From a virus: DNA of 64,000 nt. The translations under genes were made by a program, and so were the position numbers. The first letter of the stretch is position 1, and the number at the start of each line of letters is the position of its first letter. The notes beneath the pieces were generated by a model that was not told where the DNA came from, did no database searches, and worked only from the letters and a program-made list of their open reading frames with translations. Location of the stretch: positions 32,001 through 96,000 of IMG/VR virus record IMGVR_UViG_3300001533_003144. The stretch is one strand, 5' to 3'. Positions 1 to 64,000 of this stretch are shown here, piece by piece.

Positions 1-254
1 TTTATGGGTACGATGTTATTTTTGGTAGTATTGATGAGATGTCTTGGTTTGAGACAGGTAAGGAGAGGGTTTCAGATACCGATGAATTGCCCTCAGAAGA
101 AATATATCAGGGTTTAAGTTCTTCGGGTTTATCCCGTTTTCCTGATCAGTATAAGATCGTGTCTATAAGTTCTCCAAGGGCACGAGTAGGAGACCCTTTG
201 TGGAAAAGGTATGAGCGTGTTAAGAATATGGGTTCGGTTTTTACTGCTTTATAA
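1..254 (+). CDS. Terminase large subunit, ATPase half (C-terminal end; 5' truncated by window edge)
   Basis: Frame is open from position 3: YGYDVIFGSIDEMSWF (Walker B hhhhDE) followed by SRF...KIVSISSP (motif III-like), as in terminase ATPase domains; stop at 252-254. Confidence 0.8.
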   Translation, partial: YGYDVIFGSIDEMSWFETGKERVSDTDELPSEEIYQGLSSSGLSRFPDQYKIVSISSPRARVGDPLWKRYERVKNMGSVFTAL

Positions 255-258
255 TCTC

Positions 259-269
259 TTTATATAATA
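259..269 (+). promoter_or_regulatory. Putative phage late promoter TTTATATAATA
   Basis: One of 12 copies of TTTATA(T/G/C)AATA, each shortly upstream of an RBS and start codon. Confidence 0.7.
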
Positions 270-295
270 CTTTAGACTTTTTATTGGAGGTCTTT

Positions 296-850
296 GTGTT
301 TTTTACTTCGTTACTTCATAGGCTTTTTGCGTTATGGTGTAGAGTATATAATTGGTTTGAGTCTGAATACTATCCTGATATAGTCATACCTAAATATACC
401 TATGGTGTAGAGATTAGCCAGTCTTGGCGGAACCTTATACTTGACTACAGTATAGAGTATCATAAAGATAAGTGGTATATGTTATGCGATGTTATCTCTA
501 TTCCTGTTGCAATTCTGTCTCGTGGTTGGGGTGATTGTGATGATTTTGCACGACTGGCTCATTCATTTTTTGGTGAGAGTTTCTTGTATGAGGGTAGTAC
601 CTTTAAGTTTAAGGGCTTATATGCTTTAATATACTCAAAAAAACCTCATCACATGGTAGCTGTTTGGGAAAATTCTTTAGGTTGTGTTATTTCAGCTGGG
701 GATGTTCATCGGGTACGGGTTCATTCTAATTTCAGATCATTTGAGGCGGATTTTGGTCGGAACTCCTCTGGACACTCTTTAAAGGGATTAAGCAGGTTCT
801 TGATTATTTCCGGGAAGGTTTATTATAAAAACACTTTTAAGGTGTCATAA
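296..850 (+). CDS. Transglutaminase-like (papain-fold) cysteine peptidase-like protein
   Basis: GWGDCDDFA (catalytic Cys motif) and later HHMVAV (His). Start moved to GTG 296 because the TTG at 284 overlaps the GGAGG RBS. Confidence 0.6.
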   Translation: MFFTSLLHRLFALWCRVYNWFESEYYPDIVIPKYTYGVEISQSWRNLILDYSIEYHKDKWYMLCDVISIPVAILSRGWGDCDDFARLAHSFFGESFLYEGSTFKFKGLYALIYSKKPHHMVAVWENSLGCVISAGDVHRVRVHSNFRSFEADFGRNSSGHSLKGLSRFLIISGKVYYKNTFKVS

Positions 851-1116
851 TGGAGATGATTTCTGTTTTATTTCAGTACCACGCTATAATAGTTTTTGTT
901 GTGCCTGTGTCTTATCAGATATTGTCTTTACCTATAATTAAGTCACGGTTAGAGGCCAAGTTTCTTGTCCCTCTATTTGTTACTTTTCTTATATGTATAT
1001 GTTTCTTTTATGAGGAAGGGTTGATGTCTATTTTACAGAATACCGTTGAGTATGCTGGTAAAAGTATAATTTTAAACGAGGTTTATAAAAATGTTTTTAA
1101 AAGGAGGGAGAAATGA
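850..1116 (+). CDS. Small membrane protein, holin-like
   Basis: 88 aa with two hydrophobic segments and a basic C-terminus (FKRREK); TAATG coupling to the upstream gene. Confidence 0.45.
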   Translation: MEMISVLFQYHAIIVFVVPVSYQILSLPIIKSRLEAKFLVPLFVTFLICICFFYEEGLMSILQNTVEYAGKSIILNEVYKNVFKRREK

Positions 1117-2516
1117 AAGGGGAAAAAGTTAAAGCCGCTGATAAGGTTTTTAAAAGTACCGAAGTGGTTCTTAGTGATGCTCTTGCTCATTGTAAGGACT
1201 GGTTAAAGGTTATGACCGGTGTAACTGAAGCTGCTAAAATTATGCAGACCATAGCAAAAAAGGCTTCGGGATCTACTACCCATGCGAAAGCTTTTGTAAA
1301 CTTGGTGGGTATGACCAATAAAGAAAGCGACCTCTATACCGCAGTGAAGACTCTTTTTGAGACTATTCAGTCTTATGCAAAGGTAGCTAAAAGTGGTAGT
1401 ATTGCTCAACAGGTACTCGAATATGTTTTTGGTAATGTTGAGGCTTACGGAGGTAAAGAGAAGCTTGATTTGTATCTGCAGCAGTTGGAGGCAGATAAGG
1501 ACCGTTTGATCCTTCAGTTTCCTGTAGGTTCTCCTGGTGAGTTTGATAAGGTTGTTGAGTTGTTTGTCGAGAAGCGTGTCCGGACATCTCCTTATTCTGT
1601 CAAAAGGACAGAAATGTTGTCAAGCGTAATTGAGCTTATGGGTACTTATGTTGAAGATGCCGGCAGAAAGTATAAGGAAGCTGTGCAGAGTATTGGTGCT
1701 TTAAATGAGTTCTTAGTGCTGGTCAATGAATATGCTTCTTTAAAAAAGCCTGAAGATCGTGACAGGGTTGAACAGCAGTTAATGCAAAATCCTCTTTGGG
1801 AAAAGTTTGGTGCGTTGGTATCTTTTCCGGCAGAGAAGGGTAGCTATGTATATGATATGGAAGTGATGGATCCTGCTCCAAAAGTCCAGAGTTTTATGTT
1901 ACAGGCGGCTATGTGTGTTCGTGCTTTCTTGGATGATCCTATAGAAGCTTTTATTACTGTAGATAGTATTCTTGAGACTCTGGTGATCGGGATGAGTGAA
2001 GTCATCTCTTACACCCTAGATGTTGTAGAGGAGGAAGTTCCTGAACCTGCTGTTGAAGAAGATTTGTACGGTGAGCTTGAGTTAGCTGCCAGTTTTAAAC
2101 AGAAAGCGTTGGACATAAGCGGTGATATCTCTACGGAAGAGATTATGAAAGCCCGACAGATCCTTGAAGATGCCGGGATCTCTGAGGAGATTATATTTCT
2201 TCTTCCTTCGGTAGAGGAAGTTGATCAGCTTAATCAGGTTGCAGCAAACAAAAAAAGTGCTGTGACTCTGGAACTTATTCGGGGGTATGCCAACCATTTT
2301 GATGTCGTAGCTAAATCGGGTGGTAGGCTTGACCCTATAAAGAATGCTTTAATTTCAGATGTGAGGTCTCTGGGTGTTACAGCTTCCAGGGTTAAGGTTC
2401 TTTCCGGGATGTCTGTTAATTCTCTTTATTCTGAGACACTTTTTCCTGAAAAGTTTCTTACAGGTTATTTGGGTATGAAGCCTGTTAAAGCTGTTCGTAA
2501 GGTTAAGGATATATAG
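1113..2516 (+). CDS. Hypothetical helical protein, possibly an internal head protein
   Basis: 467-aa ORF with GGAGGGAG RBS; carries KVKAA, GVTAS and PVKAV linker-like motifs. Confidence 0.6.
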   Translation: MKGEKVKAADKVFKSTEVVLSDALAHCKDWLKVMTGVTEAAKIMQTIAKKASGSTTHAKAFVNLVGMTNKESDLYTAVKTLFETIQSYAKVAKSGSIAQQVLEYVFGNVEAYGGKEKLDLYLQQLEADKDRLILQFPVGSPGEFDKVVELFVEKRVRTSPYSVKRTEMLSSVIELMGTYVEDAGRKYKEAVQSIGALNEFLVLVNEYASLKKPEDRDRVEQQLMQNPLWEKFGALVSFPAEKGSYVYDMEVMDPAPKVQSFMLQAAMCVRAFLDDPIEAFITVDSILETLVIGMSEVISYTLDVVEEEVPEPAVEEDLYGELELAASFKQKALDISGDISTEEIMKARQILEDAGISEEIIFLLPSVEEVDQLNQVAANKKSAVTLELIRGYANHFDVVAKSGGRLDPIKNALISDVRSLGVTASRVKVLSGMSVNSLYSETLFPEKFLTGYLGMKPVKAVRKVKDI

Positions 2517-2549
2517 TTATATTTATTTGGTTTGTTCTATTTATGGTGA

Positions 2550-4061
2550 ATGATGTCTGATGATCGCTTAGAAATGTACCGGAGTGGGTCGAAGGTTGCT
2601 ATAAAAGGTTCCACTTGGGTTTTTAAGGGGGTCTCTAAAGATCTGTTTCAAGATGAGTTTGATTCTAATCCTGTAAAGGCTCGAAGAGATTATGGTGCAG
2701 AGCCTCCTGAAGGTTCTGGTAATGCTATTCCTATGCCCGAACTTATTGATACCTATTCAAACAAAGGCAGGGAGGACCCTGTTGACAGTTCATTAAACCG
2801 GTTGGGCTGGGTTGTTCCTCCGATCTTTGAGTGGTTTGTTGGGGATCCTCGGTTTAACTATTACCTACACTTTGACCTTTCAAAGTCAGGAGACCAGACA
2901 GGTTTAGGTCTGGTGCATTATGATCATTATACTAATATGTATGCAGCTGACCTTATAATGAAAATCCCTGTGTCAAAAGACTGGAATCTCAAGTTTAAGT
3001 CTATAGAGATTTTGGTAGATTTTTTGATTGGTAGAGGGTTTTATTTGGCAACAGTTAGTTTTGATGGTTTTCAGTCTTTACAGATAATACAAAACCTGAC
3101 AGCTAAAGGTATAAATGCTTTACAGTTTTCGGTGGATCGTTCTCCGGAAGCTTATGATACCTTAATATCTACAATTCTTCAGAATAGGTTTGATTACTAC
3201 TATCATTATACTTTTTGTGAAGAACTTAAAGCAATTCAGATAGTGGGTAATAAGTATGATCACCCTTCTGGAGGGTCTAAGGATGTAAGTGACGGTGTTG
3301 CCGGGTCTTTAGCTAATTGTGTTAGGGCTTCTACGGCCGTTGCTTTTAACCGGGAAGATCTTTCCGATGTTTTTATTGATTCAGAAATGGTGTTTGAAGA
3401 CGGTTTCGTTATTGATAAAGAAACCGGGGCTGTTGAAATAACTAATTTACACGCCATTCGTTACGGTAATTTAAGCAGCTTTTATATAGACTCCTATGAA
3501 GATGTAGTTTTAGTGTTGCGAGGGTATCTTGAGAACCGTGTTTTCTTTTTGGATTATGTTGAGTTGTTTGATTTGGGTACTCCTAATTTATATGATATTC
3601 TCCTTAATTTAATCTCAGCCTTTAAACCTGCGTTTGTAGGCTTGGGTCGGTCGGTATCTTTCCATATTGTGGATATGCTTAGGGAAGCTAGAATTCGTGC
3701 TGTTTCTGCTGATACCGGTAGATTGGATACTGCTTCCAACAAAAACATCCGGGTAGTTCGTCAGAATCTTAGGGAGACAATAGAAACTTTGGTAGCTCAG
3801 ATAAAACAAAAGTCCTTTAAAGTTGTAGATCGCCTAACTATATTTAATCAGCTTTCCGAACTCAATTACAATAACTACCAGAACAAGTTATTAGCAGTCT
3901 CTATGGGGGCTTGGTTACATTATATGCTACAGGAAACTAAAAGGAGTTTAGGTAAGATGCCAAGACCCGTGTTGGGTGGGGAGAATGTTTCTTATTCGGT
4001 AAGAACACCCTCTGTCCCCAATGCAAGGCAAGGGGGTCGCCCTAAACCAAAGTTCCGGTAA
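2550..4061 (+). CDS. Terminase large subunit, nuclease (RNase H-like) half with C-terminal extension
   Basis: STW...NPVKARRDYGAEP hinge; YYLHFDLSKSGDQTG, SFDGFQS and DHPSGGSKDVSDGVAG match terminase nuclease catalytic motifs. Confidence 0.85.
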   Translation: MMSDDRLEMYRSGSKVAIKGSTWVFKGVSKDLFQDEFDSNPVKARRDYGAEPPEGSGNAIPMPELIDTYSNKGREDPVDSSLNRLGWVVPPIFEWFVGDPRFNYYLHFDLSKSGDQTGLGLVHYDHYTNMYAADLIMKIPVSKDWNLKFKSIEILVDFLIGRGFYLATVSFDGFQSLQIIQNLTAKGINALQFSVDRSPEAYDTLISTILQNRFDYYYHYTFCEELKAIQIVGNKYDHPSGGSKDVSDGVAGSLANCVRASTAVAFNREDLSDVFIDSEMVFEDGFVIDKETGAVEITNLHAIRYGNLSSFYIDSYEDVVLVLRGYLENRVFFLDYVELFDLGTPNLYDILLNLISAFKPAFVGLGRSVSFHIVDMLREARIRAVSADTGRLDTASNKNIRVVRQNLRETIETLVAQIKQKSFKVVDRLTIFNQLSELNYNNYQNKLLAVSMGAWLHYMLQETKRSLGKMPRPVLGGENVSYSVRTPSVPNARQGGRPKPKFR

Positions 4062-4071
4062 AACTTAGAAG

Positions 4072-4082
4072 TTTATACAATA
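4072..4082 (+). promoter_or_regulatory. Putative late promoter variant TTTATACAATA
   Basis: Intergenic copy of the conserved motif upstream of the GGAGG at 4103. Confidence 0.55.
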
Positions 4083-4112
4083 AATGAGATTGTTCTTGCT
4101 ATGGAGGTTTGT

Positions 4113-4376
4113 ATGGGAGCTAAAGTGGTTGGAGGCTTTTTAGAGGAGATCCAGGCAGCTATGGAGGTTTTAGACGAGCCTAAAGCCGTTGAAAATGGTG
4201 ACGGGACTTCGGTTGTGACGGATTCAACGGGGTTTTGTTCTGAGGATATGGATACCGAAAGCCTGGATGAGTTTCTAAGTTATGCCCGTTATGGGAACGA
4301 AGTTCAGTTTGGGTCTTTTAGACATAATCGGGACTTTATTGTGAAAAATGGTAGGTTGTTTGTACTTCAAAAATAG
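4113..4376 (+). CDS. Hypothetical acidic protein
   Basis: ATG 4113 follows GGAGG; codon style matches neighbouring genes. Confidence 0.6.
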   Translation: MGAKVVGGFLEEIQAAMEVLDEPKAVENGDGTSVVTDSTGFCSEDMDTESLDEFLSYARYGNEVQFGSFRHNRDFIVKNGRLFVLQK

Positions 4377-4385
4377 GAGGGAATA

Positions 4386-5132
4386 ATGGATTTTTTAGAC
4401 AAAGGTACAGTTACTACCGGGGATTTTAAAGATTACTTAAAATCTTTGGTTGAGTTTGGTCAGATGATAGGAGACGCTGCTGACGAGGAGGTTTTACAGA
4501 ATACTCACATTAAAGATATTGTAACTGCCAAACATCGTAAAAGGGCGGCTATTCGTGAAGCAGCTTTAGGGAATTCCCCTAAAGTTAAGCTACTGAAAAA
4601 TGTTGTTGCTATTAAGAAAAAAGAAGAGTCAGGCTGGGTTGTTTATGACAGTTCTGGTAAAAAGCGGTTAGGGGGTCCTTATTCTTCTGAAAAGGAGGCT
4701 GATAAAAGGCTCGATCAGGTTGAGTATTTTAAATCTAAGTCTAAAGAGAAAGAACCTGAAAAAAGGGTTGAAGCTAAAGACAGGACAGAGAGTGAGATAG
4801 ATTCAGTTTCTGCCTATGATTTGTCGAGGAAAGTAACGGCTTTTGTTAGTTGGGCTATGATGAAGGGTGGTCCCAGAGTTCGTAGTTATGCTCAATCTAT
4901 TAATCTGGGTATGACAGCTCTTGCCCGAAGTGTCGGGAGCAGTTTATATGCAGTTCATAACCGGAATGAGATTGGTAATAGTTCTTCATTTGGTTTAAGG
5001 GCGGTTCAGGAAGCGAAGTCCCGTGTGGAGACATTGTTGTCTTTAAAAATAACTGCAAAAGAGAAAGATCATCTTCTTGGTCTTATGAACGACCTTAATT
5101 TGGTAGAAAAAATAGTTAAGTTAAGAAAATAG
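4386..5132 (+). CDS. Hypothetical protein, probably virion-internal
   Basis: AGGAGG RBS; contains a small module GWVVYDSSGKKRLGGPYSSEKEADKRLDQVEYFK flanked by NVVAIK and RVEAK linkers. Confidence 0.65.
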   Translation: MDFLDKGTVTTGDFKDYLKSLVEFGQMIGDAADEEVLQNTHIKDIVTAKHRKRAAIREAALGNSPKVKLLKNVVAIKKKEESGWVVYDSSGKKRLGGPYSSEKEADKRLDQVEYFKSKSKEKEPEKRVEAKDRTESEIDSVSAYDLSRKVTAFVSWAMMKGGPRVRSYAQSINLGMTALARSVGSSLYAVHNRNEIGNSSSFGLRAVQEAKSRVETLLSLKITAKEKDHLLGLMNDLNLVEKIVKLRK

Positions 5133-5143
5133 GAGGTCTTACT

Positions 5144-5434
5144 ATGTTAAATGGTACTAATTTTGTTCCTGTCACCAAAGATATTTTTAAGCAGATGAGT
5201 TCTGCCGAAAAGGAAGAAGTTATTTCACATTTTAAAAGGGAATGTTTGATGGCTTCTGATGATATTCAGGGTGTTATTGATTTTGCTACGGATGTAATCC
5301 GATTGAGTCATAAGTTGCCGGTTAAACTAGATTTCAGTCAGATAATTGCAGCTATTAATAATGAAGAGGTAGCAGATCCAACTGTTATTGAGCATAGTGA
5401 AGTGGCTAAGGGGGGTGAAAATGTCCCCGAATAA
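5144..5434 (+). CDS. Hypothetical protein
   Basis: AGGAGG RBS, 96 aa. Confidence 0.6.
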   Translation: MLNGTNFVPVTKDIFKQMSSAEKEEVISHFKRECLMASDDIQGVIDFATDVIRLSHKLPVKLDFSQIIAAINNEEVADPTVIEHSEVAKGGENVPE

Positions 5435-6188
5435 AAAAGTTAGAAAGAAAAAAACTGAGGTAGAGGCTGTTGCTCAGTCTGTGCCTACTAAAGCTTCTTT
5501 GGCTAGAAACCCTAAGAAGTTTGTTGGTTTTAAGCTTGTCAGGTTTCCCCAGGGTATTTTAAAAGATATTTATGGTAATCCTGAGTTGCTTGTTCCTCGT
5601 ATGCGTTGGGTAAATGCTGAGGTATTCTCTGTGGTAGATCGTGTTTTGAAAAGTCCTTACCAAAAGGTTATTGTCATTACGGATACTTTCAGATTACCTT
5701 CCGAAAGTTATGTAGCCCGTATGAAAAAAGGAGGTAAGGTAGCTCCTACAGGTCTTTCCGGGCATAACTATGGCATTTCATGGGATATTGCTCTTGAACA
5801 TACTTATTCGGCTTCTGGTAAGTCTCATTCCGAGTTAGTAAAGGACTTGTCTGGCCTTGGTTTGTATCCTATATCAAGAGAGCCTTGGCACTTCAATTTG
5901 GTTTTTAAAGATGAGCGAGAGTATTTCTTTTCACTCTTTGATAAACTTTCTTTTTTACATAAAAAAATGGCGAAAGACATGGTTAAATCGTTCAGTAGTC
6001 TGGTTGTGTCTGTTAAGTCTATTAAAGATATTCAGTCTAAATTGGGTTTAGTTGCTGACGGTATTGTTGGTAAGCGTACTGGGATGGCTGTTACAATGCT
6101 GTTGGCCGAGAAGAAGGGGTTGTTCAAGGGTGTCTTAGATGATAAGGTTAATGAAATAAATGTTAATTTAGTTGATGTATGGGAGTAG
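5421..6188 (+). CDS. Endolysin-like M15-family zinc peptidase with peptidoglycan-binding domain
   Basis: R...SGHNYGISWD (SxHxxGxxxD) and EPWH zinc motifs; C-terminal IQSKLGLVADGIVGKRT PG_binding_1 signature; ATG 5421 follows GGGGGTG. Confidence 0.8.
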   Translation: MSPNKKVRKKKTEVEAVAQSVPTKASLARNPKKFVGFKLVRFPQGILKDIYGNPELLVPRMRWVNAEVFSVVDRVLKSPYQKVIVITDTFRLPSESYVARMKKGGKVAPTGLSGHNYGISWDIALEHTYSASGKSHSELVKDLSGLGLYPISREPWHFNLVFKDEREYFFSLFDKLSFLHKKMAKDMVKSFSSLVVSVKSIKDIQSKLGLVADGIVGKRTGMAVTMLLAEKKGLFKGVLDDKVNEINVNLVDVWE

Positions 6189-6190
6189 TT

Positions 6191-6751
6191 ATGGAAAATT
6201 CTACTGATAAATTAATTATTAAATCTACTGGTACATTAGGGGATGTTGCTCTTCCTGATATGGATGCTGAGGAGATAGCGGCTTGGGAAGGTAAGGAAGT
6301 TCAGGATCAGGAAGGTCGTGAGTATATTCTGAAATACAAAACCAATAAAGATCTGGGTGGTGGGGATGTTGTCAAGAATCTTGAAGCTGAACAGAAGAGT
6401 TCTCCGGATTCGGTGCATCTCGGCGAAGGTGTCGAGGTTAGCGGTAAATGGGACCCTTATCAATACCTGGAAAACCTTTATAATGATTACTTGGATTTGG
6501 TACAGAAGTCCGATCTTCTTTTTTCACAAAAACTGGCAGGAGAGTATGACGGTAAAATATATGATGAGTTCAGTTGTTTTGAGGATTTTTGTCAGGACTG
6601 TTTAGAGCATTTAAAGGATCAGTTGAAGTTGTTCCAGGCTAAACTTAGGCAGAATGCTATTAATAACAGACAATATCAAAATGCTAAACTAATCTTAGAT
6701 ACCTGTACCGAAGCTCTCCGGAAGTTCCTGTGTGGGGACATAAAATTTTAA
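6191..6751 (+). CDS. Hypothetical protein
   Basis: ATG after GGGAG; contains a VEVSGK linker-like motif. Confidence 0.6.
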   Translation: MENSTDKLIIKSTGTLGDVALPDMDAEEIAAWEGKEVQDQEGREYILKYKTNKDLGGGDVVKNLEAEQKSSPDSVHLGEGVEVSGKWDPYQYLENLYNDYLDLVQKSDLLFSQKLAGEYDGKIYDEFSCFEDFCQDCLEHLKDQLKLFQAKLRQNAINNRQYQNAKLILDTCTEALRKFLCGDIKF

Positions 6752-6763
6752 TGGAGAGTCCTT

Positions 6764-9700
6764 ATGGGTAGCGGTCCCTCTTTTCTTACAAAAGGTTTCC
6801 TTACTTCTCTTGTAAAAAAGATAACTCTTTTTGATTTTGACGGTACAATTGCTTTTACTGGGGAAGAGTTTGAAGACAATCGTTTGATTAATCCTATCGA
6901 AAACCGGGAGATAACTTCCAAGCTTAAAGAACTTATCGAGTCCGGGGAATCTGTAGGGATTCTTACCGCCAGAAAGAACGAGGGTCTGATCCGTAAATAT
7001 CTTTATCATATTGGAATATTTGCGGAGGAGTTGGAAATTTTTACTGTAGGGGATGCTGATTCCGAGGCTAAAGGTGAGTTTATATTGGAAAATTTTACGG
7101 ATTATGATATTGTTGTCCTGTATGATAACCGGTCAGATTATTTAACTTCTGCTGCCGAGATATTAAAAGACTCTGGAATAGGTTTTGCTCCTGTTTTGGT
7201 TGCTGATAATAGGGAATATAAAACCCAGGGTTCTGATCAACCGAATAAGGCATACCAGAGGATAATTGATGCTTACATACAGGATGTTCAGGGTGTGTCT
7301 GTTGAAGATATATCAAGCCTTTGGTATTTAGATCCTGAAGAAGGAGATTTATGGGTACAGATTAAAGAAAGGTTTTTTTCTTTAGTATCTTCCAAAGAGC
7401 GGGAGTTTATAGAATGGGTTTCTCGCTTGCCCGAAAACCTTAAATATGCGGTGTATGCTGTGGATATGGAATTTGACGGGGTACTCGAAGATTTTATTGA
7501 TCATTATGGCGTTAGTGAACTCTATGAACTGGAAAACCTGGTTGATGTTGATTTTTTTCAAAAATGTCTTGATAGAAGAATGGAAAGTTATCGTCTTTTT
7601 CCCTACTTTATGTCTCACGGGTGGCTTTTTAAAGACGGTACTTCTTTAGATGCTTCCGGGGATGATCATCGTCTTATTCCTATGGAGTTATGGTTTCCAG
7701 AGAATATTATAACTCTGCACTTATCCGGATCTGATTTATCGGCTAGGTTGAACACTACAATGAATCAGGGTCAGGTCAGGGCTTTAAACAGGATAATCAA
7801 AGAATTGGGGGTTTCTACCTTTACCTACGATGTTTATCAGGGGAACGATCAAGTTAGTTCGGGTGTTGTAGATCTTATTTCTGAGAGGATAGATTGGGCA
7901 GCTATTCTAAACCCTGTTAAGGTTTCTGGTAGTGAAACTCTTGGATTAAAAAAAGCTACTGATTTAGTAAAGGTGTTGGCAAAAACCATACCTGTTCCGG
8001 ACGAGTACCTTAATCAGATATTTTATCACGGGGGTTATTATGAGGACTCTGTAATTCAAGATATTTTTACAAATGGTCTAAAGGGTAGGGATGTTCAAGG
8101 AAGGGCTATGCTTGCTCCTTTAAAAAACTTTGTTTATATGACTAAAGATTTTAACTACGCTTTAATTTATGCTGTGGGAGGTTCTATTTTAGGTTCCGGT
8201 AGTCCTATGTCTGATTCTAAAGATAAGCCTTGGGGTCTCGTTTTTGAAATACCTGGATCTTCCCTTTCTAATATACAGCCTGACGAGGATGCTATTGGTG
8301 AGCTTATATGGAGAGCATATAGCGAAAACAATGCTTCGTTGGAGTGGTTAAAGTATTATGCAGAAACTTATCTTACCTCTAATCAGTTAAAGAAAATAAA
8401 GGAAGGGGAATATATGTATTATGCTCAAGGAGGTAAAAGGCTTACTAGGTATTTACCTCATAGCGTGTTAGAAAGGTTATTGCAGGTTTCTTTTGCTTTT
8501 TCAAACGAGGGAAGAGTTGCTGTGTCTGGGGCTTATGTTGTTGACAGAAGGCACCCCGAAGTGTTGGGAGGTGATTTTGATTCTATTAAACAGTATATGG
8601 TACATATATCGGGTTTTTCTGAAATGCCTCAAGCCATTGTTCAGTTGGAAGAGCAAGCTAAGATACTGGAAGCTGAAAAAGTTCAGGCAAAGAAAGTAAC
8701 CTCTTCGGAATCTGGGTCTATTCCTTCTACGGTTTCTGGTAAAGATGCTTCTTCTCAGGACATACTTGATTTTTTTTGTGTTACCTCTTCCGGGATTTAT
8801 GGTCTTATCCTTGTAGCCCCCGCTACGGTAGTTGATTGGGTTGAGGGAGTTAAGGACTTGCCTTTTGAGGAAGGGGTTACTTGGTTGTTTAAAAACTATC
8901 CTGATCCTGAACTGACTTTAGAGGTCTGTAATTATCTGAGAAAATTGTACACTAAAATTGCTGGGATAAACATAAGATCTATAAATGCTGTGTGGGAAGA
9001 AAGTATTTGTCCCCGTCTTGTTAAAGATGCCGGTAAAAAGTTTCTTGGTAGTCAGGATAATATTTGGGATGAAGATGGTAATCTTATTAAAGCTTCTTCT
9101 TCTTTGTCGGTTGTTACTGTGGGAGACTATTCCGGTGATTTAAGGGAACTGGCGCATTTAGTTAAGGCAGGGGATCCTGAAGGTATATACTTGGCAGGTG
9201 AACTGATGTCAGAAATTGTCTCTGATGGTTCAATTCTTGTTCCTGTCCCAAGTAGAGAAGGGTATGCCACAACTACTTTAAATTTGTGTGAGTCTATTGT
9301 TAAACATAACCCTTCTTGTCAAGTTTATGATGTTTTAAAAGGGGCTAGCCGGGAGTCTCTTTATGAACTTAAAAAGCAGGGTAAAACTTTAACTGAGGAT
9401 GAGCTTGGTTTGACTCTTTACGGAGATCTTCCTGAAGGGTCTCCTGTATATTTAGTAGATAATGTTGTTGCCACCGGAGCTACTGGTTTAGCTGCTCACA
9501 AAGTTATTCCTAATTCTATTTTGGTAGCAATAGCAGATGATTCCGGGGTGGCTAAAGCTGGTACACATTACACTAATCTGTTTCGCAATGTTGCTTCTGG
9601 GGAAGATTTTAATGCTTTTCTGAAAGGCTTTATTGGTCCTGTTTATCGAGGAGGTTCTAATAAAGATTTATCTCAGGATCAATCTCCTTTCTATTTTACT

Positions 9701-11146
9701 CCTGATAAAGAGAGCGCTTCTTTTTATGGTGAAGTTACACAATATTTTATTAAGGCAGAAAAATCTTTGACAGAAGATTATTTTGGGGCTGAAGATAATG
9801 ATGTTCCTATGGATGCTGATTCGGCTTTTGAAGAGGGTTATGATTGCTATATTGCTGAAAATACTAATGATGGTTATAGTGACCTTGATCAGGTAGTTGT
9901 TCCGGACATTTCGCAGGTTGTTGATGCTTCCCCTATTACTTATGACGATTCGGGTGAAGTGGTTCCTCTGAGTCGGCGATTTAATTCTAACAGTAAAGAT
10001 GTTAGGGCTAAGGAAGTTACTTCTTCGGAGAATTATCATTTTAATCCTGATGATGTTTTACCTCTGTTGCCTGATTTTGTTCCGGAAGATACTCGGTTTG
10101 CTCCTGAGTTTGTTGAATTTAGTTTACCGGGAGATGCTGAGATTTATGGTTACAAGTTAATTCCTATTGAAAATCTTGTTCCTTCCGAGAAGCTTTCTGA
10201 AAAAGATCCTGATAAAGTTGCTTCTATTAAAGCTTCCATTGAGGAAGGAAAAGAAATGCCTCCTCTAATAGTTGAGTTTACTCCTGTACTGGATAAAGGT
10301 AAGCCTTATCAGTTTGCTATATTTGATGGACATCATAGGTATTTAGCTTATAAAGATTTAGGTGTAACAGCTATTCCTTGTGCGGTTATTGTTACCCGTG
10401 AGGATTATTCTTTTGAAACCAATATTGCTGTTGAAGAGCTTTTTCGTGTTGGGGATGCTTCTTTAGAGGGTGCAGAAGTAAGGGCTTCAAGTCAGGTAGA
10501 AATTACTCCTGAAAAGTTAAATAAAATAAACAGTCAGGAATGGTTTACTGGTAATAGAGGATCGGATCATCCCCTTTCAGATTTCCCTGTTTATCTCCCT
10601 TCCAGTTTAACGGTAGCCACTCTTTTTGCTGAAGCCGGTAAATATGTAATGGAAGTAGATGGTGAGGTCTTTATGAATATAGATGAACACGAAGCTCAGA
10701 TCCTTACCAATGCAATAGATCCTGTATTTGTTCCGGAAGATATTGTAGGATGGAAAAGTAATTTACTTGATCCCGAAATTGTTGGTGAGGAGGAAGCTCA
10801 GGCTGTTAAAAAGGCTTTAGAGTATTTTGGTCTGGTGGATGTAACTTCTTTCCGGTTATTGCTTAAAGATGAAAGTATTTCCGGGGTATTTGTTGCAAGG
10901 GTAAGTCTTAAAAATGTTAAGGTAGTAGATTATTATGGTCGAGTAAGGGGATCGGAAGATACTTTTTTAGGTGTAGATGCTCGACAGGCTAAAGACGAGG
11001 GTTGTGATGGTTTCTTAGGTAAAAATATTCGTGAAGGTGGTTTAGTTTTTGAGGAGGATTTTCCTATAGCGGATACTTTAGTGGTATTTGATGGATCTTC
11101 CATATCCTCTTTTGAGAAAAACCTTATTAAAGGTTATGGAGGTTAG
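6764..11146 (+). CDS. Large polyvalent multi-domain protein: HAD phosphatase-like, three ADP-ribosyltransferase-like modules, phosphoribosyltransferase, ParB/Srx-like
   Basis: HAD: LFDFDGT/ILTAR/LYDN. ART-like: FYHG...IFTNGL...VYMT...PDED. PRTase: LVPVPS...YLVDNVVATGAT. ART-PolyVal-like: VYRGG...FYFT...PITYDDSGEVVPLSRRFN. ParB-like: PPLIV...IFDGHHR. Terminal ART-like: WFTG...VYL...DGF...LVVFD. Confidence 0.75.
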   Translation: MGSGPSFLTKGFLTSLVKKITLFDFDGTIAFTGEEFEDNRLINPIENREITSKLKELIESGESVGILTARKNEGLIRKYLYHIGIFAEELEIFTVGDADSEAKGEFILENFTDYDIVVLYDNRSDYLTSAAEILKDSGIGFAPVLVADNREYKTQGSDQPNKAYQRIIDAYIQDVQGVSVEDISSLWYLDPEEGDLWVQIKERFFSLVSSKEREFIEWVSRLPENLKYAVYAVDMEFDGVLEDFIDHYGVSELYELENLVDVDFFQKCLDRRMESYRLFPYFMSHGWLFKDGTSLDASGDDHRLIPMELWFPENIITLHLSGSDLSARLNTTMNQGQVRALNRIIKELGVSTFTYDVYQGNDQVSSGVVDLISERIDWAAILNPVKVSGSETLGLKKATDLVKVLAKTIPVPDEYLNQIFYHGGYYEDSVIQDIFTNGLKGRDVQGRAMLAPLKNFVYMTKDFNYALIYAVGGSILGSGSPMSDSKDKPWGLVFEIPGSSLSNIQPDEDAIGELIWRAYSENNASLEWLKYYAETYLTSNQLKKIKEGEYMYYAQGGKRLTRYLPHSVLERLLQVSFAFSNEGRVAVSGAYVVDRRHPEVLGGDFDSIKQYMVHISGFSEMPQAIVQLEEQAKILEAEKVQAKKVTSSESGSIPSTVSGKDASSQDILDFFCVTSSGIYGLILVAPATVVDWVEGVKDLPFEEGVTWLFKNYPDPELTLEVCNYLRKLYTKIAGINIRSINAVWEESICPRLVKDAGKKFLGSQDNIWDEDGNLIKASSSLSVVTVGDYSGDLRELAHLVKAGDPEGIYLAGELMSEIVSDGSILVPVPSREGYATTTLNLCESIVKHNPSCQVYDVLKGASRESLYELKKQGKTLTEDELGLTLYGDLPEGSPVYLVDNVVATGATGLAAHKVIPNSILVAIADDSGVAKAGTHYTNLFRNVASGEDFNAFLKGFIGPVYRGGSNKDLSQDQSPFYFTPDKESASFYGEVTQYFIKAEKSLTEDYFGAEDNDVPMDADSAFEEGYDCYIAENTNDGYSDLDQVVVPDISQVVDASPITYDDSGEVVPLSRRFNSNSKDVRAKEVTSSENYHFNPDDVLPLLPDFVPEDTRFAPEFVEFSLPGDAEIYGYKLIPIENLVPSEKLSEKDPDKVASIKASIEEGKEMPPLIVEFTPVLDKGKPYQFAIFDGHHRYLAYKDLGVTAIPCAVIVTREDYSFETNIAVEELFRVGDASLEGAEVRASSQVEITPEKLNKINSQEWFTGNRGSDHPLSDFPVYLPSSLTVATLFAEAGKYVMEVDGEVFMNIDEHEAQILTNAIDPVFVPEDIVGWKSNLLDPEIVGEEEAQAVKKALEYFGLVDVTSFRLLLKDESISGVFVARVSLKNVKVVDYYGRVRGSEDTFLGVDARQAKDEGCDGFLGKNIREGGLVFEEDFPIADTLVVFDGSSISSFEKNLIKGYGG

Positions 11147-11147
11147 T

Positions 11148-11555
11148 ATGTCTAAAGTAATTGGTTCTATTGTGGCGGTGTTGCTTGTTGTAATATCGTT
11201 CAGTTTGGTGTTAATGTCTGGAGGAGAGTCTGAACAGGTTATTCCGGGAAAGAACGGTTCGGAATATTCCGTATTGTTGGATCTTCCTACTGGAATTCTT
11301 GAGCTTATCGAAGAGTGTAAATTAAAGGAGGTTGACCAGACCTGTAATGTAGCTGTTACAGTTAAAGTTAAATTACTTAAAAAACCCTCTGGGCCTGGTA
11401 CTCTTCCTGAAAAAGAGACTGAGGTGGAAGAGATTGATGTGGAGGGAAAAAAAGAAACCCCTGATAAATCTGGGGAGGAAAAAGAAGTTCCGGATACGAA
11501 TACCGTTCTGGAAACTTCTGGAGATATAATAATCCCTTCTAAAGCAGGGGCTTAA
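11148..11555 (+). CDS. Membrane-anchored or secreted hypothetical protein
   Basis: N-terminal hydrophobic helix; ATG 11148 follows GGAGG. Confidence 0.55.
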   Translation: MSKVIGSIVAVLLVVISFSLVLMSGGESEQVIPGKNGSEYSVLLDLPTGILELIEECKLKEVDQTCNVAVTVKVKLLKKPSGPGTLPEKETEVEEIDVEGKKETPDKSGEEKEVPDTNTVLETSGDIIIPSKAGA

Positions 11556-11597
11556 AATATAGTCTTAGTTTTCTTGTTTCCTATAGAAGTTTTCTCT

Positions 11598-11608
11598 TTT
11601 ATATAATA
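11598..11608 (+). promoter_or_regulatory. Putative late promoter TTTATATAATA
   Basis: Intergenic motif copy upstream of the portal operon. Confidence 0.7.
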
Positions 11609-11644
11609 TAGTGTAGATTTTTTTCGTTTATTACGGAGGTCAAA

Positions 11645-12049
11645 ATGAGCGAAACAGGATATGCTCGTTATTGTGAGCAACAGCGTATAGCTAAAGGAGA
11701 TCCTTTGAGTGGGGCTTTTTTGAAGGTTAAGGCTGATCGTGAGGAGAAAGAAGGGTTATCAGAGTTTGATGGGCTGATAGATGTTGACCGGGTGGAGGAA
11801 CCTGTTTTTGTTAATGTTGAAGATGAAAAAATTATTGAAGAGATGTTGACTCCTATTACAGAGGATGGAGAACCCTTAGACTTTGAATCTTTTGAGGATC
11901 GTGAGGAGAAGAAATTTAACTACGATTCTGAGGAAGAAGAGACTTTTGAAGACCCCGAAAAACGGGTTAAGGAAGAGGTTGGTGATGCTAAGGTTCTTGT
12001 AGAGGATTTGGATGATTCCTTGTCTGAGATTGAAGGTATTCTTGATTAA
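11645..12049 (+). CDS. Highly acidic hypothetical protein
   Basis: GGAGGT RBS; D/E-rich. Confidence 0.65.
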   Translation: MSETGYARYCEQQRIAKGDPLSGAFLKVKADREEKEGLSEFDGLIDVDRVEEPVFVNVEDEKIIEEMLTPITEDGEPLDFESFEDREEKKFNYDSEEEETFEDPEKRVKEEVGDAKVLVEDLDDSLSEIEGILD

Positions 12050-12061
12050 GGGGGTGTTGTT

Positions 12062-12277
12062 ATGAAAGTGACGGCTTTAGTAAAGGCAGCTAATCTGTCT
12101 GAATTGTATCGTCCTGGAGATCCTGTTCAGCTTGAAGATGGTTCTCAGGGTATAATTACTGAAATAGATGAAGCCTCAGGTTTGATTGATATTGAAATGC
12201 CGGAAGATGCTGATGTTGAAAAAATGTCCGTTAATGTACCGCAAGATATTCAAACTCCTTTTAAACGGGTGGACTAA
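12062..12277 (+). CDS. Small SH3/KOW-like beta-barrel protein
   Basis: PGDPVQL...GIITEI pattern after an MKVTALVKAA leader. Confidence 0.5.
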   Translation: MKVTALVKAANLSELYRPGDPVQLEDGSQGIITEIDEASGLIDIEMPEDADVEKMSVNVPQDIQTPFKRVD

Positions 12278-12615
12278 TGATCGCAAATGCTGTTGTTAGT
12301 GAGATACTTGAAGGAATATCTTTTCCTTCTAGTTTCAGGTTAGTTAGTTCTACAAAATTACCTAACGAGATATTAAGTCGGTTTGAGGTGTTGGTTCAGA
12401 ATTCCGAGACTGTACAGGTGGTTAGGTTTGATGTTTGGGTATCTGAGTATGATGGTGTTGTTTTAGGTTACAGGATTAATGATTATTTAGGTAATGTTTT
12501 ATCTGTTTTAAATGATGATACTGTTCAGCCTTATTTTTATGTTCAGGATCACCGGCAGTATATGGCGGATCTGGGTAGAGTAGCTGTTCGGTTTGGGAGG
12601 TCAAGGTGGCTTTAA
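12277..12615 (+). CDS. Hypothetical protein
   Basis: TAATG-coupled ORF, 112 aa. Confidence 0.55.
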   Translation: MIANAVVSEILEGISFPSSFRLVSSTKLPNEILSRFEVLVQNSETVQVVRFDVWVSEYDGVVLGYRINDYLGNVLSVLNDDTVQPYFYVQDHRQYMADLGRVAVRFGRSRWL

Positions 12616-15245
12616 GATATAAAAAAAGAAGGGGTGTTTCTAAACCTTCTGCAAGGGCTGTTGGTGTAGCAGCCTCCGGGGGCTTTAGTTCTACTTCTTC
12701 TTATTCTATGACTACAGGTACTCCTGATATAAGGGATCCCTTATTTTCTCCGGAAGGTTTTTATATCACTAATCAGGATATTAAGACTTATAATAGGTGG
12801 ATACGGTATTATGATGCTTTTCACCCTATTTTACCTAACTCTTTGGACATACACTCACTGTTCCCTATCAGTGATTTTAGTTTTAAAGGCATTGAAGATC
12901 CTTTTGTATCTAAATTTTATACTTTTGTTAAGGATGATGTTCTCAGTCTCCTCGACTGGGTTATACTTGTCTCTACGGAGTATGAGCGGTTAGGTGAGGC
13001 TTTTTCTTTTTTTCAGTGGGATACCTATAACGGGTACTTTAATACGGCTACTATACTTAATCCTGATCTGCTTGAGATTTATCCGTTTGAATGGGACGGT
13101 TCAAAAAGGTTTGTGGTGTCTATGGATATTCCCGAAACCTTTCAAGTTCTTTATGATAAGAAAGGTGTTGATTCTCGTTATAGGGGTATGTGGTTATCTC
13201 TCGACCCTGTTATTAGAAGATGTGTGGAGTCGGGTTTGCCTATACCTCTTAATCCTGACAATGTTTTTGGTATGCAGAGGTTACAACATGCTTACGATGT
13301 CCGGGGGACTAGTCAGGTGTTGCGTGTCCTGAAAGACCTGATGTACGAAGATAAGCTCAGGGAAGCTCAGATGGCTGTAGCCGATGGTCATATTACTCCT
13401 TATCAGTTATGGAAAATAGGTAACTCACAGCAAGGGTATGTCCCTACGGAAGGGGAACTTGCTGAGTGGGATAAAATGTTAGCAAATGCCGAACACCAAA
13501 ACCTGTTTAGAATAGTAACACACTCGGATGTTGCTTATGAGACTAAAGGGGTTTCGGAGGGGCTTTTAAATATAACCGGTGAAATGGAAAAGATAGAAGA
13601 TCGTATTTTAACTGCTCTATATACCAGTCGAAGTATGACTACGGGTGAGGGTCCTTGTGTTAGTGCGGACACTGAAGTTTTAACGGCTTCTGGGTTCAAG
13701 CCTTTTCCGGAAGTTACTGTAAAAGATTTGGTTGCCTCTGTAAATCCTTCTACACACGAGATAGAGTATTGCTATCCGAAAGAAGTTCTGTGCTTTGATG
13801 TAGAAGGTCCTATGTTTCTCTTTAAGAATAATGCTTTGGACCATAAAGTGACCCCTAATCACCGGTGTTTTGTTAAAACTTCACCTAAAAAGCCTTTTGA
13901 GATATTGAGGGCTGAGTTGATTAAAGGGCATCATAGGTTTATGACTGGGATAACCCCTTTTAAAGGTCAGGATGTTTCCGAGATAAAGATTGGTAATAGG
14001 GCTTATCCTATCGAGGATTATCTTAAATTAGTTGGGTTATATTTATCAGAAGGTAATATTGATTATTCTAAGTCAAAAAATTGTGCTGGTGTTTGTATTA
14101 CTCAGACAAAACAGCATAAGAAAGGATTAAACCCTAGGTTTTTAGAGATATCTGAGGCTCTTTTAAAGTTCAGTCCTCATTTTTATTTTTCAGAGTTAAA
14201 ATCTCCTCAAGGGAGTAAAGGTAGGTTTCGTTTATATGATCCAGAGCTTGCTAAACATATCGTTAAAAATTATGGATGTGGTTCCCTTAATAAGAAAATA
14301 CCTCTTTGGGTAAAAGCTCTTTCTTCTCCTTTGCTTGAGAATCTTTTAGAGGGCTGTTTCCTTGGTGATGGTTCTTTCACAAATAAAACCCGTTCTTCAG
14401 GGGGCTACGAGATATATACGATTTCTAAGGCTTTAGCCGATTCTCTTCAGGAGGTTGCTTTAAAGTGCGGGAAGGTTTCGATTATCAAGTTGAGGAAAAG
14501 ACCTTTACCTAGGAAAGACTTATATCGTGTCCGTATATACTGCCCTGGAGATGTCCGTAAAGAGGTTTTCAAATACCCTTCTTTAGGTAGAACTTCTGCT
14601 ATAAAGACTGAACTTTATAAAGGTAAGGTGTATTCTTTGGATTTACCTCCTAACAGGCTATATGTGTCCCGTAGAAAAGGGAAAATAACGGTTACAGGGA
14701 ATACTTACAGTAATGCTGTAATAGGTTTAAAGGTTCTTGAGGGTAGGTATCAGAATAAGTTGTATCGTATCTCTTCAACTATCCGGAGCCTTTTTAAGAA
14801 GATTGCTTATGCCAACGATTTTTATGAGACTACTCAGGCCGAGCTTTCACACGGTGTCCGGAGATCTAAAAAAGATAGGAAACTGTTGGTCCCTATGGTT
14901 CATTGGGATAATTATTTCAGCTTTTCAAAAGATATTGAAAGGGCAAAGTTTTACCAAACCTTAGCTCAGGCACATAAAATAAGCTGGAGAAGGGTATTGG
15001 AGATATTGGGTCTTGATTTTGATGAGGAACGCAAAATCCTTGCTGAGGATATGAAAACTATTATGGATACCGATGTGTATAAACAGAAAATAACTGATTT
15101 TACGGGTAAAGAAGATCCTTATGCAGGGGGTTCCCCTACGGATCTTTCTTCTCCTCCTAGTCCGGGAGAGGTGGCTATGGAAGATGTAGGGGCGGAAGTT
15201 ATGGAGGATGTTGGTGCCCCCCCTTTACCTGATATAGATGTCTAA
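12606..15245 (+). CDS. Portal protein containing an intein
   Basis: Lies before protease/scaffold/capsid; portal-like motifs (EYERLGEAF, ILNPD, RGTSQVLRVLKDLMYEDKLREAQ); exteins rejoin as GEGP|TYSNA. Confidence 0.85.
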   Translation: MALRYKKRRGVSKPSARAVGVAASGGFSSTSSYSMTTGTPDIRDPLFSPEGFYITNQDIKTYNRWIRYYDAFHPILPNSLDIHSLFPISDFSFKGIEDPFVSKFYTFVKDDVLSLLDWVILVSTEYERLGEAFSFFQWDTYNGYFNTATILNPDLLEIYPFEWDGSKRFVVSMDIPETFQVLYDKKGVDSRYRGMWLSLDPVIRRCVESGLPIPLNPDNVFGMQRLQHAYDVRGTSQVLRVLKDLMYEDKLREAQMAVADGHITPYQLWKIGNSQQGYVPTEGELAEWDKMLANAEHQNLFRIVTHSDVAYETKGVSEGLLNITGEMEKIEDRILTALYTSRSMTTGEGPCVSADTEVLTASGFKPFPEVTVKDLVASVNPSTHEIEYCYPKEVLCFDVEGPMFLFKNNALDHKVTPNHRCFVKTSPKKPFEILRAELIKGHHRFMTGITPFKGQDVSEIKIGNRAYPIEDYLKLVGLYLSEGNIDYSKSKNCAGVCITQTKQHKKGLNPRFLEISEALLKFSPHFYFSELKSPQGSKGRFRLYDPELAKHIVKNYGCGSLNKKIPLWVKALSSPLLENLLEGCFLGDGSFTNKTRSSGGYEIYTISKALADSLQEVALKCGKVSIIKLRKRPLPRKDLYRVRIYCPGDVRKEVFKYPSLGRTSAIKTELYKGKVYSLDLPPNRLYVSRRKGKITVTGNTYSNAVIGLKVLEGRYQNKLYRISSTIRSLFKKIAYANDFYETTQAELSHGVRRSKKDRKLLVPMVHWDNYFSFSKDIERAKFYQTLAQAHKISWRRVLEILGLDFDEERKILAEDMKTIMDTDVYKQKITDFTGKEDPYAGGSPTDLSSPPSPGEVAMEDVGAEVMEDVGAPPLPDIDV
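13656..14702 (+). mobile_element. Intein (349 aa) with LAGLIDADG homing endonuclease
   Basis: Block A CVSADTEVLT, block B VTPNH, LAGLIDADG-like LVGLYLSEG and LLEGCFLGDG, block F YKGKVYSL, block G ITVTGN followed by +1 Thr. Confidence 0.92.
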
Positions 15246-15256
15246 GGAGGGGTTAA

Positions 15257-15409
15257 ATGGCTTTTAAAATGAAAGGAAAAGGTAAACCTGTTTCTTTAAT
15301 TCGGGGAGAAAAAAAGGTAGATGCTTCTACCGGCAAAACAAAAAAGGTGTTAGTTGAACGACCTATCCCTGAAAAAAAAGAAGAAAAAGAGGATAAATCG
15401 GGAGAATAG
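15257..15409 (+). CDS. Small Lys/Glu-rich protein (50 aa, not in the ORF track)
   Basis: AAGGAGG RBS then MAFKMKGKGKPVSLIRGEKKVDASTGK...; fills the gap between the portal and 15412. Confidence 0.65.
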   Translation: MAFKMKGKGKPVSLIRGEKKVDASTGKTKKVLVERPIPEKKEEKEDKSGE

Positions 15410-15411
15410 TT

Positions 15412-15741
15412 ATGTCACTGTACCTAAACAAGGCGATGTTTAAGTCGCAGATAGATAAGTCCTTTTATTATGGTCTAGGTTTTTTCGGGGGTCTGGGTTT
15501 AGATTTTATGACGGCAACTTCTTCAAAATCTCAAGAATCTAATCCTCCTTATGATGATATAGCTAAAGTTTTTGAGGAGGTTTTAAATAATTCTTCCGGA
15601 TTGAGCTTTAGTGCAAAAAAGGAGATAAAAGACAAGTTATCTCCTTTAGGTGTTGAGCTTACGGACGAGGGGGTTGAGTTTTTGTATAACTCCTATTTAG
15701 ATTGTCTTGAGCCTGATTTATATAATAGTTTTGTAGAGTAG
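15412..15741 (+). CDS. Hypothetical protein
   Basis: GGAG RBS, 109 aa. Confidence 0.55.
   Translation: MSLYLNKAMFKSQIDKSFYYGLGFFGGLGLDFMTATSSKSQESNPPYDDIAKVFEEVLNNSSGLSFSAKKEIKDKLSPLGVELTDEGVEFLYNSYLDCLEPDLYNSFVE
15717..15727 (+). promoter_or_regulatory. Putative late promoter TTTATATAATA
   Basis: Motif copy within the end of the preceding gene, just upstream of the protease gene RBS. Confidence 0.6.
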
Positions 15742-15748
15742 GAGGGTT

Positions 15749-16528
15749 TTGGCTATGCCTTTTTTTGTTAGAGCAAAAAGTTCTAAATTACAGATTATAA
15801 CTAAAAAGACTGTTGCCTGTAATGATGTTGAGGTTCCTCTTGATCTTGAAAATCATTTTTATATCCGTAACTGGGCTGTCTCAAGTTATGAACGCTGGGG
15901 ACTAAACACTAATGCTGATGGGTTCAGGCACAGACATCTCAGTAATGATTTCAAGTCTTTTGATGGTGCTTGGGTATGTCTTGATCATGTTGCAGAGTCC
16001 TCTGAAGATAGTGTTGGGTCTGTTTTACATCCAGTATATACTAATGAGCAGTATGTAGAAAATATTCTTGCGGTGAACCGTACCTTAGTAGAGAAAAAGG
16101 GGTATCCTTTTCTTGAGAAGGACATACTTGAAGGTAGGATTACTGACACAAGTATGGGTGCTGTTTCAAGGGCTACAGAGTGTACAATCTGTCGTAATGT
16201 AGCTAGAAATGAGAAAGAATATTGTGAGCATCTCCGGAAAGATGCTTTAGGTAATTCAATGAAAGGTAGGACTGTCGTTGTTGCCGGTAAGCCTCGTGTG
16301 GTTGGTGAGTTGTATGTAGATTCCATTTTTCTTGAGGACTCCATTTTGACAGAAGATGCCGGGGCTGATATTAACGCTAAAATTTTTAATATAGCTGCAA
16401 GCCGAAATAAAGGTGTGGCTTGTGGTGATGCTTTATATTTTGCTATTAAGGCGGCAATTAAGGAACACGGTAGGACTCGTTATTTGAGCAGATTGCTGGA
16501 CAGTTTTGAGCAGAAGATAGATGTTTAG
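15749..16528 (+). CDS. Prohead (capsid maturation) protease with zinc ribbon
   Basis: NTNADGF, LDH, DTSMG (catalytic Ser), CTIC...YCEH; located between portal and scaffold. Confidence 0.75.
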   Translation: MAMPFFVRAKSSKLQIITKKTVACNDVEVPLDLENHFYIRNWAVSSYERWGLNTNADGFRHRHLSNDFKSFDGAWVCLDHVAESSEDSVGSVLHPVYTNEQYVENILAVNRTLVEKKGYPFLEKDILEGRITDTSMGAVSRATECTICRNVARNEKEYCEHLRKDALGNSMKGRTVVVAGKPRVVGELYVDSIFLEDSILTEDAGADINAKIFNIAASRNKGVACGDALYFAIKAAIKEHGRTRYLSRLLDSFEQKIDV

Positions 16529-16543
16529 TTTAGGAGGAACATT

Positions 16544-17896
16544 ATGAGTGTTTTAGACAAAAAAAGAAAAGCCATTGCTCGTAGGAGTAGAAAGGTTTCG
16601 GCTGCAAATTCTGGACTTAAAAAGAAGGTTTCTGATCTTTATAAAAAGACTCAGGCAGCAAAAAAGGGTACTGATGAAGATTTAAAAAAAAGAAGGGAAG
16701 CTTTTAAGCGGAGAATTCTTGCAAAGAGGGAAGAAAAGGAGGCTTTAGATAAAAATAAAGGTCCTAAAGATCCCAAAGATCTCAAAGATCCTAAAGATAC
16801 TAAAGACTCTAAAACGGTTAAGAAGGGTGAAGAGAGGCGCAAGGCAAGAATTGAAGCTTTTCGTAAGAGGAGAGAAGAAAAAAAGGCAGAAGAAAAGAAG
16901 AAGGGCGTTGTAGCTAAGTCTGATGCTGTTTTGGCTCGGATTCGTGCAAAGGTTAAGGCTCATATAAAGACAAAAGGGGCTGATGTGGATGAGAACGGTA
17001 CTCCTATTGTCGGGGATGGTCCTAAAGTGCAGGAAGAGCTTGCTCCTCCTGTTAAAAAAGGGGGTCCCGAAACGGAAGCAAAGCCTGAACCAGTTGTTCC
17101 TGATGAAGAGAAAAAACCTGCTGATTCTTCCCCTCCGGCTAAGACCGAAGAAGAAGAGATGGCAAGCGTTATTGTACAGGTTAACGACAAGTTGGAAGAG
17201 ATATACAAAAGAGAAGAGGTTGATAAAATTCTTAAAGGTGAGTTGGAAGATATAAAAGAGTCACTGACTTCTGTATCCGCTAAATTTAAGGGTATTACAG
17301 CTTCTGGAAAAGAAAGGGGTCTTACTAAAGACGAGCTTACGGCTATCGTAGGGTTTTTAGCTAAGGTCGAAGCCGCTTATGAAAAAAGGATGGTGGGGTT
17401 TGAGACTACTGCTAAAGTGAAAGATATTGATTCTTTTGGTGCTGTGATCAGTAAGGTCAGGGTGGCTGTTGATGTTTCTAATGAACGGGCACACGAGGTT
17501 TTAAAGGCTTATAATGAGAAGAAGGTTACTGCTCGTGAGCTTAAAGATAGTGTCCGGGAAGTTAAAGCTGCTGTTGAGAAATGGGGGGTTGTTGAGTCTG
17601 TTGTTAATCTTTTCAAAAAAGAGGCTTCCGTTTCTTCTTCCGAAGCTCAAAACACTCTCAAAGTAGTGGCTTTTGTGCAAGAGATGGTCGAGCAGGAAAA
17701 GATTCCTGCAAGAGAAATAACCGCACAGGTGAAGGAGTATTTGAATCTTTCTCCTGTAGAGTTTCGGACTGTGGCGGCTACAATGAAAAGGGTGAAAGGT
17801 TCCGCAGTGTCTCCTGATACTGAGTACCCCGAAAGAATGCACTCTACTCAGGCTGGGGGAGATCCTTTGTCTCTTGAGGACTGTTTTAATGATTGA
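16544..17896 (+). CDS. Capsid scaffolding protein
   Basis: K/E-rich coiled-coil with low-complexity KDPKDLKDPKDTKDSK; located between protease and capsid genes; dense in [VI]-x-A motifs. Confidence 0.7.
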   Translation: MSVLDKKRKAIARRSRKVSAANSGLKKKVSDLYKKTQAAKKGTDEDLKKRREAFKRRILAKREEKEALDKNKGPKDPKDLKDPKDTKDSKTVKKGEERRKARIEAFRKRREEKKAEEKKKGVVAKSDAVLARIRAKVKAHIKTKGADVDENGTPIVGDGPKVQEELAPPVKKGGPETEAKPEPVVPDEEKKPADSSPPAKTEEEEMASVIVQVNDKLEEIYKREEVDKILKGELEDIKESLTSVSAKFKGITASGKERGLTKDELTAIVGFLAKVEAAYEKRMVGFETTAKVKDIDSFGAVISKVRVAVDVSNERAHEVLKAYNEKKVTARELKDSVREVKAAVEKWGVVESVVNLFKKEASVSSSEAQNTLKVVAFVQEMVEQEKIPAREITAQVKEYLNLSPVEFRTVAATMKRVKGSAVSPDTEYPERMHSTQAGGDPLSLEDCFND

Positions 17897-17920
17897 GGTG
17901 AACAATGTTGTTGTATGATG

Positions 17921-17931
17921 TTTATATAATA
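17921..17931 (+). promoter_or_regulatory. Putative late promoter TTTATATAATA
   Basis: Motif copy upstream of the decoration and capsid genes. Confidence 0.72.
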
Positions 17932-17970
17932 TATGTGTTTTGATAACGCTCTAATGTGGAGGAAACTATT

Positions 17971-18492
17971 ATGAGTGAAACTAATCGTTACGGATTTGAT
18001 TTAAGGTTCAGAAGCAATATCCTGGATGGAGAGAGGCACGCAAGTGAAGTTCTTATGTCTGCAGGTTTTGTTTCGGGTCAGCCTTTGGTATGGTCAGCGT
18101 CAGGGTGGATTAAAGCTTCCGCCGGTGATGTTGTGTTTTTCCCTTTTGTAAGTAGGGATGATGTTCTTAATCAGTCTCCTAAGATTGAAAAAGAACTTCA
18201 GGAAGGAACTCCTGTTCTCGGTGTTGTTGGTGGTGTTAATATTGCCCGTATGGAGGGTGGCATTTCTAAGACAGAACATGCTCTTCCTTTTAAAGCTACT
18301 CCATGTTCAGGCAACTGGGCGGTGGATGATAAGCTGTACATTAATGGAGACAATCTTCTTGACAATGCTCCGGAAACTGAGGGGGATCCTTACTATGGTG
18401 TTGTTACTGAGTTTGAAGGGGATTCTGATGATGCTACAGCAATTGTAGCTGTTCTTAATTCTTTTCCAACTTATGTGCCTGTGGCTCCTTAA
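17971..18492 (+). CDS. Capsid decoration/cement protein
   Basis: Immediately upstream of the major capsid gene; W-x-V-D-D-K-L-Y...YGVV pattern resembling beta-tulip decoration proteins. Confidence 0.6.
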   Translation: MSETNRYGFDLRFRSNILDGERHASEVLMSAGFVSGQPLVWSASGWIKASAGDVVFFPFVSRDDVLNQSPKIEKELQEGTPVLGVVGGVNIARMEGGISKTEHALPFKATPCSGNWAVDDKLYINGDNLLDNAPETEGDPYYGVVTEFEGDSDDATAIVAVLNSFPTYVPVAP

Positions 18493-18558
18493 AGAGAGGT
18501 AGTCTGATGTTAGGTGGGTTTATGGTTATTTTTGAATCTTAATAGTGAGGTAAATGTT

Positions 18559-19452
18559 ATGCTTGAGAAGAAAACTCCTAAAAAGGTGGACCAGAGGAGA
18601 GCCGAAGCTGCTATAGATAGGGCTTTGAAAACTCGTGATGGTATTCACCGAGTGGCGGCCGCTATGTCTAATCCGGTAAAAAGGATGCTGGATTATAAGG
18701 CCATTTTTCGTAACCTTGTTGTGGTCGAGACTAATTATCCGGAAGCACATCCTCTGTCTTATGACAGGGATCTTGAGCCTATTCCGGCTATACGGGTTGG
18801 TGCAACGGCTACTTCCCGTTTTGTTGATTGTAATCCGGAAAGAATTTTCTTGGATGAGTTTGAGATTGTTTCCAGGGTTAAGGTTCCTTACAAAGAGCTT
18901 TATACTCGTAAGTATAAGGTTCTTAACCGGGCAAAGGAAAGACTGGTTGAGGGTGTAGGTCTCCGTGAAGATATCCTTGGGTTCTCTCTTATTGAGGATG
19001 CAAGTATCTTTGGAGGTGAGTATGGCAACACTCCGATAAGCGAGACTACAAGCCTTTCTAAGTCGGCACTTAGTCGTGCTTTTACCCAGCTTAAAAACCG
19101 AAGGATAGCTCCTGGAACTATGCTGATGAACCCTATCGGTACTTCCGGTATCCAGAGATGGGGGTGGAACGAGATAGATCAGGAAGGGTTTAAAGAAATC
19201 CGTCAGAGTGGTTATCTCGGAAACCTTTGGAGAGCCAGTTTTTATGAGTCGGATCTTGTAAAAACAGATAAGTCTTATGTACTTGGAGATCCTGATCTTC
19301 TTGGTTGGATGCCTATCCGTAAGGATACTGAGGTTACTGGTGGTGATGAGCCTGATTATATCAGACTTGGTTTCATTGCTTATATGCTTCTCGGTATGGC
19401 AATCACGAATATTTCCGGAGTTGCTTCGGTTGAATATGATGCCACCAAATAG
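18559..19452 (+). CDS. Major capsid protein (HK97 fold)
   Basis: AAAMSNPVKRMLDYKAIFRNLVV, FEIVSRVKVPY, REDILGF, MLMNP; ATG 18559 follows GAGGT; followed by a terminator. Confidence 0.85.
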   Translation: MLEKKTPKKVDQRRAEAAIDRALKTRDGIHRVAAAMSNPVKRMLDYKAIFRNLVVVETNYPEAHPLSYDRDLEPIPAIRVGATATSRFVDCNPERIFLDEFEIVSRVKVPYKELYTRKYKVLNRAKERLVEGVGLREDILGFSLIEDASIFGGEYGNTPISETTSLSKSALSRAFTQLKNRRIAPGTMLMNPIGTSGIQRWGWNEIDQEGFKEIRQSGYLGNLWRASFYESDLVKTDKSYVLGDPDLLGWMPIRKDTEVTGGDEPDYIRLGFIAYMLLGMAITNISGVASVEYDATK

Positions 19453-19474
19453 TTGATTTGTTACCGGTGTTTGT

Positions 19475-19505
19475 GAGGGGGAGTTCTTAGCTTCCCCTTT
19501 TTTTA
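19475..19505 (+). terminator. Rho-independent terminator
   Basis: AGGGGGAGT-tctta-GCTTCCCCT hairpin followed by a T-run, just after the capsid gene. Confidence 0.85.
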
Positions 19506-19536
19506 TTATTATATTGTTGTTCTATGGAGGAAAACA

Positions 19537-20328
19537 ATGCCAAGAAAACAAGGTAAGCCTACTAAAGGTAAAGAGGAGAAAAAAACTCCTCAAAAAAAAG
19601 ATGTAAAGGTGTCTAAGGTAGATGAAAAGGCTATTGAAGATCAGTTGAATGCTATGGGTGAAGAGTCCATTGACGGCGAAAAAAGGGTCCCAAAGTCCTC
19701 GCCTGTGACTAAGGCTTCTGAAGAGGTAAATCCTGAGTTGGCTACAAAACCTCAAAAAGGTACAGATAGTCCTGATACCTCTCAGACGAAAGAAGAAGAG
19801 TCCTCAAAAGACTCTACGGTAGAAAAAGCTAAGGATGAGGAGATTGCGGAACTGAAAGAAAAGCTTGAGGCGGCTTCTGCTCCCCAGAAAGGAGAGAATA
19901 AAGAAAAGCCGGAAGAGAAAAAAGATCCTACGGATTTCTTTAAAAAAGAATCTTCCGGTAAGTTGATTTTCTCTAACAGAACTCATTTTGAACTTGTTTT
20001 CTCGGATCTTGGTTTCCCCAGCCCTGGAGATAAGTTTGATCCTTTGGTCTTTACTCCTTATGAAGAGAGAGATCTGGAAGCCGAGGGTTTTACCTTTGAG
20101 CAGATCAGAAAATCTATGAATATGAGAAACTTTGTGGCCTCTGGGAAAATAAAGCACGGTAAACTGGAAGAAGGTGATAAACTTCCCGAAGATACTAAGT
20201 TTGGTTCTATCCGGAATCTTGGTGGTGATGTTACTTCTATTGGAGTAAAGTTCTCCGGGCATTATTTTAAGCTTTACATGGATTTTATTGCTAAAGAAAA
20301 GGCAAGGTTTAACAAGGGTGAGGTCTAA
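19537..20328 (+). CDS. Hypothetical protein with K/E-rich disordered N-terminus (head-associated?)
   Basis: GGAGG RBS; located after the capsid gene. Confidence 0.6.
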   Translation: MPRKQGKPTKGKEEKKTPQKKDVKVSKVDEKAIEDQLNAMGEESIDGEKRVPKSSPVTKASEEVNPELATKPQKGTDSPDTSQTKEEESSKDSTVEKAKDEEIAELKEKLEAASAPQKGENKEKPEEKKDPTDFFKKESSGKLIFSNRTHFELVFSDLGFPSPGDKFDPLVFTPYEERDLEAEGFTFEQIRKSMNMRNFVASGKIKHGKLEEGDKLPEDTKFGSIRNLGGDVTSIGVKFSGHYFKLYMDFIAKEKARFNKGEV

Positions 20329-20331
20329 CCT

Positions 20332-21171
20332 ATGGCTAACCCTCACGGAACCCCTATCTCATCACAGTCTGAGTTAAAAGGGATGCCCTTTACACTTTCG
20401 GTTGTTTTCCGGGACGGGGGTTATCCTATTGAAGTAAGTAATCCTAAAATAAGGATATTCTCAAAAGACAATGATAACCTTATAGCGTTCAGGTCTCTGG
20501 ACAGTTCTCCTACTACGGGAGACAATACCGAACATCATTTGATACCTATACCTAGTGTTACGGGGTATTCTATTACAATAGATCCTTTATCCTTACCCAC
20601 AGGGTTGTATAAGGTGGCGTTCTCCGGGGAAATGTTGAATGAGGATCAGACTTATGTGGAGGTCGTGGGGGTTATAGGCTTACAGGAATTGTCCAGGGTA
20701 GATCGTATCCTGGTTTCTGCTTTGGCTTGTATGATGGACAATCCGGAAGAGTATTTGTTTAAGCCTCAGGTACATCAGTTCAAGGCTTATAATCTCTACA
20801 AGTTTTTACACAGTGGGATACAGTATATTAACCTTATCCCTCCTATGGCGACTAATTATACTATAGATGATTTACCTGAGCCTTTTGAAGCTCCTTTGGT
20901 GGATTATATTGTAGCTAAAGCTATGTTTGGTAAAGCTCGGTTAGGGATCGAGAACGATTTTAATGTTCAGGATAGTCGTAGTATTCAGCAGGACACTTAC
21001 TCAAAATATAAGAGTATGTATGATACTCTTATTCAAGGTGTAAAAGACTCGGTTAAAGAAGCAAAGCAGTTATTAAGACCCTCTCCAAGAGGGTTTAAAC
21101 GAAACAAGTTTCCGTTGCATGTTCAGCGGATGATTTCTTTGTCTCCGCATTATACTAATGTTTTCTATTAA
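20332..21171 (+). CDS. Head-tail adaptor/neck protein with N-terminal Ig-like domain
   Basis: Synteny; beta-rich N-terminal half (GLYKVAFSG) and helical C-terminal half (INLIPP...LVDYIVAKA). Confidence 0.55.
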   Translation: MANPHGTPISSQSELKGMPFTLSVVFRDGGYPIEVSNPKIRIFSKDNDNLIAFRSLDSSPTTGDNTEHHLIPIPSVTGYSITIDPLSLPTGLYKVAFSGEMLNEDQTYVEVVGVIGLQELSRVDRILVSALACMMDNPEEYLFKPQVHQFKAYNLYKFLHSGIQYINLIPPMATNYTIDDLPEPFEAPLVDYIVAKAMFGKARLGIENDFNVQDSRSIQQDTYSKYKSMYDTLIQGVKDSVKEAKQLLRPSPRGFKRNKFPLHVQRMISLSPHYTNVFY

Positions 21172-21190
21172 AGTGTTCTGAAAATCCTCT

Positions 21191-21201
21191 TTTATATAAT
21201 A
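21191..21201 (+). promoter_or_regulatory. Putative late promoter TTTATATAATA
   Basis: Intergenic motif copy before the fibre operon. Confidence 0.72.
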
Positions 21202-21234
21202 ACATAGTAATGTTCTTATTTTTTGGAGGTAATT

Positions 21235-21576
21235 ATGTCTGAAAAGATTTTGGTAGGTGATCAGCTTGTTTTTAATAAAAAAGAGGTTGCAGCTGGAGCT
21301 TCTTTTGTCTCTGATCCTATAAGTATTGACAATAATTTTGATCGTATGACAGTCTATTCTCATTCGTCTGCCCTAGACGGTACTCTTGAGTTAGAGATAC
21401 CGCTTAATGGTAGCTGGTATCCTGCTTTAACTGACAGTATAGTTTCGGGGTCTTTAAGTGTTTTTAGTAACTATCACTTTTTTCCTAAAGTGAGGTTTAA
21501 GTTTACAGCAGGTGCAGGTGCAGGAGCTACGGTTGTGTCTTGTCAGATGAACATTGTTAAGCATGTGGCACAATAG
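21235..21576 (+). CDS. Small beta-sandwich virion protein
   Basis: ATG 21235 follows GGAGGT; beta-strand-rich sequence (GTLELE...W...KVRFKFT). Confidence 0.55.
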   Translation: MSEKILVGDQLVFNKKEVAAGASFVSDPISIDNNFDRMTVYSHSSALDGTLELEIPLNGSWYPALTDSIVSGSLSVFSNYHFFPKVRFKFTAGAGAGATVVSCQMNIVKHVAQ

Positions 21577-21585
21577 GAGGTTCTT

Positions 21586-23724
21586 ATGGTACTTAAAACC
21601 GGTGGTAAAAGTTACGGGGCTGATTTAAACATTACTATTAAAGAAAACTCTCCCGTAGCTACAGATTCCAATTATCCTATAGGTACGGTATGGATAGTTG
21701 CAATTGAAGAGCCTTATAGGGTTTTTATGTGTGTTGATAATGCTCCTGGATCAGCTTCTTGGGTAGATTTAGGGGGTGGTTTCGGTTCGGCTCACGATAA
21801 AGGTTATTATGACACTGAAGCGGAACTTGTGGCAGCTTACCCTACAGGAGAAGCAGGTGATTTTGCTTTTGTAGGGGAAACAGACACTTTCTGGGTATGG
21901 GATACTGATGCAGGGGCTTGGAAAGATACTCATACCTCATTGTCTCTGATATGGGGTCATATTGGTGGGGATATAACTGACCAGACCGACCTTGACATTA
22001 ACGCTATTAACGATGCAGATGGTAAAAAAGCGGAGTGGAATGGTAAACAAGATAATTTAGGGTTTACACCGGAGAATACGGTTAACAAAATATCAAGTTT
22101 CCAAGCAACTCCCGATGACATAAAATTTCCTACAGAGAAGTTAGTCAAGGATAGTCTCGACGGAAAAGCCGATATCACCGAGTTCAATAATGTTTGGTTC
22201 GTTTCCAAACAGGGAAACAACGACAACGCAGGGAACAGACCTGATAGATCCTTTCTAACAATCAACAGAGCGATAGCTGAAGCAGGTGTCGGAGACCTTA
22301 TTCTTGTGACTGGTTCAGAAGTCTATGAAGAAGACCTCGTTATCGGAGAAAGACTTTACATAGATGCAAACAACGCAATATTGAAAGGAACTATAGTGAT
22401 AGGTTCATGTTCGGTGGTGAAACTGAACAGATTAATTGCTCCGGGAAACAACGCAACTCTTGTGAAAAATGTTGGGTGTAATGGTAGAAGTTATATCATA
22501 GCCAACTGCGTATTAGGTGGCGGAAGTGATATTGCTGGAGCAGAAGATAATTTTAACAATGTTGAAATAGTCCGGAACATCTCTGAAGAGGGTTCTTTAG
22601 TTTTTAAAGCGACACATGTTACAGTCGCAGAAGACGGATATTTCATTTACTCCATTGATACAGGTGGTGAAATTGAGATGACTGGTAGCTCTAATGAGTG
22701 GACAGGTAGTGCTGGCTCCAGTAATCCCCAGAATGTCTGGGTGAACACAGCACTTTCAGCTCTTGCCCAATGGGGAACGCTTGGTGGCGGAGCACTGGTC
22801 ATGGAAGATGGTGAACCAGGAGCATCCGATGTAAAATTCCTGAAATATTCTTTTGTGACACAACAATTGGTGACTGGGTACTCGTTTTTCGCTCACACCA
22901 ATTGGATTCTGAACAGAATGCCGTCTGAGTTTAAAGTCTATGGTTTCAAAGATGCTGCATGGACTCTAATTGAACACAGAACAGGAGTGACTTATGTTGA
23001 AGGAGCAAATGATTTCGATATACCAGTGGGGAGTCAGGATACTTATGCAGAAATAGCATTTGTGTTCCTTGAAACACCAGATGTAGAAAGGGTCTCTCTT
23101 GCAAGGGTTTCCCTCATCAACGATAACTCTGAAGTCGGTGGCAGTATCGAATACCATATAGAGAGAATGGTACTCAGGGATAATGCAACCGCCATTAAAG
23201 CAAGTTCTTCAACTTGCGAATACAATGGTGTAATAGTCGAAACCAGAGATACAGGGAGCGGAACACTTGTTGACATAGACGACGGTACTGTCTCAATCAT
23301 GGGAGCTTGTGCCGATGTCAATACCTTGTGGAATAACACAGGTGGCTCGCTTGCTGTTAGTATTTTGAAAAGAATGGGTGGTTTCTCTGGTATTGCAGAA
23401 CTGTATGCAAAGGCAATCAGAGAAGTTGACCCAGATGATTCAGCAGTTGTAAATCTTGTTGATTCCTTGAGATTCGGGGAAATAAGATTGACAGACAACG
23501 GAGACCAGCAAGTCGTTGTTCCAGCCAACGCAACAGAGGACATTCCGATAGGCTCTGAGTTTGTGATTCAAGGATTAGGAACAGGAACCAAAACAATCTC
23601 ATCCGCTGTAGGAGTTGACATCAACGGAGTCACAGACGACTTTGTCCTCGACAGTCAGTACGCAAGTGCTGTGTTGAGGAAGATTAGTGAGAATGCGTGG
23701 TTGATAATCGGGGCAGTTAATTAA
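21586..23724 (+). CDS. Tail or head fibre/spike protein
   Basis: Fibre motifs (YPIGTVW...CVDNAPGSASW; WGHIGGDITDQTDL; WNGKQDNLGFTPEN); pectin-lyase-like start (WFVSKQGNNDNAG...FLTINRAI); discoidin-like segment (RMPSEFKVYG...WT); C-terminal QYASAVLRKISENAWLIIG. Confidence 0.75.
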   Translation: MVLKTGGKSYGADLNITIKENSPVATDSNYPIGTVWIVAIEEPYRVFMCVDNAPGSASWVDLGGGFGSAHDKGYYDTEAELVAAYPTGEAGDFAFVGETDTFWVWDTDAGAWKDTHTSLSLIWGHIGGDITDQTDLDINAINDADGKKAEWNGKQDNLGFTPENTVNKISSFQATPDDIKFPTEKLVKDSLDGKADITEFNNVWFVSKQGNNDNAGNRPDRSFLTINRAIAEAGVGDLILVTGSEVYEEDLVIGERLYIDANNAILKGTIVIGSCSVVKLNRLIAPGNNATLVKNVGCNGRSYIIANCVLGGGSDIAGAEDNFNNVEIVRNISEEGSLVFKATHVTVAEDGYFIYSIDTGGEIEMTGSSNEWTGSAGSSNPQNVWVNTALSALAQWGTLGGGALVMEDGEPGASDVKFLKYSFVTQQLVTGYSFFAHTNWILNRMPSEFKVYGFKDAAWTLIEHRTGVTYVEGANDFDIPVGSQDTYAEIAFVFLETPDVERVSLARVSLINDNSEVGGSIEYHIERMVLRDNATAIKASSSTCEYNGVIVETRDTGSGTLVDIDDGTVSIMGACADVNTLWNNTGGSLAVSILKRMGGFSGIAELYAKAIREVDPDDSAVVNLVDSLRFGEIRLTDNGDQQVVVPANATEDIPIGSEFVIQGLGTGTKTISSAVGVDINGVTDDFVLDSQYASAVLRKISENAWLIIGAVN

Positions 23725-23733
23725 GGAGGTATT

Positions 23734-26067
23734 ATGAATATTGGTCAAATAGCTTCTACTGCCATTAGGAAACTAAAGGCTTGGAGCATAGGAAAAATGA
23801 ATTCGGAAGGATTCATTGAAAGGACAAAAAATAATGTAGATACGCCTTTGAAATGGGAGCCTTTTGTGACGGAGAGGTTGTGTGCTAAGGGTGATGGTGC
23901 TACCGCTTATATGACAATGAATTCAGCGGTAAACTTTGTATATACTAAAGATTTCTCTATAGAGTATTTATGGCAAGTAAAAGCAATAGATGTTCTGAAA
24001 ACTCTTTTTGGTTCTTCATCGGATACTCTTGACTATTTTCATCAAACGGAAAATAATGACAATCAGATAGGTATGTTTGATGCCGGTATTGGAACGTCAC
24101 GCAAGGTATTTTTTACTTCTGCTTTTTTGATTGATAACACATACCATATTGATAGTTCGTACAGTAAGACTACTAAATTATGGACAATTACAAGAACTAA
24201 CCTAACAAGCGGAGTCGATAATGAAACTGCGAATATAGACTGCACTGGATATAATTTCGACCTGCAAATTAATAGACTATTCTCAAGAGGTTATGGCGAT
24301 AGATTCTTACCCGACTCTATTTGTTGTCTTAAAATGTCAATTGATGGTGTATTAGTAACTAACTACCCTTTAGAGCTGTCGGGTTATGACATATCAGGAA
24401 ACGCCAACCATCTAACCAATTACGGTGTTGACCTTGGAGCAACCTACGAAAACGCAAACGGTGTATATTCCTACAATCTTAACAACGGTTTCGACCTCTA
24501 CTCTAAAGACGGAACAGACCCAGTTGAATACATGGAAGTCCCCTATGTGGACGGTTCACCAGTTGTATCATCTGTCACAGGATATACAAAGGTATCAGAA
24601 CACCCAGCGGGATTCCATTTTAACAATTCTTCTATCAAGTTCGTGCCTTTTTCAACAGGACATGACGGAACTGGATGGGTGGTTCCGCAGGAGATAAAGG
24701 ATATAGATACGGACTTTATATTACATAACGAAACAACAGGCTATGCAATTGAGTTCGATAGAGATACCATACAGGATATATTGACAGCGGACAGCGATTA
24801 TGTATTCATAGACCTGTCCGAAGAAAATAAAGTCAAAAATCTGATGCTCTACAGAGAACCGTTGACAGGCGTTGAGCTTGTAAAAGCAAGGAAGTTCTGC
24901 AACTATGAGGAGTCGTGGGATAATGTTACTTTGAATTTGACACTTACCACAACTTCTGATTCCGAATCTGTTTCGATTGAAAAAGTTATGTTGAGCGAAG
25001 AGAGTGAGATTGACTGGGGTGATGGTAATACAACAACTCTTAATGCTGAAACTGATTATGTACCGCTGTCACATACATACGCAAGTGCAGGCAGTTACAC
25101 TGCCAAGATCAAGAAACCGAGCAGTATAACTCAGATATGGATTCGTAACAACAAAATAAGCGGTTTCCATTCCGCTCAGTTGAGGTTTGCAGATGTCTAT
25201 GATCTTAGATGCAATAATCTTGGCACTGCAAAAGAATGCGTGGTGAAATCGGAGCACATGACTTCTTGGATAGGGTATTATTGGATGTTACACTCAATGC
25301 CGAGCGGAACCTATAATATCGACAGTTCAGACCTGACATCTTGGACAGGGTATTATTGGCAGTTACACTCAATGCCGAGTGGAACATACAACATAGACAG
25401 TTCGGACATGACATCATGGACTGGGGGTTATTGGCAGTTATACTCAATGCCGAGCGGAACCTATAATATCGACAGTTCAGACATGACATCTTGGACAGGG
25501 TATTCTTGGCTTTTACGCTCCATGCCGAGCGGGACATATAACATAGATTCAGCCCACATGGTGGATTGGACTGGGACTGCTTGGTATCTCTACTCCATGC
25601 CGAGCGGGACATATAACATAGATTCAGCCCACATGGTGGATTGGACTGGGACTATTTGGATTCTCTACTCCATGCCGAGCGGAACCTATAATATCGACAG
25701 TTCAGACATGACTTCTTGGACTGGGCAGTATTGGCGGTTATACTCAATGCCGAGCGGGACATACAACATCGGTGCATCAACTATCAGGAACTGGACAACG
25801 AATGAGGTTATCAATCTTTATAATTTAGAGGATTCAGTAAGTGGTCTGAATGTCCTTGCAACAGAATCCGAGTGCATAAAGGTTATTGACGACATCTACG
25901 CAGGTAGATTGACCTTTAGAGGGACACCTGTTCTTATCCTAACAGGAACTAACGCGGATATAACCGATGCAGGAACACGAACCAAGATAGATCACTTGAG
26001 AGCAGGCGATGACGGAGTCGATACATTTCAGCCTTGGGAAATTAATGTTAACGGATATCCAGCATAA
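23734..26067 (+). CDS. Putative receptor-binding fibre: LamG-like, PKD-like and LRR-like repeat domains
   Basis: DISGNANHLT (LamG-associated); IDWGDG...HTYASAGSY (PKD); seven 25-aa tandem repeats. Confidence 0.7.
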   Translation: MNIGQIASTAIRKLKAWSIGKMNSEGFIERTKNNVDTPLKWEPFVTERLCAKGDGATAYMTMNSAVNFVYTKDFSIEYLWQVKAIDVLKTLFGSSSDTLDYFHQTENNDNQIGMFDAGIGTSRKVFFTSAFLIDNTYHIDSSYSKTTKLWTITRTNLTSGVDNETANIDCTGYNFDLQINRLFSRGYGDRFLPDSICCLKMSIDGVLVTNYPLELSGYDISGNANHLTNYGVDLGATYENANGVYSYNLNNGFDLYSKDGTDPVEYMEVPYVDGSPVVSSVTGYTKVSEHPAGFHFNNSSIKFVPFSTGHDGTGWVVPQEIKDIDTDFILHNETTGYAIEFDRDTIQDILTADSDYVFIDLSEENKVKNLMLYREPLTGVELVKARKFCNYEESWDNVTLNLTLTTTSDSESVSIEKVMLSEESEIDWGDGNTTTLNAETDYVPLSHTYASAGSYTAKIKKPSSITQIWIRNNKISGFHSAQLRFADVYDLRCNNLGTAKECVVKSEHMTSWIGYYWMLHSMPSGTYNIDSSDLTSWTGYYWQLHSMPSGTYNIDSSDMTSWTGGYWQLYSMPSGTYNIDSSDMTSWTGYSWLLRSMPSGTYNIDSAHMVDWTGTAWYLYSMPSGTYNIDSAHMVDWTGTIWILYSMPSGTYNIDSSDMTSWTGQYWRLYSMPSGTYNIGASTIRNWTTNEVINLYNLEDSVSGLNVLATESECIKVIDDIYAGRLTFRGTPVLILTGTNADITDAGTRTKIDHLRAGDDGVDTFQPWEINVNGYPA
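25261..25770 (+). repeat. Seven in-frame 75-nt tandem repeats (TSWTGxxWxLxSMPSGTYNIDSSDM)
   Basis: Units start at 25261, 25336, 25411, 25486, 25561, 25636 and 25711. Confidence 0.95.
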
Positions 26068-26079
26068 TAGGAGGAAACA

Positions 26080-26580
26080 ATGATAAAAATTAAAGATTTC
26101 ACCCACGAAGAACTCACAACCCTTCTGAATTCCGACACGGACTTCACCCTGGACAACACTGATAAGGTAGGAATAGAAGTTCCTGTCAGAGCGTTGGAAA
26201 TAACTATTAAGAAAAAGATGTATCAGGAAGATATAATTGATACACTTGAAGGGACGCTGACAAAAGAACCAGACTGCAAAGACGGAAAGGAACCAGTAAA
26301 GAAAACCGAAATAGACTGTAAACTAGCAATTGCTCCAGACCACGAAAGAAAGATAAGGGAGTATTTCAGAGTCTATGAGGAAACAAAGGACAAAGCGATA
26401 CTATTGCCTTTTATACAGGACACCAGAGGTCACGAATGCTTCACCAAAGAACAATTGAAATTTCTCCTTGAGATAACAGGCGGACAAATTGTTGAAAGAC
26501 CTGTTAAAGAAGAAGCCGAAGAGACACCTGAATTACAAGTTATAGAAGGAGGGAAAGTATGTTTTATCATCCCGAACTAA
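26080..26580 (+). CDS. Hypothetical protein, possible fibre assembly chaperone
   Basis: AGGAGG RBS; directly follows the fibre and shares its codon style. Confidence 0.55.
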   Translation: MIKIKDFTHEELTTLLNSDTDFTLDNTDKVGIEVPVRALEITIKKKMYQEDIIDTLEGTLTKEPDCKDGKEPVKKTEIDCKLAIAPDHERKIREYFRVYEETKDKAILLPFIQDTRGHECFTKEQLKFLLEITGGQIVERPVKEEAEETPELQVIEGGKVCFIIPN

Positions 26581-26771
26581 ATAAAGCAACTATCCGTCCA
26601 AGAATAAAAAATGTAAGTAACCCCTCAGATGATACTATTTATCAGAAGGGTTGGATAGATCTTGTTGATGAAATCCCTGAATATAATCCTGAAACACATT
26701 TTATTCAGGTAAAGAAAATAAGGGTAGAGGGGGGTAAAGCATATAGAGAGTTTGAGGTAGTTTCATTATGA
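26559..26771 (+). CDS. Small tail-fibre-associated protein
   Basis: GW...V...PEYNPETH motif typical of small fibre-assembly proteins; GGAGGG RBS. Confidence 0.55.
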   Translation: MFYHPELNKATIRPRIKNVSNPSDDTIYQKGWIDLVDEIPEYNPETHFIQVKKIRVEGGKAYREFEVVSL

Positions 26772-26923
26772 GAAAACTCTTTTTCTTAATGATTTTATTG
26801 GTTGTTTGTATTGTTGCTTTAGAGGAATGCCGTAAGGGGTGTGGAAGCTCTTACAATCCTCTTTGTTTGGTCAAGTGTTATGATCAATATAATGAATGTA
26901 AGAGAAATGCTTCCGTATTATAG
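26768..26923 (+). CDS. Small Cys-rich peptide with hydrophobic N-terminus (51 aa, not in the ORF track)
   Basis: ATGA overlap, GAGGT RBS; MRKLFFLMILLVVCIVALEECRKGCGSSYNPLCLVKCYDQYNECKRNASVL. Confidence 0.6.
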   Translation: MRKLFFLMILLVVCIVALEECRKGCGSSYNPLCLVKCYDQYNECKRNASVL

Positions 26924-26960
26924 TGGTGTCCTTTGTTAATTTATTTTTTGTGAGGTTATT

Positions 26961-27281
26961 ATGCGAAATTTAGTTTTGGTTATTTTACTTGTTACTATGT
27001 TTATTGTTGCCGGTTGTCCTACTTCTCGGATTATCCGGGGAAGTTTCCGGGATGGTAGTGGTAATTTGTACAGTTACCTTCTTGAAGATGATCCAAAGGA
27101 GAAGGTGGCTGAGGTTTCTGTTGCTTACAAAGGTAAGGAGTACCGTTGTCAGGTTAAGTACACTACAGACGATCCTAACCTGCTTGAGGTTGATGTCGAT
27201 GTCAGTCAGGCGGATATTACCGGATCGGTTAAAGTTACTTATAAGAAGGTTTCGGTGCATTGTTCTCTTTTAGAAGTTTAG
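26961..27281 (+). CDS. Putative lipoprotein
   Basis: Signal peptide ending in lipobox VAG|C. Confidence 0.65.
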   Translation: MRNLVLVILLVTMFIVAGCPTSRIIRGSFRDGSGNLYSYLLEDDPKEKVAEVSVAYKGKEYRCQVKYTTDDPNLLEVDVDVSQADITGSVKVTYKKVSVHCSLLEV

Positions 27282-27291
27282 GGAGGTTACT

Positions 27292-27513
27292 ATGCCTGTT
27301 GAGATGATTCCTGTGGAAAGTTCTAACCTTTCTGCAATCGGGTACGATTCTGATACTTCTACTTTGTATGTAAACTTTCTTAATGGTAGCCAGTATGCTT
27401 ACAAGGAGGTTCCGGAAGAGGTCTTTGAAGAGTTTAAAGAGTCTGATTCTAAGGGTCAGTTTCTTCATCGTAGAATTAAGTTGGGTGGGTTTGAGTACGA
27501 AAGGGCTATTTAG
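27292..27513 (+). CDS. KTSC domain protein
   Basis: VESSNLSAIGYD...LYVNFLNGSQYAYKEVP...SKGQFLHRRIK is the KTSC signature. Confidence 0.92.
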   Translation: MPVEMIPVESSNLSAIGYDSDTSTLYVNFLNGSQYAYKEVPEEVFEEFKESDSKGQFLHRRIKLGGFEYERAI

Positions 27514-27528
27514 CTTTTGGGGTTTGGT

Positions 27529-28266
27529 ATGCGTAATTTTCTGTTAGTTCTCTTGGTTATGGTTTTATTGCTTGCTCTTGGTGTTTTTGGCGCTTTTTAT
27601 GGGGTTGACTTTAGTTTTATTTTTAATGACATTTCAAACTTTCTTACGGTAGCGGTGCTTCCTGGTTTTATTGCTTGGTCCTCAAAGAATCTTTCTGGAC
27701 ATCTAAAACAGGTAGATTTTAGGATATCTGAGACTACTCGTGAAACTACCGAGAAATATAATAAAGTTGAATCCGGGATAATGTCCTTACAGAAGGATAT
27801 AGGGCACATAAGAACACAAGTGAAGCGAATGGTTAAACTAAAAGATACTAAAGCTTTTTACCGCAGAGAGTTACTTAATACACAAAACTTGTGCTTAGAA
27901 TTTATGAGGTACAACGAAAACCTGTTCAAGTTTGCTTCATTAAAAGGAGACTCTTTCAGGTCTTTTGTGTTGGATGTCCACGATATGGATATTACTGCTG
28001 ATTGTGTAGAGGCCGTTATCCGTTTAGGAATAACGGTATCTGAGGAGATGAGGCAAAAGGGTTGTGCTTTGCTTGGTCAGCCTTTTATGAATGCTTTTTA
28101 TGAGGAGCATTCTGTAGAAGTAGAAAAGTTTCTTAAAGACATTTGCCGGATATTTACCGATCCCGATAATTCTAAACATGAAAGGTTACAAGAACATAGT
28201 GTTCGGTTTTTACGGCAGTTTCTTTCGGCCTTAAATAAGTCTTTTATGGGCTTTCAAAAAAATTAA
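27529..28266 (+). CDS. Membrane protein with two N-terminal TM helices and a coiled-coil
   Basis: Hydrophobic N-terminal segments followed by a soluble helical C-terminus. Confidence 0.55.
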   Translation: MRNFLLVLLVMVLLLALGVFGAFYGVDFSFIFNDISNFLTVAVLPGFIAWSSKNLSGHLKQVDFRISETTRETTEKYNKVESGIMSLQKDIGHIRTQVKRMVKLKDTKAFYRRELLNTQNLCLEFMRYNENLFKFASLKGDSFRSFVLDVHDMDITADCVEAVIRLGITVSEEMRQKGCALLGQPFMNAFYEEHSVEVEKFLKDICRIFTDPDNSKHERLQEHSVRFLRQFLSALNKSFMGFQKN

Positions 28267-28313
28267 ATAAATTCAGTTTCTTATAAAAAAGTTAAGGAAA
28301 TTGAAAATTTCTC

Positions 28314-28342
28314 TTGACATAGGGTTTATAGTCCTTTATCTT
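28314..28342 (+). promoter_or_regulatory. Sigma70-type promoter for the replication block
   Basis: TTGACA (28314-28319), 17-nt spacer, TATCTT (28337-28342), with an A-rich upstream element. Confidence 0.7.
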
Positions 28343-28371
28343 TTAGAGAGTCTATGTTGAATGGGTGTTAA

Positions 28372-28881
28372 ATGAAGCTCTCCAGGGAAGTTAAAAAACA
28401 GATTACAATCCCTCAATACTACAGGTACAAAGGATTACCTTTTCCGGAAAAGGTCGAGAAAGAAGGAGGCTTGTTTTCGTGTCAGATACACGGACCCGAT
28501 CTTAACCCTTCTGCTTTTTACAATCGAAGAGAAGGTACGATGTATTGTTTTGCTTGTGGTTTTTCTGGGGATGTCTTAGCTGTAATTAAAGAACTTGAAG
28601 GGCTTACTTCTTTCCGGGAGGTTTTATCGTTTATCTACATTACTTTTAGGATAGATCCCTCTGAAACTATTATTGAGGAGGATGGAGAAGCTGATTACAA
28701 GGACAAGTTCAGGCAGAGTATTATTGCTGAATTCGAGCCTTTTCTGTGGGAATATATTGATTTAACTCAAGACTTTTCTGTCTTGGAAGATGTGTCTGAT
28801 CTATACTCTATTGAAGATAATACTAAATTTTATAAAGCTATATCACAATTTAAGGAGAAACTAAATGCAAACCGGATTTGA
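28372..28881 (+). CDS. Stand-alone CHC2 zinc-finger (primase zinc-binding domain) protein
   Basis: CQIH...NPSA...YCFACGFSGDV...ELEGLTSFRE; no TOPRIM domain follows. Confidence 0.8.
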   Translation: MKLSREVKKQITIPQYYRYKGLPFPEKVEKEGGLFSCQIHGPDLNPSAFYNRREGTMYCFACGFSGDVLAVIKELEGLTSFREVLSFIYITFRIDPSETIIEEDGEADYKDKFRQSIIAEFEPFLWEYIDLTQDFSVLEDVSDLYSIEDNTKFYKAISQFKEKLNANRI

Positions 28882-29338
28882 TTATGTCTTAAAAGAACAT
28901 CAGCTTACTCTAATCGCAATTGCTAGGCAATATGAGTGGTTGACTTTTTCGTGGGAAGATCTCTATCACGATTTAGTTTTGTATGTGGTAGAGCGGTTAG
29001 ATACCTACAAAGGCAAGATGCTCAATATGAACAGTCTTGTTACTTTGCTTGCTCGAAGGTGCGTGAATGATAAGGTTAAAACCTTTTACAACCGGAAAGA
29101 AAAGATTGCTTATGTGCCTTTCATAGATGATATTTTTAAGGTGTATGCTTTTGAAGATGTTCGTCTTTTAGATATGGATATGCAGCAGATAGATAAAGTT
29201 ATTAAAAGCTTCTTATTAGATTGTGCTTCTATAGGAAAAGCTAAGGCGAGGAAGGTACATTGTCTTACTTCTTTTGAGGCGGACTTCTATCTTGAACAGG
29301 CAAGAGAGTTGTTAAAAGATTATGAGGGTATGGTATGA
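28865..29338 (+). CDS. Sigma-factor-like protein (ECF-type region 2)
   Basis: IARQY...WEDLYHDLVLYVVERLDTY...LVTLLARRCVNDKVK resembles sigma70 region 2; short helical C-terminus. Confidence 0.55.
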   Translation: MQTGFDYVLKEHQLTLIAIARQYEWLTFSWEDLYHDLVLYVVERLDTYKGKMLNMNSLVTLLARRCVNDKVKTFYNRKEKIAYVPFIDDIFKVYAFEDVRLLDMDMQQIDKVIKSFLLDCASIGKAKARKVHCLTSFEADFYLEQARELLKDYEGMV

Positions 29339-29898
29339 CTACTTGTAAAAAATGTAAAGGAAAGGGGTTTATTTTAAACTCGGATAACAGTACATCTTTG
29401 TGTGTATGTCAAAAAACCTTACAATTTAAAAAGGACTTGGAAGATCGTGGCTTCCGGTTAGGTATGATTAAGCCTTGGGATGTTTTAAATTCTCCTGCTG
29501 TTCATAAAATAAAATCTTTGTCTTATAAGGATATTTTTCTTATAGGTAAATCAGGTGAAACTGTTTTTTATTCTTATATGACACATCTTCTTTCAAAGGA
29601 AACCCGTACACGAATCTTTTCCAGTTCGGAACTGACTGAGATATTTCTAAGCAAGGGCTCTGAATACCAGTCTAAACTGTCTTACCTTAGTTTAGGAATA
29701 GTGTTAGGGTTTGATCTGACCAACAGTATTCAGGGAAAAGTTATGGCGGATTTTTTATTCTTCCGGAAATCAAATAAGAACTGGCAGACAGTCTTTTGGT
29801 TGCCTTACAATTCTATGAGGAGGCTGGAAACCGAGTATGGTGATGTTTTTTCGGAATATATTAAAGAAGGTGATTTAAATTTGGTTGAGGTTAAATAA
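29335..29898 (+). CDS. Degenerate DnaC/DnaI-like helicase loader
   Basis: CKKCKGKG...CVC zinc motif; FLIGKSGE at the Walker A position; LETEYG near the C-terminus; adjacent to DnaB. Confidence 0.55.
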   Translation: MTTCKKCKGKGFILNSDNSTSLCVCQKTLQFKKDLEDRGFRLGMIKPWDVLNSPAVHKIKSLSYKDIFLIGKSGETVFYSYMTHLLSKETRTRIFSSSELTEIFLSKGSEYQSKLSYLSLGIVLGFDLTNSIQGKVMADFLFFRKSNKNWQTVFWLPYNSMRRLETEYGDVFSEYIKEGDLNLVEVK

Positions 29899-31364
29899 TG
29901 TCTATTAAACAAGAAAAGGAAACCTTAGAAATACAATTAAAAGATCTGTTGGCTGTAGGGTTCCAATCGAGGTCTTTGGACTATTTACAGCAGTTACTAC
30001 TTATCCGGGAAGATTTTTATGTGAATGCTTATTGGTACACTCTGGTTAATGTTTGTGCCGATGCTATGATCGAGTATCGTACTGAGGAAATGTCCGAAGA
30101 ATTTTTGCTCCGTTTTATTGAAAAGAAGAAACTTTTAGCAGGTCCTCTTTTGGCTTATAAAGATTTTATGGCTATGGAAGTTGAGGCTTTGAGCCTTAAC
30201 AGGTTCAGGCTTGAGGTAGATATTTATATTGAAAATATGTCCAAATATCTGTTTAAAAAGTCTATCTACAACTCACTCAAGAACTGGGACGATAATACCT
30301 ATCCCAGTATAAAATCTAAGATGTTTAAGGATGTGGGTGTTATTGATACTTACAGAGGTACGGGCAGTTTGCCTGAAGGTAACATTAATCAGGATATGGC
30401 TGATGTTCTAATTAACATTGAGGCAGGTAAAGCTCTTACTGATCGTGGGGTACTTACCGGGTTTTCTCACATAGACTCTACAACAGGGGGGTTTATTCCG
30501 GGAGATCTTGTTTTTATTCTTGCTTATACTTCTCAAGGTAAATCTACGATGTTACTTAATACAGGTTACAGTTGTATGCTTAATGGGGGTAACTGTGTTT
30601 ATTTTGTGAATGAGTTACAATACCGTCAGGTCAAGGTCAAGTTTCTTGCTAGGCATACAGCAAACTCGGTGTTCTGGGACGGGCAGCTTAACGGTGTGGC
30701 AACAAAATCACTTGAGCAAGGTACTTTATCCAAGACCGAACTTAAAGTCGTTAAACAGGCAGCGAGGGATATAAGGACAAATAAAAAATATGGTAGAATT
30801 TATGTTGTTCAGTTACCTTCCGGATCATCACTAAACTATATTGAGGCTAAATTGACTTCATTACAGGCCACCTTTCCGGTGGATCTGGTTATTATAGATG
30901 ATTTACGGCTTTGTACTGGTGATCTTAAAGGGGATGATAAGGCGGTATTGAGTAAGGTAGTGGTTGCAGCAAAGAAACTGGCTGTAAACTTTAATCAGGG
31001 TAAAGGTGTTCCAATTTTATCTCCTTGGCAGACAAAACAGGTTTCTTTTGAGGAAGCAAAGAATAAGGGTAGATACCCGATAAATATTGCTTCGGACACT
31101 AATGAAGTTGAGAAACAGGGAGATGTTTTGATATGGTTACTGCAGACAGAGGATCTTAAACGGAAACACCAGATCCTTTCTGGTATTACAAAAAACCGTA
31201 TGGGTTCAACTATAGAATCTTTTGTTCTTATGGAAGAATGGTCTTATAGCTATATGTCTGAGCTTTCCGGGGTAGCTGTTGAAGTTGGTGGTAATACTTC
31301 TCCTGAGATTGAGTCTCCGGAAGAGTTTAAGTTTTTGTTAGATGAGGCTTTAAATATTGATTGA
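29898..31364 (+). CDS. dnaB: DnaB-like replicative helicase
   Basis: GVLTGFSHIDSTTGGFIPGDLVFILAYTSQGKS (Walker A), YFVNE, LVIIDDL, PWQ, KNRMG. Confidence 0.9.
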   Translation: MSIKQEKETLEIQLKDLLAVGFQSRSLDYLQQLLLIREDFYVNAYWYTLVNVCADAMIEYRTEEMSEEFLLRFIEKKKLLAGPLLAYKDFMAMEVEALSLNRFRLEVDIYIENMSKYLFKKSIYNSLKNWDDNTYPSIKSKMFKDVGVIDTYRGTGSLPEGNINQDMADVLINIEAGKALTDRGVLTGFSHIDSTTGGFIPGDLVFILAYTSQGKSTMLLNTGYSCMLNGGNCVYFVNELQYRQVKVKFLARHTANSVFWDGQLNGVATKSLEQGTLSKTELKVVKQAARDIRTNKKYGRIYVVQLPSGSSLNYIEAKLTSLQATFPVDLVIIDDLRLCTGDLKGDDKAVLSKVVVAAKKLAVNFNQGKGVPILSPWQTKQVSFEEAKNKGRYPINIASDTNEVEKQGDVLIWLLQTEDLKRKHQILSGITKNRMGSTIESFVLMEEWSYSYMSELSGVAVEVGGNTSPEIESPEEFKFLLDEALNID

Positions 31365-31372
31365 GGTGTTTT

Positions 31373-31567
31373 ATGAAAAAACTAGACAAGTATCTTTTAA
31401 AACTGGCTAAGGAGATCGGTGTTAATGTTGTTGTTAGGTCTGCTAAGTATCCTGATAAACCTATCTTTAGATTAGAGGTAAGTTCCGATCTTTTAACTCA
31501 GTATAATAGGCAGTGTGATGTTTACCGGTTTTGTAAAAAACACGGGATAAAGATTTTGAATGATTGA
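31373..31567 (+). CDS. Hypothetical protein
   Basis: ATG follows GAGGTG. Confidence 0.55.
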   Translation: MKKLDKYLLKLAKEIGVNVVVRSAKYPDKPIFRLEVSSDLLTQYNRQCDVYRFCKKHGIKILND

Positions 31568-31655
31568 GATAAGCCTATGATTAGATTTGAAAGCCTTGTG
31601 GTAAAGGAGTTTCCCGTAAAGGGGTTTACGCTTGATATAAAATATGGGGTATTAA

Positions 31656-31835
31656 ATGAAAAAAGCTTTAATGACACTGACTATGATAGATGCCTACAAT
31701 CAGATACACGATATGTTTGATACAGGTAAAGGTTGGAGGAAACCTCCTGTAGCTAACAAACCTAAGCAGGGTAAGAAAAGACCTGCTGGGAAAGGTAAAA
31801 AGGCAAAAAAATTTGGTAAAAAGAAGAAGAGGTAA
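31656..31835 (+). CDS. Small highly basic protein (59 aa, not in the ORF track)
   Basis: MKKALMTLTMIDAYNQ...KPKQGKKRPAGKGKKAKKFGKKKKR; probably binds nucleic acid. Confidence 0.55.
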   Translation: MKKALMTLTMIDAYNQIHDMFDTGKGWRKPPVANKPKQGKKRPAGKGKKAKKFGKKKKR

Positions 31836-31840
31836 GTTAA

Positions 31841-32020
31841 ATGCCTTGTAAAAACTGTATGAACATGGGCTGTCCTTTCAGGTGGGTTAGAATCACCATT
31901 AATGGGGTTCTTAGAGATCCTCAGTTTATAGTGGTAAGGCACGAAATGGCTGGTAGGTTTTTGTTTGGTTGTAAGAAATATCTACCTGATGAAGATTTAA
32001 GGGAAGGTTTTAATGGGTAG
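31841..32020 (+). CDS. Small Cys-containing protein (59 aa, not in the ORF track)
   Basis: GAGGT RBS; MPCKNCMNMGCPF...GCKKY, possible zinc binding. Confidence 0.5.
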   Translation: MPCKNCMNMGCPFRWVRITINGVLRDPQFIVVRHEMAGRFLFGCKKYLPDEDLREGFNG

Positions 32021-32339
32021 TTTCGAGTATGTATTATCTTCTTTTATTGAGGATTATGCTGAAGTGTTTAGAGAGGAAAAGGAAAGCGTTCGTACCTATA
32101 GCCAGATGTGGTTATATATTTGCCACTTTACAAAGCTTCTTTATTTTCGGAGCTTTTTTGATAGAGAAACCTTTTCTATTTTTAGTGAGGTTAGACTTCC
32201 TGTTGCAAGCAAACCTCCTATTAATTTGATAGTGTTTATGTTTATAGAATCCTATAAGGAGCGTGTTAGGGGGATACAAAATATCTCAGTTATTTCGGAT
32301 AGAAACATTAGATATTACGGGTTTGATGAAGAAATTTAA
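32013..32339 (+). CDS. Hypothetical protein
   Basis: GGAAGG RBS-like sequence; 108 aa. Confidence 0.5.
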   Translation: MGSFEYVLSSFIEDYAEVFREEKESVRTYSQMWLYICHFTKLLYFRSFFDRETFSIFSEVRLPVASKPPINLIVFMFIESYKERVRGIQNISVISDRNIRYYGFDEEI

Positions 32340-32347
32340 AATTTCTT

Positions 32348-32375
32348 TTGACATTGGGGGCTGGTTTGTTATAAT
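32348..32375 (+). promoter_or_regulatory. Consensus sigma70 promoter with extended -10
   Basis: TTGACA (32348-32353), 16-nt spacer, TGnTATAAT (TATAAT at 32370-32375). Confidence 0.85.
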
Positions 32376-32382
32376 AGTATTA

Positions 32383-32394
32383 GATCTTTGAAAA
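32383..32394 (+). promoter_or_regulatory. boxA-like antitermination element GATCTTTGAAAA
   Basis: Resembles the rrn-leader boxA (TCTTTGAAAA type) and sits at the predicted transcription start. Confidence 0.55.
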
Positions 32395-32397
32395 ATG

Positions 32398-32827
32398 AGT
32401 AGAGCTGAAAAGGGTTCTTCTGGACGATGATTCCAAGAGTCGTGGATGCCAAGAAAGAGAACATTTGTGAGGTAGGCAGGGTTGAGGGCATAGCTGTAAA
32501 GGCTGGTATTGCTTAATTTAAAATTCCTTAACATAATACAGAAGTCCGGAACTGACGAAAGAAGTAGTCAAGTCCTACGGAACAGCAATAGAACAGTAAT
32601 GAAAATCAAGGTAGCACCTTAGTAGGGGGTTTGGTCTGGATACCATCAGCAGTGGTGGAGTAAGATGGGGGGCTTAACGGACGGGAAGTAACTGTTATTT
32701 CTGAACAACAGAATATTGGAGTACCTGAAGCATGAGGAGGATTCCTAGTGAAAAAGTCGGGGAGTGTAAACTTAAAAAGAAAAATCATTCAGACAAGTAG
32801 CGTTGGAGAGTCCTTTTGAGTTCTATT
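32398..32827 (+). ncRNA. Candidate large structured non-coding RNA (~430 nt)
   Basis: No credible + strand ORF; 32398-32420 pairs with 32805-32827 (22 of 23 pairs including G-U); internal hairpins; purine-rich, unlike the T-rich coding DNA. Confidence 0.7.
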
Positions 32828-32841
32828 TATGGAGGTGTGAT

Positions 32842-33621
32842 ATGCGAGTAGTTGTTTCTGTTTGGGCTTCTTATCAAACAAGAGAGCGGTCAGATTTTAA
32901 GGAAGGGACTGTATCGTTAGTTTTTAACGGTGTTCCTTGTAAGGACCGGATTACTGCTGAGATAGTTTCTCAGACTGCTTATATTGCTGATAACAACGGT
33001 AATACACCATTGAACTGGGCTTCCTATTATGGAAACATCGAAATAGTAGAACTACTTTTACAAGCAGGAGCAGACCCGAATATTGCCAATAAAAACGGCA
33101 ATACACCGTTGTACGAGGCTTCCTCTAAGGGTCATAAGGAAGTTGTAGAACTACTTTTACAAGCAGGGGCAGACCCGAATATTGCCGATAACAACGGCAA
33201 TACGCCGTTGAACTGGGCTTCCTATTATGGAAACATCGAAATAGTAGAACTACTTTTACAAGCAGGAGCAGACCCGAATATTGCCAATAAAAACGGCTAT
33301 ACACCGTTGTACTGGGCTTCCTATAATGTACACCACGAGGTTGTAGAATTACTTTTAAAATCAGGAGCAGACCCGAATATTGCCGATAAATACGGCCAAA
33401 CACCGTTATACTGGGCTTCCTATAGGGGGCACCGCGAAATAGTAGAACTACTGTTACAAGCAGGAGCAGACCCGAATATTGCCAATAAAAACGGCAATAC
33501 ACCGTTGTACGAGGCTTCCTCTAAGGGTCATAAGGAAGTTGTAGAATTACTGTTACAAGCAGGGGCAGACCCGAATATTGCCGATAACCTCTTTGGTTTG
33601 GTCTCTTGTATCAGTGAGTAA
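32842..33621 (+). CDS. Ankyrin repeat protein (6 repeats)
   Basis: Six GxTPL...AS..G..E.VELLL..GADPNI units; true start ATG 32842 follows GGAGGTG. Confidence 0.92.
   Translation: MRVVVSVWASYQTRERSDFKEGTVSLVFNGVPCKDRITAEIVSQTAYIADNNGNTPLNWASYYGNIEIVELLLQAGADPNIANKNGNTPLYEASSKGHKEVVELLLQAGADPNIADNNGNTPLNWASYYGNIEIVELLLQAGADPNIANKNGYTPLYWASYNVHHEVVELLLKSGADPNIADKYGQTPLYWASYRGHREIVELLLQAGADPNIANKNGNTPLYEASSKGHKEVVELLLQAGADPNIADNLFGLVSCISE
32981..33588 (+). repeat. Six 99-nt tandem ankyrin-coding repeats
   Basis: Units at 32986, 33085, 33184, 33283, 33382 and 33481; unit 1 nearly equals unit 3, and unit 2 nearly equals unit 6, at DNA level. Confidence 0.95.
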
Positions 33622-33696
33622 ACTTACCGATGAGGAGTATAAAAAAATGTCTGGTAGTGACTTTTTTATTATGGTTATATAGGAGGTGGGGGTATT

Positions 33697-34272
33697 ATGA
33701 AGTGTATTAAAGACTCCCAAGAAAGGTTTGGGGTTATGTCTTATCAAACCCGTATGACAGAAGAGTTTAGTCTGGTTGTTGATCAGGCTGTTGAGTTATT
33801 AGAGCCTGTAGTCCGGGATATAGGTGTTCCTGTTGAGGTAACGACTTTTCTTGTCAATGGAGAGGATTCCGATGAGATGTGTTGCGAGAAGGAAGAATGT
33901 ATTTCAGTTGTAAGGTCTAAGCTTGTTTCAAAATATGGTGAAGATGCTATTGAAGATTACCGCTACTCCAATGATGGAGACCTTGATGTGGTTGAGGGAT
34001 GTAGTCAGTGTGGTTCTCCTTTAAATTCGCATCTTACATGGTGTGAATCCGAACTGGTATATGTTGAAGGTCTGTATGATGAGCGTTTTCGGAAAGAGGG
34101 TTTTGTGCTTTATGCTATTCTGAACAGTATGCCTACCTTTGACAGAGAAATAAAGCCTTGGACACTACAGAAGGGGGGAAAGATTCTTGCCAGTGCTATA
34201 GAGGACCGTGAGGCTTTTTTTCAAAGGGTGTTAGTTGTTGCTCAGAGAGTTAAAAAGGTATTTGGTCGATAA
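33697..34272 (+). CDS. Hypothetical protein with Cys clusters
   Basis: CC...C and CSQCG motifs; AGGAGG upstream. Confidence 0.6.
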   Translation: MKCIKDSQERFGVMSYQTRMTEEFSLVVDQAVELLEPVVRDIGVPVEVTTFLVNGEDSDEMCCEKEECISVVRSKLVSKYGEDAIEDYRYSNDGDLDVVEGCSQCGSPLNSHLTWCESELVYVEGLYDERFRKEGFVLYAILNSMPTFDREIKPWTLQKGGKILASAIEDREAFFQRVLVVAQRVKKVFGR

Positions 34273-34298
34273 TATGAGTTTAAATTGGAGGCATTAAG

Positions 34299-34697
34299 AT
34301 GCAGATGATTATTTTGGTTGTATTGGTATTAGTGGTAATTTTTGAGACAGTTAAATCTGTTGTTGAGATTAAAAAGAAAAACAAAGAAAGCCGTGATTTC
34401 GATTCTCGTTTGACTGAACATCTTTCGGAAACAAGGGTTAGTTTAAATGGTTTCCTTGGTAAAGCTGAGGATCAGATAAATCAGTTTACTGATCATATTA
34501 AGAGTGATGTATTTGATCAGTTTGCTAAAGAGCTTGAAAAGGCTGAACAGGAGAAGTGGAAAGCCATATCCGAGTTGAACTTATATGTTACGGCAATCCG
34601 GTCGCTGGATCCTAACTACCGGAAAAAAATCCAGACAAGGGTTGATGCTATGGTTAATAGATCTAAACAACAGCCGGTACAAAAAGACAAGGGGTAG
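34299..34697 (+). CDS. Membrane-anchored coiled-coil protein
   Basis: N-terminal TM helix; GGAGG RBS. Confidence 0.6.
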   Translation: MQMIILVVLVLVVIFETVKSVVEIKKKNKESRDFDSRLTEHLSETRVSLNGFLGKAEDQINQFTDHIKSDVFDQFAKELEKAEQEKWKAISELNLYVTAIRSLDPNYRKKIQTRVDAMVNRSKQQPVQKDKG

Positions 34698-34700
34698 TTA

Positions 34701-35501
34701 ATGTTGAGAACTAAGCAAGAAATAAAAAATCTTCTTAAAGAGAGAGTTAAGCAGTTAATGGAGACCCGAATAGGTGCGGTGGAAGATGCTCTTAATCTGT
34801 GGGGTAAGGTAGAACACACTGATAAACAATCTTGGTGGTATATACCGCCAAAGGGAGGAAAGCCGCCTAAAGCCTGTATGGTAGCCCACATAGACACGGT
34901 TGACGATGATAGCAGGAGGGTTGTTAAAGATCTGGATGCTGTCCTGTTATTGGATCCCCCTTCCGAGTCGAGTTGTTTAGGGGCAGATGATCGTGCCGGG
35001 GTAGTTGCTTCTACCTTTTTATGGGAACAGAATCCTGAAGTAGCTCTACTTCTTACTAATTATGAAGAGTCCGGTCGTGCGGGGGTTGCTAATTTTTGCG
35101 ATGCTTTTGAATCCCTTGGTATAGATTTTTCGGATCTCAGACTATTTATCTCAATAGACCGTAAAGGTACGCACCATTTTGTGGATTATGCTGGTAATCC
35201 TTATGCGGGGAATGATTGGGTGCGTTCTTTTGGGTGGGAAGAGGAGTACGGGTCTTTTTCAGACATTGCTACTTTACAGCTCCTATTAAAAGTACCTGCA
35301 ATAAATATAGCTACAGGGTATTATCACGAACATACCCTGTACGAACTTTTGGTAATGTCTGAATGGGTTTTTGCTATAGATTTTGTTCAAAAGCTTATAG
35401 ATAATATTGCTGGGTGTCCTGTTTTAAGGATTACTGGTGAAATTGATCCTGATGCTGTTTTTTGTTATGATGATATTTATAGATCTGGTTCCGTATTATA
35501 A
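34701..35501 (+). CDS. M20/M28-family zinc metallopeptidase
   Basis: AHIDTV, LGADDRAGV, EESG, IDR and YYHEHT metal-binding motifs. Confidence 0.85.
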   Translation: MLRTKQEIKNLLKERVKQLMETRIGAVEDALNLWGKVEHTDKQSWWYIPPKGGKPPKACMVAHIDTVDDDSRRVVKDLDAVLLLDPPSESSCLGADDRAGVVASTFLWEQNPEVALLLTNYEESGRAGVANFCDAFESLGIDFSDLRLFISIDRKGTHHFVDYAGNPYAGNDWVRSFGWEEEYGSFSDIATLQLLLKVPAINIATGYYHEHTLYELLVMSEWVFAIDFVQKLIDNIAGCPVLRITGEIDPDAVFCYDDIYRSGSVL

Positions 35502-35524
35502 TATAGATAGGCTTTGGAGGTTTT

Positions 35525-35986
35525 GTGATGGATATGTCTGATTATTTTCAGTTGTTGAGACCCTTTTTTGCTTGGCGTTCCTCTGAGTTCTTGGGGGTTA
35601 AGTTAATACATAAATCAGCTAAACGCCCTAATTATGTGATTTACAGGGGTCTATCCGAGTCAGGTTCTACAAAACATATCCGGATATATGTTCCAAAAAA
35701 AGACGAGGAGGTTATAGTTCCTTTTTCTAAGGGGTGGTATCTCTGGCAATCGTTTGATGAGGTTAAAGCCTCGATAGATTCTGTGGCATTGGGGGTTTTG
35801 CAGGAGATAAGTAAGGATACTTCTTTAATTGAAGCTATTTTACAGAGTATAAATGTGCTGATAATTGAAAACCGGGTTAAAAGCCCTCGGTTGATTTCTC
35901 CGGAAGTGGGTAGGGCTGTTTTAGATTTAATCGATAAAAGTCACCGGAGAGACGAGATTAGGGATATCTCTTCTGATGGGGGTTAA
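35525..35986 (+). CDS. Hypothetical protein
   Basis: GGAGG RBS, 153 aa. Confidence 0.55.
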   Translation: MMDMSDYFQLLRPFFAWRSSEFLGVKLIHKSAKRPNYVIYRGLSESGSTKHIRIYVPKKDEEVIVPFSKGWYLWQSFDEVKASIDSVALGVLQEISKDTSLIEAILQSINVLIIENRVKSPRLISPEVGRAVLDLIDKSHRRDEIRDISSDGG

Positions 35987-36149
35987 TTTGAAAGAGAGAA
36001 TTAGTTTTGGGTTTTTCCCTAGGATTTTTCTTGTAGTACCTACCTTTATTATTAGTTGGACGGACGAGGGGGTTGCTCTAAGCTTGAGTTGGTTATGTTT
36101 AGGTATATCTTTTTTAGTAAAAAAACGCAGGAAATGGGGGTGTAAGTGA
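35976..36149 (+). CDS. Small hydrophobic protein (57 aa, not in the ORF track)
   Basis: MGVNLKERISFGFFPRIFLVVPTFIISWTDEGVALSLSWLCLGISFLVKKRRKWGCK; fills the gap and overlaps the next start (GTGA). Confidence 0.45.
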   Translation: MGVNLKERISFGFFPRIFLVVPTFIISWTDEGVALSLSWLCLGISFLVKKRRKWGCK

Positions 36150-36442
36150 TGTGGAGACCTATAAGAAATTCTGCAGGTGAGTGTACTTGTGGTGAGGCTG
36201 TTTTTGGGCTTTACAAGTTTATGGTAAAGTTTGAGGCAGGTGAGTGGGTTACTCGTTGCCCTCAGCTTAATACGGGTTGGATTAGTCTCAAGCTTCCCGA
36301 AAAGACCCCTTTTGAGTTGATCTGTTTCCACGCCTCAAAAAGGCTTTTCCAAGAGTATAAACAAGAAAACGATAAATTTGTTACAAGTTATATAAACTAT
36401 CAAAGGGGATTTCAAAAGGAAGTTGAAGCCCTTAGAAAGTAG
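36146..36442 (+). CDS. Hypothetical protein, possible zinc ribbon
   Basis: CTCG...RCP pattern. Confidence 0.5.
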   Translation: MMWRPIRNSAGECTCGEAVFGLYKFMVKFEAGEWVTRCPQLNTGWISLKLPEKTPFELICFHASKRLFQEYKQENDKFVTSYINYQRGFQKEVEALRK

Positions 36443-36450
36443 ATTGTTAA

Positions 36451-37029
36451 ATGGAGGATTTAATGTTAGCTGTGTTTTATGGTAATTTAATTTTTGCGGA
36501 TTATTTCCCTAAAAACTACCCTTTAAAGGTAGTGAACTTTGAGCACTATTCTTCTTCTAAGGATATGCTTGACGCCGTTACAGACCCTAATTCGGTCGTG
36601 ATTGTTGAAAATGTCTATAAACTGAAAATCTACTATGAATATTTTATCAGTAGGGCAATATCAAACAGTAAAGAAAGTATTGTGGTGTTATCTGAACTCC
36701 GGTTTGATTATTTCAGGGAAGTGAAAAGGGCTATGGCTACTTTTCTTGCTAAACTTTCAAAGGTGCCTAATCCGGTGGTATTCACTTTCCCTTTAGAGGA
36801 GAGGGAGAATAATCTTTATAACCGTATATACCCTGCTGGGTACGATGATTTTTCTTTGTTTGGAGGTAACTTCAAGATGATCGTACCTTTTACGGAGGTT
36901 GATGGCAGTCCTATAGCTATAACCTCTTTAGCTCTACAGAGGAATGTGAAGTTTAAGAACTTTTCAGAGTATCGGGAATATCTCCTATCTTTTCTACCTA
37001 AAGAAGATTCTGGGGGAAGTGCCTCTTAA
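36451..37029 (+). CDS. Hypothetical protein
   Basis: 192-aa ORF; real start is probably ATG 36463 after GGAGG. Confidence 0.55.
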   Translation: MEDLMLAVFYGNLIFADYFPKNYPLKVVNFEHYSSSKDMLDAVTDPNSVVIVENVYKLKIYYEYFISRAISNSKESIVVLSELRFDYFREVKRAMATFLAKLSKVPNPVVFTFPLEERENNLYNRIYPAGYDDFSLFGGNFKMIVPFTEVDGSPIAITSLALQRNVKFKNFSEYREYLLSFLPKEDSGGSAS

Positions 37030-37032
37030 AGC

Positions 37033-37043
37033 TTTATATAATA
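37033..37043 (+). promoter_or_regulatory. Putative late promoter TTTATATAATA
   Basis: Intergenic motif copy marking the return to late genes (spanins, neck). Confidence 0.72.
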
Positions 37044-37067
37044 CTTGAGCAAGGCTGTGAGGTTAAA

Positions 37068-37484
37068 ATGTTTTCGGTTGCCTTTAAAATTATAAAAGAC
37101 TTCGTTTTAAAATACTGGTATGTTGTCCTTATAGCTTTGCTCGTTTTGGCTGTTTTAGCTTATGTGGGTGTATTGAGGTACAGGTTGGTTAGAGTTAATC
37201 GTGAAAATGAGCGGCTTACTACGGAACTGATTGAACAGCAGTTTATTATATCCTCTTTAAAGGAGGAGGTTGCTCGTTTTAAAAAGGAGAGGGTTTACCG
37301 GGACAAGTTAATTAAGGTGTTAGAAGAAATGAAAAGAGAGGAGATTATCCGGGAAAAACATTTTCATACTCAAGTTGAGAATAATAAAACTGTTGTAGAA
37401 AAATATGAGGAAACTAATGATCTTTTACCCGTCTTTTGTGAGATTGATCGGTACTTCGGTATTACTACTGATCAGTGTGAGTAG
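37068..37484 (+). CDS. Inner-membrane spanin (Rz-like)
   Basis: N-terminal TM helix, coiled-coil, C-terminal Cys; overlaps the downstream lipoprotein gene. Confidence 0.7.
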   Translation: MFSVAFKIIKDFVLKYWYVVLIALLVLAVLAYVGVLRYRLVRVNRENERLTTELIEQQFIISSLKEEVARFKKERVYRDKLIKVLEEMKREEIIREKHFHTQVENNKTVVEKYEETNDLLPVFCEIDRYFGITTDQCE

Positions 37485-37758
37485 CTGCTGTCACTTTTGT
37501 CCTACAGAGGTAGTTACTCAGACTCGCTATGTTATACCTGATTTTGCTGAATGCAGTTTATTCTATCCGGAAGAGGTGGAGTACAGTCCCTTACCTAAAA
37601 ACAGTTTAAGTCGGTTTACCGGGGAAGATCTTCTGGTGTTATTGAACAATTTAGCCCTTAGAGAGAAGGAATTAAATTCTCTCAAGGCGGTTATATCTTG
37701 TTACAGTAGGGTTTTAAAGGAAGCTTCTACAGTTTTTAAGGGAGATAAAGATGAATAA
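37405..37758 (+). CDS. Outer-membrane spanin (Rz1-like lipoprotein)
   Basis: Lipobox-like VSS|C followed by a Pro/Cys-containing segment; overlapping-spanin architecture. Confidence 0.65.
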   Translation: MRKLMIFYPSFVRLIGTSVLLLISVSSCCHFCPTEVVTQTRYVIPDFAECSLFYPEEVEYSPLPKNSLSRFTGEDLLVLLNNLALREKELNSLKAVISCYSRVLKEASTVFKGDKDE

Positions 37759-38767
37759 GGTGAATGTTTTTTATGTGGATCAGTTTTATAGTGATATAGT
37801 CCTTCTGGGGGATTCTGCTCCTGCCAAAGTACATTGTTGTGAGTTAAGTTTACCTTTTGCACTGGCAGCAGAAGTAAAGACTCCTAAACTTTTTGCAGGT
37901 GAACTTACTCATATCATACTTAAAAGTGATTCAGGTTACGGGTTTAGTCCTAATTTGGTTTGTATTTCTGGAGACACTATTATTACCCCTGTACTGATTA
38001 GTGAGGGTATTTTGGCTATCCCTGTAAAAAAGAGTGCCGGTACACATAGTTTTGTTCTTACGGACGGGGTTTCTAACTTAGGGTTTTCGGTAGAGTTTGT
38101 GGGTGTGTTAGATTCTGTGGATACTTTTTCTTTTATAGACAAGTATTACTTTCCTTTCTTTGGTGGATTAACTCGTAAGGTTGTTTTAGAGGTTGATTCT
38201 TCTTTTCAAATACACAAAATTACCGCTAATGGGATACCTGTAGGGGATTTGTCTTTTCTGGATTCTCATTATGTCCTCTTCAGTTGTTCTTTTCCTTTAA
38301 ATGGTTCCTATGGTATTGTTCTATATGATGATGAAGATAACATTCTACATTCGTTTTCGGTTACAGTTGCTTTGGAGCAGCAAATAGATGTAGGTGTTGT
38401 CGGTACTTTTTTTGAGGACTTTATGTATGTTTATCTTCTTTCCGGCCAGTATCCTGCAGGAGGTGTGTTTGTCATAGATCATGGTGATTTTCTTATTAAA
38501 CCTGTCTCAAATTTGGAGACATTGCCCGACAAGATGGCGTTATCTGAATCCGATAGGTTCGTTTTTGTTGTTCGGGACAGGGCAGGTGGTGTTGTTCCTT
38601 TAACGGGCTATACCATTACTTCTCAGGGGTTTTCTTTGTCGGGTTTTACTGATCACAATGGGGTTATCTCTTTATCTTGGTATCAGTTACCTAAAGTTTT
38701 TGATCTGAGTTTTTCCAGCTATGACTTGACTTATCTTAACTGTACATTAAGCAATAAGGGAAAATAA
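37751..38767 (+). CDS. Beta-rich virion structural protein
   Basis: Ig-like beta-strand pattern; lies in a late operon. Confidence 0.5.
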   Translation: MNKVNVFYVDQFYSDIVLLGDSAPAKVHCCELSLPFALAAEVKTPKLFAGELTHIILKSDSGYGFSPNLVCISGDTIITPVLISEGILAIPVKKSAGTHSFVLTDGVSNLGFSVEFVGVLDSVDTFSFIDKYYFPFFGGLTRKVVLEVDSSFQIHKITANGIPVGDLSFLDSHYVLFSCSFPLNGSYGIVLYDDEDNILHSFSVTVALEQQIDVGVVGTFFEDFMYVYLLSGQYPAGGVFVIDHGDFLIKPVSNLETLPDKMALSESDRFVFVVRDRAGGVVPLTGYTITSQGFSLSGFTDHNGVISLSWYQLPKVFDLSFSSYDLTYLNCTLSNKGK

Positions 38768-39522
38768 TGCGAATCTTCTTTGATCGGCAATTTAAGCAGA
38801 TGCAGGTTGTTACTGAGATAGAGAACCTTTCAGAGTTCGTTTTGCTAGAAGTATATCGCGGTACCTTTTCTCCTTTAGAAGAACCGGGTCAGAGTAAGTT
38901 TCTGGCAGATAACTCTCCTACAGATATTTTTTTTATAGACTTTAAATACTCCTATAGGCAAACTGGTAATGTTTATCTCGTGGGTGTCCTTGCTGACGGA
39001 AACAAGAGAGCAGTTTCATCCTGTTCTATATCTTCAGGGACACATCATAACAACATGTATGATAATGCTGTCCGGGGTCTTAATACTCGGAAGGACTGGT
39101 ATCAGAAGCTGAGGTCTGAAAGGGTTAAGATATTTTTTAAGTCTCTTCAAGGTACTTGCACATGCTGGGATGAAGAGATGAAGGTGGCTAACCCTAATTG
39201 TGCTTTGTGTGGGGGTTCGGGTAAGGTGTTGGGTTATGTGGGTAGTTATTTTAATGTAATGATTGACAATGATTTTAAAAAGGTCAAAATGCGTACACAG
39301 GAAGGTAGATCTGTGTCCGTTGAGGGTTTAGAGGGTTGGCTTTTTAAGTATCCTTTTGTTAATGATGAATGTATCTTGGAAAGAAAAAGCGGTGATCGTT
39401 ATACAATAAATAATGTTACCTATAAACATTTCGGGGGGCATTTGATTGAAATGAGTTTTATGTTGATTATGTTAGGGGATTCATTTAATTTTAAACTGAC
39501 TTTACTTGGTGGTGGTGATTAG
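38767..39522 (+). CDS. Head-closure/neck protein with zinc finger
   Basis: ERVKIF...CTCWD...CALCGGSG..GY...RYTINNV pattern and synteny with tail genes. Confidence 0.55.
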   Translation: MRIFFDRQFKQMQVVTEIENLSEFVLLEVYRGTFSPLEEPGQSKFLADNSPTDIFFIDFKYSYRQTGNVYLVGVLADGNKRAVSSCSISSGTHHNNMYDNAVRGLNTRKDWYQKLRSERVKIFFKSLQGTCTCWDEEMKVANPNCALCGGSGKVLGYVGSYFNVMIDNDFKKVKMRTQEGRSVSVEGLEGWLFKYPFVNDECILERKSGDRYTINNVTYKHFGGHLIEMSFMLIMLGDSFNFKLTLLGGGD

Positions 39523-39523
39523 T

Positions 39524-40183
39524 ATGGAAATTACATTGTATATGGGTGAGGTTCAGCATACCTTTATTGTTTCTAAGTTTATTAAACGGTTTATAATTCC
39601 CTTGGAGGAGATTTCCCGTATCTTAGGTAAACCTAACGGCTTCGAGGTTATGCGTGTAGTTCGTGAAGGGAAGTTGTTCAATTTTGTAGTTGAGACTGAT
39701 GAGAAAAACCTGTCGGCAATAGCGCCGTTAAAACCGGGAGATTTTTCTTTTCTAGTTCAAAAAACTAATGAAGGGGGTTTTGGGTTTAGCCGGTTTGTTT
39801 TAGACAGTGAGGTTAGTGGCTGTTCTCAAGGGGTTATTACGGTTATTGTTAAAAGTTGTGATAAACCTCCTTACAGTGGGTATTATTTGAATGGGTTCTG
39901 GGGTTATCCTGTGGAGCCTGAGCCTTTCTCCTTTTCTTTGTCGGTTGAGCGGCAAAAGAAAAGTATTGAGTTTTGGTCAAAAAATGCTTACAGACTTAAT
40001 GGTAAAGAGATAGATACTTCTCAAGTGATTATTTCAATATCGGATCACACTCCGGAGAACATAGAAAAGCTGGAATCTTCTTTAGGGAGGTCTTTAAGCC
40101 CAATAGGAAGGTGTAGTTTAAGTCCTGATTATAAACAGGTTTTAATAGACTCTAAAGGAGAATTTTTTGCTTTACGGGGATAA
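39524..40183 (+). CDS. Hypothetical protein in the neck region
   Basis: ATG 39524 follows GGTGGTG. Confidence 0.5.
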   Translation: MEITLYMGEVQHTFIVSKFIKRFIIPLEEISRILGKPNGFEVMRVVREGKLFNFVVETDEKNLSAIAPLKPGDFSFLVQKTNEGGFGFSRFVLDSEVSGCSQGVITVIVKSCDKPPYSGYYLNGFWGYPVEPEPFSFSLSVERQKKSIEFWSKNAYRLNGKEIDTSQVIISISDHTPENIEKLESSLGRSLSPIGRCSLSPDYKQVLIDSKGEFFALRG

Positions 40184-40843
40184 ATGAAAAGTATTCAAGA
40201 GCTTATTACGGAAAACATTAACAGGTTTAGAGGGGATCGTGGTGACTGGTCGCCCGTTCCTGTAGGAGACCGGGAGCTTATTTCAAGAGGGTTTTATCTT
40301 CTTTTACTTCACCTGTTTTCTGTTGAAGGTATTGCCGATGCCTACCCTAACTTACCTTGTGACTTTATAGAGAACATCAAAGAAGGTTCGGGTCTTTTTG
40401 TGAAAGGTGCAGATGTTAAGGCGGTAAACCCTTCTTTGATGGTCGGTTTTCCTTCTGGGTCTTTCCGATTACTTCAGTTAGGGGTTGGTTCACATAATGA
40501 GGATAGGTCCGAGCCTGATTTTGTGGTTAAGAAAAAGTTTTCTGGATCCATATCTTTATCCTCAAAAGGTAGAACCTCTCTGGAAGCTTGTAGAATTATA
40601 GATATTGTAGAGTCTGCTTTAAATAGTGTTTTATCTGACTGTTTAAGGGCTTTATCTATACAGATTACCTCTATAAATGTTTCGGATGGTAAGGAAGATA
40701 AAGCAGGAAACGATGTTCCTTATTGGAGGTTCGATACAGTTATTACTTGTGATATTCCTGACCTAACTGCTTTATATGGTCTCAGTCCTGATTATGGTGT
40801 TTTTAAGGATCTGTACCTTGACGAGATAGAGGTTAAAGCGTGA
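40184..40843 (+). CDS. Tail terminator/completion protein
   Basis: Immediately upstream of the sheath; PSLMV...GSISLSSKGRTSLEACRIIDIV pattern. Confidence 0.5.
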   Translation: MKSIQELITENINRFRGDRGDWSPVPVGDRELISRGFYLLLLHLFSVEGIADAYPNLPCDFIENIKEGSGLFVKGADVKAVNPSLMVGFPSGSFRLLQLGVGSHNEDRSEPDFVVKKKFSGSISLSSKGRTSLEACRIIDIVESALNSVLSDCLRALSIQITSINVSDGKEDKAGNDVPYWRFDTVITCDIPDLTALYGLSPDYGVFKDLYLDEIEVKA

Positions 40844-40858
40844 GGCTAAAGATAGAAG

Positions 40859-40869
40859 TTTATAGAATA
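40859..40869 (+). promoter_or_regulatory. Putative late promoter TTTATAGAATA
   Basis: Intergenic motif copy upstream of the sheath gene. Confidence 0.7.
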
Positions 40870-40921
40870 CAGTGTATTTGGTTGTTTTGACTTTTTTTTT
40901 ACTTTAATAGGGAGAAATGTT

Positions 40922-43282
40922 ATGAGTTACAAGAAACCTCAAGTTATTACCAAAAGAGATAACTTAACCGGGAACAGGGCTTCGGCTGGGGTGTTTACCA
41001 ATGTTGGTATTATTGGTGAAGGTTCTGGGGGTGTTTCCTCTGTACCTAAGACGGTTATAAGATCTGCTGTAGGGCTTAGTGATTTTGTTGATCCTAATAT
41101 GCGTTCTGCTGAATGCTCATATCTTGGATTCAATTACCTAGAAGGTGTGGATTATGATGTTACTTCCGAAGGTAAGATACTTTGGAAAGCTACTAAAATA
41201 TCTAATCCTTACCTGATGAAGGTGCTTGTAAGTGATTCGGGTAGTTTACCTGTCGGGAATTATTACTATGCTGTAACTGCAATTAAAAAGGTTACAACAG
41301 ATGCGTTTGGTGAGTCTCTTCCGTCTAATGTCTTGGGTGCTGTGCTTGGTACAGTAGGTAAGGCTGTCCTGAATTGGTCTGAAGTTGAGCTTGCTGACGG
41401 TTATCGTATTTATCGGGGGACTTCTCCTACAAACCTGACACTCATCAGGGAAATTTCTGGGGGTAATACTACGGTATGGGAAGATACAGGTATTTATACC
41501 CCTGGAGCTACTTCTCTTCCGGCTTCAAATACAGCATATAAAAGACCTCCTACAAGTGAGGAAGATACTAAAGGGTACTGGTCTGGTGGGGATGCTTCGG
41601 GAAACTTGGCTTCTCTTGAGGCCGTAGCTGATGGTTCTATTAAAATAGATGCGGATAGTCGAGGTGTTGTAGAGGTTACTGGGGTTGGTTTTACCAGTCT
41701 TGTCGATCCTGATCTTAGTGACATTGCAGCACATCTTCAGTCTGTTGCAAGGGAGCAGCTAGGGGATCGTGGTTTTTATATATCAGGGTCGGCTTCGTTA
41801 AATCTGAGTACCCTTGTTGGGGTTACTACAGGTAGATTAAATATTAGGCTTGATGGCGGTGCTTTAGCAGAAACTGGGGATATAGATCTTAGTTCTGCTG
41901 AGACTCTGGGAGATGTTGCCGGTCTTATTCAGGCGGAATTACGGTCGGCTACAGCTACTCAGGTTACTTGTGAGTACGATACTGATCAAGGTGTCTTTAT
42001 TATTACTTCCGAGAAAGGGGGTTCTGCTTCTAAAGTTGAGTTTGATGCTCCCTCGACTGGGGTGGATTTGAGATTAAGTCCTTATCTGAACCTTGCTGGA
42101 GGTACGGGTGTTGATGGTAAACCTTATGCAATTGAAATAGAGTATGTGGCGGTTTCTTCCAGTTTTGTTATAACTTCTGCTACTGCCGGGGATAGTTCTT
42201 CTATAGATGTTACTGCTGGGGAGACCGGTACAGATCTTTCTGTTGCAGGTTTGACTGCTTTAGACTTGTCCGCCGGGGGTTCTGGTGTTGTAGGTGTTAC
42301 TGGTGAGAAGGTTACTTATGAGGTGGATGCTGCTATAGTCGGTCAGAACTTCTTTGAAGCTGAGACTTTCTTTGATCTTATTTCTCTTGGTATGGCTCAC
42401 GGGTTTGATTCTCAACTATATGCTGTTGCTAAGGATATGATGTCTGAGCCTCCTCAAGGTTTTGGTACTCCTATGTTGACAGTTGTAGCTGTTCCTGAAA
42501 TGACCCGTTCTTCTGTAGGGGGTGCTTTACAGGAGCTTGGTAAAGTAGATGTTGATATTGTTGTGGCTATTTCAAATGATGTGGACATAGCAAGGGATAT
42601 TGTGTCCCACTCAGTTCACTTCAGTAGGGATGATATTAAAAAAGAGCGTGTAGCTATTGTTTCTCTTGATGCTTCTAAGGTGTCTTACAACGATTTTATT
42701 TCTCTGGCAAAAGAGTTTTCAGTACACGGCGATCGTGCTGTTGTTGTGTATGATAACTATACTAATGAGGGCTATGTTTCTCCTCTTCTGGCAGCAATGC
42801 AAGCAGCCCTTCCTGACAGGGCTACCTCTACTTTAACTTCTACTTTTAGCACTAATCTCCCTGTCAGAAAATCAGGTAGAGTGGACGGTAAAGCAGAGAC
42901 ATATATGCTTAGTCAGGGGGTTCTTGTTATATCTAAAAACGAAGAAAATGTTCTCACCGTTATTGACGACCTTACTTGCGGAGGTCCTTCTTTGGATCTT
43001 CCTGGTAGGCTGGTTGAGGACTTTCTTAGAAAAACGCTGAGAAGGGCTTGCTCCCCTCTGAAGGGTCTCAAGATCCGTGACAGAATTACTACGGGTGTAG
43101 AAGAGATAGGTAGAGCTACTTTGGATTCTTTTACTTTCTTGGAGCTTATAGATTCTTGGTTGCCTGAGACTCTTGTGGCATCCCCTCATCCTACTAATCC
43201 TGAAGGGGTTGTCTTGAGATTCACCTATGTCAGGGGCAGAACATTGAAACTGATCGAGGTTGCTTATACTGTTATCGGTTAA
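40922..43282 (+). CDS. Contractile tail sheath protein with inserted FN3-like and duplicated domains
   Basis: MSYKKPQV...GIIGEG N-terminus; KKERVAIV, GVLVI, EDFLRKTLR, LRFTYV...LKLIEV C-terminus; YYYAVTA...GES...LNW...GYRIYRG (FN3). Confidence 0.85.
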   Translation: MSYKKPQVITKRDNLTGNRASAGVFTNVGIIGEGSGGVSSVPKTVIRSAVGLSDFVDPNMRSAECSYLGFNYLEGVDYDVTSEGKILWKATKISNPYLMKVLVSDSGSLPVGNYYYAVTAIKKVTTDAFGESLPSNVLGAVLGTVGKAVLNWSEVELADGYRIYRGTSPTNLTLIREISGGNTTVWEDTGIYTPGATSLPASNTAYKRPPTSEEDTKGYWSGGDASGNLASLEAVADGSIKIDADSRGVVEVTGVGFTSLVDPDLSDIAAHLQSVAREQLGDRGFYISGSASLNLSTLVGVTTGRLNIRLDGGALAETGDIDLSSAETLGDVAGLIQAELRSATATQVTCEYDTDQGVFIITSEKGGSASKVEFDAPSTGVDLRLSPYLNLAGGTGVDGKPYAIEIEYVAVSSSFVITSATAGDSSSIDVTAGETGTDLSVAGLTALDLSAGGSGVVGVTGEKVTYEVDAAIVGQNFFEAETFFDLISLGMAHGFDSQLYAVAKDMMSEPPQGFGTPMLTVVAVPEMTRSSVGGALQELGKVDVDIVVAISNDVDIARDIVSHSVHFSRDDIKKERVAIVSLDASKVSYNDFISLAKEFSVHGDRAVVVYDNYTNEGYVSPLLAAMQAALPDRATSTLTSTFSTNLPVRKSGRVDGKAETYMLSQGVLVISKNEENVLTVIDDLTCGGPSLDLPGRLVEDFLRKTLRRACSPLKGLKIRDRITTGVEEIGRATLDSFTFLELIDSWLPETLVASPHPTNPEGVVLRFTYVRGRTLKLIEVAYTVIG

Positions 43283-43312
43283 TTTTACATTATTTAGTTT
43301 CGGGGGGTCTCT

Positions 43313-45301
43313 ATGTTTAAGGAATTTCTAAACAAGCTTGCTCAAGACAAAGAAAAGGCATACAATCAGATAGATTTCTTTCTGGAAGATGTTCTTGAGA
43401 TGTCAGAGGAGTTAATGGCTTCTGAAGGGTTTGAGAGCTTCTCTGGTAAGTTTACTCAAAGTCCGGGGTATAAAAGGTTACTGGGTTTTGAGATAGATAT
43501 AGATCCTCCGGAATATTCTGATATAGAAAAAGCCATAAAGTATAAGTTTGGTGACAGTAGTGATATTACTTTTGGTGAGTCCGATTATTATCGGGTTTAC
43601 TCAGAGCAATTGTTTACTGATCTGTTGGGTGATTATGATTCTACAGATGGTTTTGTTGGTATTAAGGTGCAGGACTTGGATCCTGAAGTTGACCAGGAAA
43701 AGGCGGCAGAGGTTCTTATCCGGGTACTTAAATCAGGGGAGTATGATTCCGAGTTGGTTCCTGTTTTTGAGGATCTGTTCCCTGATGGTGAGATCGATCT
43801 TAAATCTTTTACATCTGATACTGATCTTTATTTGGTGCTAAAAACTGCCGGGGTACTGGATTCTGTTGTTTCTGAGATTGCAAAAGAGGGCGTTGTCCTT
43901 AAAAAGCTTTCTAAACTGGAAGATCTCAAAGAAGCTATAGATAATTCTTTAGCTTCTATTAACGATCCTCAGTTCTGGGTAGATTGGGTTGATACTGAGG
44001 AACTTGTTTCAGAAGAGAAAGAAGATACGGTTAAGGCTTCTGTTGAGCGGGTTTTTGATGGTAAAGATCCTTTAAGGGTTAAGGTTAAGTCCTCCGATGT
44101 TGGGGTTTCCCTTTCTGAGTTAGAGTCCGACTATTCTGAGGGTTACTCAGATGATTCCTCTTTGCGAGTGTTTCTTTCCGGTAGAGATCCTTATTATGTT
44201 GTTATTGATGGTAATATTTACCCTGTGGGGGATAAAGAAGGTACTGCTCCTGATTTGCAAAGAGACAATCCTGATTATGGTACAGTTTTTTACAGGATAG
44301 AAGGTAATAGTGAACTCCTTTTATTGCGAGATGTTCACGAGGGTTCTTATTCTATCTATGATAGTAGTGGTCTTAACTTAGGGGACTTCTTGTTTTGTCC
44401 TTCTGACCTTGAGGAGCGTTTTGATATTGCTAGGGATGTCTATCAGTTTGATTTTCAGGATTCTACTTTAATAGTGTCTGAAGAAGTTTTGGTTGAGTTG
44501 AGTGGTACGGGTACTGTAGATCATTACGCTTTAAAGAGGATTAATGGGGATATTTACATTGGGTACTTATCTCGTTATGCTGATAGTGGGTGGTTCTTGT
44601 TTCCTTACCCAGACGGAGGGTTTTTAAAAGAAGATTTTCCGGATTCTTTTTTGGAGGAGGTTCTTGCTTTCGTTTCGGGTCAGGTGGGTAATGAAGATAA
44701 TACCGTTGAAGCTAAAGTAAAGGCTTCATACCCTAGGGAAGTTACCGAGTCCTTTGCTCGGGCTTTAAAGGAAGAAAAACCTGAATGGTTTGAAGAGATT
44801 GTTTCCCGTATAAGGGCTGAAAGGTCTATGGATAATATTCATTTTAAAGATAAAGAGATTTCAGATTACTTTGTAGGTCAGAAGGTGTTGGGTTTGTATC
44901 AGGTAGGTCTCTTAGATTCTCTTGTATCTTTTGATAAGGAGTTGGAGTCCTTTGTTTCTGATAAGCTGCCCTCTATGCCTAATGTTGAAGGTTCTCAGGT
45001 AGAGTTTGGTATGGAAGGTTCCCCAGCAGGATCCGAATACACCCCGAAAGACTATGCCGAGATGTTGGAGGAAAGGTTTTTGAACTCCTTTGGAGATATG
45101 GGTGATTATACTCCGGAAGTTTATTTTACTTTAGAAAGTTGGGAATATCCTTCAATAGTCTTTGCGGTTACTGAGGAGGTTTCTGATCCTGATCAGCTTC
45201 AGCAGCGGTTTGACTGGTTGACTACTGCCGGGGTAGAGTATCTTAAAGAGAACGGTTATCGGGGTAATTTATATATTGGGGATCATGGTATTACAATATA
45301 A
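43313..45301 (+). CDS. Acidic multi-module polyprotein
   Basis: D/E-rich modules separated by TVKAS, KVKSS and TVEAKVKAS. Confidence 0.65.
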   Translation: MFKEFLNKLAQDKEKAYNQIDFFLEDVLEMSEELMASEGFESFSGKFTQSPGYKRLLGFEIDIDPPEYSDIEKAIKYKFGDSSDITFGESDYYRVYSEQLFTDLLGDYDSTDGFVGIKVQDLDPEVDQEKAAEVLIRVLKSGEYDSELVPVFEDLFPDGEIDLKSFTSDTDLYLVLKTAGVLDSVVSEIAKEGVVLKKLSKLEDLKEAIDNSLASINDPQFWVDWVDTEELVSEEKEDTVKASVERVFDGKDPLRVKVKSSDVGVSLSELESDYSEGYSDDSSLRVFLSGRDPYYVVIDGNIYPVGDKEGTAPDLQRDNPDYGTVFYRIEGNSELLLLRDVHEGSYSIYDSSGLNLGDFLFCPSDLEERFDIARDVYQFDFQDSTLIVSEEVLVELSGTGTVDHYALKRINGDIYIGYLSRYADSGWFLFPYPDGGFLKEDFPDSFLEEVLAFVSGQVGNEDNTVEAKVKASYPREVTESFARALKEEKPEWFEEIVSRIRAERSMDNIHFKDKEISDYFVGQKVLGLYQVGLLDSLVSFDKELESFVSDKLPSMPNVEGSQVEFGMEGSPAGSEYTPKDYAEMLEERFLNSFGDMGDYTPEVYFTLESWEYPSIVFAVTEEVSDPDQLQQRFDWLTTAGVEYLKENGYRGNLYIGDHGITI

Positions 45302-45313
45302 AGGGAGTTAATT

Positions 45314-47308
45314 ATGTCAAAAAAGAGAATAGAGTCTTTAGCAAAGAGAATTAGGGCTTCTAAGGGGGCTTTAGTTGACTTTAGTGAGTTTAAACGGTGG
45401 CTTAAAGAAGATGCTGTAAAAGAGGGTTCTATTTCTGAAAGAGCTACAGAAACCGAGGGCTTTGCTTTTGAAACCCTTGATCAAATGGCCTATAGAGAAG
45501 TTCTTGATCATGTACAGAATACCGGTATTTATGAAAACACGGGCGAACCTGACGACAATCCTGAGTGGGGTACTAAAGTTCCTATTTATGATTGGGACTA
45601 TAAGTGGCTTACTATGCCCTCTGAAGCAAAGAAAATTAGGTCCTCTGAAGATAAGTCTCTTGCAGAAGTTGAGAAAGATGCAGATAAATTAAAAGAGGAT
45701 ATCAAGAAAGCTAAAGAGGTTCTTAAAAAGGAAGATACCGAATCTAGCCGGGCTAAGGTTGCTGATCTTGAAGAAAGATTAAGACGGGCTGCTGATGTTA
45801 TTAGGAACAAAAGGGCTGATAAGGTTAAAGCTTCTGAAGGTAGGTATAAAAGTGATGAAGATATAGTGGCCGAGTTTGCGGGTGTTACTATAGGAGAGAT
45901 TGATTTAAATCCTGATAAAGGTTTTGGTGGTATTTCCGGGTATGTGGATCTCTCCTTTCCTGAAGCTGGGGGGCATGTTGCCGGGGGTACTGATTCTGTT
46001 TCCGAGCATTTTTATTTTTATAATTACCACGAATGGAAAGAGGATCCTTCTATTACCCCAAAGATAGCTTTTGAGAACTGGTATCCTGAAGATGTTTTTC
46101 TTCAAATTAAGGAGGCTATAATTAATCATTTGGGAAGTACAGAGGTTCAGGCTAAGAAAGTCAGGGCTGCTAAAACTTCTGAAACTGTTGTCTCTTTGGG
46201 TACTGTTGTTTCAGATCGAGGGGATATTGTTTCCGATAACTACGGGGTGGTTGGTGTTATTTACAGTAGAACAGACCATCCAAAGTCCTCATTATTACCT
46301 GTGGAGGCCGATGCTGTAGCTAAACAGGTGGCACAGGTTTTGAGTGGGCTTGAGGTGGACATGGGTAAATATATGTCTGCTTCTGGTAAGTCTAATTATG
46401 TTATAAGAGACCGTGAGGCTGGTAACTTTATTGCTGAATTTGGTACGGAAGAACTCGCTGAAGAGGAGCTTAAACGGTACGAATCCGAAGATAAGGCTAC
46501 GGGTACTTATACCCCTGATTTTTATGAAATTGTGCCGGTCTCAGGGAAAGTTAAACCCTTATTTGCTACAAAAACTAAAGCAGCTCGTAAAGTTAAAGCA
46601 GTTGAAGGTAAAACAATTCCGGAACTGGAAAAAGAAGGTTTTGAGGGTATAGATGCTTCCTTGGACATTTCTTTATATGAGTATGGGCTGATCTGGAAAG
46701 AAACCGAATCCGAGTATGAGTTTATTTATGGCGTGGGTAAGAGTGCTGTGGGTAATTACGATGCCTTTTTGACCGCTTCTTTTCCTAAAACAACGGATCC
46801 TCGTGAAGAGTTCAATTGGGTGTATTGGGATGAGGTGTTCTCTTTTGTTGGTGCTGATCCTGATACCTATTTTGAAGAATCGGATCTTCCGAGAATTATA
46901 TTTGATCTGAAAAGTTTTTATGGTTATCAAAATGTTTTTGGAGATTCCTATGTAGAGCCTTTTCCTATGGATGATGGACAGATGCCTGGAGATATAAAGC
47001 CTAAAGCTTTTGCGGATACCGATCTTCCTTTAAGCAAAGCCGGTGTTGAAAAGTTTCAGGAAGGGGATTTTTACGGTTTAAGGATAATTGATACTGAAGA
47101 AGTTCTTCTGGATCCTGTTTATAGTTGGATAGATGATGTTTACAACAGTGTCTCCGGGCTTGTGCAGGTTGAAGATTCCAATGGGAACCATAGGGCGGTT
47201 GAGTTTCTTCTTGAGGGTGAAGAAGAAGATGTGGGTGTTGAGTCTTATAAAGATACTGAGACACAAAAAGATGATGAAGCTATAGATACTTTCTTTAACG
47301 AGGGTTGA
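45314..47308 (+). CDS. Acidic multi-module polyprotein
   Basis: Modules separated by RIRAS, KIRSS, KVKAS, EVQAKKVRAA and KTKAARKVKAV; includes YVIRDREAGNFI...FYEIV and a WG-repeat-like C-terminal segment. Confidence 0.65.
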   Translation: MSKKRIESLAKRIRASKGALVDFSEFKRWLKEDAVKEGSISERATETEGFAFETLDQMAYREVLDHVQNTGIYENTGEPDDNPEWGTKVPIYDWDYKWLTMPSEAKKIRSSEDKSLAEVEKDADKLKEDIKKAKEVLKKEDTESSRAKVADLEERLRRAADVIRNKRADKVKASEGRYKSDEDIVAEFAGVTIGEIDLNPDKGFGGISGYVDLSFPEAGGHVAGGTDSVSEHFYFYNYHEWKEDPSITPKIAFENWYPEDVFLQIKEAIINHLGSTEVQAKKVRAAKTSETVVSLGTVVSDRGDIVSDNYGVVGVIYSRTDHPKSSLLPVEADAVAKQVAQVLSGLEVDMGKYMSASGKSNYVIRDREAGNFIAEFGTEELAEEELKRYESEDKATGTYTPDFYEIVPVSGKVKPLFATKTKAARKVKAVEGKTIPELEKEGFEGIDASLDISLYEYGLIWKETESEYEFIYGVGKSAVGNYDAFLTASFPKTTDPREEFNWVYWDEVFSFVGADPDTYFEESDLPRIIFDLKSFYGYQNVFGDSYVEPFPMDDGQMPGDIKPKAFADTDLPLSKAGVEKFQEGDFYGLRIIDTEEVLLDPVYSWIDDVYNSVSGLVQVEDSNGNHRAVEFLLEGEEEDVGVESYKDTETQKDDEAIDTFFNEG

Positions 47309-47319
47309 TTTATATAATA
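47309..47319 (+). promoter_or_regulatory. Putative late promoter TTTATATAATA
   Basis: Motif copy directly upstream of the tail tube gene. Confidence 0.72.
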
Positions 47320-47355
47320 AACCGTGCTTAGTTAATTTATTTTTTGGAGGATATT

Positions 47356-47850
47356 ATGCCAGTAGTAAGTGGTACCCCTAGAACAACCCCACCGGATAGC
47401 CAGAAAACGGTAATCTCTACCTCTATAGATATTGAGGTAGATGGTAAAAAGGTTGGTGCGGTTGACAGTTTTAATGTTAATATGTCTCGTGTGGTTCAGC
47501 GTATTCGTGAACTTAACAGTGAATACGCTGGTGAAACTATTGAGATAGTTCCGGGTCCTGGTGAGGCTAATATTAATGTAACCGGTTTTATGCTTTATAC
47601 TAAAGGAGAACACTCCCTTTTCCAAAGGATGCCTGGAGAAGATGGTAAGAAGTTTGTTAATCTGATTAGTCAGATTAAGCCTTTTACTATCGTAGAGAGG
47701 TACACGCATCAAGGTACGGGCGTTTCTTTTACGGTAAAGTATATTGGCTGTTGGTTGACTAATTACAGTAAAACCCAGAACATCAATACAGCTATGGTTG
47801 TTGAAAATGCTACTATAGAGGTTCAGGCCGTTAGATCAGAGGCAGACTAA
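47356..47850 (+). CDS. Tail tube protein
   Basis: IEVDGKKVGAVDSFN...RIRELN...IEIVPG...YIGCWLTNYS...VVENATI; myovirus tube pattern. Confidence 0.85.
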   Translation: MPVVSGTPRTTPPDSQKTVISTSIDIEVDGKKVGAVDSFNVNMSRVVQRIRELNSEYAGETIEIVPGPGEANINVTGFMLYTKGEHSLFQRMPGEDGKKFVNLISQIKPFTIVERYTHQGTGVSFTVKYIGCWLTNYSKTQNINTAMVVENATIEVQAVRSEAD

Positions 47851-47886
47851 TATTTAGCTTATTGTTATATTTTATTGGAGTGTTAA

Positions 47887-48303
47887 ATGGAAGATTTAAA
47901 AAGGTTGCTTGATCCTCTTCTTTCTATGGGAAAATATGAATATCCTTTCCGTCTCGGTGATTATAAGGTATTTTTTAATTTAGCCGATGTCGGTTCTACT
48001 TCGGCAGCTTTGGTTTCTTTGCCTGTTAAAGTTGAAGCAGATGTTAAGGCGGCGAAAATGGCAGTTGCTTTGATGTCCGTAAATAACTACACCTTCCAAG
48101 GTCTTGAGGGAGAGCCTTTGTTGGAAAAGTATAGATTTCTTTGTTCTCTTAAAGAGCCTGTATTTGATCACTTTTGGGACCAATTCGTAGCTGCTCGTAA
48201 CCTTCAGTATAAACTGTTTGAAGAGGTACATTTTAAAGGAAAAAAATCTTTGCCGATCCAGGATTCCGAGCAATCTGGAGACTCTTCAAGTTCTCCGGAG
48301 TGA
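47887..48303 (+). CDS. Tail assembly chaperone (G-like)
   Basis: Lies between tube and tape measure; slippery site near its 3' end. Confidence 0.75.
   Translation: MEDLKRLLDPLLSMGKYEYPFRLGDYKVFFNLADVGSTSAALVSLPVKVEADVKAAKMAVALMSVNNYTFQGLEGEPLLEKYRFLCSLKEPVFDHFWDQFVAARNLQYKLFEEVHFKGKKSLPIQDSEQSGDSSSSPE
48240..48246 (+). other. Programmed -1 ribosomal frameshift site (A AAA AAA)
   Basis: The -1 frame opens right after TAA at 48234-48236 and reads KKIFADPGFRAIWRLFKFSG into the 48300-48593 ORF. Confidence 0.75.
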
Positions 48304-48593
48304 TTGACCCCTCTTGGATCGGTTATGAAAATGGTGGGTTGAAGCTCGACTTCCTTTATACTATCCGGAGATATTTTGTATTTTACAGTCTTTCTTTAGA
48401 TAATTCGGATGATGTTGAGTATCATAAAGGGTTATCCGAGCTTCTGGGTTTTTATTGTAACCCTGAATTTTATCAGCAAAGGAAAAAGGCTGAGGACTCC
48501 GAAAAGCATGTTAATTTGGGGTATCAGGCTTTACTTGAACGGGTTAAAGAGGGGTTTGACCCTTTTGAAGATGAAGATGAGCCTGTTTTATAG
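48240..48593 (+). CDS. Tail assembly chaperone GT-like extension (-1 frame)
   Basis: Open -1 frame from the slippery site to TAG 48593; no good RBS before GTG 48300. Confidence 0.7.
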   Translation, partial: KKIFADPGFRAIWRLFKFSGVIDPSWIGYENGGLKLDFLYTIRRYFVFYSLSLDNSDDVEYHKGLSELLGFYCNPEFYQQRKKAEDSEKHVNLGYQALLERVKEGFDPFEDEDEPVL

Positions 48594-48597
48594 AATA
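48587..48597 (+). promoter_or_regulatory. Putative late promoter TTTATAGAATA
   Basis: Motif copy upstream of the tape measure gene. Confidence 0.65.
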
Positions 48598-48624
48598 TAT
48601 TAGGACTATTTTGAGGTTGTTGTA

Positions 48625-51114
48625 GTGGCACAGATTATACTGGATTTCAGTTCAATTACTCCTGAACAGATTAAAGAAGCTACGGCCGTCTTACAAAAAG
48701 AAATTACGACACAGGTTAATGATGCTATGTCTAAAGGGCTTACCGGTAGTTTGGATCGGTATTCAAGGGACATTGCTAAGTCTGTTTCTGGTGCTTTAAG
48801 GGATAGTCTTTTAAAGGTTGTTGAAGTGGATATTGCTAAAGGTTTTGAAAAGGCTTTTAATTCAGTTTCCTTAGCTTCCGGGTTATCAGACAGTCTTAAA
48901 AAATCCATAGAAGAAGCTTTTAAATCTTTACCTGCTTTCACGGTTGATATTAAACCGGTTATAAAACCTGAAAACAAACTGATGATGAGGGATGTTTTTG
49001 ATGAAGATCCCCAATCGGTTTTACAGCAGGTTAAGGGAACTGATCGAGTGGTTAAGGAAGAACCTAAATCTGATATAATTATAACAGATCGTGATGTTCG
49101 TGAAGAAGAAGTTGCTTCTTCTAAAAAAGGTTTGGGTGGTATAATGCCTTTACCTCTGTATGAAGTAGGCCGTGATACTGAACCCTCTAAAGCGAGTATA
49201 GAAAAATTGTTTCAGTCCTTCATTAAACAAGATGTTCCTAAACCTGAAGCAAGAGAAATGGCTGAACGCTTTGCTGAATCCCCTATGGTACAGGATACTG
49301 ATTTTGAAGATTCTAAACAGGTAGCCCTTCTGAGGGAGTTTAATAAAGCTATAAATACTCAATCTTTTGAAATGAAAGGGCTCTCTGAACAGTTAGAGGG
49401 TTTAACCGAGGTTACAGAAGATCTGGAAGATGCTACTCGGAAGAGTGCAGAGATTGCTGAGAAAGACTCACGGCTTTCTAAAATAGAAAAACCTCCGGGA
49501 CCCGATCCCACAAAAAAACTGGTTGACTGGACAGACAGTTTCCGGTTGACTGTGGGAATGTGGCTTACTTCTATTCCTCGTGTGCTTCTAGGGGTGTTAA
49601 AAGAGACTGTGCTTTCTTTTAAACCTCGTCAAAGGGAAGCAACGACCGCTGTGGCTAGTGTGGTAGGTTCTGATGAGATGTTACGGTTTTTTGATGTTTA
49701 TCAAAAACATATGAGTGAAATAGATACCGCTTTAAAGCACGATCCTCTTTTACAGGCTTATGGAGGTGAGAATGCAAAAGAGTCTTATTTGGGGTTAAAA
49801 GGGGTTACTGGTGGCGTAGGTATTGGGGAGGTTGTTGAGGGGGTAGATGTTGTTGCTGTCGAGATGAAGGGTTTGGCGGCTAAAGCTCTTCTTGCTGGAA
49901 TGAACCTTGATGATTTTGCTACTAAGGTTAAGGAAGGCATTACAGCTTTAGGTTTAAGTCAGGATATCTCAGAGAAGTTTATTATATCGGTTGCGGATCG
50001 TGCTAAAGAGCTTAATATAAGTTTTGACAGTCTATACTCTAATGTGAATTCTGCAAATGGGTCAATAAGGCAGTGGGGGCATTCTTTGTATGAAGCTTAT
50101 GGTATCTCTTCAAGATTTGCCAGAAGTCTTGAACAAGGTAGAATGGCAATGGGGGATATAGTTGAGTTTGCAGCTGCTTTACACGGTACGGAGGAAGGTA
50201 CTTCCGTTTTTCTTATGGATCAGTTATCCCGTGTTGAGGGTATGGGAGGGGACATCGCTAGAGCCGTCAGGGAAGCTTCTGGCGGGGACCCTATGATAGA
50301 AAGGAATTTGTGGCGCAGGGTTTCTGAAGGGCATCCGGGGATGGCTAAGGAGCTTGGTTTAGGTATTAGTGATGCTCAAATGCAGAAGGATTTCAGGACA
50401 TCTATATTTAAGATGATAGATCAAATGGTTGAGGGTATTGCCGGTGAAAATGTTTATGCTCAAGCCGAGGTGCGGAGAAAATTGCTTCAGCAGTTTTTAG
50501 GTATTGCCGGAAATTTAAGTGAAGTTGCTTTTGAGGATATTCATAAGGTTTTTGGTGAGGGTGGTACTGCTCGTGGTTTTGTTCCAAGAGGCACTAGAGA
50601 AGTTGAGGATAAGGCTGAAGAGGCTAAGGAACGGATGGATAGGGATTTGGGTACTTTTGAGTCGGTTACTTTAACGGGTAAGAATGTGATTGTTAATGTG
50701 GTTGATGCTATTAGGGGTATAGATAGGGGTACTGATGCTAAACTTAGTATGCTTGATAGTGCTTTAACGGGTCTCCGAGAAAAAGATGATGAATCCTATG
50801 CTTTAGGTAGGAAGTATCTTGAAGAGCGGGGAGGTTTAACCCATCCTCCTTCTGAGACCTTGTTAGGGGTTTTAGATAGAATGGCGACAAAGTTTGAGGG
50901 TTTGGCAAAATCAGGGGATATAGGCAGGGCAGATAAGTTAATTGAATTACTTCCTTTAGTAATCCCTCCCGAATACCAAGATGAAATAATGAGACATTAT
51001 CAGAATTTTATTAAGGGGCAGATCACTAATGAGGATATTAGGAGATTTAATACCATAGTAGAGAAGGTTAAAGAGCAAGTGCAGTATAAAAAAATGACGG
51101 GTTATTCTGGTTAG
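48625..51114 (+). CDS. Tape measure protein
   Basis: 829-aa helical protein directly after the chaperones and before the baseplate genes. Confidence 0.7.
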   Translation: MAQIILDFSSITPEQIKEATAVLQKEITTQVNDAMSKGLTGSLDRYSRDIAKSVSGALRDSLLKVVEVDIAKGFEKAFNSVSLASGLSDSLKKSIEEAFKSLPAFTVDIKPVIKPENKLMMRDVFDEDPQSVLQQVKGTDRVVKEEPKSDIIITDRDVREEEVASSKKGLGGIMPLPLYEVGRDTEPSKASIEKLFQSFIKQDVPKPEAREMAERFAESPMVQDTDFEDSKQVALLREFNKAINTQSFEMKGLSEQLEGLTEVTEDLEDATRKSAEIAEKDSRLSKIEKPPGPDPTKKLVDWTDSFRLTVGMWLTSIPRVLLGVLKETVLSFKPRQREATTAVASVVGSDEMLRFFDVYQKHMSEIDTALKHDPLLQAYGGENAKESYLGLKGVTGGVGIGEVVEGVDVVAVEMKGLAAKALLAGMNLDDFATKVKEGITALGLSQDISEKFIISVADRAKELNISFDSLYSNVNSANGSIRQWGHSLYEAYGISSRFARSLEQGRMAMGDIVEFAAALHGTEEGTSVFLMDQLSRVEGMGGDIARAVREASGGDPMIERNLWRRVSEGHPGMAKELGLGISDAQMQKDFRTSIFKMIDQMVEGIAGENVYAQAEVRRKLLQQFLGIAGNLSEVAFEDIHKVFGEGGTARGFVPRGTREVEDKAEEAKERMDRDLGTFESVTLTGKNVIVNVVDAIRGIDRGTDAKLSMLDSALTGLREKDDESYALGRKYLEERGGLTHPPSETLLGVLDRMATKFEGLAKSGDIGRADKLIELLPLVIPPEYQDEIMRHYQNFIKGQITNEDIRRFNTIVEKVKEQVQYKKMTGYSG

Positions 51115-51123
51115 GGGGTTTTA

Positions 51124-51726
51124 ATGGTTGATCGTGTAATTATTCGTACAAGAAACCCTGAAGCCACTTCTATGGATTCTCCTACTTCAGGTATAAGTGA
51201 GGTAAAGTTTCGGGTTAATCCTGCCTCAGTATCTATAGATCAGGGATCTTTAAGTACCCTTAAAAAGGCTCGTTACGGTTTTGTCCGGACCTACTTTGGT
51301 GAAGGACTTTTTAATTTAGGTTTTTCCGGGGTAGTAAACATACATCCTTCTTCCTCGGATTTAGTTCTTCAAGACCCTACGGCTTCTTTAAAAAGAGACC
51401 TTAATAAAGCAATAGAGGAAGGTAGGGGTATGACTATAGATCAAGTAAAGAATAGTTCGGGTTGGAGATGGTTTCAGAAGTTTGCTAAATTTGTCCGGGC
51501 TTATCAGCCGAGTTTATTCGAGTTACATTACTTAGGGACACCTTTATTACTTTCGCAAGAGAATCCTGTTTTTGTTGGGGAATGTTCACCGGTAAAATAT
51601 ACCCAAAACTCGGACAGTCCTTTTACTTTATCTTACAGTTTTACTTTTATAGGGATCTTACAGACAGACGAGTCTGCCTATGCCTATGCAAGGGAGACTG
51701 TTGAGACACTGAAGGTAAAGTTATGA
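51124..51726 (+). CDS. Tail tube initiator/baseplate protein
   Basis: FRVNPASVSI...YFGEGL...FSG...FVG...PFTLSYSFTF pattern. Confidence 0.65.
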   Translation: MVDRVIIRTRNPEATSMDSPTSGISEVKFRVNPASVSIDQGSLSTLKKARYGFVRTYFGEGLFNLGFSGVVNIHPSSSDLVLQDPTASLKRDLNKAIEEGRGMTIDQVKNSSGWRWFQKFAKFVRAYQPSLFELHYLGTPLLLSQENPVFVGECSPVKYTQNSDSPFTLSYSFTFIGILQTDESAYAYARETVETLKVKL

Positions 51727-53579
51727 ATAAGGTACTGGATGAAAAAATTTCTGTAAGGTTATTTATTGAGGAAATAAATTTTGTCGGGGACAGTCTTTTC
51801 TCGACAAAAAAGGTAATAGAGTTTCCTTTTTTTGATTCGTTATTATGGAAAACTTCGCTTGATTTTCAGAAATCGGCTACAATAACCTTTGATAATCCTC
51901 TTGAAAAGCTGAGTACATCAGTACGACATCCTGATTCTATGCCTATATCTCCTTTTCCTAAAGGTATGGATGAAAATACGGAAAAGTATTGTTCTGATAT
52001 TTATGATCATTATAGTGATCAGTTGAATGTTCTGAACGATAAACAAGAACTAAGTCCGGAAACCTATTTAAGGGGAGACGACTTTTTACTTGGTTTAGAG
52101 AATCTTGAAAGTTATGTCCATATAGGCGAATTGGGTCCTGTGTGTTTTACGGTGTATCAGCGTGTCTGGATTGTGTCCGAGTCTTATATAGGGGAAGATA
52201 GGGATAAAAAATATAATATATGGTCAGGTATTATTTCAGGGTTTAACGAAACCTCTTCTGAAACAGGTATTACTTTTACTGTTCTGGTTTCGGGTTTAAG
52301 TAGGTTTCTTGACCTAACTAATATCTATGAAAATTATCGTATAACAGCTTTTACAGGGGATCTTATTGAAAAGTATATCCAAGAACTCAACGATAGCCTT
52401 TATAGTAAATTTATTGGGACACAGTTACTTACAAAACTTCCTGTAGTTTCTTATGCTTTATTGCCGGTGTTTCTCGCAAACTTTTATTATACTGCAAAAG
52501 GTAATAAAAAAGACTATGGTATTGGTTCAAGGGATCCTTTTTTATCTGATGCTGTTCCTGACAAGGACTTCTTTTTACAGGATGCTTTATGGTTGTTAAA
52601 TGTAGATGAGTCTAATTGTTGGGATGCCATTATTGATGGTCACGAGGGGGCTTTATTTGGTAAACGGGGGGGTCAGGCTTATTTATCTGAAATAGTTCCT
52701 CGGCTCTTTAACGGTGAGCAGGTTTATGTATATGAATTAACGCCCTCAGTATATGTGGATCCTCTTATAATAGAGGTATTTAATAACCCTGAAATTAATG
52801 TTATGAATGTCCTTTTACAACAGGCATTTAATCTTATAGACGAAACTGCTATGACTGGTAAAGACTTGCTAACTAAGGTAGCTCAGAATATTATGGGCGT
52901 TTCTTATGAAGATGATTTCGGTAATATTATTCTTGAAATTAGTAAAGTCTGGTCTGCTCCTGAAAATCCTGACGGTTTTGTTGTTACTCCGGAGTACCGG
53001 AATGATAGTATTTTAAAAGATGTTGGTCATAATCGGGATTATGTTATTCCTGATTCTTGGTGGTTTAGTCATACTAAAGGGTTTAATGAGAGTAATTTGG
53101 TAACTCATGTGGAAGTTCCTTCCGGTTTTGATTATGGTATTCTTCCTGATGAGTATGTTTTAAGAACTCGTCTTACGGGGAGAACTTCTTCTACCGAGCA
53201 GGAGATATTAAGGTTACAAAGAAGGTATGGTGTTCGGTCGCTTGTCACTTCTAATATAGCGTTAGCTGGGATGTCTTTAGGTAAAGATCACGATGATTAT
53301 ATTGAGTCTTTAAATACTTTCGCTAAAGCGGTTCTATCTTTAAGGAACTTTTCTTCGGTTGCCGTAACATTAAACACAAGGTTTTTAGATCATTTAAGTG
53401 TGGGTAAAAATATACTTTTTTTAAAGGATGAGTCTTTATGCCTGTTAAATGAAAAGACGGTGAGTTATGCGGTTGAGGAGGCGAGTGCTTCTTACAGTTG
53501 TGATTTTGTTGTGTCATACCGGCATAGGTTGACTGAAAAGATTACTTATCCTTTCTACGATTTGATCTTAGGGGGTTAA
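51723..53579 (+). CDS. Baseplate hub protein (gp27/gpD-like)
   Basis: ATITFDNP, WSGIISG, EDDFGNIILE, RRYGVRS; synteny. Confidence 0.65.
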   Translation: MNKVLDEKISVRLFIEEINFVGDSLFSTKKVIEFPFFDSLLWKTSLDFQKSATITFDNPLEKLSTSVRHPDSMPISPFPKGMDENTEKYCSDIYDHYSDQLNVLNDKQELSPETYLRGDDFLLGLENLESYVHIGELGPVCFTVYQRVWIVSESYIGEDRDKKYNIWSGIISGFNETSSETGITFTVLVSGLSRFLDLTNIYENYRITAFTGDLIEKYIQELNDSLYSKFIGTQLLTKLPVVSYALLPVFLANFYYTAKGNKKDYGIGSRDPFLSDAVPDKDFFLQDALWLLNVDESNCWDAIIDGHEGALFGKRGGQAYLSEIVPRLFNGEQVYVYELTPSVYVDPLIIEVFNNPEINVMNVLLQQAFNLIDETAMTGKDLLTKVAQNIMGVSYEDDFGNIILEISKVWSAPENPDGFVVTPEYRNDSILKDVGHNRDYVIPDSWWFSHTKGFNESNLVTHVEVPSGFDYGILPDEYVLRTRLTGRTSSTEQEILRLQRRYGVRSLVTSNIALAGMSLGKDHDDYIESLNTFAKAVLSLRNFSSVAVTLNTRFLDHLSVGKNILFLKDESLCLLNEKTVSYAVEEASASYSCDFVVSYRHRLTEKITYPFYDLILGG

Positions 53580-53580
53580 G

Positions 53581-54885
53581 ATGTTAAATGCAATACTTAA
53601 AACACTGCCTTATACCTCTTCTGAAGGGTTTGAGTTTGGGCTTGTTGAAGGTCTTGAGTACATAAATCCTGATAGTGAAAAAGATAAAAGTGCTAAAAAG
53701 GTTGCCGAAGGTGAAGATCTTGATCCGTCAAAACATTTTACAGGGTATGTCTGGGTAAAAAAATTTACAGATAATGTTACGGTAAAAGCTCTGTTCATAG
53801 TCCCCTTAGCTGGTAGAAGTATGTTTATGGGTGGTATGCCTGAACGAGGTTCTATTTGTTTTATGTGTAAAGTAGCTAACCCTACTGGAGACGCTTCAAG
53901 GGTTATTATAGGGTTTGTTCCTGTACCCGTTAATATGATGATAGCTGCCCGAAAGGAGATGGAAAGTCTTAATGAAGGTGAAATGCTTTTCCAAGGATCT
54001 ACTTATGATGAGACTATGGGCGATTTTTATAGTTCGGCATCAATGAAATATGATTGCTATGGTAGGTTATTGATTGAAAATGGTCAGGACGATTTCAGGA
54101 TAGTTATCGGAGATCTTCTCAGTAATGAATATACAAAAGATGTTGATTACCTCAAAGATTCTATTACGGGGGAGGTTGTTTGTTTTCAGGAAAAATATAA
54201 AGATAAATACAGCCGGTCAATTGATCGTAGTGGTAACACTATTTTCCGGGCGTTGTCTGTTCTATGGGATGTTATGGGAGATGAGATCCATCGTATTGCT
54301 GGTAGATATATTATTTCTTCTTCTGAACAGATAAGACTTGAGCAGAGAGGAAACTATATTGATATGTCCAAAGATGGTTTTAAGGTTATGGCTGCGAAAG
54401 ACTTCATTGTTAATGTAGTGGGTGGGGCTGAGATCAGTTCTGGTTCTTATCTGGCTTTCTCTTCTTTTCTTGACCTCAGTCTATCTACAAGTGCTTCTAT
54501 AGTGATGAAAGCTTTAAAAGAGTTTTTAATGGTAGCTTCCGGGAAAGTTACTTTATCTTCTTCTGAAAAAGAGGTTATAGTGGAAGCCTTTGAAGATATT
54601 ATATTAAAGTCTCTTACAGGGAAAGGTGAGTTGTCTGCTTTACAGGATGTTGCTGTTACCTCCAAGGTGGGTAAGGTTGATATTAAGGCGGAGTTGGTTG
54701 CTACCTTGGACGGTTCTTTGGTTAAATTAGGTGCAGGTAGTCAGCCGGTACTTAAAGGGACTTCTACACAACTGGATCTGTCTTTACATCAGCATACAGG
54801 AAACTTCGGGTACCCCACTAGCCCTCCTTTACCTGCTTTTTTCCTACCGTTAAACATACTATCTACAAAAGTTTTTACGGAGTAG
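53581..54885 (+). CDS. Baseplate central spike (gp5/gpV-like)
   Basis: OB-fold-like GGMPERGS, beta-helix repeats, C-terminal HQH metal-binding tip. Confidence 0.75.
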   Translation: MLNAILKTLPYTSSEGFEFGLVEGLEYINPDSEKDKSAKKVAEGEDLDPSKHFTGYVWVKKFTDNVTVKALFIVPLAGRSMFMGGMPERGSICFMCKVANPTGDASRVIIGFVPVPVNMMIAARKEMESLNEGEMLFQGSTYDETMGDFYSSASMKYDCYGRLLIENGQDDFRIVIGDLLSNEYTKDVDYLKDSITGEVVCFQEKYKDKYSRSIDRSGNTIFRALSVLWDVMGDEIHRIAGRYIISSSEQIRLEQRGNYIDMSKDGFKVMAAKDFIVNVVGGAEISSGSYLAFSSFLDLSLSTSASIVMKALKEFLMVASGKVTLSSSEKEVIVEAFEDIILKSLTGKGELSALQDVAVTSKVGKVDIKAELVATLDGSLVKLGAGSQPVLKGTSTQLDLSLHQHTGNFGYPTSPPLPAFFLPLNILSTKVFTE

Positions 54886-54888
54886 TTT

Positions 54889-55368
54889 ATGGCTTTTTCT
54901 AATTATCTTAAAGAAATAGGGTTGCCTGATGGTCCTGCTGAAGATTATGATAAAGCTGGGGATGTTTTGTATTCTGAATACCAAAGGTGTATAGATGAGG
55001 GTGGTGTGGGTTTTGAAGAGCCGGATTATACTGTAACCCCTTTAGTAATCCCTGAAATAGATATGATTCCTTTAGGGGACATAAACTATTATTCGTATGA
55101 TACTATTATTGCTGTATGTTTGGCTTTTAATAGGTATATTGATGCAGTTGCCAAAGGGTTACAAGAGCTTCCTTGGCCGATATTACCTCCGGCAAGTTTG
55201 AGTGGGTTAAGTTCAGCTTTTTTTACTCAGTACACAAAAGAAAAAACTCAGCAAAGTGTTAAGATAACTAAACCTTCTGCTCCCGATCAGGACGAATCTT
55301 TACCTTTTGTAGATCTTTTTTATGGTGCTTGTGGAAAATTTCTTTATAATATTTATGCGGATGCTTAG
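54889..55368 (+). CDS. Hypothetical baseplate-region protein
   Basis: GGAG RBS; synteny. Confidence 0.5.
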   Translation: MAFSNYLKEIGLPDGPAEDYDKAGDVLYSEYQRCIDEGGVGFEEPDYTVTPLVIPEIDMIPLGDINYYSYDTIIAVCLAFNRYIDAVAKGLQELPWPILPPASLSGLSSAFFTQYTKEKTQQSVKITKPSAPDQDESLPFVDLFYGACGKFLYNIYADA

Positions 55369-55380
55369 GAGGATTGTTAA

Positions 55381-56664
55381 ATGTTTATGCAAAAACTTGA
55401 GAGTACTAGGGGTACGGTTATTCTCGCTAATGTTAATACTAAAGATTTCCTTCCTGCATTTTTACAGGCTTTTGCAGATTCCGCTTTATTAATACAGGAA
55501 ACTTTAGAAACCTTCTGGTTAGTTCAGAAAGCTGAAATGTATCTTACTGATGCTAAACGGGTTATAAGTACAGGTTTGACTGCTTTAGGTCTTGTGAAAG
55601 CTATTTTGGATTCTGTTGTAGGGTTTGTGGGTGAGATGGCGGATACTTCTTTTTATACTTTGTTTTTGACTCCTGAGACGGGGGGTTTAAGTGATTTTGT
55701 TAATAGATTTAAGTTTAATTTATTTAACGCTTCTGATCCTGATCGTCCTTATGATGAGGGTAATGCGGTTTTACTTCCTATTTTTTTCCTTGTATCTTAT
55801 GCAGATATTTCCAGGGCTAAGGAAGGATTCAAGAATTTGGAAAATCTTTTTGGTAAGTTTAAAGATGAGGGTACGGGTTTTGTGAAAGAGTTTACAGAGG
55901 CTTTTGGTTCTCTAAGGGGTATGGAAGATACGGTTGAACCCTCTGGTTTCTGGAATCATTACTATACTAAAAGAACTGTTGGTTCTCATAAAAAGCAGAT
56001 TGATATGGGCGGTTGGAACAAAATATCTCTAATGGATATGTTACCTGAAGAGGCTATACTGATGTTTGAAGCTCTTTTAGAGTCTTGGTCAAAGGCTTCT
56101 GAGGGTGTTCCTGATTCTAGTTCTCTTATTAAACGGACAGAAGCTATTTATGAGGCGATATTTGCTTCAATAAAAGAAGTAGTTAGGATAATAGAGGGTT
56201 ACACTCGCTTGTTCTTGGATAACCAACTAACTCTTATTCAAGCTCCCCCTATACACGGAGAGGTACTAAAGGCAGGAAATACTGTCTATAAGTTTAATGA
56301 AGAGATGTTTAAGCTGTTGAGTCAGCCTGATTTTGATTATTCAGGGAAAAAACCGGCGGTGCAGGTGCTTTCCGAGTTCGTGTCAGAACTCCCAAGTTTC
56401 ATACAGGAATCAGCTTTTGAAATTGAACAGGATCCTTTAATAGATGTAAGTCTTGACATGTCTGAAGAAACTCAGGAGGATCTTTTTGGTAAGACCGGAA
56501 TTAAGAATCCTTTTAGTAAGGACAGTGTTCAGCCTAATTTCACTAATTTCCTTCGTAATGATTATTATGTAGGGGGGATGGTTTGTGTTTTTAAGTCCGG
56601 AAGCTTGAAAGCAGTTGTTGACCAGGCTAAGGCTTTTTTAAGTCTTTTTGGTGTCTCTTTATAG
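55381..56664 (+). CDS. Hypothetical baseplate-region protein
   Basis: AGGAGG RBS; GG...F...DPDRP motif. Confidence 0.55.
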   Translation: MFMQKLESTRGTVILANVNTKDFLPAFLQAFADSALLIQETLETFWLVQKAEMYLTDAKRVISTGLTALGLVKAILDSVVGFVGEMADTSFYTLFLTPETGGLSDFVNRFKFNLFNASDPDRPYDEGNAVLLPIFFLVSYADISRAKEGFKNLENLFGKFKDEGTGFVKEFTEAFGSLRGMEDTVEPSGFWNHYYTKRTVGSHKKQIDMGGWNKISLMDMLPEEAILMFEALLESWSKASEGVPDSSSLIKRTEAIYEAIFASIKEVVRIIEGYTRLFLDNQLTLIQAPPIHGEVLKAGNTVYKFNEEMFKLLSQPDFDYSGKKPAVQVLSEFVSELPSFIQESAFEIEQDPLIDVSLDMSEETQEDLFGKTGIKNPFSKDSVQPNFTNFLRNDYYVGGMVCVFKSGSLKAVVDQAKAFLSLFGVSL

Positions 56665-56668
56665 AATA
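56658..56668 (+). promoter_or_regulatory. Putative late promoter TTTATAGAATA
   Basis: Motif copy upstream of the wedge genes. Confidence 0.65.
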
Positions 56669-56692
56669 TAATGTAATTGTTTGGAGGTTCTG

Positions 56693-57082
56693 TTGAAAAC
56701 TTTGAAAATTAAGCGTTCAAAAAGTTTTTGTGATTTTACTAAAGATGCTTCTGGTCGTTTAGTTTCTTTATCTTCTTCTTCTTTTGAGGGAAGAGGTTCC
56801 ATACTGGATCAGCGGATTGTTAAGGCTGTTTTAAGCAAACGCTATAGGTTTGAATCTTTTTATGGTGCAGGTCTTAAAACCTTTATTGGTCAAAAAACAA
56901 ATGTTTTATCCATACTGCAAAGAATTAATGACTTAAATTCTTTCTTTAAAAAATATGCTTTCGTATCTCAGGGTGTAGGTATTCGGAAAGTTATGGCTTC
57001 TTTACACAACGAGTCTGTGCTTGTTACGGTGCAATCAGAGGTAGGGTATTCCCGTAGAATTGGGTTTGAGAGGGAGGGGTAG
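56693..57082 (+). CDS. Baseplate wedge protein (gp25-like)
   Basis: DF..DASGRL...LDQRIVKAVLS...YGAGLKTFIGQK; precedes the baseplate J-like gene. Confidence 0.65.
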   Translation: MKTLKIKRSKSFCDFTKDASGRLVSLSSSSFEGRGSILDQRIVKAVLSKRYRFESFYGAGLKTFIGQKTNVLSILQRINDLNSFFKKYAFVSQGVGIRKVMASLHNESVLVTVQSEVGYSRRIGFEREG

Positions 57083-58558
57083 ATGCCTAGTTTGGTTAAA
57101 AGTACCGAGCAAATAAGAAAAAGTCTTTTAGAAAAGCTTACGGTAGATCTTCCGGATTTTCTTTGGGTACCAGGCGAGTTACAGGTAGATATTTTAGATG
57201 CTGTTGCTGAGTTTCATTATGAAAGAGAACGGATTGTTGAACTGTTTACATCTATGCGTAACCTGTCTGGGTTTAAGAGGTTAGTGGACGATTATATTTA
57301 TCGTCAAGAAATGTCAGAAATACTTGGGTTGTCTCTAAAAGTAAGAACCCCCTCCAGTGTCTTTATCGGAGTCCCTTCTTCGGTTACAAACGATTTTGAT
57401 GTCTTTATTTTTTATTATCTGGACAGGTTTGCCGAAAGGTATGGAAGGAAAAGGGGTCGAGGTTCTTCTGCCAGTGGTCTGTTTTCAATGAACTATACTC
57501 CGGGGATTGTGGGGAAAGCTCGACTGGTTTTAAGTTATTCCGGGATGTCTTATACTTCTACGGTTAATCTTGATGGTAGTGGTGTTTATTCCGGGACACT
57601 TTTTTCTTTCGGGTATGGTGAAAAGTTTAATGTTAAGGCAGGTAATCTGTCTATCAGTCTTGTAATATCTGATGTGCTTACTGTTGAAAACATTTTTAAT
57701 TTTAAATCTTCCAATTTGATAGGTGGTACTGATTATCAGTCAAATGAGTCTTTTATTAAAGCTTTAGACGGTAGGTTGAATATCTTTTCAGGTCCTCTTT
57801 CAATTAATGCTATTTCAACGGTGATACAAAAAATAAAGACTGTAGATAAATTCTTGATTACTAAGGCTTCTGCTTCTTATAGGTTTAAGGGTAGTACCAA
57901 TGTGTTTCTCAAGGGAGGTATCCAGTCAGAGCAAAAGGTGGTCAGGACGGTGGGGACGGATAGTAAGATACTCATTCCTTTACAGCCTTCAGAGATTCTT
58001 GAGATAACTAAGTTGGGGGCAGTTATTCCCGAAACGGAATACACGATAGTTACTCCTGATCCCGATACGGAGTATTATAACAGTGCTAAACAAATGGTTT
58101 GGGTTGAGTTTGCCGGGAGTTTAGTTTTTCCGGGAGATATGGTCGAGTTGTCTTTATTGGTAGATCTTACCATACAGGATGTACACACCCAGTTAATGTC
58201 ACATTACAGCTCATATAATGAGACTGCTCGTGATGTAGTGGTGTATAAAGCTCAGCCTCAGCAGGTTAATGTTTATACCGAGATTATGACTTACCGTAAC
58301 CTTCCTTATGATGAAGTTAAGCGTGAGGTAAAGAAGGTTTTGATTGAAAAAATAGGTGGTCTTGATATACAGGAAGAGTTACAGGCGGATGATCTTCGTT
58401 TGGAGTTGCGTAAGCTGTTGTGTCGGGGTGAGTTAATGATTGATGCCGTTGTTAAGCTTGACATAGGTTTACCGGGAGAGCCTTTACTTGACCAGAATTT
58501 ATCTTTAGGTAGAGGTGAGTTTTGGGTGCTTTCTGAACTGGATGTAGAGGTGCTTTAA
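57083..58558 (+). CDS. Baseplate J-like wedge protein
   Basis: LDRFAERYGRKR...ASG, GEKFNVKAG, GGTDYQSNESF motifs. Confidence 0.8.
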   Translation: MPSLVKSTEQIRKSLLEKLTVDLPDFLWVPGELQVDILDAVAEFHYERERIVELFTSMRNLSGFKRLVDDYIYRQEMSEILGLSLKVRTPSSVFIGVPSSVTNDFDVFIFYYLDRFAERYGRKRGRGSSASGLFSMNYTPGIVGKARLVLSYSGMSYTSTVNLDGSGVYSGTLFSFGYGEKFNVKAGNLSISLVISDVLTVENIFNFKSSNLIGGTDYQSNESFIKALDGRLNIFSGPLSINAISTVIQKIKTVDKFLITKASASYRFKGSTNVFLKGGIQSEQKVVRTVGTDSKILIPLQPSEILEITKLGAVIPETEYTIVTPDPDTEYYNSAKQMVWVEFAGSLVFPGDMVELSLLVDLTIQDVHTQLMSHYSSYNETARDVVVYKAQPQQVNVYTEIMTYRNLPYDEVKREVKKVLIEKIGGLDIQEELQADDLRLELRKLLCRGELMIDAVVKLDIGLPGEPLLDQNLSLGRGEFWVLSELDVEVL

Positions 58559-60177
58559 TGTTTAATAGTATTTTATACCCTGTTGGCTTTGAAACTCCTG
58601 TTGTTATGGGGAGTAATATAGGTCTAAAGGATATGATAAATTATACCCGTCCCGTCAGAATAGCCTATCCTGAGTCAGTAGGGGTTTGGCAGCTAATGAA
58701 CGATGATTCTAAGTTTGGTCTTTTAAGTGAGGCGGCTTATAGTGTTTTTAAGGGAAATCTCTTAGTTATAGGTGGTAAAATCTCTACGGATATACAGAAC
58801 CGTATTTTTTACAGTAAAGACTATGGTAAGTCTTGGCAGAACAAAAAAGGGGAGTTTCCCGAAAGGTGTGGGGCTTCTCTGGTTGAATTTCGGGGTTTCC
58901 TATATCTTATGGGGGGTGAGGCCTCTTCAGGGCTTACAAACGAAATTTGGAGGTCGGCGGATGGGGTGCATTGGTTACAGTCCAGTTCATCCAGTCCTTT
59001 TACTCCTCGAAAAAACTTTACGGTGGCTGTTTTAAATGATGCTCTTATCTTAACCGGTGGGTCTGGACCCGAAGCAAAAGAGGTCTGGAAATCTTATGAT
59101 GGTATAAATTGGGAACTTATTCACGCTGATGCTCCTTTTGGGGAGCTTGAAAACTCTTCTATGATTCAGTTTGGGTCAAAACTGTTCTTAGTAGGAGGTA
59201 AATCGGGTGTAATGTATTCTAATTCCGTATATTCTACCGAGAATGGTGTGGACTGGGTACTTGTTACAAATACGGCTTTTCCTTCCGGGAGATATGGTGT
59301 AGGGTTGGTTGTAATTTCCGGGGAGTTGGTTGCTGTGGGGGGTAATGACGGTTCTTCCCTTAATGCGGTCTATTTTTCTTCGGGAGGTTTGACTTGGGTA
59401 GAGGATGCCTCCCCTCAGTTGTTTTCTCCTCGATACTCTTTTGGTGTAGGGGTGGTTGATGGGGGTTTGGTTGTTTATGGTGCTGCAAATGATGTTTATC
59501 GTAAAGTAATTTCGTATGAAATGTTTTTAGACGGTACACTTATACCCTACGGAGCAGAGTTTGTTATATGGGATGAGACTTATCACGAACTGATAATAAA
59601 ACAAGAGAAGGAATCAGTATTAACTCGATTTTGTACCTTAATTGGGGGTTTCTGGGATCAGGTTAATGAGATGGTTGGTAACATAATTGCTATTGAAGGA
59701 GATTATACAGAGAGATATTATATTGGTTCTGAGGTGTTGTTGTATAATACTGAGACCAAAGCCGAGGGGTTTAAGGAGATTGTAAGTTCTTCTTTTGACG
59801 GTACTAATACCTTGATAGAGATAGAATCCTCGGTTTCATTTACTCCGGATTATTTATGTCCTCATTCCGGGTTGAAAGAATACTTAAAGTTAAAATTCAA
59901 GCCTGAAGTAAAGTTTATAGCTGCTTCGGTTGAAAATTTTATGAGTAAGGCTTCTTTGAAACCTCAAGGAGGTGTGATCGAGTCGGAAGGAGGTGTTGAC
60001 ATTCTTTCTGATAGGGTTTATGTGGCTGAATTTCTTTCTAAAGAGAGGGCAGTGGATAAAGCTGTTGTTATGTCCGGAGATTATAAAACAAAGATACAGC
60101 CTATGTTCCGTATTATAGTTAGGGATGAGTTTAATAAGGTTCTTTTAGAAGATAAGATAAGTTTTGATTTTATTTAA
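58558..60177 (+). CDS. Kelch-like beta-propeller virion protein
   Basis: Repeated F.G.L.L.GG...N.IW.S.DG..W blades. Confidence 0.75.
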   Translation: MFNSILYPVGFETPVVMGSNIGLKDMINYTRPVRIAYPESVGVWQLMNDDSKFGLLSEAAYSVFKGNLLVIGGKISTDIQNRIFYSKDYGKSWQNKKGEFPERCGASLVEFRGFLYLMGGEASSGLTNEIWRSADGVHWLQSSSSSPFTPRKNFTVAVLNDALILTGGSGPEAKEVWKSYDGINWELIHADAPFGELENSSMIQFGSKLFLVGGKSGVMYSNSVYSTENGVDWVLVTNTAFPSGRYGVGLVVISGELVAVGGNDGSSLNAVYFSSGGLTWVEDASPQLFSPRYSFGVGVVDGGLVVYGAANDVYRKVISYEMFLDGTLIPYGAEFVIWDETYHELIIKQEKESVLTRFCTLIGGFWDQVNEMVGNIIAIEGDYTERYYIGSEVLLYNTETKAEGFKEIVSSSFDGTNTLIEIESSVSFTPDYLCPHSGLKEYLKLKFKPEVKFIAASVENFMSKASLKPQGGVIESEGGVDILSDRVYVAEFLSKERAVDKAVVMSGDYKTKIQPMFRIIVRDEFNKVLLEDKISFDFI

Positions 60178-60187
60178 GGGGGTTGGT

Positions 60188-61126
60188 ATGAAGGTTTTAT
60201 CAAAAAAATACACTCAGAACGAGTGGGTACTTGCTGAACATCTTAGGGGGGCTAACACCCAGATTTATGAAAAGGGTGATGGTAGTGTTGCGGTCAATCT
60301 GCACGGTACGGAAGTTGCTGTATGGAGCCCTGTGGATAATACGGTTAAGATTAATTCTGGTGGCTATAAGACGGCTACTACGAAAAGGAGAATTAATCAG
60401 GTATTTGATCTGGTTGGGTTAGAGTCTGAAATTGATCAAAAGGGAGGTGAATGGTTTCTTAACGCTCCTGGACAAGATGCCGTGCCGTTTGAGGAGGGTA
60501 TGGTTGTGACTGCTAAGAAGAGGGTAACAAGATCCGAGGATGGAGATAAGCCTGAAACTCGTGATGGTTCAGGACCTCCTCCTTATGGAAAAAAAGAAGG
60601 TCCTGGGAAAGGTAAGCAGGATGGTTCAGGTCTTGCAGACAATCAACTTAAAAAGGGTATTGAACACGAAAAAGAGCATGATGGTATTTATGGTTGGTTG
60701 AAAGAGTATTATACAGAAAAAGACGAATTTCCTCCTGTAGAAGAGTTTCGTAAAAAGGTTGCCGAAGATCACCTTGAAAAGGATCCTGAATATTACAGTA
60801 AACTCGAAAAGGTTGAAGAAGAAGATAAACCTGAAGCCTCGTTTAGTTCCCAGTCAAAAAAAATCACGGCTGCAGATCTTTCCGGGGTTAAGGTTTATGA
60901 TTTGGGTGAGGATGCTGATGTGGTGGATCGTTATACTGTTGTAATTGAGGATGATGTTTATTCAATGTCAGAACACGCTAACCATCCTGGCGGGTTTAAT
61001 TTATGGTTAGGTAAGGTAGAAGATTTTGATGTTGAGGCTTTTGGTTTGCCTATAGATGTGGCCGATCTTCCTGAAGGGGTTAAAAAGGCTGTTGAAGGCC
61101 GTTTACAGGGTTATCAGGGGGATTAA
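60188..61126 (+). CDS. Multi-module polyprotein including a DUF5661-like domain
   Basis: Modules: VNLHGTEVA...GGYKTATTKRRIN; RDGSGP...GKQDGSG; QLKKGIEHEKEH...AEDHLEKDPEYYSKL (DUF5661-like); VYDLG...DRYTVVI...LPEGVKKAV. Linkers VVTAKK and KKITAA. Confidence 0.7.
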   Translation: MKVLSKKYTQNEWVLAEHLRGANTQIYEKGDGSVAVNLHGTEVAVWSPVDNTVKINSGGYKTATTKRRINQVFDLVGLESEIDQKGGEWFLNAPGQDAVPFEEGMVVTAKKRVTRSEDGDKPETRDGSGPPPYGKKEGPGKGKQDGSGLADNQLKKGIEHEKEHDGIYGWLKEYYTEKDEFPPVEEFRKKVAEDHLEKDPEYYSKLEKVEEEDKPEASFSSQSKKITAADLSGVKVYDLGEDADVVDRYTVVIEDDVYSMSEHANHPGGFNLWLGKVEDFDVEAFGLPIDVADLPEGVKKAVEGRLQGYQGD

Positions 61127-61127
61127 T

Positions 61128-61748
61128 ATGAAAGTTATTGAAAATCAGAGCTATGATCTTGAAGAGGTTTTTGGTGTAGAGCTTTCTGATCTATTAGATG
61201 ATATAGCTTCTTCAACCGGGATAGCTTTAGAGACAATTGACACTGTTATAATTGAAGATCTTGTCAGTGAAGAAAATAAAGAAGTCGGTTACGAGTTTAA
61301 GATGGGTGATCGTATTGTCTGGGTAGTTGAAGATGGCATGGAAAATGAACTAGCGGTTTCAGATGCTTTGTCTGATCCTATATCTTTTCTTCGTAGGGCA
61401 AGTGATTTTGAGATTAACGCTATGATAGATACTGATGTATTTCAGGAGAGGATGATTGAAGATACTGTAAGAAGCCGGGCAGACCTATCTGAAGAAAAAG
61501 TACAGCAGATTGTAAGTGATTCTGTTGCAGAGTTAGAGGAACTTGGTCCTGTTACCTATATGCGTGATGTCCTGAAACTTACTGGAGATGCTTTTTATCA
61601 GGCAATTTTAGATAACAACTTAATAGATTTAAACGATTTGGCTCAGATTATTGTTACTGAGTATGGTGCAGAAAACTTGCTTGATATAGATAAGGAAGAA
61701 CGGTTTCTTTCTTTGGTAGATGATTATGTTTGCTTTTTAGTTTATTAG
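61128..61748 (+). CDS. Acidic protein, paralog 1 of 3
   Basis: Shares a C-terminal L.DN.LI....LA..IV..YGA motif with the next gene. Confidence 0.65.
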   Translation: MKVIENQSYDLEEVFGVELSDLLDDIASSTGIALETIDTVIIEDLVSEENKEVGYEFKMGDRIVWVVEDGMENELAVSDALSDPISFLRRASDFEINAMIDTDVFQERMIEDTVRSRADLSEEKVQQIVSDSVAELEELGPVTYMRDVLKLTGDAFYQAILDNNLIDLNDLAQIIVTEYGAENLLDIDKEERFLSLVDDYVCFLVY

Positions 61749-61756
61749 GGGTTGAT

Positions 61757-62311
61757 ATGCCTGTAGTCTATAAAAATCATACTTTTAATTTTCCCAACAT
61801 AAGAGAGGTTATTCAAGAAATATCTTCTAAATTTAATCTGTCGCCTAAAGAGGTTTTTGTTAATGACCTTGATATTGGTAATATAAACAATGCCGGGGTT
61901 GTTATTTATATTGAAGGAAACCCTTTTTATGTTGTACTTGACTCGGAAAAGGAGGAGGTTGCCAGGTTAGATGTGATTGAAGATCCTTATTATTATCTAG
62001 CCACTTTATTGGATCAAGAGGTTGAGTCTTTAATAGATAAAAAGGCTTTAAGGCAGGTTTTGTCTGAGACTCCTTATAAAGGTTATCTGGACTTACTTGA
62101 AAAGAAGGGTGCAGTATCTTTTCTGAAAGAGGATTTAGGTTTAAAGGGTAATGATCTTTATAGCTATCTTGTGGATAATTTTTTTATAAGTCCGCAAGAG
62201 TTGGCTTTTTATATTGTAGATGTTTATGGAGCCAGTCGCCCTTTATCTAAGTCAGATGAAGAGTTTGACTTGGAAACTGCTCCGGGCTTTGTTTATTATT
62301 TATATAGTTAG
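61757..62311 (+). CDS. Acidic protein, paralog 2 of 3
   Basis: FYVVLDSEKEEVA...LGLKG...LVDNFFI...IVDVYGA...YYLY. Confidence 0.65.
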   Translation: MPVVYKNHTFNFPNIREVIQEISSKFNLSPKEVFVNDLDIGNINNAGVVIYIEGNPFYVVLDSEKEEVARLDVIEDPYYYLATLLDQEVESLIDKKALRQVLSETPYKGYLDLLEKKGAVSFLKEDLGLKGNDLYSYLVDNFFISPQELAFYIVDVYGASRPLSKSDEEFDLETAPGFVYYLYS

Positions 62312-62320
62312 GAGGCTATT

Positions 62321-62968
62321 ATGCCAAACCAAGAAGAACAGGGAACACTTAAAGAACAGATTAGGGAGATTTTAGAGATTAATTCTTCCCCGATTGTGGA
62401 TGAAGAGGTTATAAATATCATTGAAACCCTTATGGAGGATGAGGGGCTTGATATTGATAGTTATAACCAAATAACCGTTACGGATGTCTTTTTTGCTCCT
62501 AACGGGATTTCTGTGTCTTTCGACGAAGAAGAATATTATGTTATCCCTGAAGGGGAAGAAGAAGAAGCTGCAATAGCTTATCTTCTTAACAATGAAGAGG
62601 AATTTCTTTATACTTTAAACCCTTCTTTTCTTGAAACTCATATTGAGGAAGAAGATGTTATAGATCTTTATCTGGATGATTACACTGGAAGTTTTTCTGA
62701 AGAAGGCGAAGATGAAGATACTGCTGAGGATCGTGCTAAAGAGTATCTTGAAGAGGAGTTGAGTGAGGGTGTTTTAAAGTTTTTTAAAAATCTTGGTTTA
62801 GCCAAGAAGGGTCTTTCAGGGTTTTTACTTGAAAACGGTCTTGTAGATACCCGTGAAGTGGCTGAAGATGCTGTTTCTATAGACGGTGTGGGTCATTTCC
62901 TTTCAGGTCATGACGGTGCAGAAAGGCGGCTTGGTGATATGTCCTATTATTACTATCGTTGGAACTGA
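62321..62968 (+). CDS. Very acidic protein, paralog 3 of 3
   Basis: YYVIPEGEEEEAA...LGL...LLENGLVD...AVSIDGVGHFLSGHDGAE...YYYRWN; AGGAGG RBS. Confidence 0.7.
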   Translation: MPNQEEQGTLKEQIREILEINSSPIVDEEVINIIETLMEDEGLDIDSYNQITVTDVFFAPNGISVSFDEEEYYVIPEGEEEEAAIAYLLNNEEEFLYTLNPSFLETHIEEEDVIDLYLDDYTGSFSEEGEDEDTAEDRAKEYLEEELSEGVLKFFKNLGLAKKGLSGFLLENGLVDTREVAEDAVSIDGVGHFLSGHDGAERRLGDMSYYYYRWN

Positions 62969-62991
62969 TTCTTATTAATTAAATCTATCTT

Positions 62992-63002
62992 CTTATATAA
63001 TA
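62992..63002 (+). promoter_or_regulatory. Putative late promoter CTTATATAATA
   Basis: Intergenic motif copy (first base C) upstream of the GGAGG at 63033. Confidence 0.65.
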
Positions 63003-63042
63003 TCTGTAGAGTATTTTTGTTGTGCTTTCTATGGAGGAAATT

Positions 63043-64000
63043 ATGTCGGGAATAATTGAGAAAATCAGGTTTGATGAGAAAGGTGTAAAAGCAACCCCTA
63101 AACCTACAGATTATGGTGCTGTGCTTGATATGGAAGATCTCAAGCCGGGTAAGATACCTGGTACTTGGATACCTAAAGTTAAGAGAGCTTTACTTAGTTC
63201 TTTTCCTGGTGGAGGTAGTGGGGGTGAAAGCCTTTCCGTTTTTACTAATGTTATACGAATAGAGCCTAATGCTACTGAAAATATTGCAGGTAAGCTTTAT
63301 AAAACTTTTGCGGATGCTGATGCCTATATTCAGGGTCAGTCTCCTGCAACTGATAACAGGTTCTCAATTGAATTGCCCTCAGGAGATTTTAATCAGAATA
63401 TAATTATTAGGCCTCATGTTAAGATTGAAGGACATAAGACTGTTCTTACCGGAACAGTCTTTTCCGAATTTAAGTTTCTACCTTTTGAGAATGTCAGTCC
63501 TTTGGATAATTCAGCTTATATCGAAAATTGTGTTATTACTGATCTTGATCTGTCTAACGGTCTTATGCCTCCCTCTTTTGCTGGAGAATGGGAATTTTTT
63601 ACAGCTTATTCTGTTGATGAAAGGGTTTATCATAATACCCTTTCTACCGGAGAAATGAAAGTCTATAAGTCTTTACAGGACGCAAACACAGGTAATGATC
63701 CAGAGATTTCTCCGACTTTTTGGGAGGATGAAACTGAACCTTATGGGATGCCGGTTCTTTTTACAAATAAATGTTTTTTCAATGTAAGTGCTTTTGTTAA
63801 GCCTGATGCAGGAGACCCCAACAACCTTCCTTGTGCAATAGTGAGTAAAGAAACTCATTATATTGATGGGGATTTTACCGGTAAAATTATAATGTTCGGT
63901 TATTATAATATGTTTTTAGCCGGAGAATATCCTGCCTATCTTTCTGAACCTTTTATGAGTATGGCAGCCTTTACCCAAAAATTTGCCAGTATAGAGGGTG
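63043..64000 (+). CDS. Tail fibre/spike-like protein, 3' truncated by window edge (not in the ORF track)
   Basis: ATG 63043 after GGAGG; open to the window end: MSGIIEKIRF...LYKTFADADAYI...IELPSGDF (beta-helix start) and W...AYSVDERVYH...YKSLQDANTGNDP...W (small carbohydrate-binding-module-like). Confidence 0.7.
   Translation, partial: MSGIIEKIRFDEKGVKATPKPTDYGAVLDMEDLKPGKIPGTWIPKVKRALLSSFPGGGSGGESLSVFTNVIRIEPNATENIAGKLYKTFADADAYIQGQSPATDNRFSIELPSGDFNQNIIIRPHVKIEGHKTVLTGTVFSEFKFLPFENVSPLDNSAYIENCVITDLDLSNGLMPPSFAGEWEFFTAYSVDERVYHNTLSTGEMKVYKSLQDANTGNDPEISPTFWEDETEPYGMPVLFTNKCFFNVSAFVKPDAGDPNNLPCAIVSKETHYIDGDFTGKIIMFGYYNMFLAGEYPAYLSEPFMSMAAFTQKFASIEG

Follow-up and report, generated by a model that had tools for sequence, protein, structure and literature searches.

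A freshwater phage contig (119,995 nt, 65% complete) carries a unit in which a promoter, a boxA and one strand of a long helix precede several hundred untranslated nucleotides, the second strand of the helix and an ankyrin-repeat gene (Table 1). Four things can be read directly from the DNA: the promoter, the identity of the boxA, the strand specificity of the helix and the lack of coding. We lean, at slightly better than even confidence, towards the explanation that the unit mimics the leader of an rRNA operon, with a promoter, a boxA and a leader-trailer helix giving a long untranslated RNA 5' of the ankyrin gene. Positions are those of the window, the 64,000-nt stretch that was analysed, unless stated otherwise.

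Table 1. Coordinates of the unit and of a related promoter in the window
Feature	Position	Strand	Remarks
Paralogous promoter	28297..28342	+	Same palindrome and TTGACA, 17 nt, TATCTT; 5' of primase-helicase genes
15-nt A/T palindrome	32331..32345	+	Directly 5' of the -35 hexamer
Sigma-70-type promoter	32348..32375	+	TTGACA, 16 nt, extended -10 TGtTATAAT
boxA (GAUCUUUGAAAA)	32383..32394	+	Predicted NusB/NusE (S10) loading site at the extreme 5' end of the transcript
Leader (5') strand	32395..32420	+	Pairs with 32805-32830; in MFE and centroid structures
Non-coding interior, 384 nt	32421..32804	+	Purine-rich; between the helix strands
Trailer (3') strand	32805..32830	+	Ends 1 nt before the Shine-Dalgarno sequence
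Shine-Dalgarno sequence GGAGG (32831-32835) and ankyrin-repeat gene	32831..33621	+	ATG 32842, stop 33621

Promoter, boxA and end-to-end helix

The promoter hexamers TTGACA (32348-32353) and TATAAT (32370-32375) flank a 16-nt spacer with TGT at its end. The original prediction of a consensus TTGACA-16-TGnTATAAT promoter is upheld by a score of 12/12 with the TG and by a search of both strands of the 119,995-nt contig, in which this promoter is the sole exact instance of TTGACA-N15-19-TATAAT. It is a real-looking strong promoter, with its activity predicted, and the spacing would place the transcription start at approximately 32382-32383. The palindrome upstream would be either an UP-element-like tract or an operator. 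Joined to TTGACA it forms a 23-nt motif present three times in the contig, at window positions 28297 (two mismatches) and 32331 (none) and at contig position 102468 (two mismatches), giving a three-member promoter family with a common upstream palindrome. The motif is also found in degenerate form in one other IMG/VR phage (L005) and at eight bacterial MAG loci; in the bacterial MAGs it sits at promoter-like sites, at one of the eight preceding a tRNA gene. The genes 3' of the 28297-28342 promoter match a primase zinc-ribbon and a DnaB-like helicase. Both paralogous promoters have leaders of about 35 nt that lack boxA, so that only the promoter at 32348-32375 combines a boxA with a long untranslated leader. 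An internal copy of the A/T motif (32515-32529) was rejected as a second promoter because it has no -10 at a usable distance.

The boxA-like element announced for the position right after the promoter reads GATCTTTGAAAA at 32383-32394. Within it, GATCTTTGAAA (32383-32393) lies 7 nt after the -10, at approximately +1/+2 of the presumed transcript, and TCTTTGAAAA has its single occurrence in the contig here. Compared with the B. subtilis rrn boxA consensus AUGAUCUUUGAAA (PMC13753749), which may not be that of the host, 32381-32393 matches at 11 of 13 positions and the 11-nt core is exact. The boxA of the B. subtilis rrn leader is reported to shift NusB NMR signals, indicating NusB binding (PMC13753749). 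The match to the gamma-proteobacterial boxA GYTCTTTAANA, again a consensus that may not be the host's, is 9/11 (PMC5725501). Among 402 sampled genomes, 18 have an identical 11-mer 40-400 nt before the 5' end of a 16S gene, at 34 places in all; they are divided between two phyla (11/201 and 7/201 genomes), and reversed-pattern controls upstream of 16S in the same 402 genomes gave 0 matches. Since its core is the same as that of the B. subtilis rrn boxA and of natural 16S leaders, the element at 32383-32394 is on its sequence a genuine boxA, at which loading of Nus factors is predicted. The core does not name the host, since it is common to 16S leaders of at least two phyla. The host is probably Gram-positive. 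When the transcript is folded to 32900, boxA is unpaired with a probability of ~0.9. A fold to 32860 pairs 32384-32389 of boxA with the ribosome site (P 0.84); in the fold to 32900 this gives way to pairing with 32894-32898, and a regulatory pairing of boxA with the ribosome site was rejected because it is not robust to fold length.

The leader and trailer strands form a helix of 26 positions, comprising 19 Watson-Crick pairs, six G-U pairs and a single G-G (32407/32818), with pair probabilities of 0.94-0.99. The pairing originally predicted between 32398-32420 and 32805-32827 is thus real and slightly longer than proposed. The duplex between the first and the last 70 nt of 32382-32842 has an energy of -40.8 kcal/mol against -21.9 +/- 5.1 kcal/mol for dinucleotide shuffles, and was reached by 2 of 2000 shuffles. 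All six transition-type imperfections of the arms are G-U in the + sense, with no A-C, and the arm duplex is far stronger as + strand RNA (-28.7 kcal/mol) than as - strand RNA (-11.9 kcal/mol), which bears out the earlier argument from G-U pairs for RNA structure. The + strand of the whole contig holds three helices with at least 22/23 pairs; therefore the helix alone is not unique. Its notable point is placement: it brackets the non-coding gap exactly, starting 1 nt past boxA and stopping 1 nt short of the ribosome site. A proposed inward continuation (AUGAUU/AAUCAU) is outcompeted by a local hairpin, 32427-32433 with 32437-32443 (P 0.91).

The enclosed interior and its setting

The interior has a composition of A 0.34, G 0.28, T 0.25 and C 0.13, against T 0.33 and A 0.29 for the contig coding strand. 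No + strand ORF of at least 70 aa is present in 32340-32802. By this criterion only one gap in the window is larger, 31365-32012, in which four small ORFs (47-68 aa) lie, and 32340-32802 ranks third in the contig. Of the claim that this is the largest non-coding stretch of the window, the lack of a credible + strand ORF holds, and the rank by this criterion is second. Stops occur throughout all three + frames; between 32380 and 32740 each frame has negative codon log-odds, against positive values in the flanking genes. Mini-ORFs of 11, 29 and 37 codons in the stretch have no ribosome site and were rejected.

Folding lends no support to the large, ornate structure that had been envisaged. For the interior (32427-32800) the predicted fold is not more stable than those of shuffles (z +0.73; 149/200 as good), and the unit as a whole has a z of -1.11 (16/100 shuffles as good). 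Only the sub-domain 32634-32794 is somewhat better than its shuffles (z -1.98, 6/200). Among the individual stems put forward, UAGCU-GUAAA-GGCUG (P 0.70) and a UGAC/GUCA core stem (P 0.91) are predicted; CCAUC, proposed to pair with GAUGG, instead pairs with a nearby UGGUGG (P 0.95). A CsrA-type GGA sponge was also considered and rejected: about 12 GGA (hand count) are present, equal to the base-composition expectation.

The ankyrin ORF is in frame from 32803, its coding score is positive from 32830 on and its product matches Pfam Ank_2 (E = 5.8e-86). No terminator-like site was found between the trailer strand and the gene. The RNA would thus at first simply be the 5' UTR of the ankyrin gene, which by default would be co-transcribed with the untranslated stretch. 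Neither an RNase III nor a NusB gene was found in the 65% complete contig, so the unit would depend wholly on host factors. The same contig yielded no tRNA or tmRNA genes and no reverse transcriptase (PF00078, E <= 1). Two DNA sequencing runs, possibly of the source sample, show no difference in 31300-33039.

ROOL and GOLLD are large phage-associated RNAs, and both have models in Rfam 15. The original prediction had offered a short divergent relative of ROOL or GOLLD; scanned with Rfam 15 at gathering score the window gave 0 matches, and a permissive scan (E <= 10) of 32200-32950 returned only a plastid UTR (E = 1.3, chance). At E <= 10, neither RF00010 nor RF00011 matched anywhere in the contig; searches by nhmmer with E. 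coli rnpB and with a profile of the boxA-led RNA of other phages found nothing in the region, and inspection by eye for an RNase P P4 core gave no convincing pair in the stretch. With no match in Rfam, ROOL, GOLLD and RNase P are therefore unsupported. What the phage RNA shares with ROOL and GOLLD is that it is a non-coding RNA candidate of several hundred nt in a phage genome; it differs in having no covariance-model match at the thresholds tried, no tRNA neighbours and an interior without excess structure.

Searches for relatives of the region gave no match by blastn in 50,697 phage records and none in viral contigs when guided by the helicase (single protein and 9-sequence alignment). The relatives of this helicase are 82-45% identical to it: P0002 at 82%, P0003 and P0006 at 66-68%, P0004 and P0005 at 57-56%, and P0007-P0009 at 48-45%. 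Metagenome contigs gave three loci, one of which (L003) ends at the helicase while L002 and L004 carry other genes downstream. Of two interior motifs searched against viral contigs, one gave a single chance match in a high-GC contig and the other 0. Across 401 genomes from the phylum to which a Clostridia MAG belongs, blastn gave matches of 18-70 nt in 81 genomes (best per-genome E = 2.2e-4), which were judged to be chance.

Comparison with rRNA leaders and other phage transcripts

rRNA operons, and in part lambdoid nut sites, are the known setting of boxA, Nus factors and leader-trailer helices. The likeness of the phage unit to an rRNA operon leader can be summarised as (i) the same order of strong promoter, boxA, 5' helix strand, enclosed RNA and 3' strand; (ii) a boxA core equal to that of the B. 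subtilis rrn consensus and to 16S leaders in two phyla; (iii) a helix whose 26 positions (25 paired) fall within the 25-40 bp given for leader-trailer helices (PMC10250234). In rRNA operons this helix lies just downstream of boxA and contains an RNase III site, and its formation is explained by a tether model (PMC10250234, PMC4807359). There are differences. The enclosed phage RNA is ~385 nt and has no similarity to rRNA. The phage boxA abuts the helix strand (1 nt), whereas that of Enterobacteriaceae is placed 18-19 nt before boxC (PMC10250234). B. subtilis rrn operons have a small hairpin 5' of boxA (PMC13753749); the phage boxA, at approximately +1/+2, has no 5' hairpin or boxB and leaves no room for a hairpin of the B. 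subtilis type. Finally, the unit is phage-borne and a protein gene follows directly.

A second comparison is with lambda, which has nutL and nutR sites and an RNase III site in the N leader. The composition of nut sites is also described in PMC10250234. Both are phage transcripts in which boxA near an early promoter recruits host Nus factors (in this phage by prediction), and both have a leader helix ahead of the first gene. This phage differs in that neither a boxB hairpin nor an N-like protein was identified, its helix spans 384 nt as a long-range clamp in place of a local hairpin, and its boxA is of the Gram-positive rrn type.

A boxA-led RNA also occurs in tRNA-rich giant-phage fragments, as three distinct sequences (L019 = L016; L031; L022 = L017 = L023 = L029). 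Its promoter is of consensus type, GATCTTTGAAA follows the -10 by 7-9 nt, a closing helix has its 5' strand within 3 nt of boxA, and the RNA is free of ORFs over 355-535 nt. The closing helix shows compensatory changes among the three sequences (L019, L022, L031), whose alignment spans 554 columns. An RNase P-like core, and a tRNA gene with a CGC anticodon directly after the RNA, set the giant-phage RNA apart from that of the window, which lacks both. Kinship between the two was rejected: MAFFT convincingly aligns boxA only, and blastn and nhmmer found nothing. We count the recurrence of the boxA-then-closing-helix layout in an unrelated giant-phage RNA family in favour of the rRNA-leader-mimic reading.

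Alternative explanations and proposed mechanism

The strongest alternative, which we still consider unlikely, is that the stretch is a plain long cis-acting 5' leader of the ankyrin gene and gives no separate RNA product with a role. boxA would only carry polymerase through the leader into the downstream genes, as lambda nut sites do, and the helix would merely pack the leader away and present the ribosome site. The lack of a terminator between helix and gene, the end of the trailer strand 1 nt before GGAGG, the interior no more stable than shuffles and the failure to find relatives all fit such a leader. So does the promoter-boxA pair found directly 5' of protein genes in two sets of phage groups (L014/15/26/27/30/32 and L018/20/28/33), in which the ORFs start 35-53 nt after boxA. 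However, this reading does not explain why the leader is ~450 nt long when ~35 nt suffice for both paralogous promoters, and such gaps are very few in a contig dense with genes. The helix-boxA layout is of the RNA maturation type and not the nut type, and the regulatory pairing of boxA with the ribosome site is not robust.

It is improbable that a real promoter is followed here by nothing but neutral spacer or a lost gene's remains, with the helix a chance match. The three comparable helices on the contig + strand, the weak z values of unit and interior and the orphan status of the region would allow this, as would the neighbourhood 3' of the helicase, which is not conserved in L002 and L004, the metagenome relatives reaching that far. 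Against it stand the end pairing equalled in so few shuffles, the exclusively G-U imperfections in the transcribed sense and the position of the helix 1 nt from boxA at one end and 1 nt from the ribosome site at the other; the composition is unlike that of the contig coding strand, and there is no residual frame signal.

R-loop or transcription-primed replication is known from ColE1 RNA II and from the transcription-dependent origins of phages T4 and T7. A DNA-level replication element of this kind, in which a G-rich untranslated transcript kept as an R-loop primes replication, would suit a unit lying 1 kb downstream of primase-helicase genes, with a G-rich, C-poor non-template strand containing several G5-6 runs, in a 1-kb bin whose GC skew (0.339) is among the higher ones of the window. 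The cumulative GC skew, however, keeps rising across the site and does not turn, iterons are absent (the direct repeats measure 10-15 nt, in two or three copies), and such origins are not known to carry a boxA or an RNA-specific helix; we regard this explanation as very improbable. Least credible of all is a divergent member of a described family (ROOL, GOLLD, RNase P RNA, tmRNA, a riboswitch leader or a retron/DGR RNA), which has on its side the size and closing helix reminiscent of RNase P RNA (P1), some short words that we take to resemble RNase P motifs and the RNase P-like RNA that other phages put behind the same promoter-boxA pair, but against it the Rfam, RF00010/RF00011 and nhmmer results above and a contig without tRNA, tmRNA or reverse transcriptase genes.

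We propose that the rRNA-leader mimic would work as follows. Host RNA polymerase would start at ~32382, at the strongest promoter of the contig, and boxA, as the first bases made, would load host NusB/S10 and other Nus factors. The polymerase would thereby become Rho-resistant across ~450 untranslated bases, while the adjacent leader strand (32395-32420) would be held near the RNA exit. When the trailer strand (32805-32830) emerges, the 26-position helix would close. Host RNase III would then probably cut the helix, yielding a free RNA of ~400 nt and an ankyrin mRNA with a short leader. A precedent for the protective step is the E. coli boxA, which is reported to restore expression when a 567-bp non-coding insert in the 5' UTR would otherwise lead to termination by Rho (PMC4807359).

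A further step, to which we give only tentative credence, is that a new class of stable phage RNA has its first member in the ~400-nt RNA, a class that hijacks the host rRNA maturation route by means of an UP-type promoter, a Nus-factor tether on boxA, a leader-trailer helix and RNase III excision. Such an RNA might be a highly expressed effector, or a decoy drawing Nus factors or RNase III off host ribosome synthesis, and the boxA and closing helix of the giant-phage RNAs would then be signs of a strategy that phages use generally to fold large RNAs. All the evidence comes from one sequence, and the value of the unit is thus that of a well-defined hypothesis, not a result. If the enclosed RNA is stable, it would add one more orphan to the few large phage RNAs; if it is not, the unit would still show clearly how boxA protects a long untranslated leader, in a phage whose host is probably Gram-positive. 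With its 450 nt it is also a small natural system for testing the tether model of how leader-trailer helices form. The new element, if true, is a Gram-positive-type rrn boxA joined directly to a long-range helix around non-rRNA sequence, which would mean that phages borrow the co-transcriptional RNA folding of the antitermination complex and not antitermination alone.

Promoter, boxA and closing helix of the unit

The stretch between promoter and ankyrin-repeat gene was held to lack a credible + strand ORF, and this is upheld. No + ORF of at least 70 aa occurs across 32340-32802, and stops are numerous in all three + frames of the gap. Codon log-odds, with 97 long contig ORFs as the training set, stay below zero in every frame over 32380-32740, whereas the ankyrin gene and its downstream neighbour score positive. 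In base composition the gap is rich in purines and low in C (A 0.34, G 0.28, T 0.25, C 0.13; for the contig, A 0.29, G 0.24, T 0.33, C 0.15). The consensus promoter claimed for the unit is present, and is the sole exact match to its pattern in the contig with both strands scanned. The runner-up promoter-like site in 26000-38000 scores 10; that region shows no general enrichment of such sites (33 versus 30.5 ± 5.8 expected).

Features of the unit, its surroundings and the boxA-led RNAs of other phages (window positions unless a contig or locus is named)
Feature	Position	Strand	Detail
Primase zinc-ribbon protein and DnaB-like helicase	upstream of unit
Paralogous promoter	28297-28342		palindrome GAAATT[T/G]AAAATTTC + TTGACAT; in front of primase-helicase genes
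Four small ORFs, then 108-aa ORF	between helicase and unit
Promoter TTGACA-16-TGtTATAAT	32348-32375	+	score 12/12
Closing helix	32395-32420 / 32805-32830	+	19 Watson-Crick, 6 G-U, 1 G-G
Ankyrin-repeat gene	downstream of unit		Pfam Ank_2, E = 5.8e-86
Paralogous promoter	contig 102468, outside window		palindrome GAAATT[T/G]AAAATTTC + TTGACAT
Giant-phage boxA-led RNA	L031 9255-9609	+
Giant-phage boxA-led RNA	L022 11502-11862	-
Giant-phage boxA-led RNA	L019 12521-13056	-

GATCTTTGAAAA had been called boxA-like with E. coli as the model. It agrees with the gamma-proteobacterial consensus GYTCTTTAANA at 9/11 positions (PMC5725501). The B. subtilis rrn leader consensus, AUGAUCUUUGAAA, which perturbs NusB NMR signals, agrees with window 32381-32393 at 11/13 positions with the 11-nt core exact (PMC13753749). 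The candidate element thus fits the B. subtilis rrn boxA far better than the gamma-proteobacterial one. The 11-mer was sought 40-400 nt upstream of 16S 5' ends, with the reversed pattern as control. Matches lie in 11 of 201 genomes from the phylum of a Clostridia MAG (26 places, of which two genomes supply nine and seven) and in 7 of 201 from the phylum of a Lentimicrobiaceae MAG (8 places), counts that are lower bounds because most MAGs lack rRNA operons; the reversed pattern gave no match there in any genome of either phylum. Firmicute leaders resemble the window for seven more bases past the 11-mer. The 10-mer TCTTTGAAAA occurs once in the phage contig, at the unit, and boxA is absent from both paralogous promoters. 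Given the B. subtilis match, the 16S-leader occurrences and the single contig copy, we treat the element as a genuine boxA at the 5' end of the transcript, whose start is predicted from spacing. One fold paired boxA with the ribosome site; this pairing was dropped, as it disappeared with 40 more gene bases folded.

The end-to-end helix of the original prediction appears in both MFE and centroid structures, with pair probabilities of 0.94-0.99. For the shuffle test the unit was taken from predicted start to start codon (32382-32842), bounds fixed by promoter and gene and not by the helix. The first 70 nt of this unit pair with the last 70 in a duplex of -40.8 kcal/mol versus -21.9 ± 5.1 in dinucleotide shuffles, 2 of 2000 of which reached it; when the strongest long-range duplex of the unit, wherever placed, was compared, 2 of 100 shuffles reached it. 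Scanning the whole contig returned three + strand helices with at least 22/23 pairs (G-U allowed, 60-700 nt apart). The helix is notable for its placement, not for its mere existence. Its computed energy is -28.7 kcal/mol on the + strand versus -11.9 on the complementary strand, and the two arms are only 75% complementary as DNA; it is a feature of the + strand RNA.

Phage setting and promoter family

The window spans bases 32001-96000 of an IMG/VR virus record that is 119,995 nt long and an estimated 65% complete. Every long ORF lies on the + strand, G+C is about 0.39 and GC skew is positive and steady. The DnaB-like helicase has matches in 15 of 50,697 phage records, all below 60% identity, and the phage is distant from isolates. 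In a large protein collection helicase relatives range from 82 to 45% identity; none of three metagenome contigs reached has the region of the unit, and their genes after the helicase differ. No homologue of the unit was found among phage records, viral contigs and 401 bacterial genomes, and no variant of it in sequencing runs. Two aquatic/freshwater-sediment metagenome runs contain its DNA and may be its source. Genes for tRNA, tmRNA, reverse transcriptase, RNase III and NusB are absent from the contig.

A GGTTCGATTCC word typical of the tRNA T-arm lies within a 352-nt gap at contig 110180-110280 (window coordinate ~78200, outside the window), where ARAGORN, run on the whole contig, found no tRNA or tmRNA. 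Weak nhmmer matches of the giant-phage RNA profile fall nearby (contig 110363-110391, E = 1.8). Across the ankyrin repeats (33163-33588) assemblies are fragmented, with contigs of 42-216 nt and depths of 6-38 versus ~9 in the flanks, so repeat number or order in the record may be uncertain; they carry one A-to-G difference, at 33194.

A 15-nt A/T palindrome directly precedes the promoter of the unit, as it does the paralogous promoters, whose leaders measure ~35 nt versus ~460 nt here. The shared palindrome suggests that the three form one co-regulated class or share a common operator. The degenerate motif is also present in one further IMG/VR phage and at eight bacterial MAG loci, several of them obvious promoters and one preceding a tRNA gene. 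We read the palindrome as either an UP-element-like part of strong promoters or an operator; either way it appears to mark a real promoter class. In the other phage (locus L005, ~5100-5290, - strand) an identical 24-nt upstream-element-plus-TTGACAT motif is followed by ~140 nt with no obvious ORF and then a strong hairpin that resembles a terminator and carries a T run; this may be a small RNA gene. Inside the non-coding RNA, 32515-32529 is a 14/15 copy of the upstream A/T motif; TTAACA follows it, with no -10 at a usable distance.

BoxA-led transcripts in other phages

Viral contigs were scanned for a consensus promoter with the boxA 11-mer within 25 nt downstream; the 20 loci returned fall into about eight groups by sequence. 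In two of these groups (10 loci: L014, L015, L026, L027, L030, L032; L018, L020, L028, L033) protein genes directly follow boxA, the 11-mer lying ~25 nt past the -10 and the ORFs measuring 108-114, 208 and 319 aa. The Gram-positive-type boxA therefore seems to serve phage mRNA operons as well. In the genome of locus L011 (a Lentimicrobiaceae MAG, G007), the 11-mer GATCTTTGAAA occurs 13 times in 3 Mb versus none for the reversed control, more than rRNA leaders would explain.

Two further groups hold RNAs, with three distinct sequences at seven loci (L019 = L016; L031; L022 = L017 = L023 = L029), on contigs with many tRNA genes. Each has a consensus promoter with boxA 7-9 nt past the -10, as in the window, then a conserved, ORF-free stretch of 355-535 nt and a tRNA gene with a CGC anticodon. 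RNAalifold on the three sequences predicts 64 pairs, 29 with compensatory changes, among them a closing helix whose 5' strand starts 3 nt past boxA. This RNA has no sequence kinship with that of the window and shares its design, in which boxA leads straight into the 5' strand of a helix that closes over a long range. It has the words AGAGGAA...GTTCG and ACAGAA...CGGCT and a compensating long-range helix in common with the P4 core of E. coli rnpB; RF00010 gave no match at E <= 10, and nhmmer with rnpB none. It is possibly a phage form of RNase P RNA, highly derived. The literature listings examined did not show it as known.

Interior of the unit and comparison with rrn leaders

The interior (32427-32800) gives no thermodynamic sign of the large ornate RNA once envisaged: its folding energy is matched by 149 of 200 shuffles (z +0.73), and ten control windows of coding sequence, equal in length, have z from -0.83 to +2.11. 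The sub-domain 32634-32794 alone stands somewhat above shuffles (z -1.98, 6/200), and for the whole unit z is -1.11 (+ strand) and +0.74 (- strand). Some of the internal stems proposed earlier are predicted (P 0.70-0.95); others are outcompeted by alternative pairings. The main rival reading, that the RNA is a long leader only with no role of its own, fits the present data too; we consider it the less likely of the two. Searches with Rfam 15 matched no family on the unit, leaving a divergent ROOL/GOLLD relationship unsupported, and RNase P models matched nowhere in the contig.

The reading we prefer starts from rRNA operons. There, the cited passages report, (i) NusB/S10 on boxA remains attached to elongating polymerase, so that the leader strand stays close to the RNA exit until the trailer has been transcribed (PMC10250234, PMC4807359); (ii) the leader-trailer helix of 25-40 bp includes the RNase III site (PMC10250234, PMC4807359); (iii) boxA carries polymerase through a long untranslated insert that would otherwise provoke Rho termination (PMC4807359). 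In the window these parts and their order recur, and the spacing is closer. What the analysis shows are sequence features; from their order and the known roles of boxA we infer each biochemical step of an rrn-like mechanism. On this model the 5' boxA would recruit host Nus factors, which would shield the 450 untranslated nt of the transcript from Rho and assist in closing the helix of 26 positions. Cleavage of the closed helix by RNase III would follow, yielding a ~400-nt RNA and an ankyrin mRNA with a short leader. All main elements of the original prediction are present, and its interpretation finds partial support. The unit is best classed as a putative phage version of the rrn leader design and belongs with none of the RNA families described so far. 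Though a single sequence is its basis, the design is clear and lends itself to testing.
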